Part shown: positions 1-21,353 of the stretch, piece by piece | How positions within the stretch are numbered: position 1 is the stretch's first letter | Layout of the letters: each line of letters starts with the position of its first letter | UHGV virus genome: UHGV-0019869 | Source of the DNA: a virus | Reading direction: 5' to 3' (one strand) | Length of the DNA: 21,353 nt | Translations under genes and position numbers: made by a program | Notes under the pieces: generated by a model | The model's input: the letters and a program-made list of their open reading frames with translations, nothing else | Databases searched by the model: none | Told to the model about the DNA's origin: nothing

Positions 1-227
1 ACGCGCATGATAGCCTCATCAATAATAAGGCTTTATGCTAGATGCATTCCGCTTTGCGACTCAACCTTTTTCACCTAAAGGATGACAAAACCACATAAAT
101 AATTTAAAAATCATAGCATTAGATTACTTAACGATTAAATAATAGACTGCAAAACGCGACAAAACACAACATATTCAGTCACTATGAATCAACTACTTAG
201 ATAGTATTAGTGACCTGAGGCAGAGCA

Positions 228-270
228 TTAGCGCAAGGTGATTTTTTGTCCTCTTGCGCTAATTTTTTGT
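228..270 (+). terminator. Candidate rho-independent terminator hairpin (10-bp perfect stem ttagcgcaag / cttgcgctaa, about 15-nt loop, then TTTTTT)
   Basis: Perfect inverted repeat at 228-237 and 253-262 followed by a T-run at 263-268, read directly from the sequence. No ORF of 60 aa or more lies in 1-556. Confidence 0.35.
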
Positions 271-556
271 CAACGGACTGGGTTAGTTGAATTTACAACC
301 ATGCTCAGTATCTCGATAAGCGCAGAGAAATGATGCAGTGGTGGGTGGACTAGCTTAATGGGAAGATTAACCTTTAGTGAGTAATGCAACGAACAAAAAG
401 TTCGCTATTGCAATATCAAAAAACACTTTAGTTATAACTATGAAAATAACCAAACTCATAATGTTGGGTTATCAATAGATTCCCCAACACTATATATAAT
501 ATGTTTAATTATTATTAAATAACTCCGTCACATCGCTATAATAGCGACAGAAGAAA

Positions 557-1156
557 TTATAATTTTCGCTCCCACCTAACACCCTCACGGATGAGTCTCA
601 ATGGTATTCCAGCATAAGATGATGATGGTCTTGATAGTTTTTTACCAACTAATGACTTAGTGCCAATAATACACCCATATGGTATTACAGAACCTTTGTT
701 TATTGTGACACCTTCACCAACCCACACATGGTCTGAGATAACAATATCTTTTGCGTGATTTATCCTCTCTCCACTTTCAATATCAATAATAGGATGCTCA
801 TCTGAAGTTCTAATATAAATAGAACTAGAGAACATGCAATCGTCACCAATTGTAATTGATTTACCTTCCATTGCGAAGAAATGCACACCAGCGGTGGTCG
901 TCCCGCTTCCAATAATTAACTTTGAACTGTTTTGCCGAATATCAATACAGCCTCTTATATTGGCTCTTTTTTTAATATGTAAGGTATTATTCCAACCAAT
1001 GATGTTTATTCTTAAATTTCTAAGAACTACACCTTCATCTATTGTAATTTTATGCCCGCTACCCTGCACATTAACTTTAACACTTTTGTCAATGAGTACT
1101 GATGGATGTACATTTATTTCATTACCACTTTCAAATTCACTGAATATATTTTCCAT
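557..1156 (-). CDS. Hexapeptide-repeat (left-handed beta-helix) acetyltransferase, 199 aa; candidate lysogenic-conversion enzyme
   Basis: The translation shows successive imperfect hexapeptide repeats with small or hydrophobic residues at regular spacing (IGDDCMF, IYIRTSDEHP, ISDHVWVGEGVTINKGSVIPYGCIIGTKSLV), typical of Maa/LacA/WcaF/NeuO-type acyltransferases. Sampled lines are AT-rich. It lies just beyond the tailspike on the same strand. Confidence 0.75.
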   Translation of the reverse strand: MENIFSEFESGNEINVHPSVLIDKSVKVNVQGSGHKITIDEGVVLRNLRINIIGWNNTLHIKKRANIRGCIDIRQNSSKLIIGSGTTTAGVHFFAMEGKSITIGDDCMFSSSIYIRTSDEHPIIDIESGERINHAKDIVISDHVWVGEGVTINKGSVIPYGCIIGTKSLVGKKLSRPSSSYAGIPLRLIREGVRWERKL

Positions 1157-1256
1157 AAAAATATTATCCGCATTACATAAACAGTCATACCAATCGATAC
1201 AATCTATCTCTGGTAGTATAAACGACCTTCCAATTCCATGGAAGATCCATTACACG

Positions 1257-3062
1257 TTATAGGTTTTCGAGTTTGTTCAATCTTTGCTCTAACCCCTCTA
1301 TCCTTGAAAATGCAACATCTATAGCCTTTGTAACAAACGGTATAACCTGTTCGTAGGCAATTGTTTTTACATCGCATCCATTGTTTACTAGATGATCTTG
1401 ATATATACCACAGTCAATTCCAAGTCGATCAAGTAATTCTTTAACTTGCTGTGCAAGATACCCGGCATGTTCTCTTTTCCTTTTTCTACTGCCATCTTTT
1501 TCATGTTGATGAATTCTAGTTTCAAAAATCGGATTGCCATTAGAATCATCACCAATTTTTACATTGTATTCTTCTATATAATCATCACGAAAATCCCACT
1601 TATAAAAATATGGGATTATTCCACGGACGAATGATACAGCAAGTTCTCCGTCTATTATTCGTTTATCTGCTTTATCACGCTCATCAGACCGAGTTTGCAC
1701 CGTACCATATACATAAACTGTCTGAGAAGAATTTCCTAACTGAATCTCATGATCTCCACCAACTCTGGCACGGCAGCCTAAAGCTACACAATTTAATTTC
1801 TCTTTTGCAGGTGTCCCATCAATCAAAAACCTACCAGCTTGATGTCCAAGATATACTAATTGGGTTCCAGTAGTCTCACTATCTCCTGACGCTGCACCAA
1901 CAAAAACATTATCACTTCCTGTTGTTAAATTAAAGCCGGAAGCCCTACCAATAAGAACTGAATCATTCATTTTTGTTGCTTTATATCCTGCTTGCATCCC
2001 ACAAAAAACAACACCATTTAATCCATTCTGTGACCATGCAGCTTGATACCCTATAGCAACAATATTATTGGGAGATTCCCCATATGAAGACAAACCAAGA
2101 GAAGCCTCACGTCCTAGTGCAACGTTTCCAGAACCATCCACATTTCTAAATAAGGCAGAGCGACCTGCAGCAAGATTATTACCGCCAGTTCCCGTCTCAG
2201 CACCAGAGAATGCTCCTATATAGGTATTACCACCACCAGTTGAGTTATTTTGCATTGCTGCTTGACCGACAGCAACGTTATCTCTTCCTGTTGTTGTTCG
2301 TGACCCAGCATCCGTACCAACTGAAACATTTCTCTCTCCTGATGTTAATAGTTTGCCAGCGTTATAACCAACCACTACATTATAACTACCGGTTTTATAG
2401 TTGGCATAAGAAGAACTTTGAGCGTAAATAAAAATATTACAACTACCTGTAGTTAACAGTGCTCCAGCCTCATGTCCAAGTAGAACATTGCGCTGTCCTG
2501 TTGTAAGGCTTGCACCGGCTCGTCTACCAATACCAGTATTTTCCGCACCAACAGCCTCATCTGACTCGTTACCTATAATTGATGATCCTGCTCCAACTCC
2601 GAAAAAAGCATTATTTTTCGCATATTCATTAGAAGAAAATGCATCAATTCCCCATACCGTATTACTTGGGTCAGCATAACCAGGAGAATTTTCACCAGAA
2701 AAATTTGTTAATTCCTGCCTTAACTGATCTGGAGCATATTTCATTACATTTGGGAAATAGTGCTGCTGAGAGCCATACGCATCAAAAATCGCCATTGAGT
2801 GATTTTTTATAGTCGCAAACTTACCGAATTGACCATTCAATACAGGTTGTCCAGCTTGACTTATTTTTATTGGTTGAGAAACCTTAATATATTTTCCATT
2901 CTCATTCTCAAAATAAACATCCACTTGATTATCTGGATTAGTCGGATCGGTATCAGGCTTCCCGATATAAATGCTTCCATTCGATACTGATTTAAATGTT
3001 CTTGACATTGTGAACAATTGATTAGGCATGGAAACTATAATGTTAGGTATAATGTCTGTCAT
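1257..3062 (-). CDS. Mosaic tailspike, 601 aa: P22 gp9-like N-terminal head-binding domain, Gly-rich repeat central domain, C-terminal intramolecular chaperone (peptidase S74-like) domain
   Basis: The N-terminal ~110 aa (MTDIIPNIIVSMPNQLFTMSRTFKSVSNGSIYIGKPDTDPTNPDNQ...HSMAIFDAYGSQ) closely resembles the P22 tailspike head-binding domain. The centre carries repeated G-x-x-A-G / TTG motifs. The C-terminus has SDERDK followed by GYLAQQV and IAYEQVIPFVTKAIDVAFSRIEGLEQRLNKLE, matching the autoproteolytic chaperone domain of endosialidase and T5 pb1-type fibres. GGAG RBS upstream of the ATG at 3062. Confidence 0.9.
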   Translation of the reverse strand: MTDIIPNIIVSMPNQLFTMSRTFKSVSNGSIYIGKPDTDPTNPDNQVDVYFENENGKYIKVSQPIKISQAGQPVLNGQFGKFATIKNHSMAIFDAYGSQQHYFPNVMKYAPDQLRQELTNFSGENSPGYADPSNTVWGIDAFSSNEYAKNNAFFGVGAGSSIIGNESDEAVGAENTGIGRRAGASLTTGQRNVLLGHEAGALLTTGSCNIFIYAQSSSYANYKTGSYNVVVGYNAGKLLTSGERNVSVGTDAGSRTTTGRDNVAVGQAAMQNNSTGGGNTYIGAFSGAETGTGGNNLAAGRSALFRNVDGSGNVALGREASLGLSSYGESPNNIVAIGYQAAWSQNGLNGVVFCGMQAGYKATKMNDSVLIGRASGFNLTTGSDNVFVGAASGDSETTGTQLVYLGHQAGRFLIDGTPAKEKLNCVALGCRARVGGDHEIQLGNSSQTVYVYGTVQTRSDERDKADKRIIDGELAVSFVRGIIPYFYKWDFRDDYIEEYNVKIGDDSNGNPIFETRIHQHEKDGSRKRKREHAGYLAQQVKELLDRLGIDCGIYQDHLVNNGCDVKTIAYEQVIPFVTKAIDVAFSRIEGLEQRLNKLENL

Positions 3063-3129
3063 TTAATTTGCTCCAGATACAAGGAATCGCCGCAGCATGG
3101 CTACGGTTGGTATTTGTTTGGTTTTTGAA

Positions 3130-3146
3130 CTACGAAAATTTCGTAG
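3130..3146. promoter_or_regulatory. Perfect 17-bp palindrome ctacgaaaatttcgtag between the ant terminator and the tailspike start, flanked by 8-bp inverted repeats (ccgcagca at 3090-3097, tgctgcgg at 3177-3184)
   Basis: Dyad symmetry read directly from the sequence. Function unknown; it could be an operator or an RNA structure upstream of the tailspike gene. Confidence 0.3.
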
Positions 3147-3198
3147 TGCTATCCATCAAGGCCATCGCCGCTTAGTTGCTGCGGTGAATTTTGGGCAT

Positions 3199-3222
3199 AA
3201 AAAAACCCAGCCTAAGCTGGGT
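3199..3222 (-). terminator. Rho-independent terminator downstream of ant (stem cccagc / gctggg, 4-nt loop, 7-nt U-run on the minus strand)
   Basis: GC stem-loop at 3206-3221 directly followed on the minus strand by the run complementary to AAAAAAA at 3199-3205, about 20 nt after the ant stop codon. Confidence 0.6.
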
Positions 3223-3240
3223 CGTTGCGTTGGTTATCTG

Positions 3241-4143
3241 TCAGTAGTTATGTACTGAAGGAGGTAATTCTTTATTCTTAAGTCTCATCCATGCGGAAAG
3301 ATTCGTTGGTCCGTCTGGCTCATTAATATCAACATCTCGTGTATGGTTGATTAAAACATCTCTCGCCATATCGATAATACGGGAGAACTCATAACCGCAG
3401 TCATGACATCTGCCGGAATAGTTCGATTGAATTTGTTTTAGCGCCGGATACAGTTCGCGGAATAATGCCTGTGAGCGGTTGGCATAATCCCATAACCATA
3501 CAAGGCTGTTTGCTTCTTTTGCAGAAAGCTCGTTGGTTTTCTTCTCTTGTTTGCCGATGAACTCACCTTCAAGCACTACCCTGTGGATGTACTCTACAGC
3601 TTGCGGTATCTGAGATGCATCAAGCTCTTCAATACTTTCCACATTGAAACGCTGATGAATCATTGCATAAGCTTCTGGGTACATTAGATGCTTTTTGCTG
3701 ACTAGCATATTTACAGCATCACGAAGCGGAGTCCTGTCATCAACAGATGTTTTCTTACGTGCATTTTCTGCCTTTCCCTTCGTCCAGTAGTCATGCAGCA
3801 CAGTAAAGCATTCTTCCTGGTACTGAATCAGTTTATCGCGGATGTCAGCACGAACTTTCTCAGGGTTGATGCTGAACAGCCATCCATTTAACTTCTTCAA
3901 AGGAAGGCAGAGTAGCTTACGAAGCTTACCATCAGCGGCAACCATGTTCATATGAACACAGTTGAATTTGCTAATCTGCTTCATGAGTTTTGTTTGCTGC
4001 GTTGACCAGCTCATTCCAAGGTTTTCAACGATTGGCTTCATCGCAACATATGCAACTCCGGCAGCCATGGCGGTGATAATTTGCTGACCATTGAAAGGCA
4101 CGTAAGAGGTGTTCACTGCTTCTAAAATTGCTATACTATTCAT
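3241..4143 (-). CDS. ant: Antirepressor Ant, 300 aa
   Basis: From [68 protein letters not shown] the translation matches my recollection of the P22 Ant N-terminus and its 300-aa length. The ORF track's 322-aa version starts at an upstream in-frame Met inside the sar/terminator region, so I chose the ATG at 4141-4143, which has a GGAG RBS. Confidence 0.88.
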
Positions 4144-4144
4144 G

Positions 4145-4216
4145 TTGGTTTTTCTCCACGGATTTACTGACAACCGAAGCCCTGACTGTTCCCGCAGTTG
4201 GGGCTTCACTGTTTTT
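4145..4216 (+). ncRNA. sar: Candidate Sar-like antisense RNA (about 70 nt) complementary to the ant RBS and start region
   Basis: A plus-strand -10-like TATACT at 4133-4138 lies inside the ant 5' end, and a plus-strand hairpin (gaagccc 4176-4182 / gggcttc 4201-4207) is followed by TTTTT at 4212-4216. Position and size match the P22 sar antisense RNA architecture. The -35 element is weak. Confidence 0.4.
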
Positions 4217-4427
4217 GTAAGTCACTGTAGTTATAAAGCCACTGACCACTCATTCTTGCTTTGATTGACTCTACTGAATCACGGCAAGGAATGATTCCAC
4301 CTGACATCATTCTGATCTCCGTAAATTCACCGCTCCTTATCGACTCAATGCCATTAACGTTAACTAAAGATTTACCTCTACCAAGTGCATTCTCATAGCC
4401 AATCTCATCAACCTCAATAAACTTCAT
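4206..4427 (-). CDS. Hypothetical 73-aa protein inserted between arc and ant
   Basis: The ATG at 4425-4427 overlaps the arc TGA stop (ATGA overlap), with a purine-rich stretch upstream. No family recognised. This ORF occupies what I recall as a short arc-ant intercistronic region in P22. Confidence 0.5.
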
Positions 4428-4582
4428 ACCGTTATCCCCTCTCTCTTCAGGCTGTCCATCACTCGCTTATAAATCTCAGAGTTAACAGATCGCCCGTTCT
4501 CTTCAGCTACCTTGCGCACCAAATCCAATACTTCTTTAGGCCACCGCAAATTGAACTGCGGCATTTTGCTCATTCCTTTCAT
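4424..4582 (-). CDS. arc: Arc repressor (ribbon-helix-helix), 52 aa
   Basis: MKGMSKMPQFNLRWPKEVLDLVRKVAEENGRSVNSEIYKRVMDSLKREG is near-identical to P22 Arc as I recall it. The true start is the internal Met of the 73-aa ORF-track entry (ATG at 4580-4582), with a GAGGT RBS. Confidence 0.9.
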   Translation of the reverse strand: MKGMSKMPQFNLRWPKEVLDLVRKVAEENGRSVNSEIYKRVMDSLKREGITV

Positions 4583-4596
4583 ATTTACCTCACAAT

Positions 4597-4617
4597 ATAG
4601 GTCCACGGTGGACCTAT
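4597..4617. promoter_or_regulatory. Mnt operator: perfect 21-bp palindrome ataggtccacggtggacctat
   Basis: Perfect dyad read from the sequence. Its core GGTCCACGGTGGACC matches the P22 Mnt operator as I recall it. It lies in the divergent arc/mnt control region, which should contain the Pant and Pmnt promoters. Confidence 0.7.
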
Positions 4618-4624
4618 TGAGAAT

Positions 4625-4645
4625 ATAGTAGAGTGCTTCTATCAT
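4625..4645. promoter_or_regulatory. Arc operator: atagtagagtgcttctatcat (imperfect dyad with TAGA half-sites)
   Basis: Matches the 21-bp P22 Arc operator as I recall it, located between the arc and mnt start codons. Confidence 0.7.
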
Positions 4646-4672
4646 GTCAATACACTAACTTGGGGTGATGGC

Positions 4673-4927
4673 ATGGCTAGAGACGATCCGCACTTTAACT
4701 TCCGTATGCCTTTGGAAGTAAGAGAAAAATTGAAATTAAGAGCAGAGGCTAACGGAAGGTCAATGAACTCTGAGTTATTACAAATCGTTCAGGATGCTCT
4801 CTCAAAGCCATCATCAATTGTAGGCTATCGAGACGAAGCTGAGCGAGTCGCGGATGAGCAATCTGACGTTGTTAAGAAGATGGTCTTTGAAACGCTGAAA
4901 AATATTTATAGCAAAAGTAAGTTATAG
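4673..4927 (+). CDS. mnt: Mnt repressor (ribbon-helix-helix), 84 aa
   Basis: MARDDPHFNFRMPLEVREKLKLRAEANGRSMNSELLQIVQDALSKPS... is near-identical to P22 Mnt as I recall it. Divergent from arc, as in immI. Confidence 0.9.
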   Translation: MARDDPHFNFRMPLEVREKLKLRAEANGRSMNSELLQIVQDALSKPSSIVGYRDEAERVADEQSDVVKKMVFETLKNIYSKSKL

Positions 4928-4976
4928 GCTTATGACGTATAGTTAACCATATCGATATTGGCTCGCGTGATGACAA

Positions 4977-5696
4977 ATGAAAAAAAGTAATGGACTCACA
5001 TTAAAACTTGACGGAACCACCCCTGGCCAGCTGTCAATGGCTAAGTTGGTCAAGTATATGTCTGCTCTCGTAGATCTATACGGTTCTGCAGATTCTGTTC
5101 ACTTCGACTGTGTAAGTGAAGGATCGGCTGACTTAAATGCATGGGTCGATAATGATATTTGTTATAACGCTGTCATAGCAAGGGCCTCTCTCTCAGCCAA
5201 AGAGAAATCACCCGCGTATCAAAAAATTGTTAATTTACTGGAGCATGATGGTTTTTCAGCGAAACTACTCGGACGAAACCACTCAACCATTATCGCATTC
5301 CCGCGAGTAAAAAAGGAGCCAATCCCTTTACTCATAACAAAAACGTCAGAAGTTCAAGGAAGGCTATACAGTGTTGGCGGAAAAGACAACTCAATACCTG
5401 TGCGTATTGAGGGAGCCAACGGTGAAACATTCAAGTGCGAGGCAACCCCTGATTTGGCGGCAGCTCTTGGGTCCCATCTATTCAAATATATTAGGGTTAA
5501 AGGAGATGGGTGCTGGGAAAAAAAGAACAACAAATGGGAGCTAAAGAAACTAAAAATAACTTCATTTGTATTGCTCAAAAAATCATCACTCAAGGATGCT
5601 ATTAATGCTATCAAGCAAGTTCCTGGAGATCAGTGGTCCGAGGAACGCGATGTTGATTCAATCCTTAGGACTCTGAGGAAGATAAATTGCGAGTAA
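4977..5696 (+). CDS. Hypothetical 239-aa protein, first gene of the accessory cassette downstream of mnt
   Basis: Long ORF in a markedly AT-rich segment (about 30% G+C in a sampled line, against 40-63% in sampled structural-gene lines). Its 3' end overlaps the next gene's start by 10 nt. No recognisable catalytic motif. Weak RBS. Confidence 0.65.
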   Translation: MKKSNGLTLKLDGTTPGQLSMAKLVKYMSALVDLYGSADSVHFDCVSEGSADLNAWVDNDICYNAVIARASLSAKEKSPAYQKIVNLLEHDGFSAKLLGRNHSTIIAFPRVKKEPIPLLITKTSEVQGRLYSVGGKDNSIPVRIEGANGETFKCEATPDLAAALGSHLFKYIRVKGDGCWEKKNNKWELKKLKITSFVLLKKSSLKDAINAIKQVPGDQWSEERDVDSILRTLRKINCE

Positions 5697-6235
5697 TTTT
5701 AGATACCAATATTCTGGTATACCTACTATCAGATATAGAACACGATTATAGATTATCTGACCCTATACTTGGTTCTGAGATTCCAGATGCCAAAAGAAGA
5801 GCAGAAGCTCTTGTTGATCGAATAGATAACAAGAACGGGACAATCATCGTTCCAACTCCTGTATTGGCGGAGTTTTTAGTTGGAATCCATAAAGATTACC
5901 AACAAGAAAAACTGAATGTTATCAAATCGTTATCGTGCTTCGAAACTGTATCATTTGATGAGTTGGCTGCTATTGAATGCGCATCGATACCAACATTAAA
6001 AGAATTAAGGAAAATTAGCACAGAAGGTACAGCAAACAAAATTAAGTTTGACAGACAAATAATAGCAATTGCAAGAGCAATTAATGCTGACGAGGTATGG
6101 ACTCATGATAAGGGAGTGTTTGAGCGTTGCAAAAGTCTCAATATTCCTGTGTTCACATTATCATCAATAGAACCAATTCCGGTTCAAAGTCTCATGGAGT
6201 TCTTACACGATTCAGACGATCAGAGATTACACTAA
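5687..6235 (+). CDS. PIN-domain nuclease-like protein, 182 aa (TTG start)
   Basis: The N-terminal ILDTNIL motif with an invariant Asp, and downstream acidic residues (AEFLVG; FDRQIIAIARAINADEVWTHDKG), are typical of VapC/PIN folds. The TTG at 5687-5689 is preceded by GAGGAA at 5675-5680. Confidence 0.75.
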   Translation: MRVILDTNILVYLLSDIEHDYRLSDPILGSEIPDAKRRAEALVDRIDNKNGTIIVPTPVLAEFLVGIHKDYQQEKLNVIKSLSCFETVSFDELAAIECASIPTLKELRKISTEGTANKIKFDRQIIAIARAINADEVWTHDKGVFERCKSLNIPVFTLSSIEPIPVQSLMEFLHDSDDQRLH

Positions 6236-6251
6236 AATATAATTTTTATGC

Positions 6252-6279
6252 ATCCGTGATAATTACATCCGTCACGGAT
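6252..6279 (+). promoter_or_regulatory. Inverted repeat atccgtga (12-nt spacer) tcacggat between the PIN gene and the small membrane-protein gene
   Basis: 8-bp perfect inverted repeat at 6252-6259 and 6272-6279, read from the sequence. No T-run follows, so it may be an operator or attenuator rather than a terminator. Confidence 0.3.
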
Positions 6280-6362
6280 ACATAAAGCTATAGCCAAAAG
6301 TGGACAAACCTTTATCTCACTCCAAACCATCTGGTATCCTGCACAAAACTAAGGAGGTTGGT

Positions 6363-6590
6363 GTGAAGCGATGGTTCCTCATAATTACTGTTTTCGCGAT
6401 CATTTACACTATTTTCCCTGCATTAAAAGCACCAATGCAAATAATTTCGCTTGCAATAATTGCAATTGGTGCTTTCATTGCAGTAGCCGTACTTGTGTTT
6501 AAGGTTTTAAAGTTTTTAGTTTGGCTATCAAAAGATGATGGATGCAAAGTTCATCAAGAAAAAGAAGGCAAAATAACCAAAGTTGACTAA
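6363..6590 (+). CDS. Small hydrophobic (predicted two-helix membrane) protein, about 75 aa
   Basis: AGGAGG at 6352-6357 lies 5 nt before the GTG at 6363. The product WFLIITVFAIIYTIFPALKAPMQIISLAIIAIGAFIAVAVLVFKVLKFLVWL is strongly hydrophobic. The ORF track's alternative start at 6300 lacks an RBS. The stop overlaps the convergent gp16-like stop. Confidence 0.55.
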   Translation: MKRWFLIITVFAIIYTIFPALKAPMQIISLAIIAIGAFIAVAVLVFKVLKFLVWLSKDDGCKVHQEKEGKITKVD

Positions 6591-8710
6591 CTGTCACTAG
6601 CGAGCCATGTAATAATCCCCGTGCGGGCAATGGTTTTTGCTTCATCTGTTGATAAGGTTTTCTCCCATCTCTTAAATGCCCCAGATTGCATCAGTTTCCT
6701 TTCTATTACGCGTCTCACTTCTGCTCTGTCTACAGGTGCGTTTTGCAGGCGAAATAGCATTGATTTAAACTCAGGAGAAGACAGTAGAGCATCAGCAGCC
6801 TTTATCCTGCTTGTTTTCCCTGACATCAATGCTGACGTTATCACCCCTGTTGCACCTACACCAGGAAGACCAGATAAGCTTGTAATACCTTCCGCCGCAG
6901 CAGCTTTTGAGGCTATTCCATAAATTTTTGCGAGACTACCCTTTTCTTTCAGAAAGTTATTAACTTGCTGATCCACAAGACTACTAGCATACTGCTTACC
7001 AGTATTGAGTCTATTCATAGCCTTAGCTGCTTGATAAATCGTATCAAGGCGCTTTGATGCATCTGTGCCAATAGCATCACGGAGAGCCTTCATATTGGCC
7101 CCATTGCGTGACATTCCGTTATACCATTTTACAAATCCATCAACCCCTAATTGCTGACCTGGTGATTTAGCATAGCTGGTAAATGCTTTATTCATTGAGG
7201 TGAGCGCAACTTCCTGCCGCATATCCTTTGGAATTGACTTCATTAATTGCCTAAAGTCACCACCGTTTCCTTTTGCCATATTAACAACGGCACTTTCAAC
7301 TTTTGGAATTGCTGATTGCTGAAGTTTTCTACCCAAAACGGTTACGGCATCATCTTCAATGGATTTTCGTGTTTTTACCAACTCCTTACCAAGCGTCCAT
7401 AACTCCCCTGCGCCATATTTTTCTGCGACAGCCTGTTGGTCATCTGTTATAGCCGCATATAACTTTTTAAGAACACCTGTTTCTTCATCCTTGAATGGGC
7501 CAGAGCCTTTGCCAATAGCTTGCCCAACCTGCTTTCTAGCGAGATCTAAACGCCCATACGTTGGCAAGGTGTTTGGATCAAGTCGGTTCAATGTCCGCTT
7601 CATTATTGGAGATAATTCATCAATTCCACCTATATCATCAGCAAAATCCTCTAAAAAATTCAATGTATTAGTTGCCTCAATCCGGTCTCTTACAGGAACC
7701 TTTTCGGCAATTTTGTTGTAGATGTTATCTGACTGATTTTGTAATGATGAAATGGTTTTATCAAAATTATCTGCAAGCCTGTCAGAAACCAGTTGCTTAT
7801 CAAGGCTTCCCCCAAATGAAGTTATCATTTCATCAGCTTTTCTTCCTAATTCAGTAATAAAACGCTTATGCGCCTCACTAATCTCTGTTCCAGGGAGACT
7901 TGCCACTGCATTATCAAGAGCCCTGACAGCAGGATTATTAGAGATCATGCCTGGAGTGGCATAATTTTCCAGTTCTAGCTCACGAATAGCATTTATCGCG
8001 TTAAAATCAGGATTAACTTCATCGGCGAAATCTTGAATAGCTCGTTGCCCGCCGATAAATTTATTGTCCATTGCGCCAGCAGCTTTCTTTAACGTTGCTT
8101 TAGATGATTTACTACCCATCCCTACGGATGAGCGATAAATATCTCCGGCACTATTTTTAATTTTTCCTGCAATCTTCCCAAGAGCTGGACCAACAATCTC
8201 TGCTACAGGGCCAGCCACAGCGCCAATAGCAGCTCCAGAAGCAACATCGCTATTTGTTCCATTGGCTACAATAGCCCCTTCTCCAGCACCAAGCCCTGCG
8301 GCGGCAGCCAGCCTTGCCGCCCCTTTCGGAACCTGAGAAATAATCCCACCACCACTAACAAATGGTGCTGCTTGTCCAACGAACTCACCAACATCTTGTA
8401 CGGTTGATGGTTTTGCCGCTAACTTCTGCTGTAGAGACTGAATTGCGGCTTGCTCTTCTGGTGTCATATCCTGAAATAGACCAACACCTTTACCAACATC
8501 CATCAATCCACTGAGAACGCCATACATAAAACGGTCGAAACCGTTAGCATTATTAACAACATTTTCCTGTCTGGAATTTTCCTCTGGTGAAACCAAAGGA
8601 GATTGCTGCTGTTCTGGTTGGGCATCAAGCACAAAGCCATCAGGAAGCTGTGAGTTATCAGGCTGTTCATCCAGAACAAATCCCTCTGGTAAACCTACAT
8701 TGGTTGCCAT
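6587..8710 (-). CDS. Ejection (DNA transfer) protein, P22 gp16-like, 707 aa
   Basis: Last gene of the late operon, in the gp7-gp20-gp16 order. Gly/Ala-rich central region; N-terminal duplicated LP(E/D)GFVLD(E/A)QP motif. Confidence 0.8.
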
Positions 8711-10044
8711 TGTCCGTTCCTGTAAATAATTTTCTGACCAGTTTTAGGATTTTTCGCGGTCATACCTTCTCGAAATGTTTGACCGCCAGATGTTGCTTGT
8801 TGTGTCTGTTGTTGCGCAGGCTGCTGAATATCTTCATACAGCTTGGCTTTTCTGGATTGCAATTGCTTAGTTAGTCCGCTGGGGAGAGAATCTCCATAAG
8901 TTGAAAGATAATCATCCATTTGCTGGTTAAACTTTTCGCCTTCAGTATTTGCCATCAGTTTTGAGGTGTTGATTAAGTCTTGGACTTGCTCATTATTCAG
9001 CATCTTGCCGTTAGATAATTGGCTAACATAGTTACCAAGTGTGCCGAATATTCCATCAGTGCGTTTTACCTGCACTTGCTCACCTTCGCGTACCACAGAT
9101 TGCGGATCCAGCGATTTCATATAGTTGAAAATCATTCCCAACTGCGCGGCTGGAGTGTTGCGCTTCCCAAGGGCTTGTAGGTTGTCAGAAGCACTGCGCA
9201 TTGCAGAATAATTCTTTGAGAACCCATTAATATCACTATTCAGATCTCGAACAAGTTTTGGGTCAATCTTTCCGCTTTCCTGTTGTTTCATCCCTAATTC
9301 CTGCAACTTCAGGGCTACGTTATCATTATGCATTTGTGCCCGCTGAGCCCTGTCTAGTTGAGCGTTTTGGATATTTGCCCATCCTCTCGCGTTCTCCATG
9401 TCAGCCTGACGGATGCTTTCATCCAATCGCCCTTTCTCAAGTTGGCGACCAACCATCTTATCCTGATAATCCAGCATTTTATCCGGACCAACAGCCCCTA
9501 GCGTCATAGTAGTCAGCATGTGTGATAGCTGCTCTGGATTCTGGATACCTGTCTGAATCATCCAGTCAGCATTAGCACCAACGCGATTTAACCTGTCCTT
9601 GTTGTCAGTAATGAATTTACTGTAGGCTTCCGGTCCCTGAGAAAGAGCGACGTTAGCCCTCATGGCTAAATCGCCCATATCGTTACGTTGCTGCTCATTA
9701 AGACCGGAAAACGCCTGTTGTGCCTGTGCAACAAACGCTGGATTTTCCTTGGCAAACTTAAATAGTCCCGATGGATCACCAGAAGCCCATGCATCAGCGT
9801 GAACCTTATTGAACGCACTAATCGCTTTCTGTTGCTGTTCCTGATTGTAAATATCAGCAACTCCAGCCAGACCACGTAACGCGGTCAGACCAACGTTATT
9901 TGCACCTGAGCGAGCCAGTTCATTGTTTTCGCGGATCAGACCAAGCGTTGCGTTAATGTCGCTTGCCTTTGGCGCATTCTCGTTTTGCGCACCAATGCCA
10001 GCCAGAAAACCACCAGAATTAATACCCTGTTGCCACGTAGCCAT
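8695..10044 (-). CDS. Ejection protein, P22 gp20-like, 449 aa
   Basis: Position and size in the conserved P22-like order; Gln/Ala-rich product overlapping the neighbouring genes. Confidence 0.8.
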
Positions 10045-10054
10045 TGATTACCCC

Positions 10055-10747
10055 TTAAAACAACGAGCCAAGCAGACCAAGACCGCCGCCGATCGCAGCC
10101 CCCCACGGAGTTGATGAACCAATTAATTTCGCAAGTCCGGCCCCAGCAATAGCACCAGACGCACCTCCGCCAATAGCAGATTGCATTGCTGATGGTCTGT
10201 TGGCATTTGCCGCTGCAAGAGCCGCACTTTGCTGCGAAATCTGACTCATGTTGTTGGCATATGTCTGCCCTGCGTTTGCCTGACCTTGCAGAGCACCAAG
10301 CCCAACGTTTGCCAGATTCTGGTAGTTGTTCATCTGACCAGACAGCCACTGCTGACCAAGCGTTGGTGCGATTGTTGCTAACTGATTACCGGTTGCAGTG
10401 GAACCCAATCCACCTGTTGCTTCCGCTGCCGCCAGACTCTGATAGCGAGCCTGACCAGCAAGATCTTTGTACTGCTGAGAGTTGTAATACTGGTTAAGTG
10501 CCTGACCTTGCCCTTCCAGAGACGATAAGTTCTCGAGGCTGCCGACATACTTATCAGCCAGAGGAGTAAACGGCTTCAGGTTGTTCATGATGGTGTTGAA
10601 CTGCTGATTTTGCAGGTCTGCTGCATACTTCTGAGCTTTTGCTGCATACTTTGCGCTTTTATCAGAGCTGCCACCTTTCCCGCCTTTTTCAGGGCAATAA
10701 GGTTCCTCGCCGCGCAGTTTTCTGCCCAGCTTAAATGCATATAACAT
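10055..10747 (-). CDS. Ejection protein, P22 gp7-like, 230 aa
   Basis: Size and position match P22 gp7 (about 229 aa); Gly/Ala/Gln-rich. Confidence 0.8.
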   Translation of the reverse strand: MLYAFKLGRKLRGEEPYCPEKGGKGGSSDKSAKYAAKAQKYAADLQNQQFNTIMNNLKPFTPLADKYVGSLENLSSLEGQGQALNQYYNSQQYKDLAGQARYQSLAAAEATGGLGSTATGNQLATIAPTLGQQWLSGQMNNYQNLANVGLGALQGQANAGQTYANNMSQISQQSAALAAANANRPSAMQSAIGGGASGAIAGAGLAKLIGSSTPWGAAIGGGLGLLGSLF

Positions 10748-10749
10748 GG

Positions 10750-11208
10750 CTATCTCCCGTGATTCAGGAAGTCGATTAGTTCTTCGCGTGTTGCGCTGTA
10801 AAACGTCACGTCATCCACGCCTTTGAAGTATTTCTTGATGGTTCCTACACGCTTAAGGCCAATCATTGCGCAGTACATCTGACCGTGGCGGAATTTGCGC
10901 GCAGCGAACGATGTGACGCACTGAACGGTGGTGTTAGTCAGAATGTATCGCCAGAACGCCAGACCGATTTCCTTGCTGAATCCGCGAACCTCTGGCAGGT
11001 ACATGGCGTGGCAATCGAATGTCAGCGGCTGAATCTCCTGATAGTAAACAATGCCGCCGAACTGCCCGTGCACATTCACCTCAAAGTAACGGCAATCAGG
11101 TTTGTAGTCGTATCCATCACCGTTGTTGCTCCCGGCGATAATGTCAGGGTGATTTCCTACGGCTTCTATCAGGTCGATGTTTCGCGTTGGTTTGAACTGA
11201 ATCATCAC
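10750..11208 (-). CDS. P22 gp14-like protein, 152 aa
   Basis: Conserved position between the tail needle and gp7-like genes. The start ATG overlaps the upstream stop (ATGA). Confidence 0.75.
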
Positions 11209-12158
11209 TGCTCCGCGATTATCTTGATGGTTGTGGCAGTAAACGCCGCACCATTTGACTGAATGGTTAACGTGCTGCCATTTGTGGCAAGAAAGCCGTC
11301 TTTATCCACGCTGAAGAACGTAGCTAACAGGATGTTATCGGTTGTTGTCGCCGAGTTGCGACTGCTTACCAGTGTGTCAGGAACAGATCCGGAAAAGGTT
11401 AGCTGCATTGACCTGTTTGCGGTTCCGCTGGGCCACGTCCCGACAATCGACAGCTTGAAGAACAGGGTTTTGTTCTCGTTGAAAACAACCATCTTGTTGT
11501 TATCAGTATCGAAGAATGGTGCCAACGTCCCGGATGACGGCGTGAGCGTTTTCAGCAGGCTAACAAGGTTGGTCGGCGCTGTTGGAATGGTTACCGATAC
11601 TCCTGAGTAAACAACCTCTGATTTCTTGCGCGTGGTGGCATACTCAAGCGCAGATATTCTTGTTGAGTGATCACCAACTGTGCTTTGTAGCGTCGAAATA
11701 CTTCCCTCTGCCGCTGTGAGCCTGGTATCAAGTGCGTTGATATCGGTTGTATTCTGAGTTATTCGCGCATCATGGTTTGCTAACTCAGATTCATTGGCAG
11801 CAATTCGCGTCTCGTGATCAGCCAGCTCTGTTTCGGCAGCCGTAATCCTTGTTTCATGATCTGCAAGAGTGCTTTCCGCTGCTGCGATTCTATGTTCATG
11901 ATTGACGAGAATTGCTTCAGCAGCAGCAATTCTTGATTCATGGTCTGCAAGAGTGACATCCTGCTCATCATTCTTCACCTGTGCATCATAAGCCCCCTTC
12001 CCTGCTTCGTTGGCCTTGTTAGCCACGTTACCAACATCAGCACCCTGTGCGATAACGTACAGCAGATATGACTGCGAGAAGATATTGCGTGGAAGGACTG
12101 ATGTGTCGAGTCGTGTAGCCTGAATGATTACCGGCTCATTGAGATTCGAATCAGCCAT
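11205..12158 (-). CDS. Tail needle (P22 gp26-like) with extended C-terminal knob domain, 317 aa
   Basis: The N-terminus [43 protein letters not shown]...[13 protein letters not shown] resembles P22 gp26. It is followed by five tandem 14-aa coiled-coil repeats (ADHExRIAAAE-type) and a C-terminal domain of roughly 170 aa that P22 gp26 lacks. Confidence 0.88.
11753..11960. repeat. Imperfect 42-bp tandem repeats (about 5 copies) inside the tail-needle gene, encoding the trimeric coiled-coil heptad repeats
   Basis: Repeated units of the type gcagcagcaattc...catgatc(a/t)gcaagagtg are visible in the DNA and correspond to the repeated LADHE(S/T)RI(A/T)AAE peptides. Confidence 0.6.
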
Positions 12159-13576
12159 TACTCGATCCTTATCTGGCAGCCTGACAGAGTGACAGGTGAC
12201 TTAGTGATAACGCGCAATTTGAAGCCGACATTTTTCCTTATTCGCCCGACGCGCTTCCACAAAACGCGTTTGTCGTAAACGAACGGTTCATTCTGCTCAA
12301 TCATCTGCTCACGCCCGTAATTGATGCCGTCAGTGGTTGCAGAGAGAAAAAGGCGGTCGGCGTACTGCGCAACGCCAGTTGACGATTCAACCTCAAAGTC
12401 AAACACTCTGGCGTTATCCGCTTTGAACAACGGAGTAAACAGCAGGTGTTCCTGCTGCTTGTCGTACTGGCTGCTGATATCGAACTGCAATTTCCCGGTC
12501 ACCGATTCCAGCTTATCGCCGCACGTTATCTGATTTCCTTCGTAAATGAAGTCGATAGCGCGGTACACATCGTCATACAAGCCTGTTTTCAGTACACACC
12601 ATTGCGGACCATTGGCGCTTGAAGATGCGTCGTAAACAAGAACATGGCGCGGAAGGTGGATAATCAGCAATTCATGAGCATCAAACCGCAACGATTCCAT
12701 CACGCCATCAGCCAGTTCATCAGCAGTGTAGGAGCGGAGGATTTTCTCAATGCTCGCGCTGGCGATTGGTGATACCTGACCTGATCCGATGATGTATACA
12801 GACGGCGCACCCGTTGCCGGATTGCTGATAAACGCATACGAATCAGCAAACGGCGTTTTGCAGTAAGTTCCGGCAATGCCTTTCTGCACCATCAGCGATG
12901 GCTGTGCGACATACAAAGCGGCACCAACGGTGGTTGCCCCCGTCAGGGAGAAATATTCAATCGTCGATGAACCAAAGCAGACGATGAAGTCTCGCCATGT
13001 TCCGATGCCGATGATGCCGTCAGGCTGAGACTCGGCACGATATTGTGCGCTGTAACGGTCAGGATGTGATTCGTCTTCAAGGTCAGTGATAAACCATGAA
13101 TCAGTTCCGTCTTTTGACCACGCATAACGCCCACGTAAGCGCGTAATATCGCGGACTGAACCTAACTCATACTGAGTGAATCCGCTGTCTGTAGGCCAGT
13201 TTGAGACTGTTTTAACCGTGCCATCATAGCGATACTCGACCAGTCGACCATTAACGCCTACCGCCTGTGATGTCCGACCATGCGCCATTGATACACGACC
13301 ACTTCCGGCGACATCACCGACTTCGCTTTCGCCTTTGTAGAGCTTGCCGCCACACACACGATAAACAGCATTCTGCGCCATGTTGTACTCGACGCCGCGC
13401 GATACGCCGTTTACATCAGAGCGTTTGGCAATGCCCGGGAATGAGCGAAGATATCCGCTGCTGTTGAGGATTTCTTTGGGTGTAGCCAACATATTCACTG
13501 GCAGATAGTCGATATAGTCGGCGTTTCGAAAGTCTTTGCCGACACCTTTCATAAGCGGAAGTTGCTGAATTGGCAT
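12158..13576 (-). CDS. Head-completion / tail hub protein, P22 gp10-like, 472 aa
   Basis: Same length as P22 gp10 (472 aa) and the conserved position after gp4. Confidence 0.85.
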
Positions 13577-13585
13577 TTATTCACC

Positions 13586-14047
13586 TCACGTACTCGAATC
13601 ATCTTTCTCGATGTAAAACCGATTCCACGTAAACGCGCTTTTGTTACCACTACCGCGAGGCATGTCATTTCGCCGCTCAAGTGGTGGTATTTTGGTTAAA
13701 GCGATACAGATTGTTTGATATGCACTGTCAGCAGCGGTAAGGAGAGCGTCTGACGGCTGAATGACGTTATCCATGCACACTTGCACAGCGAGTTTCAAAG
13801 CGACGCCATCATTTGCCCATGCAGGGATACCTGAATCATCGTCAGGTAACGGCATGATGCCGTTTTCTGTATCAGCAAACTGATACCCAAGCTCGATACC
13901 TTTCTCCTGCCATGCTGCCATCATGTCTTCGAGGTCATTAATGGCATCTTCAATTGCCTGAGGGTCAGCATCTATCAACGTGGCATTGGAATACAGCCCG
14001 GCTTTTCGTAAAGCCTTAAGAACGAGATCACCCTTCGTTTTCGCCAT
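13586..14047 (-). CDS. Head-completion protein, P22 gp4-like, 153 aa
   Basis: The N-terminus MAKTKGDLVLKALRKAGL resembles P22 gp4 (KTKGDLV...ALRK). Conserved position. Confidence 0.85.
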   Translation of the reverse strand: MAKTKGDLVLKALRKAGLYSNATLIDADPQAIEDAINDLEDMMAAWQEKGIELGYQFADTENGIMPLPDDDSGIPAWANDGVALKLAVQVCMDNVIQPSDALLTAADSAYQTICIALTKIPPLERRNDMPRGSGNKSAFTWNRFYIEKDDSST

Positions 14048-14216
14048 CTTCTTCCGCCTTAGCCACTTTTTGCTTCGTTGCGGTTTCTTCAGGGGTTTTT
14101 ACCCAGCCTTTTTTCAGGTGAGATTTAACTTCTTCGTCATCAACAATGATGTAATCGACAGCAAACTGACCACAGGTGATCATGTTGCCAGGCTTATAGA
14201 GCATTGTTCGTGCCAT
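14028..14216 (-). CDS. Small conserved hypothetical protein between the coat and gp4-like genes, 62 aa
   Basis: The ATG at 14214-14216 is preceded by GGGAGAAG. P22-like phages carry a small ORF at this position. The ORF track's longer 74-aa version starts inside the terminator hairpin. Confidence 0.5.
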   Translation of the reverse strand: MARTMLYKPGNMITCGQFAVDYIIVDDEEVKSHLKKGWVKTPEETATKQKVAKAEEDGENEG

Positions 14217-14227
14217 TGTCTTCTCCC

Positions 14228-14250
14228 AATAAAAATGGGGCCGAAGCCCC
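14228..14250 (-). terminator. Candidate partial terminator or attenuator hairpin immediately after the coat gene (GGGGC stem, UUCG tetraloop, then AUUUUUAUU)
   Basis: ggggccgaagcccc at 14237-14250 with an A-run at 14231-14236 on the plus strand, which is a stem-loop plus U-run when read on the minus strand just downstream of the coat stop. Confidence 0.45.
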
Positions 14251-14257
14251 ACTAAAA

Positions 14258-15511
14258 TTACTGCCCGGCAATAACGATGCCCGTATATTCAGGAACCAGT
14301 ACAGAGCAACCGTACAGAGTGGTGAAACGCGCAGTGGTTACGCCTTTGATATGGTCGAAGGCGTAAGACATGATCAGCGTAGCGCCCTGCTCGGTGGTTG
14401 CTGTCATTACCTGTGGACCCTGACCAGTCGGGAACGCCAGTTTGCCGTACATCAGTTCAACAGAACCATCAGCCCAGAACAGGTTAGCCGGTGCGGCATT
14501 TTTGTTGAGAATGGTAATTGCTGCACCATTTGCCGCGTTAGCATCAACGTTTGCATATGGACGGCTGGCGACATCTGCGTTGTCAGGCGGCAGAATTTTC
14601 GGGGAGATAGTTACTGTCGTTCCGCTTACTGCCAGAACGCGGAATACCTGCGGCTGCCCGGTGGTGTCTTTGGTGATCTGGTGTACAGAATTCACGCCAG
14701 CAATGGTGAACGCATCGCCAACCTGCAACCCAGATGCAGATACCGTAATAGTCCCCTGTCGGTTATCCACTGGCATATCGTTGGCATCTTTCGCTTCAAC
14801 CTTGTGCGCAGGTTCAGCCGCCAGCGTCAGGGAAGTTGCTGTACCCTTCGGAACACGACCAGAAATATCGGTCTTGTAGCTATCGAAGGACGCAACAGGA
14901 GGGATCTGCGCTTTTTCGTATGCTGTCAGGGTTGCGCCCTGAGCATAGGCACGGTGACCAAGCTCGCCAGCAAGGTCTTTGTAGTTGAAGGGGTTCCAGA
15001 AAGAGCGGCGGTTGATACCCTGTGGTACACCAATCGCCGTCATGGTGGCATCAATGCCTGCCGCACAGTTCCACAAATCACGGCCCTGTGAACCAGTGGT
15101 TGAGTCAGCCATTGTGATCACGTTAGTAGCACGCTGCGTGACCATGGAAATCAGGTCAGAGTCAATCTGTGCAGCAAGGCGCATACCTGCGGCGCGACCA
15201 GCTTCAGTTTTATGTTCCGGGTCACGCATTTCACGCGCATCCAGAGTGTACAGAATGTTTTTCGGCTCCTTGAACACAGAAGGAACAAGGCGCTGAACCA
15301 GTGCTGTTGGCGTTTTGCTGCTGAGGTCGAGGCCTTCCTCAATGTTCATGTGGTAATGCTGCGGACGATACAGAACATCACCTGCTCGCTGCATTGCTGT
15401 ATCACCGGGACGGAATTTTTTAGCGTTACGGGAAACTACGCAGGCGGCCTCAAAGCCTTCAACGTAGTTTTCGAACATGATTTCAAGGTCTTTTGCTAAT
15501 TGGTTAGCCAT
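14258..15511 (-). CDS. Major coat protein, P22 gp5-like, 417 aa
   Basis: Position after the scaffold gene and size. Local matches to P22 coat (MQRAGDVLYRP against MQRSSNTIWMP; FWADGSVELM against FWADDAIRIV). Confidence 0.88.
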   Translation of the reverse strand: MANQLAKDLEIMFENYVEGFEAACVVSRNAKKFRPGDTAMQRAGDVLYRPQHYHMNIEEGLDLSSKTPTALVQRLVPSVFKEPKNILYTLDAREMRDPEHKTEAGRAAGMRLAAQIDSDLISMVTQRATNVITMADSTTGSQGRDLWNCAAGIDATMTAIGVPQGINRRSFWNPFNYKDLAGELGHRAYAQGATLTAYEKAQIPPVASFDSYKTDISGRVPKGTATSLTLAAEPAHKVEAKDANDMPVDNRQGTITVSASGLQVGDAFTIAGVNSVHQITKDTTGQPQVFRVLAVSGTTVTISPKILPPDNADVASRPYANVDANAANGAAITILNKNAAPANLFWADGSVELMYGKLAFPTGQGPQVMTATTEQGATLIMSYAFDHIKGVTTARFTTLYGCSVLVPEYTGIVIAGQ

Positions 15512-15529
15512 GCTTAATGCTCCGATAGG

Positions 15530-16423
15530 TTATTTTTTTGCCTTTTTAGCGGCGAAATACGGCGTCCAGTCACCAGTTTCCAGCACCTTGGCTTTCAGTT
15601 TGTCGAGGTTATTGATTACTGCGCCGTTGCTCCCCTTAACTGTCGGGGTTGTGGCTGCCGTGGTTTTTGCTTTTGGCATGATTCTGGCCTTAGATTCGAT
15701 ACGTTCCAGCAGACGACCAATTGCTACGGGGTTGGTAGCTTCTGCCAGTTGCTTGCGCAGTTCAGCGTTGCGGCCGAGTGCCAGAACAACGATTTCCGGC
15801 TTCTCTGACTCAAGAAGGATCATGTCCTGAATGTGAACAGGAACATCTTCGCGTACAGCCTGCTCTGCATCTTGGTAGCCAGCCACTTTCAGTGCTTTTA
15901 CTCTATGCATGTAATTGGCTGCTTTCTGCTGAAGCGTTGCGGTACGCGCCTCTTCCTCTCGTTTCCGCTCTCGTATTTGCTCCTGGTACTTGCCGTTATC
16001 CTCTGCCCACTTAGCCATGCGTTGCTGATAGATTTCTTCATCGAAACCGATGTCCTCATCATCCAGTTTTGGCATTCGCGGTGGTTGAGTGATTACCGGC
16101 TGCTGCTCGACGGGTTTCTGAGACTGACGCATCAGCTCTTTCAGCTCGCGGTCTTTCTCTTTAATCGTCTTGCGCAGGTGTTTTACCAGTCCATGCTCTG
16201 CGCTATCTTCACTGGTTGGCGAATCCAGCTTTTCGTCACCAAAGTAGAATTCCTGTTCTGATTCGTCGTCATCAGTTTCAGTAGCTTCCTCTGCATCATT
16301 GCCGGAGGACTCACTGCCATCTTCTGTTTCGACTTCTTCAGCCAGTTCGACATCATCAGGAATCTGCTCTGACGCGTCGGTTTCGATTTCAACTTCTGGT
16401 GTGTTTTCTGCCATCTGGTCCAT
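15530..16423 (-). CDS. Scaffolding protein, P22 gp8-like, 297 aa
   Basis: Acidic N-terminus, charged coiled-coil middle and basic C-terminal tail. Conserved position between portal and coat. Confidence 0.85.
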   Translation of the reverse strand: MDQMAENTPEVEIETDASEQIPDDVELAEEVETEDGSESSGNDAEEATETDDDESEQEFYFGDEKLDSPTSEDSAEHGLVKHLRKTIKEKDRELKELMRQSQKPVEQQPVITQPPRMPKLDDEDIGFDEEIYQQRMAKWAEDNGKYQEQIRERKREEEARTATLQQKAANYMHRVKALKVAGYQDAEQAVREDVPVHIQDMILLESEKPEIVVLALGRNAELRKQLAEATNPVAIGRLLERIESKARIMPKAKTTAATTPTVKGSNGAVINNLDKLKAKVLETGDWTPYFAAKKAKK

Positions 16424-16513
16424 TTGTTACCCCTGTTTACTCGATGTTCAGCCCATCGGAAGGCAATAGGGTGCCAGGCCTCATAAAGACAGCCATTGCA
16501 CGTTATGGGTTAA

Positions 16514-18712
16514 TTACTGCTGTGGTTGTTGCTGAGTTGATTTTTGCAGGATGCTGCTGATGTCCATGCGCTGCGCATGTCCCTGTGCCTGACTTTTCAG
16601 GACAAGCTCTGCATCAGCACGGGCATTGTCTCCTTGCTGTTGCTGGAACTGTCCGAGCAGTTTCAGAGCCTCGCGGATATCAGATTTCTGCTGGCTATCG
16701 GCAGATGCGAGGATTTTCACAACGTTTGCCGCTGCAACCTGAGCATCAGTCTGTGCCTGGAATGCTTTAACCTGAATGGCTGCCTGTTCGTTCTGCGCTT
16801 TCTGCAATTCAGCCTGACCAGCAAGAAGCTGACCTTGCGCTGCAACCATAGCCGGATCTGGCTGACTGGCCTGTTGTTGTTTCGCCTGTTCAACCATCTG
16901 CTGTTCTTCAGGCGTTCTCGGCTTGATAACGCCAGACAGAAGCAACTGATTGCGGTTGTATTCTTTCAGGTCGTCCATCCCTTCGCCGTCCATATTGTCG
17001 AGAATCATCGACGATACAAGGTCATGCTTCGGCGTTCCTGGCGGGATAAGTGCCAGCATGGAAAGTAACGACTTAACCGTTGCATCACGGCGAGTAGCGA
17101 ACGACTGACCAACATCGACAGTCACTTCATAGTTACCCTGCGAAAGGTCGTTAAGCGCGATAACCTGCCCTGTCTGACGGTCAATCACTTCACCAGTCAT
17201 CAGCGCCACGTCATCGCTGCCGTCCTCATTAACGATGCGCATTGGCGTATCGCTGCCATAGACCTCACGCGCCATAGAAAGCCACACAACGCCAGCGCGG
17301 CGCATGGATTTAGCCATGTTGTCCATGTAGATATAGGACTGCGTGTCCATCCTGTTAAAGATGCTATCAACGGTATCGGTGGCGACGTTGCTCGGCATGT
17401 TCTCAAGCTGCGACGCACCTGTAATTTGCTGAATAGCCGTTCCGGTGTACTGCAATAGCCCGGCAAGAGCTGGCGGCATTTGTGTCGGAGGCGTATAACT
17501 GCTGACCTGAGCCTGCGCAGTAATATCTCCGTTTTTGTTTTTCAGACTGACCATCGGCAGGAACGCCGGGCGCTTTTTGTTGCGCTCCGCCCAATGAGTG
17601 GCAAGAGGACCAGGAATCATGTCAACATCAACTACAGGAATGCCATCGCCGCCAGCCTGAGTGGCGTTATCTGCAATCATGGAAACCATCAGGTTCTCAA
17701 GACGCTGTGCATCCATCGCTTTTGCAGCGTGGCCTTCGATTCGCTCCTGATTATCAACAAATGAGCGACGCCCATATACCGGGATGAGAGGAATATGTTC
17801 ACCCGGAATACGCTTCGGTTCTTCCAGCCATTCAGCGCCAGACAGAAGACCGCAATAAACGCGGCGTTTCTTCACTGTCCGCTCGCCAATCAGTTCGAAT
17901 GCGCCATCGGTCAGCTCGTCGACAATATCTTTGATTTGATATTCATCATAGATTGCCGTTTCTCCGCTAACAGGGTTACGCCATGCTGTGAGCTTCACCT
18001 TCTCTATGCGAACTTCGTAGTAGCGACCAACATAGATAGCATCAGGAGTTGACCAGTCATATTGAGTGCCAGTGTCATCACGAGAAAGGCTTGCCGCGAT
18101 GGAATCAGGGTATTCAGCCTCGAACGCTTTAGGCGTCATGGAGAACATTTCCATAGCCCACATAGCATCAGAGCGGTCATATTGCTTGCTGTCCTGATCG
18201 AAGAAGACGCATGTCGCTGGGTCGTAAACAGGAAGAAGGCTGATGCGTCGCTGCTCGTTACTCGGATCCATTTCATCTTCGTAATCGGCACACATGCGGA
18301 AACAACCGAATCCGCCCGTTACAGCATCATCAAATGCGTTATCACACGCTTCGCCACCGGATGTTTCCTGATAATCAGCGCGGAATTTGCCGTTCATCTT
18401 TTCGGCTAACGCTTCCGATGCCTTATCGTCCTTCGGTCTGAATTTAACGCTGATGCGATTCTGTCGATACTCGCCAATGATGCGATCACATTCACGGGCA
18501 ATCTTATTCAGTTCAAAGCGCGGATAATGCTCAAACCTGCCTTCATCAAATGAGTAACCAGCGTTTGTGCTGCCTTCCCACTGTGCGCCGGACACCCTGA
18601 CGAAGCGTTGAGCTTCTATAATCTGCTCACGCATATCCTGCGTTGCTGACCAGGCATTATCAAAGTTGCACAGCACCTTGCGATGCCAGTCAGTCATCTT
18701 TTTTTCTGCCAT
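16514..18712 (-). CDS. Portal protein, P22 gp1-like, 732 aa
   Basis: The C-terminal region PEEQQMVEQAKQQQASQPDPAMVAAQGQLLAGQAELQKAQNEQ aligns with the P22 portal [42 protein letters not shown]. Length matches (about 725 aa in P22). Confidence 0.93.
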   Translation of the reverse strand: MAEKKMTDWHRKVLCNFDNAWSATQDMREQIIEAQRFVRVSGAQWEGSTNAGYSFDEGRFEHYPRFELNKIARECDRIIGEYRQNRISVKFRPKDDKASEALAEKMNGKFRADYQETSGGEACDNAFDDAVTGGFGCFRMCADYEDEMDPSNEQRRISLLPVYDPATCVFFDQDSKQYDRSDAMWAMEMFSMTPKAFEAEYPDSIAASLSRDDTGTQYDWSTPDAIYVGRYYEVRIEKVKLTAWRNPVSGETAIYDEYQIKDIVDELTDGAFELIGERTVKKRRVYCGLLSGAEWLEEPKRIPGEHIPLIPVYGRRSFVDNQERIEGHAAKAMDAQRLENLMVSMIADNATQAGGDGIPVVDVDMIPGPLATHWAERNKKRPAFLPMVSLKNKNGDITAQAQVSSYTPPTQMPPALAGLLQYTGTAIQQITGASQLENMPSNVATDTVDSIFNRMDTQSYIYMDNMAKSMRRAGVVWLSMAREVYGSDTPMRIVNEDGSDDVALMTGEVIDRQTGQVIALNDLSQGNYEVTVDVGQSFATRRDATVKSLLSMLALIPPGTPKHDLVSSMILDNMDGEGMDDLKEYNRNQLLLSGVIKPRTPEEQQMVEQAKQQQASQPDPAMVAAQGQLLAGQAELQKAQNEQAAIQVKAFQAQTDAQVAAANVVKILASADSQQKSDIREALKLLGQFQQQQGDNARADAELVLKSQAQGHAQRMDISSILQKSTQQQPQQ

Positions 18713-18713
18713 A

Positions 18714-20129
18714 TCAACCTACACCACAAGGAATTGAGTAACTGGAATAGTCGGGTTGCGCAGCCGACTCCGGGCAATGCATACACATCATCAACGCATC
18801 AGCCAGGTTAGGAGATGGAATACCGAGCTTCTGCTTCATTTCGACCTTAGTCATAAGCTCCAGCTTCCCGTTATTATTGAATTTGCGCTGAATCTGCGTC
18901 AGTTCTGCAAACAGCTTCTCCAGCATCTTCTCGCCTATCGCTTCTTTGTCGAAACTCAGCATGTCGTCGGGGTCTGCATACTCACCGTGGACAACCGCCC
19001 GATATGTCAGATACAGCCTGTCAGCCAGCGCGTAATAGAATTGCGCTCGCTTATTGCGGAACACATCGCCAATAGTGCGAACGTTGTCGCCCTGTACGAC
19101 TTCATCAGCCCATGCTCCGGCCTGATACGGTGCATCTTCATCGAATGGCGATTCGCTGCCCTTGAACATCGTGGCGGTGATTTTCTTGCCGGAGAACGCT
19201 TCCGTTGTCTGTCTGCGTAGCCCGGCACCAACACCATCACCATCCCACAGGTAATGGTCAGCGCCGTCTTCAATCGCCAGCGAAGTAGCCCAGTCAGCAC
19301 CCTCGTTGATGTCCATCAGCAGACCTTCGGCAATGCGCTTAACCACCGAACCGTGACGCGATGCATAACCTTTAGCATCTGGCCCTGTATCTGATGGGTC
19401 ATGCGCAGAGACAACAGCGCCTTTCGCTTTCCATCCGAGTTTCTTGTGCGCATCGGTTGCTGCTTCAAGCCATTCACGTTTGATGATTGCCATATCACTT
19501 GCGCTTACTGGCTCACCAAGCCAGATGTGACGATACAGTGTCGGATTTCTGCGTTTACACTCTTCCATCTCCAGACGGAGAACCTCAGGAAAGTGCGGGT
19601 TGTCGGTGTAGTTCACCGTCAGCAGGCAAATATCATCGGGAGGATTTACAACGAATCGCTGATAGGTATCGTCGAGTATGTTCTTCGGGTTAAAGCTCAC
19701 CCATATTTCAGAGAACGGCTTACGGATGGTTGGTATCAGGATATCCCATGATTCCTTCGTTACCGCTTCCGCTTCTTCCACCCAGCAGATATCAATGCCT
19801 TCGAGCGATTTAATCTTCGTCGGGTTGTTTTTGATGCCGTAGAACATGAATTCAGCATTCGTTCCGAGATGGCGAATCATGGAACGCTGAATTTCAAACT
19901 CAGCCGAATACCCTTCCCGCTCGATGGTGTCTTCAAGCAACCGGATTACCGAATCGCTGATACTGTTTTGCAGTTCACGAGCGCAGAGAATACGCACAGG
20001 CTGTCGGCGCGCCGCTTCAACAAGCAGCCTCGCAATTGCCCATGATTTACCGCTACCTCGACCGCCTTTGGCGACTTTGTAGCGATGCGCCTCAATGAAC
20101 GGTTCAAAGATAGGATTAATCGAGGTCAT
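18714..20129 (-). CDS. Terminase large subunit, 471 aa
   Basis: Walker A-like KVAKGGRGSGKSWAIARLL near the N-terminus, acidic nuclease-type motifs at the C-terminus, position immediately upstream of the portal. Resembles Sf6-type TerL rather than P22 gp2 in length. Confidence 0.93.
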   Translation of the reverse strand: MTSINPIFEPFIEAHRYKVAKGGRGSGKSWAIARLLVEAARRQPVRILCARELQNSISDSVIRLLEDTIEREGYSAEFEIQRSMIRHLGTNAEFMFYGIKNNPTKIKSLEGIDICWVEEAEAVTKESWDILIPTIRKPFSEIWVSFNPKNILDDTYQRFVVNPPDDICLLTVNYTDNPHFPEVLRLEMEECKRRNPTLYRHIWLGEPVSASDMAIIKREWLEAATDAHKKLGWKAKGAVVSAHDPSDTGPDAKGYASRHGSVVKRIAEGLLMDINEGADWATSLAIEDGADHYLWDGDGVGAGLRRQTTEAFSGKKITATMFKGSESPFDEDAPYQAGAWADEVVQGDNVRTIGDVFRNKRAQFYYALADRLYLTYRAVVHGEYADPDDMLSFDKEAIGEKMLEKLFAELTQIQRKFNNNGKLELMTKVEMKQKLGIPSPNLADALMMCMHCPESAAQPDYSSYSIPCGVG

Positions 20130-20653
20130 TTTCCAAATAGAGTGCTCATCGGTGATGTTTCAATCTGAATTGCGCCGCCGTCTTTGCCTGTTAATTCGTG
20201 AGAAGCTTGTTCTTTAAACGCCTGAACAGAAACATGCTTACCAAGAAGTTCGAGGTTTTTAACCTTATCAGGCCATTTGATTTTCTTCAGAAGTGCGGCG
20301 CTATCTGCGGATACCATCTCCACGACATCCATTCCTGATAGCGTTGTGCGCCATACCTTAGGCCAGTCTTTAATTGGCTTTAACTCGCCGTTTTGCAGGA
20401 GAATGTCGAGCACATCCATCTGGTCGATTTCAATAAGGCGATTAAGTACATATTCTGCGTTAATACCAACAAGATCATTGCGTTGCGCTTTCAGTTCGGC
20501 GATTCTTAACTTGATGTCATGTTTTGACAGGTTTTCGGATGCGGTACGGTTAGCTGTCTTTGCGCTGTACCCCGCCCGAATAGCCGCTTGCGTGGCGTTT
20601 AAATCGATGAGGTACTCGCGACAGAACATTTCTTGTTTGTCGGTGAGTGCCAT
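20126..20653 (-). CDS. Terminase small subunit (P27 / Terminase_2-like family), 175 aa
   Basis: The N-terminal LTDKQEMFCREYLIDLNATQAAIRAGYS motif is characteristic of this small-terminase family. ATGA overlap with the TerL start. Confidence 0.85.
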   Translation of the reverse strand: MALTDKQEMFCREYLIDLNATQAAIRAGYSAKTANRTASENLSKHDIKLRIAELKAQRNDLVGINAEYVLNRLIEIDQMDVLDILLQNGELKPIKDWPKVWRTTLSGMDVVEMVSADSAALLKKIKWPDKVKNLELLGKHVSVQAFKEQASHELTGKDGGAIQIETSPMSTLFGK

Positions 20654-20690
20654 TGCTTATTCTCTTTATTTAGTTAAACTATCTCCCTAC

Positions 20691-20706
20691 GAGCCCATAG
20701 GGAGTG
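20691..20706. repeat. Left copy of a 16-bp perfect inverted repeat (gagcccatagggagtg)
   Basis: Exact reverse complement of 20941-20956, read from the sequence. It also lies within a local palindrome ctccctacgagcccatagggag. Confidence 0.6.
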
Positions 20707-20825
20707 CCGGAAGCGATATCGTTCAAGTGGTGAAAAACATTACAGCAGTAGGACTTTTGTTTTATCCACTGATACCAAAAGCAGTAAAAGTTGTTAGCGA
20801 TATAGCCAAAAGCAAGGGGGTTGCC

Positions 20826-20969
20826 ATGAGGAAATATTCAGAAAAATTCATGAATACGGTAAAACGCTTAACCTCGAATACCGAAGAACTCACCATGGTC
20901 GATGTCGCTCTCTTCTACCTCGGGGGCTGGGTTACGTTCCCACTCCCTATGGGCTCAAATCCATCCTAA
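20826..20969 (+). CDS. Possible small ORF (47 aa) with a strong Shine-Dalgarno sequence, inside the inverted-repeat-bounded element
   Basis: AAGGGGG at 20814-20820 lies 5 nt before the ATG at 20826. The product has a hydrophobic C-terminus (LFYLGGWVTFPLPMG). It is on the strand opposite to the late operon. Speculative. Confidence 0.3.
   Translation: MRKYSEKFMNTVKRLTSNTEELTMVDVALFYLGGWVTFPLPMGSNPS
20941..20956. repeat. Right copy of the 16-bp perfect inverted repeat (cactccctatgggctc)
   Basis: Exact reverse complement of 20691-20706. Confidence 0.6.
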
Positions 20970-21249
20970 ACTCAATATAACCAATTCGTTTCTGCCTCAC
21001 ATATTGTGCTTTTACTCATTGTCGAGACCGCTCATTGAATGGCCTCTGCAATAACCGATGTCTTTCCATCAGTCCGCCACCACAAAGAATCTTTTTTGCC
21101 ATAAGGCTGGAGGTTCATCTTTCAGTGGCTGCCAGTGTTATTTCCCCGCTTACTGGCTTGGGTTGTTTCGTGGTACTGCCGTTAACTGGTGGCCCAGAAT
21201 AAATTCCGGTTTCATTATCAAGCCCACCCGTAAATGGGCTTTGTAATGG

Positions 21250-21353
21250 CTACTTCGCTTTTGCTTCCGCTCGCTTACGCCGGCGCTCTTCTTTCCTCTC
21301 GGCTTTTGCCATGTCCATGAATGCCTGCATGATCGAGTTCCGCATCATGTAGC
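21250..21353 (-). CDS. 3' end of an upstream late-operon gene (partial, runs off the window), product unknown
   Basis: The minus-strand frame is open from the window edge to the TAG at 21250-21252. The basic C-terminus reads ...MAKAERKEERRRKRAEAKAK. Too short for the ORF track. Confidence 0.4.
   Translation of the reverse strand, partial: YMMRNSIMQAFMDMAKAERKEERRRKRAEAKAK

Follow-up and report, generated by a model that had tools for sequence, protein, structure and literature searches.

The window analysed here is the whole stretch of 21,353 nucleotides of the viral genome UHGV-0019869; it represents a P22-like prophage whose host is Escherichia coli. The features at its left end, on which this report concentrates, are listed below.

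1..290, no strand: chromosomal flank, namely the start of torT (1-8, minus strand) and the torT-proximal intergenic region
291..377, plus strand: 3' remnant of a tyrosine integrase gene (RefSeq annotation)
380..556, no strand: non-coding flank 3' of the acetyltransferase stop codon; it forms part of the mobile module, with nearly the same sequence in the copies at torT, argW and dacD
557..1156, minus strand: O-acetyltransferase gene of the NeuO/OatWY subfamily, an intact ATG-initiated ORF of 199 aa
755..759, no strand: IS2 insertion site in strain LC-1302-2020, with GTGAT duplicated
967..973, minus strand: A7 tract on the coding strand
1157..1256, minus strand: spacer of 100 bp between the tailspike stop and the acetyltransferase start
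1257..3062, minus strand: tailspike/fibre gene (601 aa) with the PF09008 head-binding domain and the S74 chaperone

A preliminary description of this DNA reported a hexapeptide-repeat acetyltransferase adjoining the tailspike. This is borne out by the intact ORF, by its matches to left-handed beta-helix (LbH) enzymes and by the tailspike gene directly upstream. Since the window opens on its left with the start of the chromosomal torT, the acetyltransferase gene is the last gene of the prophage. It occupies what can be called a conversion-gene slot: terminal in the prophage, directly 3' of the tailspike and of atypical base composition. The same description had called the gene AT-rich, and its GC content is indeed 35%, against 47% for positions 3241-21353 of the window. 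Stx1a phages have a “duplication due to insertion” annotated at their ends, to which bases 1-272 correspond.

The spacer contains a terminator-like hairpin (1247..1224) after the tailspike gene, with a weak T tail. A promoter and terminator scan of positions 1-3400 gave no sigma-70 consensus promoter in the spacer, and inspection of its 100 bp revealed no clear Shine-Dalgarno sequence ahead of the acetyltransferase ATG. The heptanucleotide repeat typical of neuO had been described as missing from the 5' end, and two independent scans agree with this. Tandem Repeats Finder, run at a low threshold, reported no tandem repeats in positions 1-3300 apart from an unrelated 11-mer at 3107-3127; a regular-expression scan of the gene and 144 bp upstream found nothing but the A7 tract and di- and trinucleotides in three copies. 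Since there is no repeat array of the NeuO type, the gene is not phase-variable by that route, and the sole switching observed for it is insertional, by IS2. The argW and dacD copies have A8 in place of the A7 tract, which is offset by a one-nucleotide deletion 4 nt downstream (Arg-Ala becomes Lys-Ser).

The tailspike begins with the P22 head-binding domain (PF09008, E 1.5e-50, residues 1-113), continues with a Gly-rich repeat region and ends with an S74 intramolecular chaperone domain. Searches against PDB, phage genomes (tblastn) and PHROGs recovered no more than the head-binding domain, the S74 chaperone and Gly-rich fibres of a generic kind; the same searches gave no recognisable depolymerase domain or known specificity in the receptor-binding part. 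Beyond the tailspike lie ant and then arc/mnt-type genes, and the remainder of the window consists of a virion module like that of P22, with genes for coat, portal, gp7, gp20, needle knob and terminase.

Enzyme class and active site

The hexapeptide signal as such is weak: Pfam Hexapep has E 8e-4, under its gathering score, and LbH_EIF2B has E 9e-5. The comparison with proteins of known structure is more informative. In phmmer against PDB, NeuO (3jqy, E 2.8e-31) and OatWY (2wlc, E 7.2e-31) match over about the full length; the next matches are Maa/LacA at 1e-8 and Vat/CatB at 1e-4 to 1e-5. The NCBIfam models all score well below their curated cut-offs (in bits, score/cut-off): WbbJ 47/243, Maa 35.5/314, LacA 34.9/347, the WcaF family 32.4/192, and the Vat/CatB models 19-30 against 300-475. 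The best of these by name is WbbJ, an LPS O-acetyltransferase (E 1.6e-12). Among 50,697 phage records, relatives at 38-40% identity are limited to the neuO genes of CUS-3 and of phiv205-1.

The AlphaFold2 model of the 199-aa protein, built with 49 homologues as input, has a mean pLDDT of 97.3 and is predicted to be an all-beta, soluble left-handed beta-helix. Foldseek aligns it with OatWY at TM 0.92 (0.9 A over 190 residues) and with NeuO at TM 0.87, while all other LbH enzymes remain at TM 0.6 or less. The Pfam search found no AT3 membrane acyltransferase-3 domain in the protein, in line with the all-beta soluble model.

Six active-site residues common to NeuO and OatWY have been described together with their roles; the catalytic His is residue 147 in NeuO and 121 in OatWY, and the Trp is 171 and 145, respectively (PMC3046976). 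In the alignment, five of the six are kept here (Met108, His121, Trp145, Trp195 and Arg197). The sixth, position 148, is Glu in place of the Arg of NeuO and OatWY, and Glu is also found in all 11 close-clade members aligned. Being common to every member tied to the capsule loci considered below, the replacement of Arg148 by Glu is a candidate determinant of acceptor specificity, as judged from the alignment.

Among the LbH capsule O-acetyltransferases, the protein falls into the NeuO/OatWY subfamily. The soluble hexapeptide class proposed earlier is thereby refined by PDB E-values, fold and active site. The placement suggested as a check, against NeuO, WcaF, Maa/LacA and Vat/CatB, comes out at NeuO/OatWY by PDB E-values, NCBIfam scores and Foldseek alike, and the orthology to a streptogramin (Vat) or chloramphenicol acetyltransferase that would have spoken against the proposal is absent, as the Vat/CatB scores given above indicate.

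Relatives and their genomic context

A search of 5.8 billion proteins returned 87 relatives. The context was examined for those at 50-71% identity on long contigs, and it was of two kinds: capsule loci and prophage ends. In E. coli STEC299, as in ten further complete genomes, kps region 2 consists of a homologue of 199 aa (WP_157848273.1, 52% identical over the full length) and a polymerase of 1150 aa annotated as “HAD family hydrolase”. Two metagenomic capsule loci of the ABC-transporter kind carry homologues (51% and 50%) beside HAD-domain polymerases of 1150 and 1176 aa, among kpsMTED/CSF-type genes. The Phytobacter homologue (57%) is encoded just outside kpsMT and adjoins a polymerase of 1162 aa.

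The second kind of context is represented by E. coli ECONIH5 and Citrobacter freundii, in which a lambdoid prophage ends with the gene for a 203-aa homologue (57% and 55%, respectively), located two genes past a tail fibre of 852 aa. This fibre and the tailspike of the window both have a Gly-rich repeat and S74, and they are 30% identical over 531 residues (E 6e-45). A resistance cassette was never seen around the gene or its relatives in the contexts examined. The literature was searched for NeuO homologues in other prophages, and nothing relevant was found.

Copies in complete genomes

The tailspike and the acetyltransferase gene form a cassette, which is present in 7 of 5426 complete E. coli genomes; the two genes co-occur in every case found. 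The cassette occupies three chromosomal sites (torT, argW and dacD), the phage backbones and immunity regions differ between the copies, and at all three sites the sequence from about 380 to 3062 is nearly the same. The argW copy has a complete intS, in whose place the window has the integrase remnant 291..377, and its gene order is argW - int - acetyltransferase - tailspike - ant. The ORF is intact in six copies distributed over the three sites, with 98.8-100% identity. An index of public assemblies has the exact protein in 147 blocks, and the tailspike lies alongside in 7 of 7 places among the matches listed.

Two of the eight copies in complete genomes are disrupted by IS2. In strain LC-1302-2020 the insertion at 755-759 cuts the product after about residue 133; the torT copy of MMC-J-0105 has an IS2 interruption of the same size. 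The disruption in two genomes implies that the acetyltransferase gene is dispensable. The lineages that have the capsule type of these hosts, described below, include isolates from human blood, a rectal swab, chicken, wastewater and surface water.

Capsule locus of the hosts

The kps region 2 of the cassette host NMBU_W05E18 encodes a HAD-domain polymerase of 1157 aa, a 456-aa unknown protein, a GT2, a small phosphatase and a 525-aa nucleotidyltransferase; this region contains no acetyltransferase and no sialic acid synthesis genes. In the published capsule typing, K112 has five serotype-specific genes, of which gene 11 encodes 1157 aa with HAD-like and Capsule_synth domains, and the identity between K112_11 and K97_8 is 55.0% (PMC13171606). 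We measured 54.9% between the polymerases of the NMBU_W05E18 and STEC299 types. From the gene count, the length of 1157 aa and the matching 55% identity, the NMBU_W05E18 locus appears to be of the “K112” type; by the same logic, and with reference to the supplementary identity table of PMC13171606, the STEC299 type would be K97. An assignment of the STEC299 type to K2 or K13 was considered and dropped once this table pointed to K97.

The set of serotypes from K13_K23 through K19, which includes K97, K112 and K141, is grouped by a polymerase ORF of more than 1100 aa, and ribofuranose-Kdo repeats are confirmed for K13, K19, K20, K23 and K97 (PMC13171606). [quoted passage not shown] ECONIH5, mentioned above for its lambdoid prophage, is the K141 reference genome (PMC13171606); its kps locus encodes a polymerase of the same architecture (1158 aa) and contains no acetyltransferase. 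The metagenomic locus L019 itself encodes an acetyltransferase of the present clade, along with homologues of three K112 proteins, namely the GT2 (50%), the phosphatase (62%) and the nucleotidyltransferase (49%).

Region 2 of the NMBU_W05E18 (K112-like) type is found in 12 of 5426 genomes, and six of these 12 are cassette hosts (hypergeometric p = 1.8e-16, uncorrected for relatedness); the other half, PCN033 among them, are cassette-free. In the seventh cassette host, kps region 1 is followed directly by IS1, and regions 2-3 together with the adjacent gsp operon are deleted. The supposition that the cassette hosts have the STEC299 kps type was rejected, since the respective sets (11 and 12 genomes) have no member in common.

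The O-antigen was also considered as the feature common to the hosts and rejected. Three hosts have three different O-antigen clusters: O86 in NMBU_W05E18, O16 in EC5931 and a third type in WWCOL-236, where wzx is cut by IS1. O86 occurs in 80 genomes, of which at least 59 have no cassette. Given three insertion sites and three O-antigen clusters, the constant feature of the hosts is the capsule locus rather than the O-antigen or a single lineage. Even if no more than three independent acquisitions of the cassette are counted, its placement by chance in a capsule type represented by 12 of 5426 genomes is very unlikely.

Discussion

We believe that the gene is probably a lysogenic-conversion gene in the manner of CUS-3 and its NeuO, non-phase-variable in this case, and that its product O-acetylates the Kdo-ribofuranose-type group 2 capsule of the host. 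The cassette, including its tailspike, is confined to one rare capsule locus across different O-antigens, so the group 2 capsule is the likely target rather than LPS. The host association could also reflect only the host range of the phage as set by the tailspike.

The mechanism that we propose is as follows. A P22-like prophage would carry, as a moron, a soluble cytoplasmic O-acetyltransferase dependent on acetyl-CoA. By analogy with NeuO and OatWY, the enzyme is presumed to be a homotrimer with the active sites at the subunit interfaces, where His121 would serve as the general base and Trp145 of the neighbouring subunit would line the acetyl-CoA tunnel. Group 2 capsules are assembled in the cytoplasm; therefore a soluble enzyme suffices, as it does for NeuO, and the nascent polymer could be acetylated there, ahead of export by KpsMT/KpsED. 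In the hosts found, the acceptor would be the product of the K112-type kps locus, which itself lacks an acetyltransferase. The outcome would be an acetylated capsule variant with altered antigenicity, and such a capsule may hinder phages that use the unmodified capsule, including those with the neighbouring tailspike. We infer the enzyme activity, its substrate, expression in the lysogen and the phenotype from the evidence assembled here. As to the effect on phage infection and antigenicity, it is suggested by the precedent of K1, where acetylation by NeuO raises survival against a lytic K1 phage (PMC13001214).

The closest known system is that of CUS-3, whose NeuO O-acetylates the polysialic acid of K1. 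The two enzymes belong to the same LbH subfamily (38-40% identity, TM 0.87) and share the catalytic His and Trp as well as the equivalents of Met108, Trp195 and Arg197. The arrangement is also similar: in both P22-like prophages the acetyltransferase gene is 3' of the gene for a tailspike that starts with a head-binding domain and ends with an S74 chaperone, and the order in the argW copy (argW-int-OAT-tailspike-ant) is identical to that of CUS-3. The slot had already been compared with that of neuO, and the comparison holds, both in the position 3' of the tailspike at the prophage end and in the argW layout. The neuO gene of CUS-3 has 19 copies of AAGACTC, whereas the gene described here has neither a heptanucleotide array nor a poly-psi domain, so that phase variation and activity tuning of that sort are not to be expected. 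Position 148 is Glu here and Arg in NeuO, the tailspike is not an endosialidase, and the hosts have a Kdo-ribose-type kps locus instead of the neu locus of K1.

The best structural match is OatWY of Neisseria meningitidis serogroups W/Y (2wlc/2wlg), an enzyme whose substrate is a sialic-acid-hexose copolymer, and the residue numbering coincides at Met108, His121, Trp145, Trp195 and Arg197. It differs in having Tyr171, where the PDB alignment shows Gly here, and Arg148, which is Glu here; besides, OatWY is encoded chromosomally in the capsule locus and the present gene by a prophage. The in-locus enzyme of STEC299 has the same length of 199 aa, the same Glu148 and 52% identity, and its gene stands beside a polymerase 55% identical to that of the cassette hosts; unlike the present gene, it belongs to kps region 2, and the enzyme is itself uncharacterised. 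Oac of Sf6, a membrane AT3 O-acetyltransferase, and similar enzymes have a like role, being products of prophage genes located near the tailspike that modify the receptor or antigen. They are unrelated integral membrane AT3 enzymes acting on the O-antigen, while the protein described here is predicted to be a soluble LbH enzyme.

Several other explanations deserve attention. The gene could be a silent or decaying passenger with no function in the lysogen. The upstream region, with no consensus promoter or Shine-Dalgarno sequence found, would be compatible with this, as would the IS2 insertions in two of the eight copies and the AT-rich composition, since H-NS tends to silence such DNA. We nevertheless consider it unlikely: the ORF is intact in six copies at three sites with almost no divergence, the exact protein recurs in the 147 assembly blocks with the tailspike beside it wherever the listed matches allow a look (7 of 7), the catalytic residues are all kept, and the frameshift-prone A tract was restored by a compensating indel instead of being left broken. 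Alternatively, the enzyme might acetylate another envelope glycan, such as ECA, colanic acid, the LPS core or O-antigen units at the cytoplasmic side of the membrane; the association with the capsule would then be a by-product of host range. The O-antigen is the classical target of P22-like phages, soluble LbH enzymes can act on undecaprenyl-linked units, and WbbJ is the top-named NCBIfam match (E 1.6e-12). That match reaches 47 bits of the required 243, however; the hosts have three unrelated O-antigen clusters, one with a wzx gene cut by IS1; at least 59 genomes with O86 lack the cassette; and the close homologues with informative context are all in ABC-transporter capsule loci and none in O-antigen clusters. 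For these reasons another glycan is, in our opinion, quite unlikely to be the acceptor.

The two remaining explanations concern the specificity of the enzyme. Its nearest characterised relatives, NeuO and OatWY, both acetylate capsule sialic acid, and Kdo, like sialic acid, is an ulosonic acid; an enzyme specific for polysialic acid or another sialoglycan might thus be supposed. Yet sialic acid genes are missing from the host kps region 2 that was examined, which encodes a KrkA-type polymerase, the identity to NeuO/OatWY (33-40%) is below that to the enzymes of Kdo-ribose-type loci (50-57%), and the close clade deviates at the active-site position 148, which leaves this specificity very little probability. 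The case for an enzyme acting on xenobiotics (streptogramin or chloramphenicol) or on sugars (Maa/LacA) is the poorest, and we regard it as extremely improbable. It is favoured by matches to the Vat, CatB, Maa and LacA models, which are weak (19-35 bits against cut-offs of 300-475), and it is opposed by PDB E-values at least 20 orders of magnitude worse than those for NeuO/OatWY, by structural TM values of 0.6 or less and by a gene context that is never a resistance cassette. Acetylation of the Kdo-ribofuranose-type capsule thus remains the reading that we prefer.

A broader proposal, to which we would give slightly less than an even chance, is that a tailspike or fibre and a NeuO-family acetyltransferase make up a portable cassette of a receptor-binding protein and a receptor-masking enzyme. 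Such a cassette would be exchanged among prophages of podoviruses and siphoviruses and inserted at different integration sites, and it may give rise to O-acetylated subtypes, so far unrecognised, of group 2 capsules of the Kdo-ribofuranose kind (the K112 type and, in ECONIH5, K141). If so, the model of CUS-3 and K1 would apply to capsules lacking sialic acid as well.

Conclusions

In the phage collection and the literature that were searched, no prophage enzyme of this class other than NeuO of CUS-3 is described as modifying an E. coli capsule. If confirmed, a second lineage would mean that the acetylation of capsules by prophages is not restricted to K1. The present lineage is associated with a different capsule chemistry, has no repeat-based switch and is shared by two phage morphotypes. 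The question is of practical importance as well: genome-based K typing cannot at present explain serotype pairs that differ only in acetylation, and according to the capsule-typing study modifying genes outside kps are still to be identified (PMC13171606). In K1, acetylation alters phage susceptibility and immune recognition (PMC13001214); by this precedent, the gene described here may be relevant to phage therapy and to the design of capsule vaccines for lineages with the K112-type capsule.

Results

Two features were noted besides the tailspike and acetyltransferase genes (window coordinates).

291-377, 87 bp: 3' remnant of a tyrosine integrase gene, at the position of the full intS in the argW copy
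4977-6235, + strand: two overlapping ORFs between arc/mnt-type genes and DNA-transfer genes

Because the integrase remnant occupies the place of the full intS in the argW copy, it suggests that the tailspike-acetyltransferase module reached the torT-integrating phage via recombination with an argW-type (CUS-3-like) phage. The overlapping ORFs encode proteins of 239 aa, of unknown function, and 182 aa, the latter described as PIN domain-containing in the RefSeq annotation. The same slot in other phage copies is filled by different genes (ClpP-like, YafO toxin, P63C), and the pair is a possible immI-region moron with a toxin-antitoxin or defence role.

The tailspike's receptor-binding part (1257-2720) consists of a Gly-rich repeat fibre and an S74 chaperone; no enzymatic domain was recognised in it. 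This part shares 27-37% identity with proteins from Aeromonas, Bacillus SPO1-like and Staphylococcus phages and 30% with the side fibre of the lambdoid prophage in ECONIH5 (L009 5104-7662).

Neighbours of the acetyltransferase homologues were also recorded. The closest non-identical one, P0002 (71% identity; L003 583-1323), lies immediately downstream of another hexapeptide-repeat protein, 246 aa long, on a 2.8-kb contig that is too short for its context to be interpreted. Peptidase_G2 domains are characteristically found in phage tailspike or pre-neck appendage proteins; in Phytobacter (L004/L005 8760-11096) a 778-aa protein of this family adjoins the homologue in a chromosomal setting, with a capsule locus on one side and a sulfatase gene on the other.

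O-antigen genes are damaged in two hosts of the cassette. The annotation of NMBU_W05E18 marks the O86 wzy as frameshifted (L025 9595-10993), and in WWCOL-236 wzx is truncated by IS1 (L026 8537-9190); in these two strains, therefore, the polysaccharide chiefly exposed at the surface may be the capsule. The sole cassette host lacking the K112-type region 2 (L022, NZ_OZ039848.1 760564-769190) has IS1 abutting kpsS, and kps regions 2-3 are absent along with the entire adjoining gsp/sslE segment. Judging from this arrangement, it looks like an IS1-mediated loss of capsule genes in a lysogen.

Discussion

The acetyltransferase gene itself bears traces of two kinds of change. Its coding strand carries an A7 tract at 967-973, where the argW and dacD copies have A8 and a 1-nt deletion 4 nt downstream that compensates for it (Arg-Ala becomes Lys-Ser). 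Since A8 is paired with the compensating deletion, the tract points to slippage in the past and subsequent repair of the frame; no sign was found that it works as a switch. The other change is insertional: in LC-1302-2020 (L002, NZ_CP091756.1) the gene is split at 755-759 by IS2 with a 5-bp duplication of GTGAT, leaving a 134-aa N-terminal fragment without Trp145, and the torT copy of MMC-J-0105 (NZ_CM128543.1) has an IS2 interruption of equal size.

MMC-J-0105 alone among the complete genomes contains two cassette copies, the disrupted one at torT and an intact one at argW within another P22-like prophage (L010, NZ_CM128543.1 1615039-1627638), whose tailspike has the same RefSeq accession as that of the LC-1302-2020 torT copy. 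The IS2-broken gene is a natural knockout, which is of use for comparison. That the resident copy in MMC-J-0105 is the broken one, and that a second prophage is present, would fit a loss of superinfection protection, although this is a single case.

What the first reader, a model, noticed from the sequence alone, without database searches (positions are those of the whole stretch)
1257..3062. Mosaic tailspike: P22-type head-binding domain fused to a Gly-rich repeat receptor-binding domain and a self-cleaving C-terminal chaperone
Only the N-terminal ~110 aa is P22-like. The rest is unrelated to the P22 endorhamnosidase and ends in a peptidase S74-type intramolecular chaperone domain with the SDERDK motif (predicted cleavage at Ser459, codon near 1686-1688), as in endosialidases, K5 lyase and T5 pb1. 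This implies a different host surface receptor, probably a capsule or O-antigen, and release of about 142 C-terminal residues on maturation.
Basis: partly seen in the sequence, partly recalled or inferred. Interest (0 to 1): 0.6.

Follow-up and report, generated by a model that had tools for sequence, protein, structure and literature searches.

The report
Capsule-targeting mosaic P22-like phage tailspike
This E. coli prophage gene encodes a three-part tail spike: a standard P22-type anchor, an uncharacterised adhesin-like repeat domain, and a probably self-removing folding aid; it travels with a capsule-modifying enzyme and occurs only in strains with one rare capsule type, which is probably its receptor.

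Summary
ORF 1257-3062 (-) encodes 601 aa: a P22 Head_binding domain (aa 1-113), a Gly-rich domain of about 18 repeats of 17 residues (aa 134-458), and a Peptidase_S74 intramolecular chaperone (aa 459-601). Ser459 (codon 1686-1688), Asp460 and Lys464 are invariant in 67 homologues.

The tailspike and a downstream NeuO-like O-acetyltransferase form a cassette found in 7 of 5426 complete E. coli genomes. These span at least four chromosomal backgrounds and two integration sites. Six of the seven carry the same rare group 2 capsule locus (12 of 5426 genomes). The seventh has an IS1 deletion of that locus.

The likely receptor is therefore this capsule, as with phage CUS-3, its endosialidase and NeuO. 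Autocleavage, receptor binding, and whether the spike lacks enzyme activity are inferred, not shown. This is a new variant of a known modular kind, of moderate interest.

The parts
1257..3062 (-). Tailspike gene, 601 codons plus stop (precursor 64.6 kDa)
   Evidence: ORF list and translation. RefSeq annotates the identical protein WP_021572783.1 as 'phage tailspike protein'. Masses.
2724..3062 (-). aa 1-113: P22-type head-binding (virion-attachment) domain
   Evidence: Pfam PF09008 E 1.5e-50, model positions 1-113 of 113. Sf6 gp14 (7sg7) aligns over aa 1-121. 65% identity to CUS-3 SiaK1 over aa 1-125. DNA homology to another P22-like prophage (H46) ends at 2721.
2664..2723 (-). aa 114-133: linker and mosaic junction between the anchor and the receptor-binding module
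   Evidence: Homology to RBD homologues that carry other N-terminal adaptors (P0002-P0008) begins at about aa 134. Model residues 1-11 (aa 118-128) have pLDDT below 50.
1689..2663 (-). aa 134-458: Gly-rich domain of about 18 repeats of 17 aa (G-x-x-N-x-x-x-G-x-x-A-G-x-x-x-T-T), predicted left-handed parallel beta-solenoid; putative receptor-binding domain
1686..1688 (-). Ser459 codon: predicted nucleophile; scissile bond Arg458|Ser459
   Evidence: Invariant in 67 homologues (S342 in 118-based numbering). Aligns with Pfam S74 model position 1. Mechanism by analogy with T5 pb1 Ser1264.
1671..1673 (-). Lys464 codon: predicted general base, at Ser+5
   Evidence: Invariant in 67 homologues (K347). 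Same Ser+5 spacing as T5 pb1 Ser1264/Lys1269.
1260..1688 (-). aa 459-601: C-terminal intramolecular chaperone (Peptidase_S74), predicted to be released as 16.7 kDa
   Evidence: Pfam PF13884 above cut-off. Foldseek probability 0.99-1.00 to MyRF ICA 7dc3, endoNF chaperone 3gw6 and GA-1 3gud. Profile hits to S16 gp37 6f45 (1.3e-7) and MyRF (1e-4). The model shows a long beta-hairpin and a C-terminal helix at aa 570-600.
1224..1247 (-). Terminator-like hairpin just after the tailspike stop codon
   Evidence: Consensus scan, 9-bp stem; a pattern match only.
557..1156 (-). NeuO/OatWY-family hexapeptide O-acetyltransferase (199 aa), co-inherited with the tailspike; putative capsule-modifying lysogenic-conversion gene
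   Evidence: PDB: NeuO 3jqy 2.8e-31 and OatWY 2wlc 7e-31. 38-40% identity to CUS-3 NeuO. 52% identity to an acyltransferase in region 2 of a group 2 kps cluster. Present at 98.8% identity or more in the same 7 genomes as the spike.
314..3098 (.). Extent of the tailspike plus acetyltransferase cassette shared at about 99% identity between different prophage backbones and integration sites
   Evidence: Matches covering 1-3098 (EC5931, OZ039848), 2-3077 (CM2) and 314-3098 (WWCOL-236). Neighbouring genes differ, and WWCOL-236 is integrated at dacD rather than torT.

Best explanation
This is the receptor-binding tailspike of a P22-like (Lederbergvirus-type) E. coli prophage, assembled from three exchangeable modules. 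(1) aa 1-113 is the conserved head-binding domain, which plugs the trimer into the tail hub. (2) aa 134-458 is about 18 coils of a 17-residue Gly/Asn/Ala/Thr repeat, predicted to form a left-handed parallel beta-solenoid like the YadA-type heads of trimeric autotransporter adhesins. Three such solenoids would pack round the threefold axis to form the spike shaft and receptor-binding surface. (3) aa 459-601 is a Peptidase_S74 intramolecular chaperone. It would trimerise through its C-terminal helix, template folding of the solenoid from the C-terminal end, and then cut itself off at Arg458|Ser459 using Ser459 and Lys464. That leaves a 47.9-kDa mature chain and frees a 16.7-kDa fragment. The receptor is most probably a rare group 2 (kps) capsular polysaccharide, the 'PCN033-type' K locus. 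The adjacent NeuO-like O-acetyltransferase would acetylate that capsule in lysogens, in parallel with CUS-3 (endosialidase spike plus NeuO on K1). Shown here: the domain composition, the repeat, the invariant Ser/Asp/Lys, the predicted folds, the cassette linkage and the capsule association. Inferred: trimer geometry, autocleavage, capsule binding, and the effect of acetylation. I lean towards a binding-only spike (about 55-60%) rather than a depolymerase.
Against: The structure is a monomer prediction of a trimeric fibre, and no trimer could be modelled. The repeat is 17 residues, not the 14-15 of TAA heads, and this protein does not itself hit Pfam YadA_head. A repeat-only profile finds only weak hexapeptide left-handed beta-helix matches in the PDB (best E 0.003) and no TAA heads, so the solenoid subtype is uncertain. 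The S74 Pfam score is only 2 bits above the cut-off. The capsule association is correlative: the hosts' relatedness was sampled at a single 3-kb locus, and WWCOL-236 and MMC-J-0105 were not placed. Short-tailed phages that infect capsulated cells normally carry depolymerases, which argues against a purely binding spike. The K antigen's chemistry is unknown.
Confidence: 0.68

Rival explanations
1. Same architecture and same capsule receptor, but the repeat domain is an enzyme, a capsule depolymerase such as a hydrolase, lyase or phosphodiesterase acting at inter-subunit clefts, as in nearly all capsule-specific podophage spikes.
For: The receptor appears to be a group 2 capsule, and the known capsule-specific spikes with this chaperone are enzymes (the CUS-3 endosialidase). 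Several acidic residues are invariant within the close family: D168, E174, D251, D261 and E319, listed as D51, E57, D134, D144 and E202.
Against: The best structural matches are non-enzymatic adhesin heads. The coils have short turns and no inserted loops or subdomains. Across 67 homologues no polar residue of the repeat domain is invariant, only Gly. No depolymerase or glycosidase family is detected by Pfam or NCBIfam. T5 pb1 shows that a chaperone-processed fibre can bind a polysaccharide without cleaving it.
Confidence: 0.27
2. The spike recognises something other than the capsule, such as O-antigen, LPS core or an outer-membrane protein. On this view the capsule association reflects shared ancestry or ecology of the host strains, and the acetyltransferase is an unrelated moron.
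For: No binding data exist. TAA-like heads often bind proteins (general knowledge of the family). The O-antigen types of the hosts were not examined. One lysogen (OZ039848) lacks the capsule genes.
Against: The cassette is nearly identical in at least four chromosomal backgrounds that differ by 2-2.8%, in different prophage backbones and at two integration sites, yet all hosts carry or carried one K locus present in 0.2% of genomes. The linked gene belongs to the capsule O-acetyltransferase family, and its nearest E. coli relative lies inside a kps region 2.
Confidence: 0.15
3. The C-terminal domain is a degenerate S74 relic that is retained in the mature spike, for example as a distal knob, rather than cleaved off.
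For: The Pfam score is only marginally above the cut-off (24.1 against 22). The residue before the Ser is Arg, not the Thr seen in T5 pb1.
Against: Ser, Asp and Lys of the S-D-x-R-x-K motif are invariant in 67 homologues, which would not be expected for a relic. The full fold elements are predicted with high confidence. Homologues score up to 55 bits.
Confidence: 0.1

Closest known systems
Phage CUS-3 (E. coli K1) endosialidase tailspike SiaK1 with the neighbouring neuO
   Same: A P22-like prophage with the same local gene order, ant - tailspike - hexapeptide O-acetyltransferase. The P22-type head-binding N-terminus is 65% identical over aa 1-125. It also has a C-terminal self-cleaving chaperone and a group 2 capsule as target, with a phage-borne capsule O-acetyltransferase.
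   Different: The receptor domain is an endosialidase and is unrelated in sequence. The acetyltransferase here is only 38-40% identical to NeuO and lacks NeuO's phase-variable AAGACTC repeats. The capsule type and the integration site also differ.
P22 gp9 and Sf6 gp14 tailspikes
   Same: The N-terminal head-binding domain, the position in the genome, and the trimeric spike role.
   Different: Their receptor domains are right-handed beta-helix endorhamnosidases without a cleavable chaperone. No similarity beyond aa 121, and right-handed helices fit the model only at rmsd above 10 A.
YadA-like heads of trimeric autotransporter adhesins (BpaC 7o23, UspA1 3pr7, YadA 1p9h, EibD 2xqh, CbpF)
   Different: Coils are 17 residues instead of 14-15. 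There is no membrane anchor, neck or stalk. Trimerisation would be driven by a cleavable S74 chaperone instead of autotransport. The protein itself does not pass Pfam YadA_head.
[quoted passage not shown]
   Same: A polysaccharide-binding, non-hydrolysing fibre tip matured by an S74 chaperone with Ser and Lys+5. The uncleaved form does not block T5 adsorption in competition, which the authors take to mean the chaperone masks the binding site.
   Different: Its distal domain is a novel bullet-shaped intertwined fold, not a beta-solenoid. It belongs to a siphovirus fibre rather than a podovirus spike.
Uncharacterised homologues: Bacillus phage SPO1 gp2.52 and relatives, an Aeromonas phage 62AhydR11PP protein, and metagenomic P0002 in an SU10-like phage contig
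   Same: The same repeat domain plus S74 chaperone: 35-37% identity over aa 192-601 for the Bacillus and Aeromonas proteins, and 82% for P0002.
   Different: Different N-terminal adaptors (Tail_spike_N, pectate-lyase-like, End_N_terminal) and different virion types. None has been characterised experimentally as far as my searches show.

Membership tests
P22-type tailspike head-binding domain (Pfam PF09008) | Full-length match to the family model at the N-terminus | tested here: met
   E 1.5e-50, model positions 1-113 of 113. Sf6 gp14 and P22 gp9 structures align over aa 1-117 to 1-121.
P22-type tailspike head-binding domain (Pfam PF09008) | Encoded in a P22-like late region, downstream of the ejection proteins and the immI region | tested here: met
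   ORF order; ant, arc and mnt lie upstream; synteny with CUS-3.
Peptidase S74 / C-terminal intramolecular chaperone (endosialidase, T5 pb1, GA-1, MyRF) | Pfam PF13884 match at or above the gathering score, located at the C-terminus | tested here: met
   24.1 bits against a cut-off of 22, aa 459-548 of 601; the margin is narrow.
Peptidase S74 / C-terminal intramolecular chaperone (endosialidase, T5 pb1, GA-1, MyRF) | Nucleophilic Ser with Lys five residues downstream (S-D-x-R-x-K) | tested here: met
   S459-D-E-R-D-K464. S, D and K are invariant in 67 homologues. The spacing matches T5 pb1 S1264/K1269.
Peptidase S74 / C-terminal intramolecular chaperone (endosialidase, T5 pb1, GA-1, MyRF) | Chaperone fold: mixed alpha/beta unit, long beta-hairpin, C-terminal trimerising helix | tested here: met
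   AF2 secondary structure. Foldseek probability 0.99-1.00 to 7dc3, 3gw6 and 3gud, with TM on target 0.53-0.67 for 7dc3 and 3gud and about 0.32 for 3gw6. This is a predicted monomer only.
Peptidase S74 / C-terminal intramolecular chaperone (endosialidase, T5 pb1, GA-1, MyRF) | Autoproteolytic release after trimer folding | not testable with these tools
   Needs expression with S459A and K464A controls.
Trimeric autotransporter adhesin, YadA-like head | Left-handed parallel beta-roll | tested here: met
Trimeric autotransporter adhesin, YadA-like head | 14-residue (rarely 15-residue) layers with G@1, N@3 and G@8, matching Pfam YadA_head | tested here: not met
   The period is 17 against 14-15. 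This protein has no YadA_head hit, and a repeat-only profile finds no TAA in the PDB.
Trimeric autotransporter adhesin, YadA-like head | C-terminal YadA-type membrane anchor and type Vc secretion | tested here: not met
   The C-terminus is S74, not an anchor. None of the 12 sampled family members has an anchor, and 8 of the 12 end in S74. It is therefore not a TAA; the similarity is at fold level only.
Right-handed beta-helix tailspike depolymerases (P22 endorhamnosidase type) | Right-handed parallel beta-helix catalytic domain | tested here: not met
   No Beta_helix or pectate-lyase Pfam hit. Depolymerase structures align only at rmsd 11-13 A. No PDB sequence hit beyond aa 121.
Hexapeptide-repeat left-handed beta-helix (LbH) | Hexapeptide periodicity (18 residues per turn) and a match to LbH family models | tested here: inconclusive
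NeuO/OatWY capsule O-acetyltransferases (neighbouring gene 557-1156) | Full-length homology, including the D-x-H-P and W-V-G motifs shared with NeuO | tested here: met
   3jqy 2.8e-31 and 2wlc 7e-31. 40% identity to CUS-3 NeuO, with SDEHPI and VWVG aligned to SDGHPI and VWVG. That these are the catalytic residues rests on my recollection of the NeuO literature.
NeuO/OatWY capsule O-acetyltransferases (neighbouring gene 557-1156) | Acetylates a capsular polysaccharide | not testable with these tools
   Context only: the nearest E. coli relative lies in a kps region 2.

The most novel reading that the evidence does not exclude
The 17-residue left-handed beta-solenoid capped by an S74 chaperone is a very large, unnamed class of viral adhesin fibre that shares ancestry with the heads of bacterial trimeric autotransporter adhesins. 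Here it would serve as a non-enzymatic, capsule-binding tailspike on a P22-like podovirus. It would be paired with a phage-borne capsule O-acetyltransferase that switches its own receptor off in lysogens. On this reading, a short-tailed phage crosses a group 2 capsule without a depolymerase.
Probability: 0.3. Interest if true: 0.7.

Novelty: new variant of a known kind. Interest (0 to 1): 0.5.

Why it matters
Modular P22-like tailspikes and self-cleaving chaperones are well known, so the architecture alone is not surprising. Three things add value. First, the receptor-binding fold is an adhesin-type left-handed solenoid. I found no solved structure with detectable sequence similarity, no Pfam model and no experimental study for it, yet it recurs in more than 11,000 protein clusters from phages and giant viruses. 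Second, the genomic association gives a concrete, testable phage-receptor pair for a rare and chemically undefined E. coli group 2 capsule found in ExPEC strains such as PCN033. Such a pair could be useful for capsule typing or phage targeting. Third, this would be a second, independent example of the CUS-3 arrangement, a capsule-specific spike travelling with a capsule O-acetyltransferase. That would suggest a general strategy of receptor modification by temperate capsule-specific phages.

Tried and rejected
- PDB sequence search with the whole protein found nothing beyond aa 121.
- A repeat-only profile against the PDB gave only weak hexapeptide beta-helix hits, so sequence alone cannot establish homology to TAA heads.
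- NCBIfam gave no hit for the spike, and Pfam has no model for the centre.
- Phage N7, which seemed to match to aa 226, has an ordinary right-handed Beta_helix spike. Only the anchor is shared.
- No sequenced phage in the phage collection covers 80% or more of the protein.
- A single-protein scan of one genome per species found nothing, and the 67-sequence alignment was too diverse to seed a scan. The 8-sequence alignment worked.
- I looked for NeuO-like heptanucleotide phase-variation repeats in the acetyltransferase and found none.
- PADLOC gave no hit for the PIN-domain pair or the acetyltransferase.
- Literature searches for a phage spike combining a YadA-like roll with an S74 chaperone found nothing relevant. 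Casjens and Grose 2016 was not available.
- The K antigen could not be named: the PCN033 paper calls region 2 unlike known ones, the K-locus paper does not mention PCN033, prophages or acetyltransferases in its main text, and Pfam and NCBIfam give only generic domains.
- The promoter scan was no better than shuffles.
- I did not use the second structure-prediction job, because no multimer mode and no further fold searches were available.
Full report
**Observation.** The window carries a 601-codon ORF on the minus strand at 1257-3062.
- Pfam finds a complete P22 Head_binding domain at aa 1-113 (E 1.5e-50).
- Pfam also finds a Peptidase_S74 domain starting at Ser459 (24.1 bits against a gathering score of 22).
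- The region between them is 16.5% Gly.
- That region has a strong 17-residue periodicity: BLOSUM autocorrelation gives z=10.3 at lag 17, with echoes at lags 34 and 51. About 18 units can be laid out on the pattern G-x-x-N-x-x-x-G-x-x-A-G-x-x-x-T-T.

**Context.** The window is the late region of a P22-like prophage of E. coli.
- It matches strain LC-1302-2020 at 100% identity, apart from an IS2 that this strain carries in the gene downstream of the spike. It matches NMBU_W05E18 at 99.1%.
- In these strains the prophage lies next to torT.
- The ORF sizes and order match the P22 morphogenetic operon: terminase, portal, scaffold, coat, gp4/10/26-type and ejection proteins. These are followed by an immI-like region with Arc/Mnt and Ant, and then the spike.
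- RefSeq calls the identical protein only 'phage tailspike protein'.

**N-terminal module and junction.**
- PDB sequence hits (Sf6 gp14, P22 gp9) stop at aa 117-121.
- The CUS-3 endosialidase spike shares 65% identity over aa 1-125 and nothing significant after that.
- At the DNA level, homology to another E. coli P22-like prophage (H46) ends at window 2721, which is codon 114.
- Homologues of the rest of the protein that carry other N-terminal adaptors begin to align at about aa 134.

So aa 114-133 is the mosaic joint.

**Central domain.**
- No Pfam or NCBIfam family covers this domain, and no PDB sequence matches it.
- An AlphaFold2 model of aa 118-601, built on 67 homologues, has mean pLDDT 83.4 and pTM 0.73. 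It shows short strands spaced exactly 17 residues apart.
  - CbpF, BoaA and EibD also appear.
- Right-handed tailspike depolymerases appear only with rmsd 11-13 A. Foldseek agrees, finding CbpF and YadA.
- At the sequence level, one homologue (P0057) passes Pfam YadA_head, and the family profile touches the EibD head at E 0.013.

There are caveats.
- Canonical adhesin layers are 14 residues, or 15 in UspA1 (PMC9543794), not 17.
- A repeat-only profile finds only weak hexapeptide left-handed beta-helix proteins in the PDB.
- The model is a monomer.

I therefore call the fold a left-handed parallel beta-solenoid that is closest to the YadA-like roll. I do not file the protein as an autotransporter adhesin, because it lacks the anchor and the 14-residue motif.

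**A large unnamed family.**
- A search of 1.84 billion cluster representatives with aa 131-458 gives 34,229 clusters at E<=1e-3 and 11,449 at E<=1e-10. Many are proteins of 2,000-5,700 aa with many matched stretches.
- Of 12 sampled members, 8 end in Peptidase_S74 and none has an autotransporter anchor. Pfam sees nothing in the repeats.
- BFVD structural matches are phage and giant-virus proteins, labelled 'intramolecular chaperone auto-processing domain' or 'FhaB-like adhesion protein'.
- Relatives at 29-42% identity lie in genomes from Pseudomonadota, Bacillota, Chloroflexota, Bacteroidota and Fusobacteriota.
- They also occur in cultured phages, such as Bacillus phage SPO1 gp2.52 and Aeromonas phage 62AhydR11PP.

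**C-terminal chaperone.** Five lines of evidence support the assignment.
- The Pfam match is above the cut-off.
- Ser459, Asp460 and Lys464 are invariant, and Arg462 nearly so, across 67 homologues. In the repeat domain only glycines are invariant.
- Foldseek gives probability 0.99-1.00 to the MyRF ICA domain, the K1F endosialidase chaperone and the GA-1 appendage chaperone.
- Profile hits reach S16 gp37 (1.3e-7) and MyRF (1e-4).
- The predicted long beta-hairpin and the 30-residue C-terminal helix correspond to the 'tentacle' and the trimeric coiled coil described for T5 pb1.

In T5 pb1 the Thr1263-Ser1264 bond is cut, Lys1269 activates the Ser, and the Ser leaves with the chaperone (PMC4690869). 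Transposed here, cleavage is at Arg458|Ser459. The mature chain is 47.9 kDa and the released piece is 143 aa, or 16.7 kDa. The cleavage itself is inferred.

**Module exchange.**
- The receptor module recurs at 82% identity behind a Tail_spike_N adaptor, in a 72-kb contig with SU10-type portal and adaptor genes and a second, pectate-lyase-like spike.
- At 50-73% identity it sits behind other adaptors.
- Other P22-like prophages carry head-binding spikes with the same repeat type and chaperone: P0010, P0016, and the E. coli protein P0017.
- No phage in the phage collection has the full combination.

**Receptor.** The gene downstream of the spike (557-1156) encodes a 199-aa hexapeptide acetyltransferase.
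- Its best solved relatives are the polysialic-acid O-acetyltransferases NeuO and OatWY (E about 1e-31).
- It is 38-40% identical to CUS-3 NeuO and occupies the same position relative to the spike as neuO does in CUS-3.
- It lacks NeuO's heptanucleotide repeats.

The linkage and capsule association are as follows.
- Among 5426 complete E. coli genomes, the spike's receptor module occurs in 7. The acetyltransferase, at 98.8% identity or more, occurs in exactly the same 7.
- The next-closest E. coli homologue of the acetyltransferase (52% identity over its full length) lies in region 2 of a group 2 kps capsule cluster, beside a 1150-aa HAD-family polymerase.
- Host strain NMBU_W05E18 has a group 2 kps cluster whose region 2 starts with a polymerase 55% identical to that one and contains no acetyltransferase.
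- This 7.5-kb region 2 is present in only 12 of 5426 genomes, and 6 of the 7 cassette carriers are among them. The hypergeometric P is 1.8e-16.
- The seventh carrier, OZ039848, has kpsF-E-D-U-C-S followed directly by IS1 and gss, which indicates deletion of regions 2 and 3. It differs by 0.03% at torC-torT from EC5931, which has the capsule locus.

The carriers are not one clone.
- Their torC-torT segments differ by 2.0-2.8% between four groups, while the spike proteins differ by 0-3 residues.
- The genes next to the spike differ between prophages, and one prophage sits at dacD rather than torT.
- The shared cassette spans roughly window 314-3098.

The capsule type is that of the porcine ExPEC strain PCN033. 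Its region 2 was reported as unlike the known ones (PMC4578781). I could not identify its chemistry.

**Mechanism.**
- Shown: the three modules, the repeat, the invariant catalytic-type residues, the predicted folds, the cassette linkage and the capsule association.
- Inferred from the families involved, in order:
  1. The precursor trimerises through the chaperone's C-terminal helix.
  2. The solenoids fold from the C-terminal end.
  3. Ser459 and Lys464 cut the Arg458|Ser459 bond.
  4. The mature trimers dock by their head-binding domains on the tail hub. P22 carries six per virion (established knowledge of P22).
  5. The solenoid surface binds the PCN033-type capsule.
  6. In lysogens the acetyltransferase modifies the capsule.

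Whether the spike only binds or also degrades the capsule is open. The adhesin-like fold, the short turns and the lack of conserved polar residues favour binding. The general rule that capsule-specific podophages carry depolymerases favours an enzyme. I put these at roughly 55-60% against 25-30%.

**Comparison and novelty.**
- The nearest characterised system is CUS-3. It has the same anchor, the same chaperone principle and the same spike-plus-acetyltransferase arrangement, but an unrelated enzymatic receptor domain.
- T5 pb1 is the nearest functional analogue for a non-hydrolysing, chaperone-matured polysaccharide binder.
- The receptor-domain fold resembles autotransporter adhesin heads but fails their membership criteria.

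I rate this a new variant of a known kind. The modular logic is ordinary. The receptor domain is structurally and functionally uncharacterised, and the capsule link is a new, directly testable hypothesis.

**Dead ends.**
- Phage N7 was a false lead.
- The first two genome-collection scans failed.
- PADLOC and the promoter scans were uninformative.
- The literature searches found no description of this spike type.

Noticed in passing
window 557-1156 (-): A NeuO/OatWY-family O-acetyltransferase lies directly downstream of the spike. It is 38-40% identical to CUS-3 NeuO and 52% identical to an acyltransferase inside a group 2 kps region 2, has no phase-variation repeats, and is strictly co-inherited with the spike (7 of 7 genomes).
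   Followed up: yes
L002 3771-4999 (NZ_CP091756.1); also NZ_CM128543.1: In strains LC-1302-2020 and MMC-J-0105 the acetyltransferase is split by an IS2. The window is otherwise 100% identical to LC-1302-2020 but has the intact gene, so it comes from a genome without that insertion. MMC-J-0105 also carries a second, intact copy of the cassette about 1.6 Mb away.
   Followed up: partly
L070 20565-22479 (NZ_OZ039848.1): One lysogen has lost kps regions 2 and 3 and the adjacent gsp genes through an IS1-associated deletion, while its near-identical relative EC5931 keeps the capsule locus. This may be capsule loss in a lineage exposed to a capsule-specific phage.
   Followed up: partly
L064 11484-19005 (NZ_CP042878.1) and L061 6920-11101 (NZ_CP022279.1): Two related but distinct rare group 2 K loci share a polymerase of about 1150 aa with Capsule_synth and HAD domains (55% identity). 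One locus has its own acetyltransferase and the other lacks one. The K types and polymer chemistry are unidentified.
   Followed up: partly
window 1689-2663 (-) and proteins P0121-P0265: The 17-residue repeat has no Pfam model, yet it matches 34,229 clusters at 50% identity, including proteins of 2,000-5,700 aa with up to 26 matched stretches. Eight of the 12 sampled members end in Peptidase_S74.
   Followed up: partly
L003 4482-9935: An 82%-identical receptor module sits in a 72-kb contig with SU10-type portal and adaptor genes, next to a 1057-aa pectate-lyase-like spike. The same receptor module therefore appears to be shared between a P22-like prophage and an unrelated SU10-like phage genome.
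   Followed up: partly
window 4977-6235 (+): A 239-aa protein of unknown function overlaps a 182-aa PIN-domain protein in the immI region. In other prophages this slot holds different cargo, such as a ClpP-like protease and a YafO toxin in NMBU_W05E18. There are no PADLOC hits, and it may be a toxin-antitoxin or defence moron.
   Followed up: partly
window 1-3062: The whole spike gene, including its conserved head-binding part, and the acetyltransferase have 35-42% G+C, against about 50% for the structural genes at 8695-20653.
   Followed up: no
window about 291-377 (+): RefSeq annotates a short C-terminal remnant of a tyrosine integrase between torT and the acetyltransferase. One cassette copy (WWCOL-236) is instead integrated next to dacD/sbmC.
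   Followed up: no
window 3204-3223 (-) and 1224-1247 (-): Terminator-like hairpins bracket the spike gene, one after ant and one after the spike stop codon. These are pattern matches only.
   Followed up: no

Follow-up and report, generated by a model that had tools for sequence, protein, structure and literature searches.

A predicted P22-type sar antisense RNA gene in the immI region of a P22-like Escherichia coli prophage

The segment at the 5' end of the antirepressor gene ant in the viral genome UHGV-0019869 is very probably a sar gene, carried by a P22-like (Lederbergvirus) prophage of E. coli. Throughout, the window refers to the whole stretch of DNA analysed, 21,353 nucleotides in length. 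Within it, the Rfam family RF00262 (sar RNA) matches the plus strand at 4144–4210 over the full model (1–68), scoring 87.7 bits where the gathering score is 43 (E = 1.3e-17). It is the sole Rfam match in the window. Our assignment is based on this curated covariance model, on near-identity to the sar RNA and the sar promoter (Psar) of phages P22 and epsilon34, and on the position of the element within the mnt/arc/ant/tailspike arrangement of immI. These features support its reading as an ordinary, well-preserved P22 sar antisense RNA gene, which is an already known element in a known context. A first-pass annotation, made from the letters alone, had proposed that a plus-strand TATACT −10 inside the start of ant, together with a hairpin and T-run about 70 nt downstream, reproduces the architecture of P22 sar, and the same comparisons bear this out. 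TATACT is present at 4132–4137, placing the start given in that annotation, 4133, one base inside the hexamer. The hairpin occupies 4176–4207 and is followed by a T-run at 4212–4216, giving a predicted RNA of 67–73 nt when counted from 4144; the stable transcript expected of sar RNA measures about 68–69 nt.

The window comprises the late region of a P22-like prophage, encoded on the minus strand, with terminase, portal, coat and ejection proteins followed by immI and the tailspike (Table 1). The immI region is identified by Pfam matches to Arc, Repressor_Mnt, P22_AR and Head_binding, and P22-like late genes are found across the window. The late genes have intact ORFs, as do ant, arc and mnt. 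The two promoters Pant and Pmnt are divergent and lie within 4617–4650, and the arc gene of the window aligns with P22 arc except in its last codons. Prophage DNA in several E. coli chromosomes matches the interval 4100–4700 with 100% identity, and Lederbergvirus phages, including P22 and epsilon34, match it at 86–95% (BLAST). This E. coli prophage carries a complete P22-type immI control circuit, composed of Mnt, Arc, sar and Ant.

Table 1. Positions of the sar element and of the surrounding immI features in the window
Feature	Position	Strand	Basis
Tailspike	1257–3062	−	Pfam Head_binding
Intrinsic terminator, 3' of ant	3204–3223	−	Terminator scan; P22 and epsilon34 annotate a terminator at the corresponding site
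ant (antirepressor, 300 aa; predicted sar target)	3241–4143	−	Pfam P22_AR_N (2.8e-45) and P22_AR_C (2.3e-28); syntenic with P22 ant
ant signals	SD GGAG 4157–4154; AUG 4143–4141	−	Sequence
Psar (predicted)	4109–4137	+	−35-like GTGTTC 4109–4114; 17-bp spacer; TG 4129–4130; −10 TATACT 4132–4137
sar antisense RNA, predicted 67–73 nt	4144–4216	+	RF00262 match; homology to P22 sar
sar stem-loop I	4144–4171	+	6-bp stem GUUGGU/ACUGAC, minimum-free-energy fold
sar intrinsic terminator (predicted)	4176–4216	+	14-bp stem 4176–4189/4194–4207; loop UCCC; ACUG; UUUUU 4212–4216
ORF73 (73 aa)	4206–4427	−	phrog_11805, function unknown
arc (Arc repressor; first gene of Pant operon)	4424–4585	−	Pfam Arc (1.8e-27)
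Pmnt, TTGAGA-17-TATCAT	4617–4645	+	Promoter scan; same hexamers at annotated P22 promoter
Pant, TTGACA-17-TATATT	4650–4622	−	Promoter scan; same hexamers at annotated P22 promoter
mnt (maintenance repressor)	4673–4927	+	Pfam Arc and Repressor_Mnt

Several genes around immI deserve mention in their own right. The tailspike has a P22-type head-binding N-terminus joined to a different receptor-binding part, with an intramolecular chaperone domain (Peptidase_S74) at its end; such mosaicism is typical of host-range swapping. A 199-aa ORF (557–1156, minus strand) downstream of this gene resembles hexapeptide-repeat acetyltransferases, with weak, below-cutoff matches to WbbJ, WcaF and other sugar O-acetyltransferases, and may be an O-antigen modification (serotype conversion) gene. 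On the plus strand, at 4977–6235, two overlapping genes encode a 239-aa protein without a Pfam family (phrog_19868) and a 182-aa protein with a PIN domain (phrog_21691), the latter with weak VapC-like matches. This pair occupies the site of P22 orf59a and sieA, gave no PADLOC match, and could be a toxin–antitoxin or exclusion module. Between the PIN gene and the gene for a gene-16-like ejection protein, the plus strand encodes a 96-aa predicted membrane protein of unknown function (6300–6590; phrog_7294). Outside the window, at 3059607–3072207 of the chromosome NZ_CP091756, an identical immI block lies between torT and appA in a prophage remnant that IS2/IS3 elements flank and interrupt, reduced to a stretch that runs from the tailspike to a truncated ejection gene.

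The annotated start of P22 sar maps to G4144, the base just past the complement of the ant ATG, and the 3' end is predicted to fall at or within the T-run. The resulting RNA is antisense to the antirepressor leader, covers its Shine–Dalgarno (SD) sequence, and begins next to the ant start codon. For the 73-nt RNA the folding energy is −29.4 kcal/mol (z = −5.1), a value reached by none of 200 shuffled sequences. Its dot-bracket structure is the same as that of P22 sar, with two hairpins, comparable energies (−29.4 versus −29.5 kcal/mol) and z about −5 for both. Both the fold and a terminator scan identify the second stem-loop as an intrinsic terminator. Loop I holds the anti-SD sequence CUCC (4154–4157), complementary to the GGAG of ant, which is located 10 nt upstream of the AUG. 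Furthermore, sar is perfectly complementary to the whole 62-nt intercistronic leader between ORF73 and ant, to the ORF73 stop codon, and to the last two to three sense codons of ORF73.

By homology, we infer that sar is transcribed in this prophage and represses ant. On the model of P22, transcription from Pant would produce an arc–ORF73–ant message, and sar RNA would then pair with the ant leader, covering the SD and AUG against ribosomes. Ant synthesis would be lowered post-transcriptionally, with the antirepressor kept in check alongside Arc and Mnt. In P22 itself, sar represses ant translation (PMC12197685). Because the stop codon of ORF73 lies inside sar (nt 63–65), the duplex between sar and the leader would cover the ORF73 termination site too.

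Psar is located inside the 5' end of ant, within codons 3–12, with TATACT in codons 3–4. It is directed away from ant and is convergent with Pant. The 29-bp promoter block aligns base for base with the annotated Psar of P22 (BK000583), with a single difference, 4114 A>C, which is also present in epsilon34 and affects the last base of the annotated −35. The P22 and epsilon34 records annotate Psar, sar and the terminator at positions corresponding to those in the window. The −35 hexamer GTGTTC is poor. A generic sigma-70 consensus scan did not flag Psar in the window; the scan is uninformative for this promoter, since it missed the annotated Psar of P22 too. The sequence supports Psar as a probable extended −10 promoter with a weak −35, and natural variation, described below, agrees.

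The terminator hairpin contains 14 pairs (7 G–C) and a 4-nt loop, followed by ACTGTTTTTG, and is the top-ranked terminator-like site on the plus strand in the terminator scan. Its stem is invariant in 22 of 22 aligned loci. The hairpin folds well on the plus strand only, because three G·U pairs in the stem become A·C mismatches on the ant-mRNA strand. Accordingly strand-specific, the fold has z = −5.1 on the plus strand versus −1.0 on the minus strand, where it is no better than shuffled sequences. We also considered, and rejected, a terminator that works in both directions and acts on Pant transcripts or late ones, as no U-run follows the hairpin on the minus strand and the fold there is weak.

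The main departure from P22 lies immediately beyond this hairpin. Homology to P22 ends at GGGGCTTCA, with 4208 as the last common base, gives way to an insert of ~220 bp, and resumes in the last codons of arc. The insert constitutes ORF73, between arc and the sar terminator; P22 has no ORF73 at this spot. The start of ORF73 overlaps the arc stop (ATGA, 4424–4427), and its TGA (complement TCA, 4206–4208) covers the last two bases of the terminator stem, an overlap that the first-pass annotation had correctly pointed out. Read on the opposite strand, its final codons, CAA AAA CAG TGA, give the new sar tail, UCACUGUUUUUG. The insert is outside sar: Psar, the sar body and the hairpin are untouched, and only the tail is replaced. 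The P22 tail, AACUUUAC, fails a simple T-run criterion that the tail in the window passes, so that the insert appears, if anything, to improve the sar U-run by making it longer than in P22. Antisense control of ant had been proposed to be preserved despite the inserted ORF. The proposal is supported in that sar is intact in sequence, but the implied tension was overstated, because the insert starts just past the stem (4208) and touches only the sar tail, and because about 40% of the sampled loci, among the matches listed, bear small ORFs at the same place.

ORF73 showed no match to any Pfam, NCBIfam or PADLOC family at default thresholds and no sequence match in the PDB. It is present in 51 of 5426 complete E. 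coli genomes, in the phages 611R6 and Emek, and in 16 IMG/VR contigs; a search of one genome per species (GTDB) found no relatives. Word-indexed and exhaustive protein searches returned a few near-identical proteins and one relative with 60% identity. By sequence, ORF73 is an orphan family, apparently confined to P22-like immI regions. Its 15 variable sites, 6 synonymous and 9 non-synonymous, are too few to decide on selection. An AlphaFold model (pLDDT 79) resembles the DNA-binding domains of RemA and LytTR and has an FlbD-like fold. Matches in BFVD include many small phage proteins labelled FlbD-like (TM about 0.7, best E = 5e-4), and the Pfam FlbD family matches 6 of 6 ORF73 family members below cutoff (E = 0.007–0.1). 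We regard a RemA/LytTR/FlbD-like small beta protein as a lead suggested by the modelling, and not as an assignment.

One could suppose that the sar homologue is an inherited relic, silent or irrelevant here and kept only through recent acquisition from a P22-type phage. The P22-type block is about 97% identical to P22, which leaves little time for decay; the −35 hexamer is weak, with one more mismatch to consensus than the P22 hexamer; and the most similar chromosomal copy inspected (NZ_CP091756) lies in an IS-cut prophage remnant. Moreover, the P22-type class is nearly identical in sequence, and conservation within that class alone says little. The comparison extends to loci with other ant 5' ends, where the sar 5' half differs. 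Among loci found through ORF73 alone, 17 of 17 carry an Rfam sar match at the same offset. The match recurs at that offset in two E. coli prophages where the ant 5' end differs, and at the locus of the 60%-identical ORF73 relative. The loci retrieved with ORF73 include at least four other ant 5' ends, and hence other sar 5' halves. With each of these halves, the RNA again adopts the two-hairpin shape, with energies of about −29 to −32 kcal/mol. The promoter arrangement nTGnnn-17-TGC-TAnnCT-6 nt-+1 is kept across at least five different Ant N-termini, one of which is MKSIATAV.

A pattern scan of IMG/VR with the terminator hairpin returned at least 120 loci, 109 of them usable; as the census was retrieved by the hairpin pattern itself, it cannot speak to conservation of the hairpin. 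The plan nTGnnn-17-TGn-TAnnnT-6 nt-+1, with all three promoter features, is kept in 104 of the 109 usable loci among the matches listed. These 109 loci, again among the matches listed, contain 35 distinct sar 5' domains, every one of which folds with a stem anchored at nt 1. In 12 divergent classes, an uninterrupted stem of 4–8 bp starts from nt 1 with the anti-SD in the loop, a length that shuffled sequences reach in 0.4–38% of trials, depending on the class. Between classes, both partners have changed at all six positions of stem I while pairing is largely kept: the pairs read GC UA UG GU GC UA in class 1, UA CG GC UA UU AU in class 2, and UA CG AU AU UG AU in class 3, in a 3'-anchored register that we chose ourselves. 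Column-wise covariation on MAFFT alignments detected none for stem I, because the classes are one column out of register; sliding the register by +1 yields three stem I pairs with compensatory changes. The 3'-anchored pair table and the per-class shuffle tests were used in place of the column-wise analysis. This comparative variation agrees with, and supports, a stem I that starts at +1.

Taken across divergent 5' halves, the persistence of the promoter plan, stem I and the terminator points to continued selection in this phage group rather than mere recent descent. These three elements persist across 35 distinct 5' halves (among the matches listed) and next to several unrelated upstream genes, and in the window the ORFs of ant, arc, mnt and the late genes are uninterrupted, all of which speaks against a silent relic. 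We consider such a relic quite improbable.

The same census shows the position occupied by ORF73 to be a recurrent one. Between arc and ant, a small ORF other than Arc is present in 45 of the 109 sar-bearing IMG/VR loci (about 40%; among the matches listed). The gene that ends at the terminator, counted over these 109 loci among the matches listed, is Arc in 59, a CxxC zinc-finger type in 19 (4 more, truncated, are counted under others), a 57-aa ORF in 9, ORF73 in 6, an 89-aa membrane protein in 5, and others in 6, with none found in 5. Examples of such ORFs lie at 1834–2016 in locus L025 and at 1834–2007 in locus L026. One TGA, embedded where the terminator stem ends, is the shared stop of all 45 non-Arc ORFs and of 12 Arc alleles (among the matches listed). 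The penultimate sense codon is AAA or GAA and the last is CAG, AGT or CGT (K/E then Q/S/R), so the U-run of the terminator is always encoded. Three of the non-Arc ORFs were inspected at the other end, and in all three the start overlaps the arc stop.

These observations raise the possibility, which we put forward tentatively and hold to be less probable than its absence, that the Pant operon contains a gene-cassette slot, with the sar terminator as its fixed wall. If this is true, the ORFs in the slot could be early accessory genes that replace one another, for example additional immI regulators or anti-defence factors, and could be expressed together with Arc just after infection; ORF73 would then belong to the set as a DNA-binding protein of the RemA/FlbD-like type, and the slot would owe its shape to the need for an intact sar. 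The U-run is maintained even where the last codons of unrelated genes must encode it. The pattern also indicates a set of small, uncharacterised genes that would be transcribed together with arc. The epsilon34 genome paper describes an ‘ant moron’ in rapid flux (PMC2629481), and a non-exhaustive literature search found no description of this specific arc–ant slot. The only aspect of the locus that we regard as new, and mildly so, is that the sar terminator marks a place in the Pant operon where small genes are repeatedly inserted.

The boundary-like appearance of the hairpin, with homology breakpoints at both of its edges, varying ant 5' ends at one edge and, at the other, either Arc or small ORFs of at least eight unrelated kinds, might also be taken to mean that it acts mainly on the other strand or as DNA, as a part of the arc–ant mRNA leader with a structural or processing role, or as a recombination linker joining modules, with the antisense role secondary, but the three A·C mismatches on the ant-mRNA strand, the minus-strand z of −1.0 and the lack of a minus-strand U-run after the hairpin make this even less probable than a relic, and a boundary role would be compatible with that of a sar terminator without replacing it.

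The predicted sar gene, with its terminator on the plus strand, is best understood by comparison with known relatives. The sar RNA of P22 was reportedly the subject of work by Liao et al. in 1987 and Wu et al. in 1987 (Genes Dev 1:197 and 1:204). P22 and the window share the promoter block, both hairpins, the anti-SD loop and a location opposite the ant leader. Of the first 65 nt of sar, 63 are identical, the substitutions being 4159 in loop I and 4191 in loop II; with the −35 region included and up to the last base of the terminator stem, the two sequences differ at three positions (4114, 4159 and 4191). The tail is ACUGUUUUU in the window versus AACUUUAC in P22, and the gene ending at the terminator is ORF73 in the window versus arc in P22. 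The upstream stop codon is inside sar (nt 63–65) in the window, whereas it is at the very end of sar in P22, and the intercistronic leader measures 62 nt compared with 68 nt. The sar RNA of P22 has been recovered in small-RNA sequencing of P22 infection (PMC13397905).

Epsilon34 (EU570103), in which sar is annotated by similarity to P22, is identical to the window through the hairpin, including the variants at 4114, 4159 and 4191. It differs in that arc directly adjoins the terminator and the tail is of the P22 type. The arc–ORF73–sar–ant order of the window, with an Rfam sar match at the same offset, is found in Escherichia phage vB_EcoP-611R6 (ON470589) and Salmonella phage Emek (JQ806763), and sar is unannotated in both records. 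The arc/mnt pair of 611R6 differs from that of the window, while in Emek the ant 5' end differs, and therefore the sar 5' half differs as well. In chromosomes, the sar hairpin occurs in 269 of 5426 complete E. coli genomes, and no RNA feature is annotated under any of them among the matches listed. RefSeq and phage annotations of such prophages omit sar.

A functional parallel is provided by the c4 RNA of P1 and P7, which is like sar in its action and belongs to a different type of phage, with an unrelated sequence. The c4 RNA is cut from the same transcript as its target, and is not made from a convergent promoter. As a small RNA, it blocks translation of an antirepressor (ant) by pairing in the region of the ribosome-binding site (PMC12197685).

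What the first reader, a model, noticed from the sequence alone, without database searches (positions are those of the whole stretch)
4977..6590. AT-rich three-gene accessory cassette at the sieA-equivalent locus: unknown 239-aa protein, PIN-domain nuclease and small membrane protein; candidate undescribed prophage defence/exclusion system
The cassette sits between mnt and the last ejection gene, where P22 carries sieA and where P22-like phages exchange accessory genes. It is on the same strand as mnt, so it could be transcribed in the lysogen from Pmnt or its own promoter, and it is much more AT-rich than the flanking phage genes, which suggests horizontal acquisition. Gene 1 (239 aa) has no motif I recognise. 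Gene 2 is a PIN-fold nuclease. Gene 3 is a 75-aa hydrophobic protein. I do not recognise this combination as a named toxin-antitoxin or defence system.
Basis: partly seen in the sequence, partly recalled or inferred. Interest (0 to 1): 0.85.

Follow-up and report, generated by a model that had tools for sequence, protein, structure and literature searches.

The report
Prophage PIN nuclease with OB-fold partner
A P22-like prophage carries, just behind its Mnt repressor gene, a conserved two-gene module (an uncharacterised OB-fold protein plus an intact PIN nuclease) that sits behind the repressor gene in many other prophages and is probably a toxin-antitoxin-like anti-phage system, while the third small membrane gene is a separate unit.

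Summary
The three ORFs are real and lie at the stated coordinates, between mnt and the gp16-like ejection gene of a P22-like prophage. They are not one cassette.

**Genes 1 and 2 are a unit.**
- Gene 1 is 239 aa and gene 2 is a 182-aa PIN protein.
- They are adjacent in all 23 genome loci and all 44 viral contigs examined.
- They co-diverge (r = 0.94).
- They are present together in 33 of 5,426 complete E. coli genomes.

**Gene 3 is independent.** This 75-aa, two-helix membrane protein uses the conserved P22 sieA leader, is linked to one gp16 allele, and co-occurs with the pair in only 6 genomes.

**What the proteins look like.**
- The PIN protein keeps the invariant D6, E62, D122 and D141.
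- Gene 1 has no Pfam, NCBIfam or PADLOC match. It models as a ferredoxin-like domain, an SSB-like OB fold, and a low-confidence C-terminal tail with conserved Trp and Arg.

**Where the pair sits.** In 30 of 38 viral contigs it lies directly downstream of a lysogeny repressor on the same strand.

**Status in the literature.** DefensePredictor lists this PIN protein as a predicted novel defence gene that has not been tested.

**Reading.** Most likely a lysogen-expressed, toxin-antitoxin-like abortive-infection module with a new kind of partner. The function is inferred, not shown. The AT-richness claim holds for genes 2 and 3 only.

The parts
4617..4650 (.). Divergent Pmnt (+, 4617-4645) and Pant (-, 4650-4622) promoters with the Mnt and Arc operators. 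Pmnt is the likely promoter of the mnt-gene1-gene2 transcript.
   Evidence: Promoter scan scores 10/12 and 11/12. The region is almost identical to the annotated Pmnt, Pant, Omnt and Oarc of P22.
4673..4927 (+). mnt, the immI maintenance repressor (84 aa), first gene of the proposed operon.
   Evidence: Pfam Arc E = 6e-27 and Repressor_Mnt E = 5e-13. About 87% DNA identity to P22 mnt.
4977..5696 (+). Gene 1, 239 aa. N-terminal ferredoxin-like domain (about residues 1-107), SSB-like OB fold (about 118-199), and a C-terminal helical tail with conserved W220 and R234. Proposed partner, neutraliser and sensor of the PIN nuclease.
5687..6235 (+). Gene 2, 182-aa PIN-domain nuclease. TTG start overlaps the gene 1 stop by 10 nt and follows an AGGAAG Shine-Dalgarno. 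Proposed effector.
   Evidence: PF01850 E = 4e-10, and 33 of 33 family members hit PF01850. Invariant D6, E62, D122, D141. Always directly after a gene 1 homologue.
6244..6287 (+). Stable hairpin after the PIN stop codon. Probable end of the mnt-gene1-gene2 unit. No U-tract follows it, so its terminator function is uncertain.
   Evidence: RNA fold -17.1 kcal/mol, z = -5.1 against shuffles. It sits where P22 has t_mnt after orf59a.
6332..6365 (+). Conserved 34-nt sieA leader (TGGTATCCTGCACAAAACTAAGGAGGTTGGTGTG) with the Shine-Dalgarno and GTG start. It is the junction behind which different small membrane genes are swapped.
   Evidence: Invariant in P22, the window, KE40, PEC011 and EC.P3, while the sequence on both sides differs. 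In P22 it lies between PsieA and the sieA start.
6363..6590 (+). Gene 3, a 75-aa protein with two transmembrane segments in the sieA slot. It is a separate unit, not part of the PIN module, and is linked to the adjacent gp16 allele.
   Evidence: phrog_7294, function unknown. Hydropathy. Present in 34 E. coli genomes, only 6 of which carry genes 1-2. Always next to a 99%-identical 707-aa gp16.
6587..8710 (-). gp16-like DNA-transfer (ejection) protein, 707 aa. Right-hand boundary of the accessory region (context only).
   Evidence: phrog_6704 and phrog_770, DNA transfer protein. RefSeq calls relatives 'DNA transfer protein'.

Best explanation
Genes 1 and 2 are a mobile two-gene module that the prophage expresses in the lysogen, most likely as part of the mnt transcript from Pmnt.

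- **Effector.** Gene 2 is a catalytically intact VapC-type (PF01850) PIN nuclease.
- **Partner.** Gene 1 is an obligate partner of a previously undescribed kind: a ferredoxin-like domain, an SSB-like OB fold and a conserved C-terminal tail.
- **Proposed mechanism.** The partner binds the PIN protein and keeps it inactive, probably through the C-terminal tail with conserved W220 and R234. This would resemble the way VapB and FitA tails plug the PIN active site. Its OB fold would bind a nucleic acid or a phage protein that appears on infection. The freed PIN nuclease would then cut RNA and abort the infection. In short, a toxin-antitoxin-like abortive-infection or exclusion system.
- **Gene 3.** It is not part of this module. 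It is an independently swapped small inner-membrane protein in the sieA slot, tied to the gp16 allele.

**Shown:** the gene pair, its conservation, the intact active site, the folds, and the position behind repressors.
**Inferred:** co-transcription with mnt, physical interaction, neutralisation, the trigger, the RNA target and the anti-phage phenotype.
For: **The pair is a unit.**
- A PIN gene directly follows the gene 1 homologue on the same strand in 23 of 23 genome loci and 44 of 44 IMG/VR viral contigs.
- The same holds in distant lineages, including a Binatia MAG and an uncultured lineage.
- The two genes overlap or abut, by 10 nt in this window.
- The two proteins co-diverge: r = 0.94 over 325 locus pairs, and 0 of 2,000 Mantel permutations reached the observed value.
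- In E. coli both genes are always present together (33 genomes).

**The PIN protein is functional.**
- D6, E62, D122 and D141 are invariant down to 29% identity.
- All 33 family members scanned hit PF01850.

**The partner is a real, structured protein.**
- 1,589 representatives at E <= 1e-3, all about 240-250 aa.
- AF2 pLDDT 85.9.
- W220 and R234 are conserved within a low-confidence tail.

**Lysogen expression and a defence-type niche.**
- 30 of 38 viral contigs with upstream sequence have a lysogeny repressor (16 S24-type CI, 4 HTH-only CI, 10 Mnt) within 700 bp upstream on the same strand.
- No terminator-like site lies between mnt and gene 1.
- Other loci sit in P4-like satellites, next to tail gene J, Mrr, Fic or DUF3037 genes, or next to IS elements.
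- The same slot in phage EC.P3 holds a SocA/Panacea antitoxin pair.
- The module survives in an IS-truncated prophage remnant.
- DefensePredictor Table S10 lists WP_001263856.1 (this PIN protein) as a 'putative novel defense gene', mean log-odds 6.81.

**Decay pattern fits a toxin and its neutraliser.** PIN is broken with gene 1 intact in 2 loci, both are broken in 1, and gene 1 is never broken with PIN intact.
Against: - There is no experimental evidence for toxicity, neutralisation or phage resistance. The pair is not among the systems cloned in DefensePredictor Table S6.
- Gene 1 has none of the DNA-binding domains typical of type II antitoxins. It also evolves at the same rate as the PIN protein, which is unusual for an antitoxin.
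- In the published PIN system DS-5 the partner is required for defence and is not an antitoxin. A co-factor role is therefore equally possible here.
- In one uncultured lineage the pair sits inside the dcw cell-division operon. That placement looks more like a selfish addiction module or a housekeeping role.
- The OB-fold match is fold-level only (10-16% identity). No ligand can be inferred from it.
- No complex model could be computed.
- The hairpin after the PIN gene lacks a U-tract, and co-transcription with mnt is inferred only from the absence of detectable signals.
Confidence: 0.5

Rival explanations
1. Plain addiction module. The pair is a VapBC-like type II toxin-antitoxin system with an oversized antitoxin. 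Its only role is to stabilise the prophage or island that carries it, by killing cells that lose it. It has no role in phage defence.
For: - Bicistronic and overlapping, partner first and PIN second.
- NCBI names close relatives 'type II toxin-antitoxin system VapC family toxin'.
- Scattered on mobile DNA, next to IS elements, and even inside the dcw operon with lower GC than its flanks.
- Retained in an IS-degraded prophage remnant.
- PIN-only decay pattern.
Against: - No DNA-binding or autoregulatory domain in the 239-aa partner.
- In prophages it has no detectable promoter of its own and rides on the repressor transcript.
- The strong bias for the slot behind lysogeny repressors (30 of 38) matches known exclusion genes such as rexAB rather than random insertion.
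- DefensePredictor scores it as defence-like.
- Many toxin-antitoxin systems also defend against phage, so the two readings are not exclusive.
Confidence: 0.22
2. Two-subunit nuclease rather than toxin and antitoxin. The OB-fold protein is a required targeting or activating subunit that binds single-stranded nucleic acid of the invader and recruits the PIN nuclease to it. Without the partner the PIN protein is inert, as reported for DS-5.
For: - The OB fold belongs to the nucleic-acid-binding class (SSB, PriB, RPA, MCM).
- The most conserved stretch of the protein, QGRLYSVGGKD..PVRIEG, lies in the first OB strands and loop.
- The two proteins evolve at equal rates and strictly co-diverge.
- Precedent: deleting the DS-5 partner abolishes defence without unleashing toxicity.
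Against: - The decay pattern, in which PIN is lost first, hints that PIN is the costly component.
- The low-confidence but conserved C-terminal tail looks like a binding or neutralising segment.
- No evidence on substrate.
Confidence: 0.18
3. A function for the phage itself rather than host protection. For example, RNA processing or a switch tied to the repressor transcript, where PIN becomes active when repressor transcription stops at induction and helps commitment to lytic growth or host shut-off.
For: - Placement in the repressor operon in many prophages. This would couple its expression to the lysogenic state and its loss to induction.
- PIN nucleases also act in RNA maturation.
Against: - The pair also occurs outside prophages, in chromosomal islands, satellites and the dcw operon.
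- It is present in only a small minority of P22-like prophages: 33 of about 280 E. coli genomes that match this region. It is therefore dispensable cargo.
Confidence: 0.07
4. One reading: all three genes, including the 75-aa membrane protein, form one three-component system.
For: Same strand and adjacent in this window. Six E. coli genomes carry all three.
Against: - Gene 3 has its own conserved sieA leader.
- It is separated from PIN by a stable hairpin.
- It occurs without genes 1-2 in 28 of 34 genomes.
- It is absent or replaced in 27 of 33 genomes that carry genes 1-2.
- It is never next to the pair outside P22-like prophages.
Confidence: 0.03

Closest known systems
VapBC type II toxin-antitoxin systems (for example Shigella/Salmonella VapBC, Neisseria FitAB)
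   Same: - Two overlapping genes with the PIN protein second.
- PF01850 PIN domain with the four conserved acidic residues.
- Mobile and patchy distribution.
- A conserved Arg in the partner's C-terminal tail could plug the active site as in FitA and VapB. This is an inference from general knowledge and was not tested.
   Different: - The partner is 239 aa rather than about 70-90 aa.
- It has no AbrB, RHH, PHD or HTH DNA-binding domain. It is instead a ferredoxin-like domain plus an OB fold.
- The PIN protein scores far below the NCBIfam VapC cut-offs (27 bits against 140).
- The PIN protein has no solved relative by sequence.
- In prophages the pair rides on the repressor transcript instead of an autoregulated promoter.
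DS-5 (DefensePredictor, Science 2026, PMC13092281)
   Same: Two-gene E. coli system with a PIN nuclease effector plus an uncharacterised partner. PIN catalysis is needed for defence. It shows that PIN-plus-partner pairs can be true defence systems.
   Different: - The DS-5 partner is 166 aa with DUF5830 and AcrIF4-like similarity. Gene 1 is 239 aa and shows no DUF5830 signal.
- The DS-5 coding span is 1,648 bp against 1,259 bp here, so its PIN protein is much longer.
- DS-5 is reported not to be a toxin-antitoxin system.
HEC-03 (Payne et al. 2024 preprint, 10.1101/2024.01.29.577857)
   Same: VapC-like PIN effector paired with a partner that is not VapB, validated as anti-phage.
   Different: The HEC-03 partner is an ABC ATPase. 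Gene 1 has no ATPase domain.
Lambda RexAB and other exclusion genes carried in the repressor operon
   Same: Same genomic logic: a two-gene cargo directly downstream of the lysogeny repressor on the same strand, expressed in the lysogen.
   Different: No sequence or fold relation. RexB is an ion channel and RexA its activator, whereas here the effector is a soluble nuclease.
P22 SieA (comparison for gene 3 only)
   Same: Same slot, the same conserved 34-nt leader and GTG start, and a small inner-membrane protein next to gene 16.
   Different: Gene 3 is 75 aa with 2 transmembrane segments, against 164 aa or more for SieA. It lacks the FxRYPxEAxxFNK motif described for SieA types A-C and shows no sequence similarity.

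Membership tests
PIN-domain nuclease superfamily (PF01850) | Significant match to the PIN profile | tested here: met
   E = 4.1e-10, 40.8 bits against a cut-off of 23.6. 33 of 33 relatives also match.
PIN-domain nuclease superfamily (PF01850) | Four conserved acidic active-site residues | tested here: met
   D6, E62, D122 and D141 are invariant in 33 sequences at 29-75% identity.
VapBC type II toxin-antitoxin | Small upstream antitoxin with an N-terminal DNA-binding domain (AbrB, RHH, PHD or HTH) | tested here: not met
   The partner is 239 aa with no Pfam or NCBIfam domain. Its folds are ferredoxin-like plus OB.
VapBC type II toxin-antitoxin | Tightly coupled bicistronic operon, partner first and PIN second | tested here: met
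   10-nt overlap here. Adjacency in 67 of 67 surveyed loci.
VapBC type II toxin-antitoxin | PIN protein reaches curated VapC family thresholds | tested here: not met
   NCBIfam VapC models: 27.1 bits against 140, 19.9 against 73.6, and 14.8 against 80.
VapBC type II toxin-antitoxin | PIN is toxic alone and neutralised by direct binding of the partner | not testable with these tools
   Needs expression assays or a complex model. Only indirect hints are available: the decay pattern and the conserved tail.
DS-5 (DefensePredictor) | Partner of about 166 aa with DUF5830 and AcrIF4-like domains | tested here: not met
   Gene 1 is 239 aa with no DUF5830 hit at E <= 0.1. DS-5 data. The DS-5 sequences themselves were not available for direct comparison.
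HEC-03 | ABC ATPase partner | tested here: not met
   No ATPase domain in gene 1. HEC-03 description.
Known or candidate defence systems in PADLOC-DB v2.0 | Match to any system protein model | tested here: not met
   None of the three window proteins has a hit at E < 0.05. 0 of 30 gene 1 relatives hit. PIN relatives give only weak PIN cross-hits.
Anti-phage defence system (generic) | Confers phage resistance when expressed | not testable with these tools
   Only a machine-learning prediction exists (log-odds 6.81). The pair is absent from the cloned set.
SieA superinfection exclusion protein (gene 3) | Homology to SieA types A-C, including the FxRYPxEAxxFNK motif and 3-4 transmembrane segments | tested here: not met
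   75 aa, 2 hydrophobic segments, no motif.
SieA superinfection exclusion protein (gene 3) | Position between gene 16 and mnt, behind the sieA leader | tested here: met
   The 34-nt leader is identical to that of P22.
P22 immI region | ant-arc / mnt with divergent Pant and Pmnt promoters and operators | tested here: met
   Domain hits. Promoter-operator region nearly identical to P22.

The most novel reading that the evidence does not exclude
The 239-aa protein is a new class of infection sensor. Its SSB-like OB fold would detect phage single-stranded DNA, replication or recombination intermediates, or a phage SSB or recombinase, and thereby license the PIN nuclease. Under this reading the pair is a widespread analogue of RexAB, carried in the repressor operon of many unrelated prophages in Enterobacterales, Pseudomonas, Halomonas and Marinobacter.
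Probability: 0.25. Interest if true: 0.75.

Novelty: new variant of a known kind. Interest (0 to 1): 0.55.

Why it matters
- **If the pair defends against phages**, it adds a large unnamed family to the list of prophage-borne immunity. The family has about 1,600 clusters at 50% identity and no Pfam model.
- **It would supply a new partner architecture** for PIN effectors: a ferredoxin-like domain, an OB fold and a C-terminal tail.
- **Its position is informative.** Sitting behind lysogeny repressors of many immunity types makes it a clean test of how prophages wire defence to the lysogenic state.
- **It gives a practical rule.** The gene or genes right after the repressor are a place to look for new systems.
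- **It refines the map of the P22 immI region.** There are two separate exchange slots: an orf59a slot inside the mnt unit, and a sieA slot behind a conserved leader.
- **If it is only an addiction module**, it is still a new antitoxin class but of narrower interest.

Tried and rejected
**Readings considered and rejected**
- Three-gene unit. Rejected on co-occurrence counts and on the conserved sieA leader.
- Gene 3 as a SieA homologue. Rejected.
- Classical VapB antitoxin. Rejected, because no DNA-binding domain is present.
- Identity with DS-5, DS-3 or HEC-03. Rejected on partner type and size.

**Searches that found nothing**
- Sequence searches of solved structures for gene 1, PIN and their family profiles found nothing usable.
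- Literature searches for a described PIN plus OB-fold prophage system found none.

**Steps that failed or were unavailable**
- The AlphaFold-database Foldseek library was not available.
- A genome scan with the diverse alignment A4 failed for lack of conserved stretches. It was repeated with A1.
- Brenes and Laub 2025 (Cell Host Microbe 33:1004), which reports prophage-encoded defence systems of E. coli including a PIN system, could not be read here. Prior validation there cannot be excluded.
- A model of the gene 1-PIN complex could not be made with the tools given.
Full report
**1. What is in the sequence**

The window is the late and immI region of a P22-like prophage. It carries:
- a tailspike;
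- ant, a 73-aa ORF and arc on the minus strand;
- mnt on the plus strand;
- then, on the minus strand, gp16-, gp20- and gp7-like ejection proteins, needle, head-completion, coat, portal and terminase genes.

Between mnt (4673-4927) and the gp16-like gene (6587-8710) lie three plus-strand ORFs:
- **Gene 1:** 4977-5696, 239 aa.
- **Gene 2:** 5687-6235, 182 aa. It has a TTG start preceded by AGGAAG and overlaps gene 1 by 10 nt.
- **Gene 3:** 75 aa. Its real start is the GTG at 6363, behind AAGGAGG, and it ends at 6590.

RefSeq annotates exactly these genes in a 100%-identical E. coli locus.

The composition claim holds only in part:

| Region | GC |
|---|---|
| Gene 1 | 42.2% |
| mnt | 40.4% |
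| gp16-like gene | 43.6% |
| Gene 2 | 36.6% |
| Gene 3 | 34.6% |
| Whole window | 45.9% |

Gene 1 matches its neighbours, while genes 2 and 3 are lower.

**2. Two slots, not one cassette**

- The Pmnt/Pant promoter-operator region is nearly identical to that of P22.
- In P22 the order is mnt, orf59a, t_mnt, PsieA, sieA, then gene 16.
- A 34-nt block, TGGTATCCTGCACAAAACTAAGGAGGTTGGTGTG (6332-6365), runs up to and includes the sieA start codon. It is invariant in P22, this window, E. coli KE40 and PEC011, and phage EC.P3. The sequence on both sides of it differs.
- Gene 3 therefore sits in the sieA slot proper. Genes 1-2 replace orf59a inside the mnt unit.
- A stable hairpin separates the two (6244-6287, -17 kcal/mol, z = -5.1).

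Counts in 5,426 complete E. coli genomes agree:
- Genes 1+2 occur in 33 genomes, always together and at least 99.3% identical.
- Gene 3 occurs in 34 genomes.
- Only 6 genomes have all three.

Other evidence that gene 3 travels separately:
- Gene 3 travels with a 99%-identical 707-aa gp16 allele in EC.P3, 55989 and EC19. In those genomes the mnt-to-gene 3 interval holds quite different cargo.
- Prophages with other gp16 alleles have other small membrane proteins behind the same leader.
- Gene 3 is not a SieA homologue. It is 75 aa, has two hydrophobic segments and lacks the FxRYPxEAxxFNK motif.

**3. The pair is a conserved unit**

- Gene 1 homologues (58 clusters by word search; 1,589 representatives at E <= 1e-3 in a full HMM scan) are all about 240-250 aa. 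They have no Pfam domain in 30 of 30 diverse members.
- A PIN gene of the same family follows directly on the same strand in 23 of 23 genuine loci from a GTDB species scan.
- The same is true in 44 of 44 IMG/VR viral contigs. One was flagged non-adjacent only because the longest-ORF start overlapped.
- It also holds in distant relatives: Marinobacterium, a Binatia MAG and an uncultured lineage.
- Pairwise identities of the two proteins across 26 loci correlate at r = 0.94, with 0 of 2,000 Mantel permutations reaching that value. The two evolve at about the same rate.
- Among decayed copies, PIN is broken with gene 1 intact twice, and both are broken once. Gene 1 is never broken alone.

**4. 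What the proteins look like**

*PIN (gene 2)*
- PF01850, E = 4e-10. All 33 relatives match it.
- D6, E62, D122 and D141 are invariant.
- It falls far below the NCBIfam VapC thresholds.
- It has no solved relative by sequence.

*Gene 1*
- The AF2 model is confident overall (pLDDT 85.9), but pTM is 0.53, as expected for two domains with a loose relative orientation.
- BFVD gives phage SSBs and one DUF6575 protein.
- The N-terminal domain, modelled alone (pLDDT 86, pTM 0.79), is a generic ferredoxin-like or RRM-like fold with Z no higher than 6.7.
- The last 35 residues are modelled with low confidence. They nevertheless carry W220 and R234, which are conserved in at least 90% of sequences across the family. 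That is the usual signature of a segment that folds on a partner.
- From general knowledge of FitAB and VapBC structures, an antitoxin Arg inserted into the PIN acidic pocket is a known way of neutralising the toxin. Applying that here is an inference.

**5. Where the pair lives**

- In 38 viral contigs with enough upstream sequence, 30 have a lysogeny repressor within 700 bp upstream on the same strand. These comprise 16 S24-type CI, 4 HTH-only CI and 10 Mnt. The Mnt cases are near-identical E. coli P22-like prophages.
- Individual examples are Pseudomonas, Providencia, Leclercia, Pantoea and Halomonas prophages. This is the position of rexAB in lambda.
- Other copies lie:
  - after the tail gene J of a Pantoea prophage, which also has a second copy after its CI;
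  - in P4-like satellites next to primase genes;
  - next to Fic and IS elements, Mrr, DUF3037 or IS1595;
  - inside a dcw cluster between ftsI and murE, with lower GC than the flanks.
- In the window, no terminator-like or promoter-like site lies between Pmnt and gene 1 on the plus strand. Co-transcription with mnt in the lysogen is therefore the simplest reading, but it is inferred.
- The module also persists in an IS-truncated prophage remnant.
- In phage EC.P3 the same slot holds a ClpP-like gene and a SocA/Panacea antitoxin pair. The slot evidently collects toxin-antitoxin or defence-type cargo.

**6. Known or new?**

- PADLOC v2 has no model for either protein or their relatives.
- DefensePredictor (PMC13092281) lists this exact PIN protein, WP_001263856.1, among 'uncharacterized clusters' as a putative novel defence gene. 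Its mean log-odds is 6.81, and it has no defence homologue by HHblits or Foldseek. It is not among the cloned systems.
- Published PIN-effector systems differ in the partner:
  - DS-5 has a 166-aa DUF5830/AcrIF4-like protein.
  - DS-3 is a single protein.
  - HEC-03 has an ABC ATPase.
- No paper describing this pair was found.
- One relevant paper, Brenes and Laub 2025, could not be read.

**7. Verdict**

- **Best reading (confidence about 0.5):** a lysogen-expressed, toxin-antitoxin-like abortive-infection module. The PIN nuclease is the effector, and the OB-fold protein is its neutraliser and sensor.
- **Rivals:** a pure addiction module (0.22); an obligate two-subunit nuclease in which the partner targets rather than inhibits (0.18); a phage-internal function (0.07); the three-gene version (0.03).
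- **Novelty:** a new variant of a known kind, namely a PIN effector with a partner class not described before.
- **Interest:** moderate. The family is large, has an unusually consistent position behind prophage repressors and has a structurally suggestive sensor domain. Its function still rests on inference, and candidates of this general kind are now numerous.

Noticed in passing
window 6332-8710; L002, L003, L004, L041, L042: Behind the invariant 34-nt sieA leader, the small membrane gene co-varies with the gp16 allele. The 75-aa gene always sits next to a 99%-identical 707-aa gp16. KE40 (gp16 only 21% identical) has a 109-aa protein with one transmembrane segment and a coiled coil. PEC011 has an unannotated 62-aa membrane ORF. 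This may reflect allele-matched exclusion proteins or simply one recombination module.
   Followed up: partly
L004:2201-3661 (phage EC.P3, mnt-to-gene 3 interval): The same slot carries a ClpP-like protease gene and, on the opposite strand, a SocA/Panacea-domain antitoxin (E = 2e-24) next to a 140-aa unknown protein. This looks like a PanAT-type toxin-antitoxin pair.
   Followed up: partly
L046-L048:3251-4528: In an uncultured lineage the gene 1-PIN pair sits inside the dcw cell-division cluster between ftsI and murE, on the same strand. Its GC is 52.7% against 59.1% for the flanks. The arrangement was seen on several independent contigs.
   Followed up: partly
L017 and L020 (Pantoea latae NZ_MWUE01000022.1, about 12 kb apart): One prophage region carries two diverged copies of the pair. 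One lies after the tail gene J and one after the S24 CI repressor. They are 70% and 57% identical to the window's gene 1.
   Followed up: no
window 557-1156 (-): A very AT-rich 199-aa ORF downstream of the tailspike shows weak left-handed beta-helix and hexapeptide-repeat signals (E = 1e-4 and 8e-4, below the Pfam cut-offs) and matches phrog_30105. It could be an acetyltransferase-type lysogenic-conversion gene.
   Followed up: partly
window 4206-4427 (-): A 73-aa ORF (phrog_11805, function unknown) is wedged between arc and ant, with 4-nt overlaps on both sides. P22 has no gene there, only the sar antisense RNA region.
   Followed up: no
L001 (E. coli LC-1302-2020, NZ_CP091756.1:3060107-3074207): Here the prophage is a remnant cut down by IS2 and IS3 elements, and gp16 is truncated. 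It still keeps tailspike, ant, arc, mnt, gene 1, PIN and gene 3 intact and 100% identical to the window.
   Followed up: no
L030:3021-3905 (Marinobacter excellens): The gene upstream of the pair, on the opposite strand, encodes a DUF3037 protein (E = 3e-25). DefensePredictor newly linked this domain to defence through DS-6.
   Followed up: no
window 1257-3062 (-): The tailspike has a conserved P22-type head-binding N-terminus but a very AT-rich body (GC 38.6%, GC3 22%). This suggests a recently exchanged receptor-binding module.
   Followed up: no

What the first reader, a model, noticed from the sequence alone, without database searches (positions are those of the whole stretch)
5687..6235. 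PIN-domain nuclease translationally coupled to a large upstream partner instead of a small VapB-type antitoxin
The TTG start at 5687 overlaps the last codons of the 239-aa ORF by 10 nt and has its own GAGGAA RBS, implying coupled expression and fixed stoichiometry. Canonical PIN toxins pair with antitoxins of about 70-90 aa carrying a DNA-binding domain; here the partner is 239 aa with no obvious DNA-binding fold. The partner could be a sensor or regulator that holds the nuclease inactive until infection.
Basis: inference. Interest (0 to 1): 0.6.

Follow-up and report, generated by a model that had tools for sequence, protein, structure and literature searches.

The report
Prophage PIN nuclease with OB-fold partner
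A P22-like E. coli prophage carries, just behind its maintenance repressor gene, a tightly coupled pair of genes (a PIN-domain nuclease and a new kind of nucleic-acid-binding partner) that always travel together in many bacteria and most likely form an untested toxin-antitoxin-like anti-phage system.

Summary
A 239-aa ORF (4977-5696) and a 182-aa PIN ORF (TTG at 5687, to 6235) overlap by 10 nt, with a GAGGAA Shine-Dalgarno inside the upstream gene. The PIN matches Pfam PF01850 and keeps its acidic tetrad (D6, E62, D122, D141). The pair is obligate: 23/23 partner-seeded genome loci and 44/44 PIN-seeded viral loci hold both genes adjacent on one strand, down to 28% identity, and the two proteins co-diverge (r = 0.95). 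The claim that the partner lacks a DNA-binding fold is wrong. Structure prediction gives a ferredoxin-like N-domain, an SSB/RPA/MCM-type OB fold and a poorly ordered C-terminal tail. The family has about 1,558 clusters and no Pfam, NCBIfam, PADLOC or PDB relative. The window is a P22-like prophage. The pair sits directly after mnt, where P22 has orf59a. Elsewhere it usually follows a cI-like repressor. PIN starts with TTG or GTG in 24/26 pairs. Decayed loci lose PIN and never the partner alone. Best reading: an unvalidated, TA-like prophage defence module. This PIN is listed by DefensePredictor as a putative novel defence gene. I rate it a new variant of a known kind, of moderate interest.

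The parts
4673..4927 (+). mnt (Arc/Mnt-type RHH maintenance repressor). It is the gene directly upstream on the same strand and is context, not part of the mobile pair.
   Evidence: Pfam Arc (5.7e-27) plus Repressor_Mnt (4.8e-13). Same position as P22 mnt.
4977..5696 (+). Partner gene, 239 aa and 26.4 kDa, ATG start. It belongs to an unannotated family (phrog_19868).
   Evidence: A profile search finds 1,558 clusters at 50% identity, nearly all 230-260 aa. No Pfam, NCBIfam, PADLOC or PDB match.
4977..5306 (+). Partner N-terminal domain (aa 1-110): ferredoxin-like alpha+beta fold (b-a-b-b-a-a-b-b).
5328..5576 (+). Partner OB-fold domain (aa 118-200): b1-b2-b3-helix-b4-b5. It carries the invariant QG(R/K)LYxVGGKD loop plus W180 and W187. 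The domain is basic (median pI 8.7 across the family).
5589..5693 (+). Partner C-terminal helical tail (aa 205-239), low model confidence. It has a conserved GxxW motif and a near-invariant Arg (R234). It is a candidate PIN-binding or neutralising segment.
   Evidence: pLDDT 54-73. Conservation. The Arg codon doubles as the PIN Shine-Dalgarno. The binding role is inferred by analogy with VapB/FitA tails.
5675..5680 (+). Shine-Dalgarno GAGGAA for the PIN gene, inside the partner's coding sequence.
   Evidence: An AGG/GAGG/AGGGG motif lies at the same place in 26 unique homologous pairs.
5687..5696 (+). 10-nt overlap of the PIN start (TTG) with the partner's last codons and stop (translational coupling).
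   Evidence: The gene junction is -14 to +3 nt in all homologous loci.
5687..6235 (+). PIN-domain nuclease gene, 182 aa and 20.6 kDa, TTG start. Catalytic codons: D6 5702-5704, E62 5870-5872, D122 6050-6052 (in the invariant FDRQI motif), D141 6107-6109.
   Evidence: Pfam PF01850 above its gathering score. Invariant acidic tetrad. phrog_21691. PGAP names it 'PIN domain-containing protein' WP_001263856.1.
6244..6287 (+). Stable stem-loop immediately after the PIN stop codon, with no U-tract. It may mark the 3' end of the module (transcript end or stabiliser).
   Evidence: RNA fold gives -17.1 kcal/mol, z = -4.8, and 0 of 200 shuffles fold as well. It occupies the same relative place as t_mnt after orf59a in P22. 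Its function is not tested.

Best explanation
This is a self-contained two-gene cassette carried as cargo by temperate phages and other mobile elements. It is expressed from the prophage together with the lysogeny repressor (here mnt; elsewhere cI-like repressors). The downstream gene encodes an active-site-intact PIN-domain nuclease, the effector. The upstream gene encodes a 26-kDa protein with a ferredoxin-like domain, a basic OB-fold nucleic-acid-binding domain and a flexible C-terminal tail. I propose a toxin-antitoxin-like arrangement. The partner is made in excess (ATG start, against a coupled TTG/GTG start for PIN), binds PIN and keeps it inactive. An infection-linked signal then frees or activates the nuclease. 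The most plausible signal is a nucleic acid or nucleoprotein intermediate bound by the OB domain, or loss of the partner. The freed nuclease cuts RNA (tRNA, rRNA or mRNA, as VapC enzymes do) or phage nucleic acid and aborts the superinfection. Shown: the gene structure, the PIN identity and catalytic residues, the predicted fold of the partner, the obligate linkage and co-divergence, the preferred position in lysogeny operons, and the asymmetric decay. Inferred: physical complex formation, inhibition by the partner, the trigger, the substrate and the anti-phage phenotype.
For: 1. PIN domain with an invariant D6/E62/D122/D141 tetrad.
2. Obligate pairing in both directions. All 23 real partner-seeded genome loci have PIN or its remnant directly downstream. 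All 44 PIN-seeded IMG/VR loci have the partner directly upstream. Pairing persists at 28-32% partner identity in Providencia, Marinobacterium and Binatia.
3. Co-divergence: the Mantel correlation of pairwise identities is r = 0.95, and 0 of 2,000 permutations reach it.
4. TA-like gene design. The partner comes first and always starts with ATG. PIN starts with TTG or GTG in 24 of 26 unique pairs. Junctions are -14 to +3 nt, with a strong Shine-Dalgarno.
5. Asymmetric decay. PIN alone is broken in five independent loci (L019, L026, L037, L043, L088), both genes in one (L032), and the partner alone in none. If hits fell by gene length, five of five in PIN has p of about 0.015.
6. Lysogeny-operon position. 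In this window the pair follows mnt, where P22 has orf59a upstream of sieA. It follows cI/S24 repressors in Pseudomonas, Providencia, Pantoea and Halomonas, in phage Ostro and in a Kingella phage-plasmid. Of 53 non-redundant upstream neighbours, 17 are Peptidase_S24 repressors and 3 are Arc/Mnt.
7. Other contexts are also mobile or defence-like: a lambda J/I tail gap, primase-carrying elements, next to Mrr, and next to IS1595.
8. The partner's OB domain is SSB/RPA/MCM-like and basic.
9. DefensePredictor (Science 2026, PMC13092281, Table S10) lists this exact PIN, WP_001263856.1, as 'predicted_defensive TRUE / putative novel defense gene', mean log-odds 6.81.
Against: There is no experimental datum for this family: no toxicity, binding or protection assay. 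No PADLOC model matches either protein. The validated two-gene PIN system DS-5 is not a TA: deleting its partner abolished defence without unleashing toxicity (PMC13092281), so a non-TA logic has precedent. The conserved C-terminal Arg, which looks like a VapB/FitA-type active-site plug, is encoded by the AGG that also forms the PIN Shine-Dalgarno. Its conservation may therefore be a DNA-level constraint. The decay asymmetry rests on six events. The OB fold rests on predicted structure only, and no nucleic-acid-binding motif was verified. The Brenes and Laub 2025 paper on E. coli prophage defence systems could not be read, so prior validation there cannot be excluded.
Confidence: 0.55

Rival explanations
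1. The pair is an obligate two-subunit nuclease rather than a TA (DS-5-like logic). The OB-fold partner would be the substrate-recognition or activating subunit, for example presenting a tRNA anticodon loop or ssDNA to PIN. PIN alone would be inert and non-toxic, and both proteins would be needed for defence.
For: OB-fold matches include SSB, RPA and the anticodon-binding domains of Asp/Asn-tRNA synthetases. The OB domain is basic. The precedent is DS-5, where the non-PIN gene is essential for defence and its deletion is not toxic (PMC13092281). Strict co-occurrence and co-divergence fit an obligate heteromer equally well.
Against: If PIN were harmless alone, partner-only inactivation should be as common as PIN-only. 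The observed counts are 0 against 5. Conserved weak TTG/GTG starts on PIN with ATG on the partner suggest selection to keep PIN below the partner, which is typical of toxins. DS-5's partner (166 aa, DUF5830/AcrIF4-like) is unrelated: no DUF5830 hit was found here.
Confidence: 0.22
2. The pair is a plain addiction or stabilisation toxin-antitoxin module. It would keep the prophage or mobile element in the population by post-segregational killing and would have no role against incoming phages.
For: It has TA-like architecture, weak PIN starts and asymmetric decay. It is also present on plasmids and phage-plasmids (Kingella, Cupriavidus, Methylobacterium). In E. coli LC-1302-2020 the pair persists in a prophage remnant truncated by IS elements.
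Against: Most copies are in integrated prophages, which do not segregate like plasmids. The recurrent placement in repressor operons matches known exclusion and defence cargo such as rexAB, sieA and BstA. A large two-domain nucleic-acid-binding partner is more than neutralisation would need. The PIN is flagged as defensive by DefensePredictor.
Confidence: 0.13
3. The pair serves the phage's own life cycle. Examples would be an RNA-processing or DNA-processing nuclease with an SSB-like accessory protein acting in the lysis-lysogeny decision, in induction, or in degrading host nucleic acids.
For: It is adjacent to the immI (arc/mnt/ant) or immC regulatory regions. The partner is SSB-like.
Against: The pair is absent from most P22-like phages, including P22, E212 and EC.P3, which have other genes in this slot. 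It occurs in unrelated phage types and positions (a lambda tail gap, satellite-like elements) and in non-phage contexts (Mrr, IS1595). This is moron-like, accessory behaviour. Its GC content (37-42%) is at or below that of the flanks.
Confidence: 0.07
4. The pair is a canonical VapBC whose true antitoxin is the neighbouring small RHH protein (the 84-aa mnt product, which hits the FitA-like RHH Pfam model). On this reading the 239-aa gene is an unrelated passenger.
For: The Mnt ORF matches PF22513 FitA-like_RHH (5e-8) and lies just upstream on the same strand.
Against: The 84-aa protein is a bona fide Mnt. It has Arc plus the Mnt C-terminal domain and about 87% DNA identity to P22 mnt, and it occurs in P22 without any PIN. 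In 50 of 53 other contexts no Arc/Mnt gene precedes the pair, whereas the 239-aa family is present in every one.
Confidence: 0.02

Closest known systems
VapBC type II toxin-antitoxin systems (for example Shigella/Salmonella VapBC and Neisseria FitAB)
   Same: The effector is a PIN-domain protein with the conserved acidic tetrad. The upstream partner gene overlaps and is translationally coupled to the toxin gene. The module is frequent on mobile elements. The partner has a flexible C-terminal tail with a conserved Arg, as VapB and FitA have (the last point is an analogy only).
   Different: The partner is 239 aa, not 70-90 aa. It has no RHH, AbrB, Phd or HTH DNA-binding domain and instead has a ferredoxin-like domain plus an OB fold. 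The PIN is 182 aa, with an insertion of about 20 residues between the first Asp and the Glu. It scores far below NCBIfam VapC cut-offs (27 against 140 bits) and finds no solved PIN structure by sequence. Toxicity and neutralisation are untested.
DS-5 (DefensePredictor, DeWeirdt et al., Science 2026, PMC13092281): an E. coli two-gene PIN defence system
   Same: [quoted passage not shown] Its PIN catalytic residues are needed for defence. Its partner is not VapB-like.
   Different: DS-5's partner (WP_021513008.1) is 166 aa with DUF5830 and an AcrIF4-like domain. The partner here is 239 aa with no DUF5830 hit and a different predicted fold. DS-5's PIN catalytic residues are D7/E44, against D6/E62 here. 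DS-5 behaves as a non-TA system, whereas the decay pattern here hints at PIN toxicity. The same paper lists this window's PIN only as an unvalidated prediction.
Prophage lysogeny-operon exclusion and defence cargo (lambda rexAB after cI, P22 sieA/orf59a after mnt, BTP1 BstA)
   Same: The genomic logic is the same: accessory genes on the repressor's strand, directly downstream, expected to be expressed in the lysogen. In this window the pair occupies the orf59a slot of the P22 mnt-sieA region.
   Different: The proteins and presumably the mechanism are unrelated. RexAB acts at the membrane as an ion channel, SieA blocks DNA injection at the inner membrane, and BstA has KilA-N/DNA-binding features. 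The system here is a soluble nuclease plus an OB-fold protein.
ShosTA (Rst_DprA-PPRT): a TA-type defence system with a large ssDNA-binding-type antitoxin
   Same: The concept is shared: a two-gene TA-like defence carried by mobile elements, whose non-toxic partner is a sizeable protein with a nucleic-acid-binding fold rather than a small transcription-factor-like antitoxin. This comparison comes from my own knowledge and was not tested here.
   Different: The folds differ on both sides: a DprA-like antitoxin and a phosphoribosyltransferase toxin, against an OB-fold partner and a PIN nuclease. There was no PADLOC match.
HEC-03 (Payne et al. 2024 preprint): ABC ATPase plus PIN defence pair
   Same: The PIN effector is VapC-like and is paired with a large non-VapB partner. 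Defence was validated for HEC-03.
   Different: The HEC-03 partner is an ABC ATPase. The partner here has no ATPase motif or hit.

Membership tests
VapBC type II TA | The toxin has a PIN-domain fold with the four conserved acidic residues. | tested here: met
   PF01850 at 40.8 bits, above the gathering score of 23.6. D6, E62, D122 and D141 are invariant in 29 homologues.
VapBC type II TA | The toxin reaches curated VapC family models (NCBIfam equivalog or subfamily cut-offs). | tested here: not met
   Best scores are NF047863 at 27.1 bits against a cut-off of 140, and TIGR00028 at 19.9 against 73.6. No PDB PIN is found by sequence or profile.
VapBC type II TA | The antitoxin is small (about 70-90 aa) with an N-terminal RHH, AbrB, Phd/YefM or HTH DNA-binding domain. 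| tested here: not met
   The partner is 239 aa with no Pfam or NCBIfam hit. Its predicted fold is a ferredoxin-like domain plus an OB fold.
VapBC type II TA | The antitoxin gene lies upstream and is overlapping or translationally coupled with the toxin gene. | tested here: met
   A 10-nt overlap here. Junctions of -14 to +3 nt in all homologous loci.
VapBC type II TA | The toxin arrests growth and the cognate antitoxin neutralises it by direct binding. | not testable with these tools
   Only indirect evidence exists: PIN-only decay in 5 loci, partner-only in 0, and weak PIN start codons.
VapBC type II TA | The operon is autoregulated by the antitoxin or complex binding to its own promoter. 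| not tested
   The pair usually sits behind another gene's promoter (mnt or cI). One sub-clade carries its own conserved promoter-like element. Operator binding is unknown.
DS-5 (DefensePredictor PIN pair) | The partner protein carries DUF5830 and an AcrIF4-like domain and is about 166 aa. | tested here: not met
   No DUF5830 hit at E <= 1 for the window protein or for 10 diverse relatives. The length is 239 aa. DS-5 accessions are WP_021513008.1 and WP_021513009.1, against WP_000749484.1 and WP_001263856.1 here.
HEC-03 (ABC ATPase + PIN) | The partner is an ABC-type ATPase. | tested here: not met
   No ATPase domain in Pfam and no PADLOC hit for either protein.
Known anti-phage defence systems (PADLOC-DB v2.0.0) | Either protein matches a model of a described or candidate system. 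| tested here: not met
   Zero hits at E <= 1 for both proteins.
Prophage lysogeny-operon defence or exclusion cargo (rexAB, sieA, BstA type) | The module is located directly downstream of, and co-oriented with, the prophage maintenance repressor, and is variable among related phages. | tested here: met
   It follows mnt here, replacing P22 orf59a. It follows cI/S24 repressors in at least 17 of 53 non-redundant contexts and Arc/Mnt in 3. It is absent from P22, E212 and EC.P3.
Prophage lysogeny-operon defence or exclusion cargo (rexAB, sieA, BstA type) | The module is expressed in the lysogen and protects against superinfecting phages. | not testable with these tools
   No expression or infection data exist. 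The only support is a machine-learning prediction ('putative novel defense gene').
OB-fold nucleic-acid-binding proteins (SSB, RPA, PriB, MCM-N) | A five-stranded beta-barrel with a helix between strands 3 and 4 that superposes on known OB folds. | tested here: met
OB-fold nucleic-acid-binding proteins (SSB, RPA, PriB, MCM-N) | Sequence membership in an SSB, tRNA_anti-codon or other OB Pfam family, and demonstrated nucleic-acid binding. | tested here: not met
   No Pfam or PDB sequence match. Binding is not testable here.

The most novel reading that the evidence does not exclude
The partner is a new kind of infection sensor. Its OB-fold, with the ferredoxin-like domain, would bind a phage-specific nucleic-acid species (ssDNA replication or recombination intermediates, or a particular RNA or tRNA). 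That binding would switch the bound PIN nuclease from inhibited to active. On this reading the pair is a nucleic-acid-gated PIN abortive-infection system, which temperate phages of many Proteobacteria place in their repressor operons to exclude rivals. It would define a new, widespread defence family (more than 1,500 clusters) and a new solution to the problem of how TA-like defence systems sense phage.
Probability: 0.25. Interest if true: 0.75.

Novelty: new variant of a known kind. Interest (0 to 1): 0.55.

Why it matters
PIN/VapC nucleases are the most abundant TA toxins, yet their link to phage defence has only recently been shown, and only for a few unrelated pairs (HEC-03, DS-3, DS-5). 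This pair couples a divergent PIN to a large, completely unannotated partner family (about 1,558 clusters at 50% identity) with a predicted SSB-type OB fold. Temperate phages from Enterobacterales to Halomonas repeatedly place it right behind their immunity repressor, the classic home of superinfection-exclusion genes. If validated, it would add a widespread prophage-borne defence family. It would also offer a tractable model for how a nuclease effector is gated by a nucleic-acid-binding partner. It is common in clinical E. coli prophages, which bears on phage-therapy host range. It would also give a function to two PHROG families and to a gene that a machine-learning screen flagged but did not test.

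Tried and rejected
1. Canonical VapBC membership was rejected on the antitoxin criterion and on the curated VapC cut-offs.
2. Mnt as the real antitoxin was rejected. It is genuine P22-type Mnt and is absent from most other contexts.
3. The Kelch-repeat hits of the partner profile in PDB (7on6 and others) are spurious matches of the short 'GRLYSVGG' motif to repeated designer-Kelch blades.
4. PADLOC, NCBIfam, Pfam (on 10 diverse relatives) and PDB sequence or profile searches for the partner all gave nothing.
5. The BFVD viral fold search gave only partial OB/SSB matches with TM below 0.3 and no full-length relative.
6. The afdb50 fold library was unavailable.
8. The 75/96-aa membrane protein downstream (6300-6590) was considered as a third gene and rejected. 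That slot varies among near-identical E. coli loci, and in 41 of 59 other loci the downstream gene is on the opposite strand.
9. A Ser-His-Asp triad in the N-domain (S50, H42, D91) was dismissed because H42 is not conserved in distant relatives.
10. The Fc02 'two overlapping exclusion genes' paper is unrelated.
11. All ten allowed literature searches, including accession-number searches, found no description of this pair. Brenes and Laub 2025 is not held.
12. The profile scan with the very diverse alignment A3 failed for lack of a conserved stretch, so A1 was used instead.
Full report
OBSERVATION.
The window is the late and immI part of a P22-like prophage of E. coli. It holds terminase, portal, scaffold, coat, gp4/10/26, the ejection proteins gp7/20/16, then arc/mnt/ant and the tailspike.

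- On the + strand, mnt (4673-4927) is followed after 49 nt by a 239-aa ORF (4977-5696, ATG).
- That ORF overlaps by 10 nt a 182-aa ORF (5687-6235) that can only start at the TTG at 5687. This is the first start after a stop in that frame, and any later start would delete the first catalytic Asp.
- GAGGAA lies 6 nt upstream of the TTG.
- The exact partner protein is indexed in 2,750 blocks of public assemblies.

THE NUCLEASE.
- The 182-aa protein matches Pfam PIN (PF01850, E = 4e-10, above the gathering score).
- In an alignment of 29 homologues down to 31% identity, D6, E62, D122 (inside an invariant FDRQI motif) and D141 are invariant. E97, R38 and a PTPV-L-E motif are also invariant or nearly so.
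- It is nevertheless a divergent PIN. It is 182 aa and has an insertion of about 20 residues between the first Asp and the Glu.
- It scores far below NCBIfam VapC cut-offs. Neither the sequence nor a family profile finds any solved PIN structure.

THE PARTNER.
- The 239-aa protein has no hit in Pfam, NCBIfam, PADLOC or PDB. Ten diverse relatives also gave no Pfam hit.
- It is the PHROG family 19868, of unknown function.
- A profile search of 1.84 billion cluster representatives finds 1,558 relatives (784 at E <= 1e-10). Nearly all are 230-260 aa and match end to end. This is a large, uniform and unannotated family.
- AlphaFold2 with a 34-sequence alignment gives a confident model (mean pLDDT 85). 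The N-domain alone scores pLDDT 92 and pTM 0.84.
- The OB domain is basic (median pI 8.7), whereas PIN is acidic (median pI 5.0).
- Residues 205-239 are low-confidence helices with a conserved GxxW motif and a near-invariant Arg.
It is right that the partner is nothing like VapB.

LINKAGE.
I tested co-occurrence from both sides.

- Seeding with the partner in one-genome-per-species contigs returned 23 true loci. Twenty have an intact PIN gene directly downstream on the same strand. The other three have a decayed one.
- Seeding with PIN in IMG/VR returned 44 loci, down to 29% identity. All 44 have the partner directly upstream.
- Individually fetched distant PIN homologues (Providencia at 39%, Marinobacterium at 37%, Binatia at 35%) also have an upstream 232-260-aa protein that is 28-32% identical to the window partner.
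- Across 26 unique pairs, pairwise identities of the two proteins correlate at r = 0.95, and 0 of 2,000 Mantel permutations reach this value.
- The gene junction is always -14 to +3 nt. The partner always starts with ATG. PIN starts with TTG (16), GTG (8) or ATG (2), behind a strong AGG-containing Shine-Dalgarno.
- The downstream membrane-protein gene (6300/6363-6590) is not part of the unit. That slot varies even among near-identical E. coli loci, and elsewhere the next gene is usually on the other strand.

CONTEXT.
- In P22 the order is arc <- | mnt -> orf59a -> t_mnt, P_sieA -> sieA | <- gene 16.
- In this window the flanks are conserved (about 87% identity to P22), but orf59a is replaced by the pair. 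The pair should therefore be made in the lysogen from the mnt transcript.
- A strong hairpin follows the PIN stop codon (6244-6287, z = -4.8), where P22 has t_mnt.
- The same logic recurs elsewhere. The pair follows a cI-type S24 repressor in Pseudomonas prophages, in the isolated temperate phage Ostro, and in Providencia, Pantoea and Halomonas. In a Kingella phage-plasmid it lies about 2 kb downstream of a LexA-family repressor on the same strand, with other genes between.
- In a tally of 53 non-redundant upstream neighbours, 17 are Peptidase_S24 repressors and 3 are Arc/Mnt.
- Other sites are a lambda J/I tail-gene gap, primase-bearing elements, next to Mrr and next to IS1595.
- The pair is absent from most sequenced P22-like phages.
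- This is the behaviour of a mobile accessory 'moron' of the defence or exclusion class.

MECHANISM.
Three lines point to a toxin-antitoxin-like relationship.

- The gene order and coupling are those of type II TA operons.
- Selection for weak start codons on PIN, with ATG on the partner, is conserved over deep divergence.
- Among decayed copies, PIN alone is broken in five independent lineages: E. coli L043 (nonsense), Pseudomonas L019 (frameshift), Marinobacter L026 (truncation), Kingella L037 (frameshift) and a viral contig L088 (frameshift). Both genes are broken once (L032). The partner alone is never broken. If hits fell by gene length, five of five in PIN has p of about 0.015.

The flexible C-tail with a conserved Arg recalls the VapB and FitA tails that plug the PIN active site (established knowledge for FitAB and VapBC). 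I found, however, that the Arg codon is also the core of the PIN gene's Shine-Dalgarno, so this argument is weak.

The OB fold suggests that the partner also binds nucleic acid. This could be a sensor of infection (ssDNA or RNA intermediates) or a specificity subunit that delivers substrate to PIN. I could not predict the complex.

My best explanation is a prophage-expressed, TA-like PIN defence module gated by an OB-fold partner (confidence 0.55). The rivals are:
- an obligate two-subunit nuclease without toxicity, as shown for DS-5 (0.22);
- a pure addiction module (0.13);
- a role in the phage's own life cycle (0.07);
- Mnt as the real antitoxin (0.02).

COMPARISON WITH WHAT IS KNOWN.
- The pair works like VapBC in outline but fails the membership tests on the antitoxin and on curated VapC models.
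- It is not DS-5, whose partner is 166 aa with DUF5830 and an AcrIF4-like domain. It is not HEC-03, whose partner is an ABC ATPase. It is not any PADLOC v2 system.
- Ten literature searches found no description of the pair.
- The one trace is Table S10 of DefensePredictor (Science 2026). It lists WP_001263856.1 among uncharacterised E. coli clusters as 'predicted_defensive TRUE, putative novel defense gene' (mean log-odds 6.81), with no homology or Foldseek hit and no validation.
- Brenes and Laub (Cell Host Microbe 2025), a screen of E. coli prophage defence systems, is not in the library, so prior validation there cannot be excluded.

VERDICT.
A competent PIN nuclease is obligately coupled to a large non-VapB partner, in a place where prophages keep anti-phage cargo. 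The correction is that the partner does have a predicted nucleic-acid-binding (OB) fold. I rate it a new variant of a known kind (PIN-based TA/defence modules with a novel partner family), with interest 0.55. The most novel reading not excluded is a nucleic-acid-gated PIN abortive-infection system defining a widespread new defence family (probability about 0.25, interest about 0.75 if true).

Noticed in passing
window 6300-6590 (+); PGAP start at 6363: A small two-TM protein (75 aa from 6363, or 96 aa from the GTG at 6300; phrog_7294, unknown function) lies between PIN and gene 16, in the slot where P22 has sieA. P22 P_sieA-like DNA lies just upstream (about 6328-6365). It is not similar to P22 SieA by BLASTP. 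Near-identical E. coli prophages have 0-, 101-, 122-, 129- or 140-aa genes here. It may be another exclusion-type moron.
   Followed up: partly
window 6244-6287 (+): A strong stem-loop follows the PIN stop codon directly (-17.1 kcal/mol, z = -4.8) and has no U-tract. It occupies the position of t_mnt in P22. Its function as a terminator or stabiliser is untested.
   Followed up: partly
window 5675-5680 and partner codon R234 (5674-5676 region); homologous loci L002-L034: The near-invariant C-terminal Arg of the partner is encoded by the AGG that is also the core of the PIN gene's Shine-Dalgarno in almost every lineage. This is a dual coding and regulatory constraint that confounds conservation-based inference about the tail.
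   Followed up: yes
L012/L005 and L015 (Pantoea latae NZ_MWUE01000022.1, about 12 kb apart); L054 and L066 (IMGVR_UViG_2791355159_000004): Two diverged copies of the whole pair occur in one prophage region: one in the lambda-type J/I tail gap and one behind a cI-like repressor. This suggests non-redundant specificities or non-cross-neutralising pairs.
   Followed up: no
L014, L015, L016, L059, L060, about 75 nt upstream of the partner ATG: One sub-clade carries a conserved sigma-70-like element (TTGACG-N17-AACAAT) that travels with the pair through different genomic contexts. This implies that the module has its own promoter in addition to read-through from the repressor gene. The window's sub-clade has only a weak candidate (about 4933-4960).
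   Followed up: partly
L001 (E. coli LC-1302-2020, NZ_CP091756.1 3060484-3073742): In this strain the prophage is a remnant. Gene 16 is truncated by an IS3-family element, and IS2 lies beyond the tailspike. The mnt-partner-PIN block is nevertheless intact, which fits selection for, or addiction to, the pair.
   Followed up: no
window 4206-4427 (-): A 73-aa ORF with no family hit lies between arc and ant and overlaps both by 4 nt. P22 has no gene there, only the sar antisense RNA region. It is annotated as hypothetical in E. coli relatives.
   Followed up: no
L025 (Marinobacter excellens) upstream neighbour; DefensePredictor DS-6: In one locus the pair lies next to a DUF3037 protein. DUF3037 is one of the domains newly validated in defence (the HipA-type DS-6) by DefensePredictor, which hints at a defence-island context.
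   Followed up: no

What the first reader, a model, noticed from the sequence alone, without database searches (positions are those of the whole stretch)
6252..6590. Small membrane protein gene with a strong SD and GTG start, converging on and overlapping the end of the ejection-protein gene
A perfect AGGAGG precedes the GTG at 6363, and the product is almost entirely hydrophobic. Its stop overlaps the gp16-like stop on the opposite strand, so transcription from the two directions would collide. Small membrane proteins at this locus in temperate phages are classic superinfection-exclusion factors. An 8-bp inverted repeat sits in the 127-bp gap upstream.
Basis: partly seen in the sequence, partly recalled or inferred. 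Interest (0 to 1): 0.5.

Follow-up and report, generated by a model that had tools for sequence, protein, structure and literature searches.

The report
Small membrane gene in sieA slot
This is a real gene for a 75-residue inner-membrane protein that sits where phage P22 keeps its superinfection-exclusion gene sieA and uses the same start signals, so it is a good but untested candidate for a new blocker of phage DNA entry.

Summary
AGGAGG (6352-6357), GTG (6363) and a 75-codon ORF ending TAA at 6588-6590 are all there. The ORF overlaps the stop of the convergent 707-aa gp16-like ejection-protein gene by 4 nt.

The gene is real:
- It belongs to PHROG 7294 (function unknown).
- Homologues at 56-59% identity keep the length, the frame and the overlap.
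- dN/dS is 0.18-0.30 overall and at most 0.13 in the C-terminal tail.

The predicted protein has two transmembrane helices and a conserved charged tail, probably cytoplasmic.

Window 6332-6365 is 34/34 identical to the leader, Shine-Dalgarno site and start codon of P22 sieA. In other P22-like prophages the same leader and GTG drive at least 13 unrelated ORF families. By crude prediction, 12 of them are envelope-targeted, including SieA itself. So the locus is a swappable expression slot beside the ejection genes.

The 75-aa protein is not a SieA or T4 Imm homologue. Exclusion of incoming P22-like phages at the inner membrane is the best-supported function (about 0.4), but nothing here tests it. 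The main rivals are an antisense-RNA role like BTP1 STnc6030 and a generic envelope effect.

The upstream inverted repeat is really a hairpin with 15-nt arms. It belongs to the PIN cassette module, which assorts independently of this gene.

The parts
6363..6590 (+). Gene for the 75-aa membrane protein ('F75', PHROG 7294): GTG start, TAA stop. Predicted TM1 about residues 4-21, short loop K22-Q26, TM2 about 27-49, charged conserved tail 50-75.
   Evidence: ORF and hydropathy. PHROG 7294 at E = 3e-49. Annotated as WP_000832789.1 'hypothetical protein' at 100% identity in E. coli. Homologues and conservation. dN/dS 0.18-0.30.
6332..6365 (+). Conserved 34-nt sieA-type leader: TGGTATCCT (6332-6340, resembling an extended -10 element, TGnTATCCT), CAAAAC, SD AGGAGG (6352-6357), spacer TTGGT, GTG start (6363-6365).
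   Evidence: 100% identical to P22 and ending exactly at the annotated sieA start codon. Positions -31 to +3 are 0.91-1.0 conserved (except -20) across 32 different upstream contexts and 13 downstream gene families. Not structured as RNA (z = +1.4). The promoter role is my inference.
6245..6286 (.). Strong hairpin (15-nt arms, 12-nt loop) directly after the PIN gene. Probably a terminator or boundary element of the mnt-239aa-PIN module rather than part of the small gene.
   Evidence: It travels with the PIN cassette whatever gene follows (L005, L006). It is absent upstream of the same small gene in phages EC.P3 and E212. P22 has an analogous hairpin ('t mnt') upstream of the sieA leader.
6587..8710 (-). 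gp16-like ejection (DNA transfer) protein gene, 707 aa. It is convergent, and its TAG stop (6589-6587) overlaps the small gene's TAA.
   Evidence: The same 4-nt overlap is found in all 13 loci with the leader-driven form, in 6 contexts of the ATG-start allele, and in the divergent homologues L138 and L141.
4977..6235 (+). Context only: the 239-aa ORF plus the PIN-domain ORF (TTG start at 5687, overlapping the 239-aa ORF by 10 nt), downstream of the mnt-like repressor gene (4673-4927). This is an independent module.
   Evidence: Pfam PIN at E = 4e-10; Arc + Mnt domains in the 84-aa protein. The cassette is followed by different slot genes in other E. coli genomes.

Best explanation
Window 6363-6590 encodes a real 75-residue inner-membrane protein. 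It has two transmembrane helices, most likely with both ends in the cytoplasm, and a conserved charged C-terminal tail.

It occupies the sieA slot of a P22-like E. coli prophage, the position immediately downstream of and convergent with ejection-protein gene 16. It is served by the same 34-nt leader, Shine-Dalgarno site and GTG that P22 uses for sieA. That leader is a portable expression socket: in related prophages it drives at least 13 unrelated, mostly envelope-targeted proteins, one per slot.

The most likely function is that of a prophage-expressed moron acting at the inner membrane to stop incoming P22-like phages from delivering DNA. That would make it a functional analogue, not a homologue, of SieA and T4 Imm, interfering with the gp20/gp16 conduit.

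Shown here: the gene is real and under purifying selection, it has a membrane architecture, it shares the slot and leader with sieA, it assorts independently of the upstream cassettes, and it is tightly linked to one gp16 lineage.

Inferred: expression in lysogens, topology, and the exclusion activity itself.
For: Gene reality:
- PHROG 7294, E = 3e-49.
- 21 database homologues; the commonest cluster (P0006) was seen on 619 contigs.
- Present in 34 of 5426 complete E. coli genomes.
- Divergent homologues P0022 and P0025 (56-59% identity) are still 75 aa with no indels.
- dN/dS is 0.18-0.30 overall and 0-0.13 in the tail.
- Two independent initiation contexts converge on the same codon: AGGAGG-N5-GTG here, and GGGAGG-N5-ATG in the common allele.

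Membrane protein:
- Hydropathy peaks of 2.1 and 3.0, and a K/R bias at the N-terminus and after TM2.
- Invariant residues I7, F11, I14, Y15 and P19 fall on one helical face, and A34/A37 are invariant in TM2.

Slot identity:
- 34/34 nt identity to the P22 sieA leader and start.
- The immI context is confirmed by sar RNA (87.7 bits) and Arc/Mnt domains.
- The leader drives SieA type A and 12 other families, 12 of 13 with TM segments or signal peptides. All end between -4 and about 60 nt from the gp16 stop.

Experimental background from the literature:
[quoted passage not shown] Escape mutations map to the C-terminal regions of gp16 and gp20, and 85 bp upstream of the start suffices for expression (PMC10883804).
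- In BTP1, a transcript from the equivalent position excludes BTP1, with escape mutations in the 3' end of the gp16 homologue (PMC7067206).

Other support:
- GC content is 34.6% against 45.9% for the window, as expected for a moron.
Against: - There is no sequence or profile similarity to SieA or T4 Imm, no reportable match in PADLOC (one at E = 0.052, 10.9 bits), Pfam (one at E = 0.083) or NCBIfam, and no solved relative.
- No experiment on any member of this family was found in the papers searched and read.
- Position-based inference is weak. One slot family (140 aa) is cytoplasmic, and the ant moron also carries cargo with other roles.
- No promoter was demonstrated. The annotated P22 PsieA (-61 to -31) lies in sequence that is not conserved here.
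- The commonest allele lacks the sieA leader and sits 28 nt behind another ORF.
- The strict linkage to one gp16 lineage is not what is seen for SieA, which pairs with a gp16 type that also accepts four other slot genes.
- The AF2 model was uninformative: a single long helix, pTM 0.37.
Confidence: 0.42

Rival explanations
1. The RNA is the active agent, alone or together with the protein. With no intergenic space and no terminator, the mRNA must run antisense into the 3' end of the gp16-type gene. It could then silence incoming or resident late transcripts of phages sharing that gp16 sequence, as proposed for BTP1 STnc6030.
For: - The stops overlap by 4 nt.
- No convincing or conserved intrinsic terminator lies within 600 nt downstream on the + strand.
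- BTP1 STnc6030 arises at the equivalent position, is highly expressed in lysogens, excludes BTP1 but not P22, and its escape SNPs lie in the gp16-homologue 3' end (PMC7067206).
- The gene is always linked to one gp16 lineage, which a sequence-specific antisense mechanism would predict.
Against: - The ORF itself is under protein-level purifying selection, with a highly conserved tail, so it is at least also a protein gene.
- All four BTP1 escape SNPs change the gp16-homologue protein. The BTP1 transcript also contains an overlooked 23-aa hydrophobic ORF with a GGAGGG SD, conserved in HF4s. The BTP1 precedent may therefore itself be protein-mediated.
Confidence: 0.12
2. It is a host-benefit or generic envelope moron that does not target injection. 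The small hydrophobic protein would perturb the membrane, for example by triggering Rcs and capsule synthesis or altering a receptor or transporter. The result would be broad, indirect phage resistance or another lysogenic-conversion trait.
For: - Near-random hydrophobic helical peptides readily give phage defence in E. coli through the Rcs pathway and colanic acid (commentary PMC12704755 on Frumkin et al.).
- The slot families are unrelated orphans, mostly hydrophobic or secreted. One is YobH-like.
- No known defence domain was found.
Against: - The cytoplasmic tail and one face of each TM helix are strongly conserved across 56%-identity homologues. This argues for specific contacts rather than generic membrane stress.
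- The gene is placed consistently next to the ejection genes, in the slot of a proven injection blocker.
Confidence: 0.2
3. It serves the phage's own gp16, for example as an immunity or handling factor for this membrane-active ejection-protein lineage, or as a modulator of late transcription into the tailspike gene, rather than acting against other phages.
For: - It co-diverges with one gp16 lineage. The small protein is 57% identical where gp16 is 74-78% identical, and the overlap geometry is conserved.
- It was never seen with another gp16 type in about 50 contexts.
Against: - Roughly a fifth of E. coli prophages with this gp16 3' end carry a different slot gene (YobH-like or the 140-aa family), so gp16 does not need it.
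- It lies antisense to the late operon, so it is poorly placed for co-expression with gp16.
- Overlapping stops alone explain the physical linkage.
Confidence: 0.1
4. It is a membrane toxin or effector: an abortive-infection partner of the adjacent PIN cassette, a holin-like protein, or a type I toxin held in check by an antisense RNA.
For: - Its architecture (two TM helices, N-in/C-in, charged C-tail) resembles class II holins and small membrane toxins (the comparison is my own knowledge).
- A PIN-domain ORF lies 127 nt upstream.
- A weak minus-strand promoter-like site at 6597-6570 points antisense into the gene.
Against: - The PIN cassette and this gene assort independently, and at least five different upstream neighbours were seen.
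- No holin or toxin family matched.
- The gene is not in the lysis cassette.
- The promoter-like site scores 9 of 12, at chance frequency (9 found, 7.5 expected).
Confidence: 0.08
5. It is not a functional gene: a chance ORF behind a leftover sieA leader.
For: It is short, AT-rich (34.6% GC) and an orphan outside P22-like prophages.
Against: - It is conserved at 75 codons without indels down to 56% identity.
- dN/dS is 0.18-0.30.
- Two independent SD/start contexts converge on the same codon.
- It forms a PHROG family.
Confidence: 0.03

Closest known systems
P22 SieA (superinfection exclusion protein, types A/B/C; Leavitt et al. 2024, PMC10883804)
   Same: - Same genomic slot: convergent with and immediately after gene 16, on the mnt side of the immI / ant moron.
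- Identical 34-nt leader, SD and GTG.
- An integral membrane protein whose best-conserved segment is a predicted cytoplasmic C-terminal region.
   Different: - 75 aa and 2 TM helices, against 162-164 aa with 3 TM helices in type A (types B and C carry N-terminal extensions of about 30 and 40 aa with one further predicted TM).
- No detectable sequence or profile similarity.
- No FxRYPxEAxxFNK motif.
- Its stop overlaps gp16, whereas P22 has a 22-nt gap.
- Tied to one gp16 lineage.
- No functional data.
T4 Imm (83-aa inner-membrane immunity-to-superinfection protein)
   Same: Similar size and layout: two hydrophobic segments followed by a short charged C-terminal tail. Imm blocks entry of superinfecting DNA at the membrane (record annotation).
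   Different: No sequence similarity. Imm is an early gene of a lytic phage rather than a prophage moron, and its target phages use a different injection machinery.
BTP1 STnc6030 (exclusion 'antisense RNA' between the gp16 homologue and tailspike genes; Owen et al. 2020, PMC7067206)
   Same: The transcription unit occupies the same place and orientation relative to gene 16 and runs antisense into its 3' end. It contains a small hydrophobic ORF (23 aa) with a strong SD that overlaps the gp16 stop region.
   Different: There is no sequence relationship. BTP1 lacks the sieA-type leader and the ant moron. STnc6030 was described as non-coding, and its activity has been demonstrated, whereas nothing has been tested for the window gene.
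HK97 gp15 and other moron-encoded membrane Sie proteins (comparison from my own knowledge; HK97 gp15 is cited in PMC10883804)
   Same: A small prophage-expressed membrane protein encoded by a moron next to virion or injection genes, proposed to block DNA entry at the inner membrane.
   Different: A different phage type (a siphovirus that uses the tape-measure protein and PtsG). No homology was tested or expected.

Membership tests
SieA (P22-type superinfection exclusion protein) | Sequence homology to SieA type A, B or C | tested here: not met
   BLASTP against P22 SieA gave E = 3.6. hhalign of the family profile against a type A profile gave probability 0.1%. Types B and C were not tested directly.
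SieA (P22-type superinfection exclusion protein) | About 160-200 aa with 3-4 TM helices and the conserved motif FxRYPxEAxxFNK near the C-terminus (PMC10883804) | tested here: not met
   The protein is 75 aa with 2 hydrophobic segments. Its tail is [26 protein letters not shown], with no such motif.
SieA (P22-type superinfection exclusion protein) | [quoted passage not shown] | tested here: met
   The leader and start codon are identical to those of P22 sieA.
SieA (P22-type superinfection exclusion protein) | Blocks DNA injection by P22-like phages, with escape mutations in gp16/gp20 | not testable with these tools
   Needs plating, lysogenisation and K+ efflux assays.
Moron within the P22-like 'ant moron' (PMC2629481) | A non-assembly gene between gene 16 and the tailspike gene, variable among related phages, with its own expression signals and atypical composition | tested here: met
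   At least 13 alternative genes occupy the same place behind the same leader. GC is 34.6% against 45.9%. A hairpin and leader lie upstream. The promoter itself was not demonstrated.
PHROG 7294 | Full-length match to the family profile | tested here: met
   E = 3e-49, residues 1-75 of 75, function unknown.
T4 Imm family | Sequence similarity to Imm | tested here: not met
   No local alignment with E <= 100. Only the architecture is alike.
Class II holin | Two TM helices with a charged C-tail, AND encoded in the lysis cassette next to an endolysin, AND homology to a holin family | tested here: not met
   The architecture is compatible. However, the gene is in the immI / ant moron, antisense to the late operon, and no holin family matched in Pfam, PHROGs or NCBIfam.
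Type I toxin-antitoxin | A small hydrophobic toxin plus a dedicated cis-antisense sRNA overlapping its mRNA | tested here: inconclusive
   The only antisense partner seen is the gp16 late mRNA. One chance-level minus-strand promoter-like site lies at 6597-6570. No Rfam match was found in 3000-9000 apart from sar at 4144-4210 and a sub-threshold ctRNA_pGA1 match (26.9 bits, gathering score 45) overlapping it at 4148-4222. Toxicity was not tested.

The most novel reading that the evidence does not exclude
The conserved 34-nt promoter-proximal leader, SD and GTG is a portable 'expression socket' beside the ejection-protein genes. P22-like phages would use it to capture, or even give birth to, orphan envelope proteins, yielding a rapidly turning-over repertoire of injection blockers. 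On this reading the 75-aa protein is a gp16-lineage-specific blocker that co-evolves with the neighbouring gp16 gene. BTP1 'STnc6030' would then be the mRNA of a 23-aa member of the same functional class rather than a non-coding antisense RNA.
Probability: 0.15. Interest if true: 0.75.

Novelty: new member of a known kind. Interest (0 to 1): 0.5.

Why it matters
SieA is the only gene at this locus with a demonstrated function, and only about a third of sequenced P22-like phages carry it (PMC10883804). Here, the same leader and start codon drive a dozen other unrelated small proteins, nearly all envelope-targeted, including this 75-aa protein.

If these are alternative injection blockers, they form a ready panel of minimal proteins for probing how the gp7/gp20/gp16 conduit crosses the inner membrane. 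That question was left open in the SieA study, which could not explain how exclusion tolerates so much diversity in the ejection proteins.

The conserved socket also gives a simple sequence handle for mining such genes, some of which annotation pipelines miss. The 62-aa family is unannotated in RefSeq strain PEC011.

Finally, the result suggests a cheap experiment to re-examine the BTP1 STnc6030 mechanism.

Tried and rejected
- **Structure prediction.** AlphaFold2 on the family alignment gave one continuous helix (pLDDT 76, pTM 0.37). This was judged uninformative for a TM hairpin, so no fold search was run.
- **Solved structures.** A profile search of PDB sequences found nothing at E <= 1.
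- **Remote homologues.** An exhaustive profile search of 1.84 billion representatives found only the family itself, one divergent 75-aa member, and two long repeat proteins judged spurious.
- **Genome scan.** The genome-contig scan for the divergent member found nothing.
- **Family libraries.** Pfam, NCBIfam and PADLOC gave no significant hits for this protein or for the other slot families. The exceptions were YobH for the 68-aa family and coiled-coil noise.
- **Obligatory PIN operon.** Rejected, because the two modules assort independently.
- **Terminator after the gene.** Only a weak 5-bp hairpin at 6794-6811, not conserved in divergent loci.
- **Structured leader or riboswitch.** Rejected (z = +1.4; no Rfam hit).
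- **The 96-aa reading from GTG 6300, and the 99-116-aa database versions.** Rejected as gene-caller extensions. The upstream sequence differs between contexts, and homologues start at the same codon as the 75-aa form.
- **Mapped sieA transcription start.** A literature search found only a 'putative' PsieA.
Full report
**1. Observation**

The window is a P22-like prophage of E. coli. Window 4600-6700 is 100% identical to three complete E. coli chromosomes. It lies in reverse orientation relative to the P22 map:
- tailspike gene, 1257-3062 (-)
- ant, 3241-4209 (-), with sar RNA at 4144-4210 (Rfam 87.7 bits)
- arc, 4424-4645 (-)
- an Arc/Mnt-domain repressor gene, 4673-4927 (+)
- a 239-aa ORF and a PIN-domain ORF, 4977-6235 (+)
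- the ORF in question, 6363-6590 (+)
- the gp16-, gp20- and gp7-like ejection genes on the minus strand

The two ORFs overlap by 4 nt, and the upstream gap is 127 nt.

Two details need correcting. First, only residues 1-49 are hydrophobic, in two segments; residues 50-75 form a charged tail. Second, the 8-bp inverted repeat is the core of a hairpin with 15-nt arms at 6245-6286, which folds far better than shuffled sequence on both strands.

**2. Is it a gene?**

Yes. Several lines of evidence agree.
- The protein matches PHROG 7294 end to end (E = 3e-49, function unknown).
- RefSeq annotates it as a hypothetical protein.
- A search of 5.8 billion proteins found 21 relatives at 84-97% identity, all from E. 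coli or Salmonella. The commonest cluster (P0006) was seen on 619 contigs.
- The gene is present in 34 of 5426 complete E. coli genomes.
- An exhaustive profile search added one divergent member (P0022), which led to P0025.

The divergent proteins are 56-59% identical to the window protein. They are still exactly 75 aa, with no indels.

Pairwise dN/dS is 0.18-0.30 for the whole gene and 0-0.13 for the tail. Among the + strand frames, the annotated frame has the lowest pN/pS.

The common allele starts with ATG behind a different SD (GGGAGG) at the same codon where the window allele starts with GTG behind AGGAGG. Two independent initiation signals therefore point to one start codon. This also disposes of the longer 96-116-aa readings.

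The invariant residues are informative:
- I7, F11, I14, Y15 and P19 lie on one face of TM1.
- A34 and A37 are invariant in TM2.
- The tail motif is KFLxxLSKxDxCKVxQExxGKITxxD.

This pattern fits a protein that makes specific contacts rather than a merely greasy peptide. The distribution of K and R (N-terminus 2, loop 1, 6 after TM2) suggests that both ends are cytoplasmic (this is an inference).

**3. What the locus is**

Megablast against phage genomes showed that window 6332-6365 is 100% identical to P22 over 34 nt. The match ends exactly at the annotated sieA start codon. The flanks on both sides are unrelated to P22.

In E. coli genomes the same mosaic joints recur. Matches to the PIN cassette stop at window 6365-6368. 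Matches that begin with different upstream sequence start at about 6328-6332. Many prophages share only the 34-47 nt leader.

I scanned IMG/VR for the last 22 nt of the leader, CAAAACTAAGGAGGTTGGTGTG. In every locus held I then translated from the GTG.

The same leader and start codon drive 13 unrelated ORF families:

| Length | Predicted type |
|---|---|
| 62 aa | 2 TM |
| 68 aa | YobH-like, signal peptide |
| 75 aa | 2 TM (this one) |
| 99 aa | signal peptide |
| 103-106 aa | N-terminal TM |
| 107 aa | N-terminal TM + coiled coil |
| 109 aa (first type) | N-terminal TM + coiled coil |
| 109 aa (second type) | N-terminal TM + coiled coil |
| 116 aa | 4 TM |
| 129 aa | signal peptide |
| 140 aa | cytoplasmic |
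| 149 aa | 1 TM |
| 164 aa | SieA type A, 3 TM |

Twelve of the 13 are envelope-targeted by crude hydropathy and signal-peptide inspection. Apart from SieA and the YobH match, none has a Pfam, NCBIfam or PADLOC assignment.

The part of the leader that my search pattern did not impose, TGGTATCCTG at -31 to -22, is still 0.91-1.0 conserved across 32 different upstream contexts. Every one of these genes ends between -4 and about 60 nt from the stop of a convergent gp16-type gene, with rare exceptions. One contig carries two such cassettes 1.7 kb apart.

The region between genes 16 and 9 was already described as a fast-changing 'ant moron' (PMC2629481). SieA was described as having three sequence types, present in 22 of 66 P22-like phages (PMC10883804). 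In the papers I searched and read, I found no description of a shared leader driving alternative small envelope proteins.

**4. Expression (inferred)**

The leader is unstructured as RNA (z = +1.4) and has a consensus SD at optimal spacing.

TGGTATCCT has the geometry of an extended -10 element (TGnTATCCT). A divergent locus, L138, keeps TATCCT and the SD/GTG block but has a spacer 12 nt longer. That is what one would expect of a -10 element followed by a 5' UTR of variable length.

The promoter annotated in P22 lies at -61 to -31. It is called putative in the literature, and it falls in sequence that is not conserved here. The transcription start is therefore not established.

A strong hairpin sits between the upstream operon and the leader, both here and in P22 ('t mnt'). 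This suggests a separate transcription unit.

In the commonest allele, by contrast, the gene lies 28 nt behind a 186-aa ORF in the mnt operon and has no sieA leader. There it is probably co-transcribed with the mnt operon.

Nothing terminates the mRNA before it runs antisense into gp16.

**5. Linkage**

Upstream neighbours of the 75-aa gene vary:
- the PIN cassette (this window)
- a Panacea-domain pair (phages EC.P3 and E212)
- 92-aa plus 186-aa ORFs
- a ClpP-like gene
- a 120-aa ORF

The downstream partner is always the same gp16 lineage, with the same 4-nt stop overlap. This holds even where gp16 has diverged to 74-78% identity and the small protein to 57%.

About a fifth of E. coli prophages with this gp16 3' end carry a different slot gene instead. 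Conversely, the P22-type gp16 pairs with five different slot families. I read the linkage mainly as a consequence of the overlapping stops. A functional pairing with gp16 is not excluded.

**6. Function**

Sequence gives no direct answer.
- No similarity to SieA.
- No similarity to T4 Imm, although Imm has the same small two-segment-plus-tail layout.
- No solved relative.
- An uninformative AF2 model.

The argument for superinfection exclusion rests on position and context:
- The gene is in the same slot, with the same expression signals, as a proven inner-membrane injection blocker whose escape mutants map to gp16 and gp20 (PMC10883804).
- It is a membrane protein with a conserved, probably cytoplasmic tail. 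SieA's conserved motif is also predicted to be cytoplasmic.
- Nearly all alternative occupants of the slot are envelope proteins.

A second precedent is BTP1. A highly expressed transcript, STnc6030, arises between the gp16 homologue and the tailspike gene and excludes BTP1. Its escape SNPs are all non-synonymous and lie in the 3' end of the gp16 homologue (PMC7067206).

The authors classed STnc6030 as non-coding after excluding ORFs longer than 60 aa. On that strand, however, there is a 23-aa hydrophobic ORF (MERDLLNFVFLIFGLVVGKLLFA). It has a GGAGGG SD, overlaps the gp16 stop region, and is retained with the same start and stop in phage HF4s at 83% nucleotide identity.

This precedent cuts both ways. 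It supports exclusion as the role of transcripts from this position. It also offers an RNA-based rival for the window gene.

Another rival comes from work showing that near-random hydrophobic peptides easily give phage defence through Rcs and capsule (PMC12704755). A generic envelope effect therefore cannot be dismissed.

**7. Verdict**

My confidence on the individual points is:
- membrane protein: about 0.9
- sits in a conserved sieA-type expression slot: about 0.9
- excludes P22-like phages at the inner membrane: about 0.4, the leading hypothesis but untested

It is not a member of the SieA family. I class it as a new member of a known kind, namely prophage moron-encoded small membrane proteins at the P22 exclusion locus. 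The wider slot architecture is the more interesting by-product.

Noticed in passing
L137 (BTP1, LT714109.2) 14011-14082, minus strand: The exclusion 'antisense ncRNA' STnc6030 of prophage BTP1 (PMC7067206) contains a 23-aa hydrophobic ORF (MERDLLNFVFLIFGLVVGKLLFA). It has a GGAGGG SD and overlaps the last 12 nt of the gp16-homologue gene. Phage HF4s keeps the same start and stop at 83% nucleotide identity. The published escape SNPs all change the gp16 homologue, as SieA escape mutations do. STnc6030 may therefore be the mRNA of a tiny membrane exclusion protein.
   Followed up: partly
window 6332-6365, and loci L017-L136: The sieA leader, SD and GTG form a portable cassette that drives at least 13 unrelated ORF families in P22-like prophages. 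Several are missed by annotation, for example the 62-aa 2-TM ORF in E. coli PEC011 (L006, 4764-4952). Contig L087 carries two cassettes 1.7 kb apart, driving the 129-aa and 149-aa families.
   Followed up: yes
window 4977-6235 (+): A two-gene cassette lies downstream of the mnt-like repressor gene. It comprises a 239-aa ORF (PHROG 19868, no Pfam hit) overlapping by 10 nt a 182-aa PIN-domain ORF with a TTG start (Pfam PIN at E = 4e-10; a weak VapC-like NCBIfam hit). It looks like a toxin-antitoxin or defence pair carried as moron cargo. It is found unchanged in front of at least three different slot genes.
   Followed up: partly
window 6245-6286: A hairpin with 15-nt arms (14 of 15 paired) lies directly after the PIN stop (z = -5.1 on the + strand, -4.3 on the - strand). 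Only the minus-strand version is followed by a U-rich tract. It may therefore attenuate late-operon read-through towards the tailspike gene, or act as a bidirectional boundary. P22 has an analogous hairpin ('t mnt') at the same relative place.
   Followed up: partly
window 4594-4650: Face-to-face near-consensus promoters lie between arc and the mnt-like gene: minus strand TTGACA-17-TATATT (11 of 12) and plus strand TTGAGA-17-TATCAT (10 of 12). This is the Pant/Pmnt arrangement of P22 immI. sar RNA is also present at 4144-4210 (Rfam 87.7 bits).
   Followed up: no
L004 (NZ_CP091756.1) 4988-8075: In one E. coli genome that is 100% identical to the window over 4600-6700, an IS3-family insertion truncates the gp16-type gene. 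The small membrane gene next to it remains intact.
   Followed up: no
L002, L016 and L014 (loci related to the window): The variable segment between mnt and the slot carries other defence-like cargo in related prophages: a Panacea-domain (SocA-like antitoxin) pair, ClpP-like protease genes, and a P63C-domain gene. The whole ant moron behaves as a cargo hotspot.
   Followed up: partly

Follow-up and report, generated by a model that had tools for sequence, protein, structure and literature searches.

Why a perfect inverted repeat should lie directly before the packaging genes of a P22-like prophage is the question raised by the DNA analysed here, a stretch of 21,353 nucleotides of the virus genome UHGV-0019869, called the window in the following. 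The 16-mer GAGCCCATAGGGAGTG at 20691-20706 recurs as its exact reverse complement at 20941-20956, with 16 of 16 positions complementary and 234 nt between the arms, as the preliminary description had it. When up to three mismatches are allowed, the 16-mer has just two sites in the 21.3-kb window, and these are the two arms; shuffled sequences give a mean of 0.04 matches, and none of 100 shuffles reaches two. Over its entire length, the window has no other perfect inverted repeat of at least 13 nt with arms at most 1 kb apart. The inverted repeat does exist, and the shuffles make a chance match unlikely.

From the terS start (20653) to 21250, where the hkbL-like gene upstream of it stops, the gap measures 596 bp, and the late-operon (-) strand contains no ORF of more than 44 aa there. 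This confirms the non-coding gap of about 600 bp, without a long late-strand ORF, that had been described, and the 47-aa ORF described on the opposite strand is likewise present (+ strand, 20826-20969), with AAGGGGG upstream. The segment that carries the repeat, here called the cassette, has the following neighbours:

20126..20653, - strand: terS, small terminase gene (175 aa, Terminase_2 type; terminase small subunit according to PGAP), next to the cassette and outside it
20957..21016, no strand: 60-bp flank specific to the lineage of the window, between the cassette and a widely conserved lambdoid block; it holds the stop codon of the 47-aa ORF

PF03592 is present in the terS of relatives. 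The conserved lambdoid block starts at 21017, and all matches in the phage database begin at 21016-21018; to the right of the cassette this block is non-coding, with gene remnants and no ORF of more than 62 aa within 600 bp. The 60-bp flank itself has no match in the phage collection, and it is within this flank that the relatives part from the sequence of the window.

Neither the 363-bp segment 20654-21016 (BLASTN, near and distant) nor the small ORF (TBLASTN) has a match in 50,697 phage records, and the segment is present as a single copy in two of 5,426 complete E. coli genomes, in near and distant search modes alike. Lysogens of E. coli include A11 (NZ_CP028763, 3204745-3205111) and MMC-J-0105. 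Seven diverged copies, about 77-88% identical to the window over the aligned region, come from Citrobacter-type and metagenomic prophages. A DNA-pattern search of metagenomes returns two contigs of the E. coli type, and two DNA patterns find in IMG/VR only the six contigs already known from the protein search; peptide patterns and a 23-base DNA pattern have no match in the representative genomes of 185,579 species. Judging from these searches, the cassette ORF is confined to a small number of prophages of E. coli and Citrobacter. The cassette is absent from 80 IMG/VR loci with a terS 75-99% identical; there, the slot is occupied by inserts of about 50-1000 bp. A search of the inserts of other phages at this place for long-range inverted repeats gives two unrelated 13-mers, about the chance level, and the end-repeat design is thus not a general class there. 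A profile of the eight sequences, run with nhmmer against 105 sequences, detects one copy per locus and no remote or second copies.

A DNA-level element, i.e. a MITE-like transposon, an invertible segment or a pac/terminase-recognition site, with the repeats as protein-binding termini, is suggested by the perfect 16-bp inverted repeat flanking about 234 bp in a mosaic slot beside terS. Terminal inverted repeats, as in a MITE, are present (16/16), but the boundaries of presence and absence do not coincide with the repeat ends. On the left, the homology boundary is never at the arm; in every lineage, homology crosses it and takes in the promoter and the 5' end of terS. On the right, homology with the diverged copies stops 2-25 nt past the arm. 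A left boundary exactly at the left arm, considered for L085, was rejected, as comparison of L084 with L085 shows the upstream promoter region to be kept, only more diverged. Four unrelated right flanks joining exactly at the right arm were rejected too, because pairwise comparison leaves three independent junctions (window, L085 and L104), 2-25 nt after the arm. The MITE-like insertion proposed earlier is also contradicted by the single copy in the two E. coli genomes and by the flanks (...CCCTAC / AAATCC...), which lack a direct repeat and hence a target-site duplication. An invertible segment does not fit either, since the eight lineages and 12 E. coli-type assemblies are all colinear with the window, the orientation being always the same, and no transposase, invertase or other recombinase gene adjoins. 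As for a packaging-recognition region, the cassette is not co-inherited with a cognate terS: at least 11 IMG/VR contigs (L003-L013) encode a terS protein 97-99% identical and carry unrelated DNA from the base before the ATG, and in L084 the cassette lies beside a different terS of 216 aa. The element is present at this junction in some related prophages and absent in others; by the same comparison, it is dispensable for phages with the same terminase. The DNA-level readings are largely refuted, and we consider them extremely improbable.

The arms are better described as part of an RNA structure, whose elements are:

20691..20711, + strand: 5' strand of helix H1, consisting of the left arm (20691-20706), a 2-nt bulge and GGA (20709-20711), no more than about 4 nt from the predicted transcript start
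20938..20956, + strand: 3' strand of H1, consisting of UCC (20938-20940) and the right arm (20941-20956); codes for ...PLPMGS of the ORF
20712..20733, + strand: 5' strand of helix H2 (AGCGAUAUCG.UCA..UGGUGA), containing an invariant in-frame GTG at 20730
20890..20909, + strand: 3' strand of H2 (UCACCA..UGG.CGAUGUCGCU), within ORF codons 22-28
20919..20931, + strand: CUCGG-NNN-CUGGG, a small conserved hairpin that follows the 3' strand of H2 and precedes that of H1
20683..20704, + strand: local hairpin CTCCCTA-N8-TAGGGAG, found in the lineage of the window only and read from the sequence, which could compete with the left arm

Eight lineages were compared (window, L083, L084, L085, L090, L094, L095 and L104). 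H1 comprises 19 pairs (16+3 bp), of which four are variable, and 100% of its cells are paired. The pair 20694/20953 is seen as C-G, U-G and U-A, 20693/20954 as G-C, G-U and A-U, and 20695/20952 as C-G and U-A. In H2, also of 19 pairs, nine are variable, each on one side only and all kept as G·U, with one cell broken. Together, 303 of 304 pair cells (99.7%) are standard, compared with 33-47% when the partners are slid by 1-3 columns. When the window and L084 are folded separately, both helices are present in their MFE and centroid structures (z = -3.45 and -3.97, respectively), and H2 is also contained in the RNAalifold consensus. By this comparison, H1 and H2 keep their pairing across the lineages, the changes being compensatory or of a G·U kind that pairs only on the + strand. 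The covariation support is suggestive, as it comes from only eight lineages with true double changes in two or three pairs, and 9-12 of 500 shuffles score as high as observed. The local hairpin at 20683..20704 is not part of the conserved design, because its 5' half is missing in all diverged relatives (a 3-4-nt indel plus substitutions).

The variable pairs also carry information on the strand. Eleven of them show G·U variants on the + strand, and the A·C equivalent occurs in none; read on the - strand, only 94.7% (H1) and 90.2% (H2) of the cells would pair. This one-sided pattern points to an RNA structure of the + strand, opposite to the late genes, with the proviso that the prediction which first revealed H2 was made for the + strand and so leans towards G·U on that strand. 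The strand-specific wobble changes in the arms fit an RNA and not a protein-binding site or transposase-binding ends. The long regulatory RNA structure considered in the preliminary description thus stands as far as a conserved structure exists, and the arms do pair in the predicted folds, but it would belong to a + strand transcript and not to a late-operon leader. Rfam contains no match to the cassette, either in 20000-21353 on both strands at E <=10 or at gathering level in the window, L083 and L084, where the only match is sar elsewhere in the window.

Between the two ends of this structure lies the small ORF:

20814..20828, + strand: Shine-Dalgarno sequence AAGGGGG (20814-20820), 5-nt spacer and ATG (20826-20828); GCAAGGGGG and CCATGA are invariant in eight of eight lineages
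20826..20969, + strand: small ORF of 47 aa (MRKYSEKFMNTVKRLTSNTEELTMVDVALFYLGGWVTFPLPMGSNPS), from ATG at 20826 to TAA at 20967; 62 aa in Citrobacter-type relatives
20730..20825, + strand: possible N-terminal extension from the invariant GTG at 20730, giving a 79-aa product, free of stops in eight of eight lineages

The substitution pattern of the ORF is of the coding type, as judged from the alignment: pN/pS is 0.25 in the ORF frame and at least 0.93 in the other sense frames, and the variable columns in codons 10-38 are distributed 7/2/13 over the three codon positions. Residues 1-42 form the conserved core, while the tail after the right arm is not conserved. A similar pattern is found upstream, in 20707-20795, with 9/2/14 variable columns (p ~0.013) and a pN/pS of 0.34, as would fit the possible extension; against a start at GTG 20730 stand the lack of a Shine-Dalgarno sequence before it and its location inside H2. 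Further upstream, the frame is broken in four of eight lineages by a stop in the -10 box. In the window, the frame stays open well upstream of the ATG, and PGAP calls it as a hypothetical protein of 108 aa (WP_024244326.1, corresponding to 20643-20969 of the window), and the 'hypothetical proteins' of 108-160 aa that pipelines annotate here would be over-extended into the antisense of terS.

The ORF matches phrog_36259, to which no function is assigned, and has no credible match in Pfam, NCBIfam or PADLOC. A profile search of 1.84 billion protein representatives recovers the family itself and weak, repeated matches to PG-binding-like repeats of amidases; kinship with these repeats was rejected, the matches being judged due to chance. 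The AlphaFold2 model of the 79-aa version is all-helical and of low confidence (pLDDT 56), too poor for a fold search. The C-terminal hydrophobic stretch reaches a best Kyte-Doolittle mean over 19 residues of 1.45-1.66, which is borderline for a membrane helix.

Transcription of the + strand could start from a site immediately to the left of the arms:

20653..20680, + strand: predicted σ70-type promoter with -35 TTGCTT (20653-20658), a 16-nt spacer and -10 TAAACT (20675-20680)

The predicted -35 overlaps the terS start codon by one base. It matches 3/6 positions in the window, which is below the threshold of the scan, and no promoter was called there; an equivalent TTGATA/TTGCTA-16-TAAACT/TAAAAT was called in L083, L084 and L090. 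A looser scan finds a promoter-like site in six of eight aligned sequences, ending 6-10 nt before the left arm. On these grounds, 20653..20680 may function as a promoter, with the transcript starting at the left arm. The scan found no intrinsic terminator after the right arm in the window, L083, L084 or L090, and the 3' end of the + strand RNA is therefore not defined by sequence. The nearest hairpins lie about 190-290 nt downstream of the right arm, and the counterpart of the hairpin at 20919..20931 is flagged as weakly terminator-like in L084 and L090.

The reading that we favour, with somewhat better than even confidence, is that of an independently transcribed, antisense-oriented small moron gene, the mRNA ends of which are clamped by a 38-bp helix. 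The arms of the inverted repeat would then pair into the stem that closes a folded + strand RNA of about 270 nt, made from an accessory cassette that occupies a variable slot between the lysis-distal genes and terS of a P22-like prophage and is oriented against the late operon. On the + strand, the proposed order begins with the promoter and a transcript start that coincides with the left arm or slightly precedes it; about 135 nt of leader, the strong Shine-Dalgarno sequence with the ATG, and the ORF follow, and the right arm would lie within the last conserved codons of the ORF. The first 45 or so nt of the RNA would pair with two stretches near its 3' end, and the resulting H1 and H2 would form an interrupted 38-bp clamp that encloses the Shine-Dalgarno sequence, the start codon and most of the ORF. 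Such an RNA could be made from the prophage while the late operon is silent. The end-to-end duplex might shield both ends, against 5'-end-dependent RNase E and against 3' exonucleases, and/or be a target of RNase III; in both cases, it would determine how long the mRNA of a small protein lives and how well it can be translated. The product may be a small protein expressed by the prophage, acting for example in exclusion or host modulation.

The λ gene bor occupies an analogous place, downstream of Rz and in opposite orientation, and is expressed from the prophage. Like this and other phage morons, the cassette is an extra gene that is present or absent among close relatives at one map position, has a promoter-like site, and lies between lysis-distal and packaging genes against the late operon, so that it could be expressed from the prophage. 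In contrast to bor, it is much smaller, has no terminator of its own that could be found, and displays a conserved 38-bp end-to-end mRNA helix; in sequence, its product resembles neither bor nor any named family. The term moron is applied here as for P22-like phages (PMC2629481).

Three further readings keep the structure in RNA and differ in strand or product. In favour of an action in the late-operon (-) mRNA before terS, as an RNase III processing site or as a stability or translation element tuning terminase, stand its place in the late transcript, some 35 nt ahead of the start of terS, and the fold of the - strand RNA (-83.9 kcal/mol, z -3.7). The - strand folds almost as well as the + strand because the arms of the window are perfectly Watson-Crick paired, but each of the 11 wobble variants, a G·U in the + strand RNA, would turn into an A·C mismatch in the - strand RNA. 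The element is also missing in phages with a terS 97-99% identical, and in L083, L084, L087 and L094 a terS remnant of 44-250 nt and other genes separate the cassette from a functional terS; cassette copies are always attached to a terS 5' piece. An element of the late mRNA is, accordingly, very unlikely. A structured non-coding RNA is another reading: the fold of about 270 nt would itself be the active product, for example by regulating the late mRNA leader in antisense or as a sponge or decoy, and the ORF would be incidental. The fold is much more stable than that of shuffled sequence, and the base of the stem, not a stop codon, marks the end of the conserved unit; the location of the stop codon outside this unit and the different C-terminal tails of the lineages also weaken the case for the protein as the selected product. 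The window further contains P22 sar RNA (RF00262, 4144-4210), showing that antisense RNAs occur in this phage type. Sar shares with the cassette RNA its P22-like background and a transcript antisense to late-region transcription, whereas it is a 68-nt non-coding antisense RNA against ant and the cassette RNA has about 270 nt, a conserved ORF and no Rfam family. The invariant Shine-Dalgarno sequence and ATG, and a low pN/pS in exactly the ORF frame with third-position variation, are hard to obtain from RNA structure alone, and a purely non-coding role is unlikely.

A type I toxin-antitoxin-like module would give the ORF a role, with the clamped, stable and restrained mRNA encoding a small toxic, membrane-active peptide and an antisense RNA, either a dedicated sRNA or the late-operon transcript crossing the cassette, neutralising or triggering it. 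A 5'-3' long-distance interaction is a feature of the type I toxin mRNA of hok/sok. The cassette resembles such mRNAs in that a small ORF on a mobile element lies within a highly folded mRNA, the ends of which pair, in silico over 38 bp, with signs of selection on this pairing. The same kind of contact joins the 5' and 3' ends of the aapA1 mRNA of aapA1/isoA1 (PMC8167048). The small size of the ORF product (47-62 aa), its C-terminal hydrophobic stretch, and the location on a prophage, antisense to a strongly regulated operon, point in the same direction, as does one consensus fold in which the Shine-Dalgarno sequence pairs with the upstream CCUUUUGUU. This pairing is weak and G·U-rich, however, appearing in the eight-sequence consensus and not in the seven-sequence one, and in contrast to hok and aapA1 the end-to-end helix does not hold the Shine-Dalgarno sequence, which lies outside H1 and H2, about 100 nt from either helix strand. 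No conserved - strand promoter-like site was found within the cassette, even at relaxed thresholds, and hence there is no sign of a cis-antisense sRNA; the late transcript runs antisense without being a dedicated antitoxin. The hydrophobicity of the peptide is weak, with values well below those of Hok-type toxins, and the cassette matches no Rfam, Pfam or PADLOC family. A module of this type is likewise improbable. We give still less credence to a prophage RNA switch of the type I toxin or abortive infection kind, in which a long-lived, end-clamped peptide mRNA would be unlocked or destroyed by the convergent late-operon antisense RNA. Its trigger would be induction of the prophage itself or a related superinfecting phage, and the output of peptide would be coupled to the start of DNA packaging.

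The favoured end-clamped moron has a further structural parallel. In rRNA precursors and T7 early mRNAs, distant 5' and 3' flanks form the stems that are cut by RNase III. Here as there, distant segments form a long, near-perfect duplex of more than 20 bp that encloses a functional RNA, but what the duplex encloses here would be a small mRNA, and the likeness does not go beyond structure.

For an element this rare, the wider impact will be modest unless a role as a toxin or in exclusion is found. If the favoured reading is true, the cassette is a compact, self-contained phage accessory gene with an mRNA whose two ends are held together by a selected duplex, a design best known from type I toxin mRNAs, and it lies antisense to the late operon directly before the packaging genes. 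It would then also provide a handle on the phage protein family phrog_36259. With about 330 bp and eight natural variants carrying compensatory changes, it would offer a small test case for how end-to-end pairing bears on the life and translation of an mRNA in enterobacteria.

The window corresponds to the late region, on the minus strand, of a P22-like lambdoid prophage, and the PGAP names for an identical E. coli prophage agree with the small terminase, large terminase and portal assignments. A sar RNA at 4144–4210 (plus strand; Rfam RF00262, 87.7 bits, E 2e-17) indicates the presence of a P22-type immunity I region, and an imperfect 29-nt inverted repeat between convergent ORFs (6418–6483; 79% complementary, 8-nt loop) is likely a bidirectional terminator. 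The genes flanking the site of interest are:

16514–18712, minus strand, portal gene
18714–20129, minus strand, large terminase gene
20126–20653, minus strand, small terminase gene (terS)
within 21017–21353, end of an hkbL-like gene, a hairpin and the start of an ST64T orf118-like gene

The late-strand coding gap noted in the preliminary description spans 596 bp from the hkbL-like stop codon (21250) to terS and contains no ORF longer than 44 aa. BLAST against 50,697 phage records splits it in two. The stretch 21017–21353 is 92–97% identical to approximately 190 lambdoid phages, including HK620, HK97, HK022, ST64T and L, with all matches ending at 21016–18, while 20654–21016 has no match in these records by distant BLASTN or TBLASTN. 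A 28-aa minus-strand ORF (21016–21102) corresponds to the first 28 codons of the ST64T/phage L orf118-like gene and is truncated exactly at the junction at 21017. A sub-threshold Rfam match to Proteo-phage-1 in the conserved lambdoid block (21127–21162, minus strand; 16.8 bits versus a gathering threshold of 42, E 4.8) covers the model ends alone and is probably noise. The hairpin after the hkbL-like gene (AAGCCCA-N8-TGGGCTT, 21219–21243) belongs to a piece of approximately 37 nt that recurs alone and at differing positions in the recovered loci L084 (4692–4728), L090 (2347–2384) and L083 (2257–2295), as might be expected of a portable terminator or junction sequence.

The segment 20654–21016 is carried by 2 of 5,426 complete E. 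coli genomes, with one copy in each, at the same location. In all 80 IMG/VR loci with a small terminase 75–99% identical to that of the window, similarity begins at the terS ATG or at most 16 nt upstream, and unrelated inserts of approximately 50 to 1000 bp fill the interval from the lambdoid block to terS. These inserts, together with the rarity of the segment, indicate that the inverted repeat is part of a rare insert, the cassette, in a recognised mosaic slot. Citrobacter-type prophages contain a second plus-strand small ORF (58 aa, Lys/Gly-rich, stress-protein-like) directly left of the cassette (L084 2586–2762, L085 956–1132); thus, more than one gene pointing against the late operon can occupy the slot.

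The 16-bp perfect inverted repeat is present as described, with GAGCCCATAGGGAGTG at 20691–20706 and its exact reverse complement at 20941–20956, 234 nt apart, and so is the Shine-Dalgarno (SD)-preceded 47-aa ORF on the plus strand (20826–20969, AAGGGGG-N5-ATG). At up to three mismatches, the 16-mer occurs in the window only at the two arms (shuffled sequences: mean 0.04 matches, two matches in 0/100), and this is the only perfect inverted repeat of at least 13 nt within 1 kb across the whole window. The left arm, AUAGGGAGUG (20691–20706), resembles an extended SD sequence and the right arm, CACUCCCUAU (20941–20956), the 16S rRNA 3′ end (anti-SD). Pairing of the right-arm CUCCCU with the ORF's own SD, AAGGGGG, is possible in principle and is absent from folds of truncated RNA.

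Protein and DNA-pattern searches recovered seven more sequence lineages, originating from Logan assemblies (L083, L085, L104 and L084, the last nearly identical to L091), IMG/VR (L090) and ENA (L094, L095); over aligned stretches they share approximately 77–88% identity with the window (BLASTN). Cluster names assign a 62-aa form to 29 contigs of Citrobacter freundii and the window form to well over 100 from E. coli; for both forms, all clusters are annotated 'hypothetical protein'. In every lineage, homology extends leftward beyond the left arm to take in the promoter region and a 5′ piece of terS (L084, 44 nt; L094 and L095, approximately 110 nt; L083 and L087, 250 nt), and it is kept even with a different functional terminase gene or a terminase approximately 1 kb distant. 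On the right side, a 68-aa late-strand gene adjoins the cassette in five lineages; three other flanks are found in the window, L085 and L104, with junctions 2–25 nt past the right arm. Comparison with relatives finds the cassette present in some and absent from others at this junction, with no boundary at the left arm. The 250-nt terS piece is a duplicate that adjoins the cassette (L087/L088/L092 2584–2836, L083 2872–3125) and starts at window position 20400–20403 in both lineages, suggestive of an old recombination joint within terS that the two have in common; in L087, approximately 1 kb of small genes lies between it and the intact terS.

The DNA-level readings first proposed do not hold. 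A MITE-like insertion and an invertible segment are both rejected, because the copy number is one at every locus, all copies are colinear with the window, left homology continues through the arm and no target-site duplication surrounds the repeat. A packaging-recognition region is removed by phages that have 97–99% identical terminases and lack the insert.

Neither the SD GCAAGGGGG nor the ATG context varies across lineages, and pN/pS, the nonsynonymous/synonymous measure, is 0.25 in the ORF frame versus 0.93 and 1.29 for the two remaining sense frames; variable columns in codons 10–38 fall 7/2/13 by codon position. The same frame upstream (20707–20795) is likewise periodic (9/2/14, p ~0.013) and free of stops, which leaves room for a 79-aa product that may start at an invariant GTG at 20730, a codon without an SD and inside the long-range helix H2 (see below). 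Farther upstream, the frame is stopped within the −10 box in four lineages, and gene calls of 108–160 aa reaching into terS antisense are therefore over-extended. FPLPM, encoded by the right arm, closes the conserved protein core, after which come tails of 5 aa (window and L104), 20 aa (Citrobacter type) or 26 aa (L085). The protein's sole match is phrog_36259, a family without known function; Pfam, NCBIfam and PADLOC gave no credible match, and a profile search of 1.84 billion proteins added nothing credible. A hydrophobic stretch has borderline values for a membrane helix (KD(19) 1.45–1.66), and the helical AlphaFold model is unreliable (pLDDT 56). The upstream in-frame peptide GSDIVQVVKNITAVGLLFYPLIP (20703–20775, plus frame) matched the repeated PG-binding-like units of an 810-aa amidase in profile searches, with a summed E of 7e-11 across six repeats; Pfam did not confirm this match, which is probably due to chance and amplified by the repeats.

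A σ70-like site (TTGATA/TTGCTA-16-TAAACT/TAAAAT) was called by a scan tool in L083, L084 and L090, and a looser scan detected it in six of the eight aligned sequences. Its predicted elements in window coordinates are:

20653–20658, plus strand, predicted −35 element, touching the terS start codon
20675–20680, plus strand, predicted −10 element

A start approximately 7 nt past the −10 element would coincide with the first left-arm base in the relatives and precede the arm by approximately 3–4 nt in the window, where the −35 element (TTGCTT) is weak and was not called by the scan tool. Neither a conserved minus-strand promoter within the cassette nor an intrinsic terminator after the right arm was found.

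The arms differ among lineages, with pairing always kept.

Inverted-repeat arms and pair changes relative to the window
Window: left GAGCCC..., right ...GGGCTC; reference
L083: left GAGTCC..., right ...GGACTT; C-G to U-A, plus G-C to G·U
L085: left GAATTC..., right ...GAGTTC; G-C to A-U, C-G to U·G, C-G to U-A
L094: left GAGTCC..., right ...GGGTTC; two wobbles
L104: left GAGTCC..., right ...GGGCTT; two wobbles

RNAalifold adds three pairs to this stem (20709–20711 with 20938–20940), forming helix H1, and a second long-range helix, H2 (20712–20733 with 20890–20909). When the window and L084 are each folded alone, the MFE and centroid structures contain both helices (z = −3.45 and −3.97). Standard pairs occupy 303 of 304 cells (38 pairs in eight sequences), and sliding the partners by 1–3 columns lowers pairing to 33–47%. 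Thirteen of the 38 pairs are variable, and the observed values were reached in 9–12 of 500 shuffles, statistics that rest on eight lineages with double changes in few pairs. All one-sided changes, in 11 pairs, are G·U or U·G in plus-strand RNA, and none among the eight lineages is of the minus-strand type (11:0, sign test ~0.001). Read as minus strand, paired cells amount to 94.7% in H1 and 90.2% in H2, the latter found by a predictor run on the plus strand. From the counts, we estimate that approximately 13 single changes kept pairing versus one that broke it (p ~1e-3 without selection, even if every change were a transition), and maintenance of pairing without selection is unlikely. As judged from the alignment, the repeat is an RNA helix of the plus strand. 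Of the readings first proposed, the long RNA structure alone holds, on the strand opposite to the late operon; no Rfam family matches it.

In the best-supported reading, the cassette is a small accessory moron whose transcription runs against the late operon. A 38-bp interrupted duplex, formed by the first ~45 nt with two stretches near the 3′ end, would close its mRNA and enclose the SD and start codon together with most of the small conserved ORF. In RNA decay, pairing at the 5′ end impedes the 5′-end-dependent action of RNase E, pairing of the 3′ region stops 3′ exonucleases, and RNase III can potentially act on duplexes longer than 20 bp. Given this background, the repeat would likely set the stability and translatability of the small-ORF mRNA.

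The position and orientation of bor in phage λ parallel those of the cassette. The end-pairing architecture is similar to that of type I toxin mRNAs, e.g., aapA1, which has paired ends (PMC8167048). However, the cassette SD lies outside the end-to-end helix, the search for an antisense sRNA promoter in the cassette found none and the peptide is only weakly hydrophobic; the cassette is therefore not filed as a type I system. A folded RNA with a purely non-coding role is less probable than a moron mRNA, and so is a function of these helices within the late mRNA, which is countered both by the strand specificity of the wobbles and by the dispensability of the cassette. The cassette would be a rare instance of a prophage moron or small gene with a strongly structured mRNA. 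It would gain in significance if the peptide proved toxic or exclusion-active, or if late transcription were shown to be the antisense partner of the cassette.
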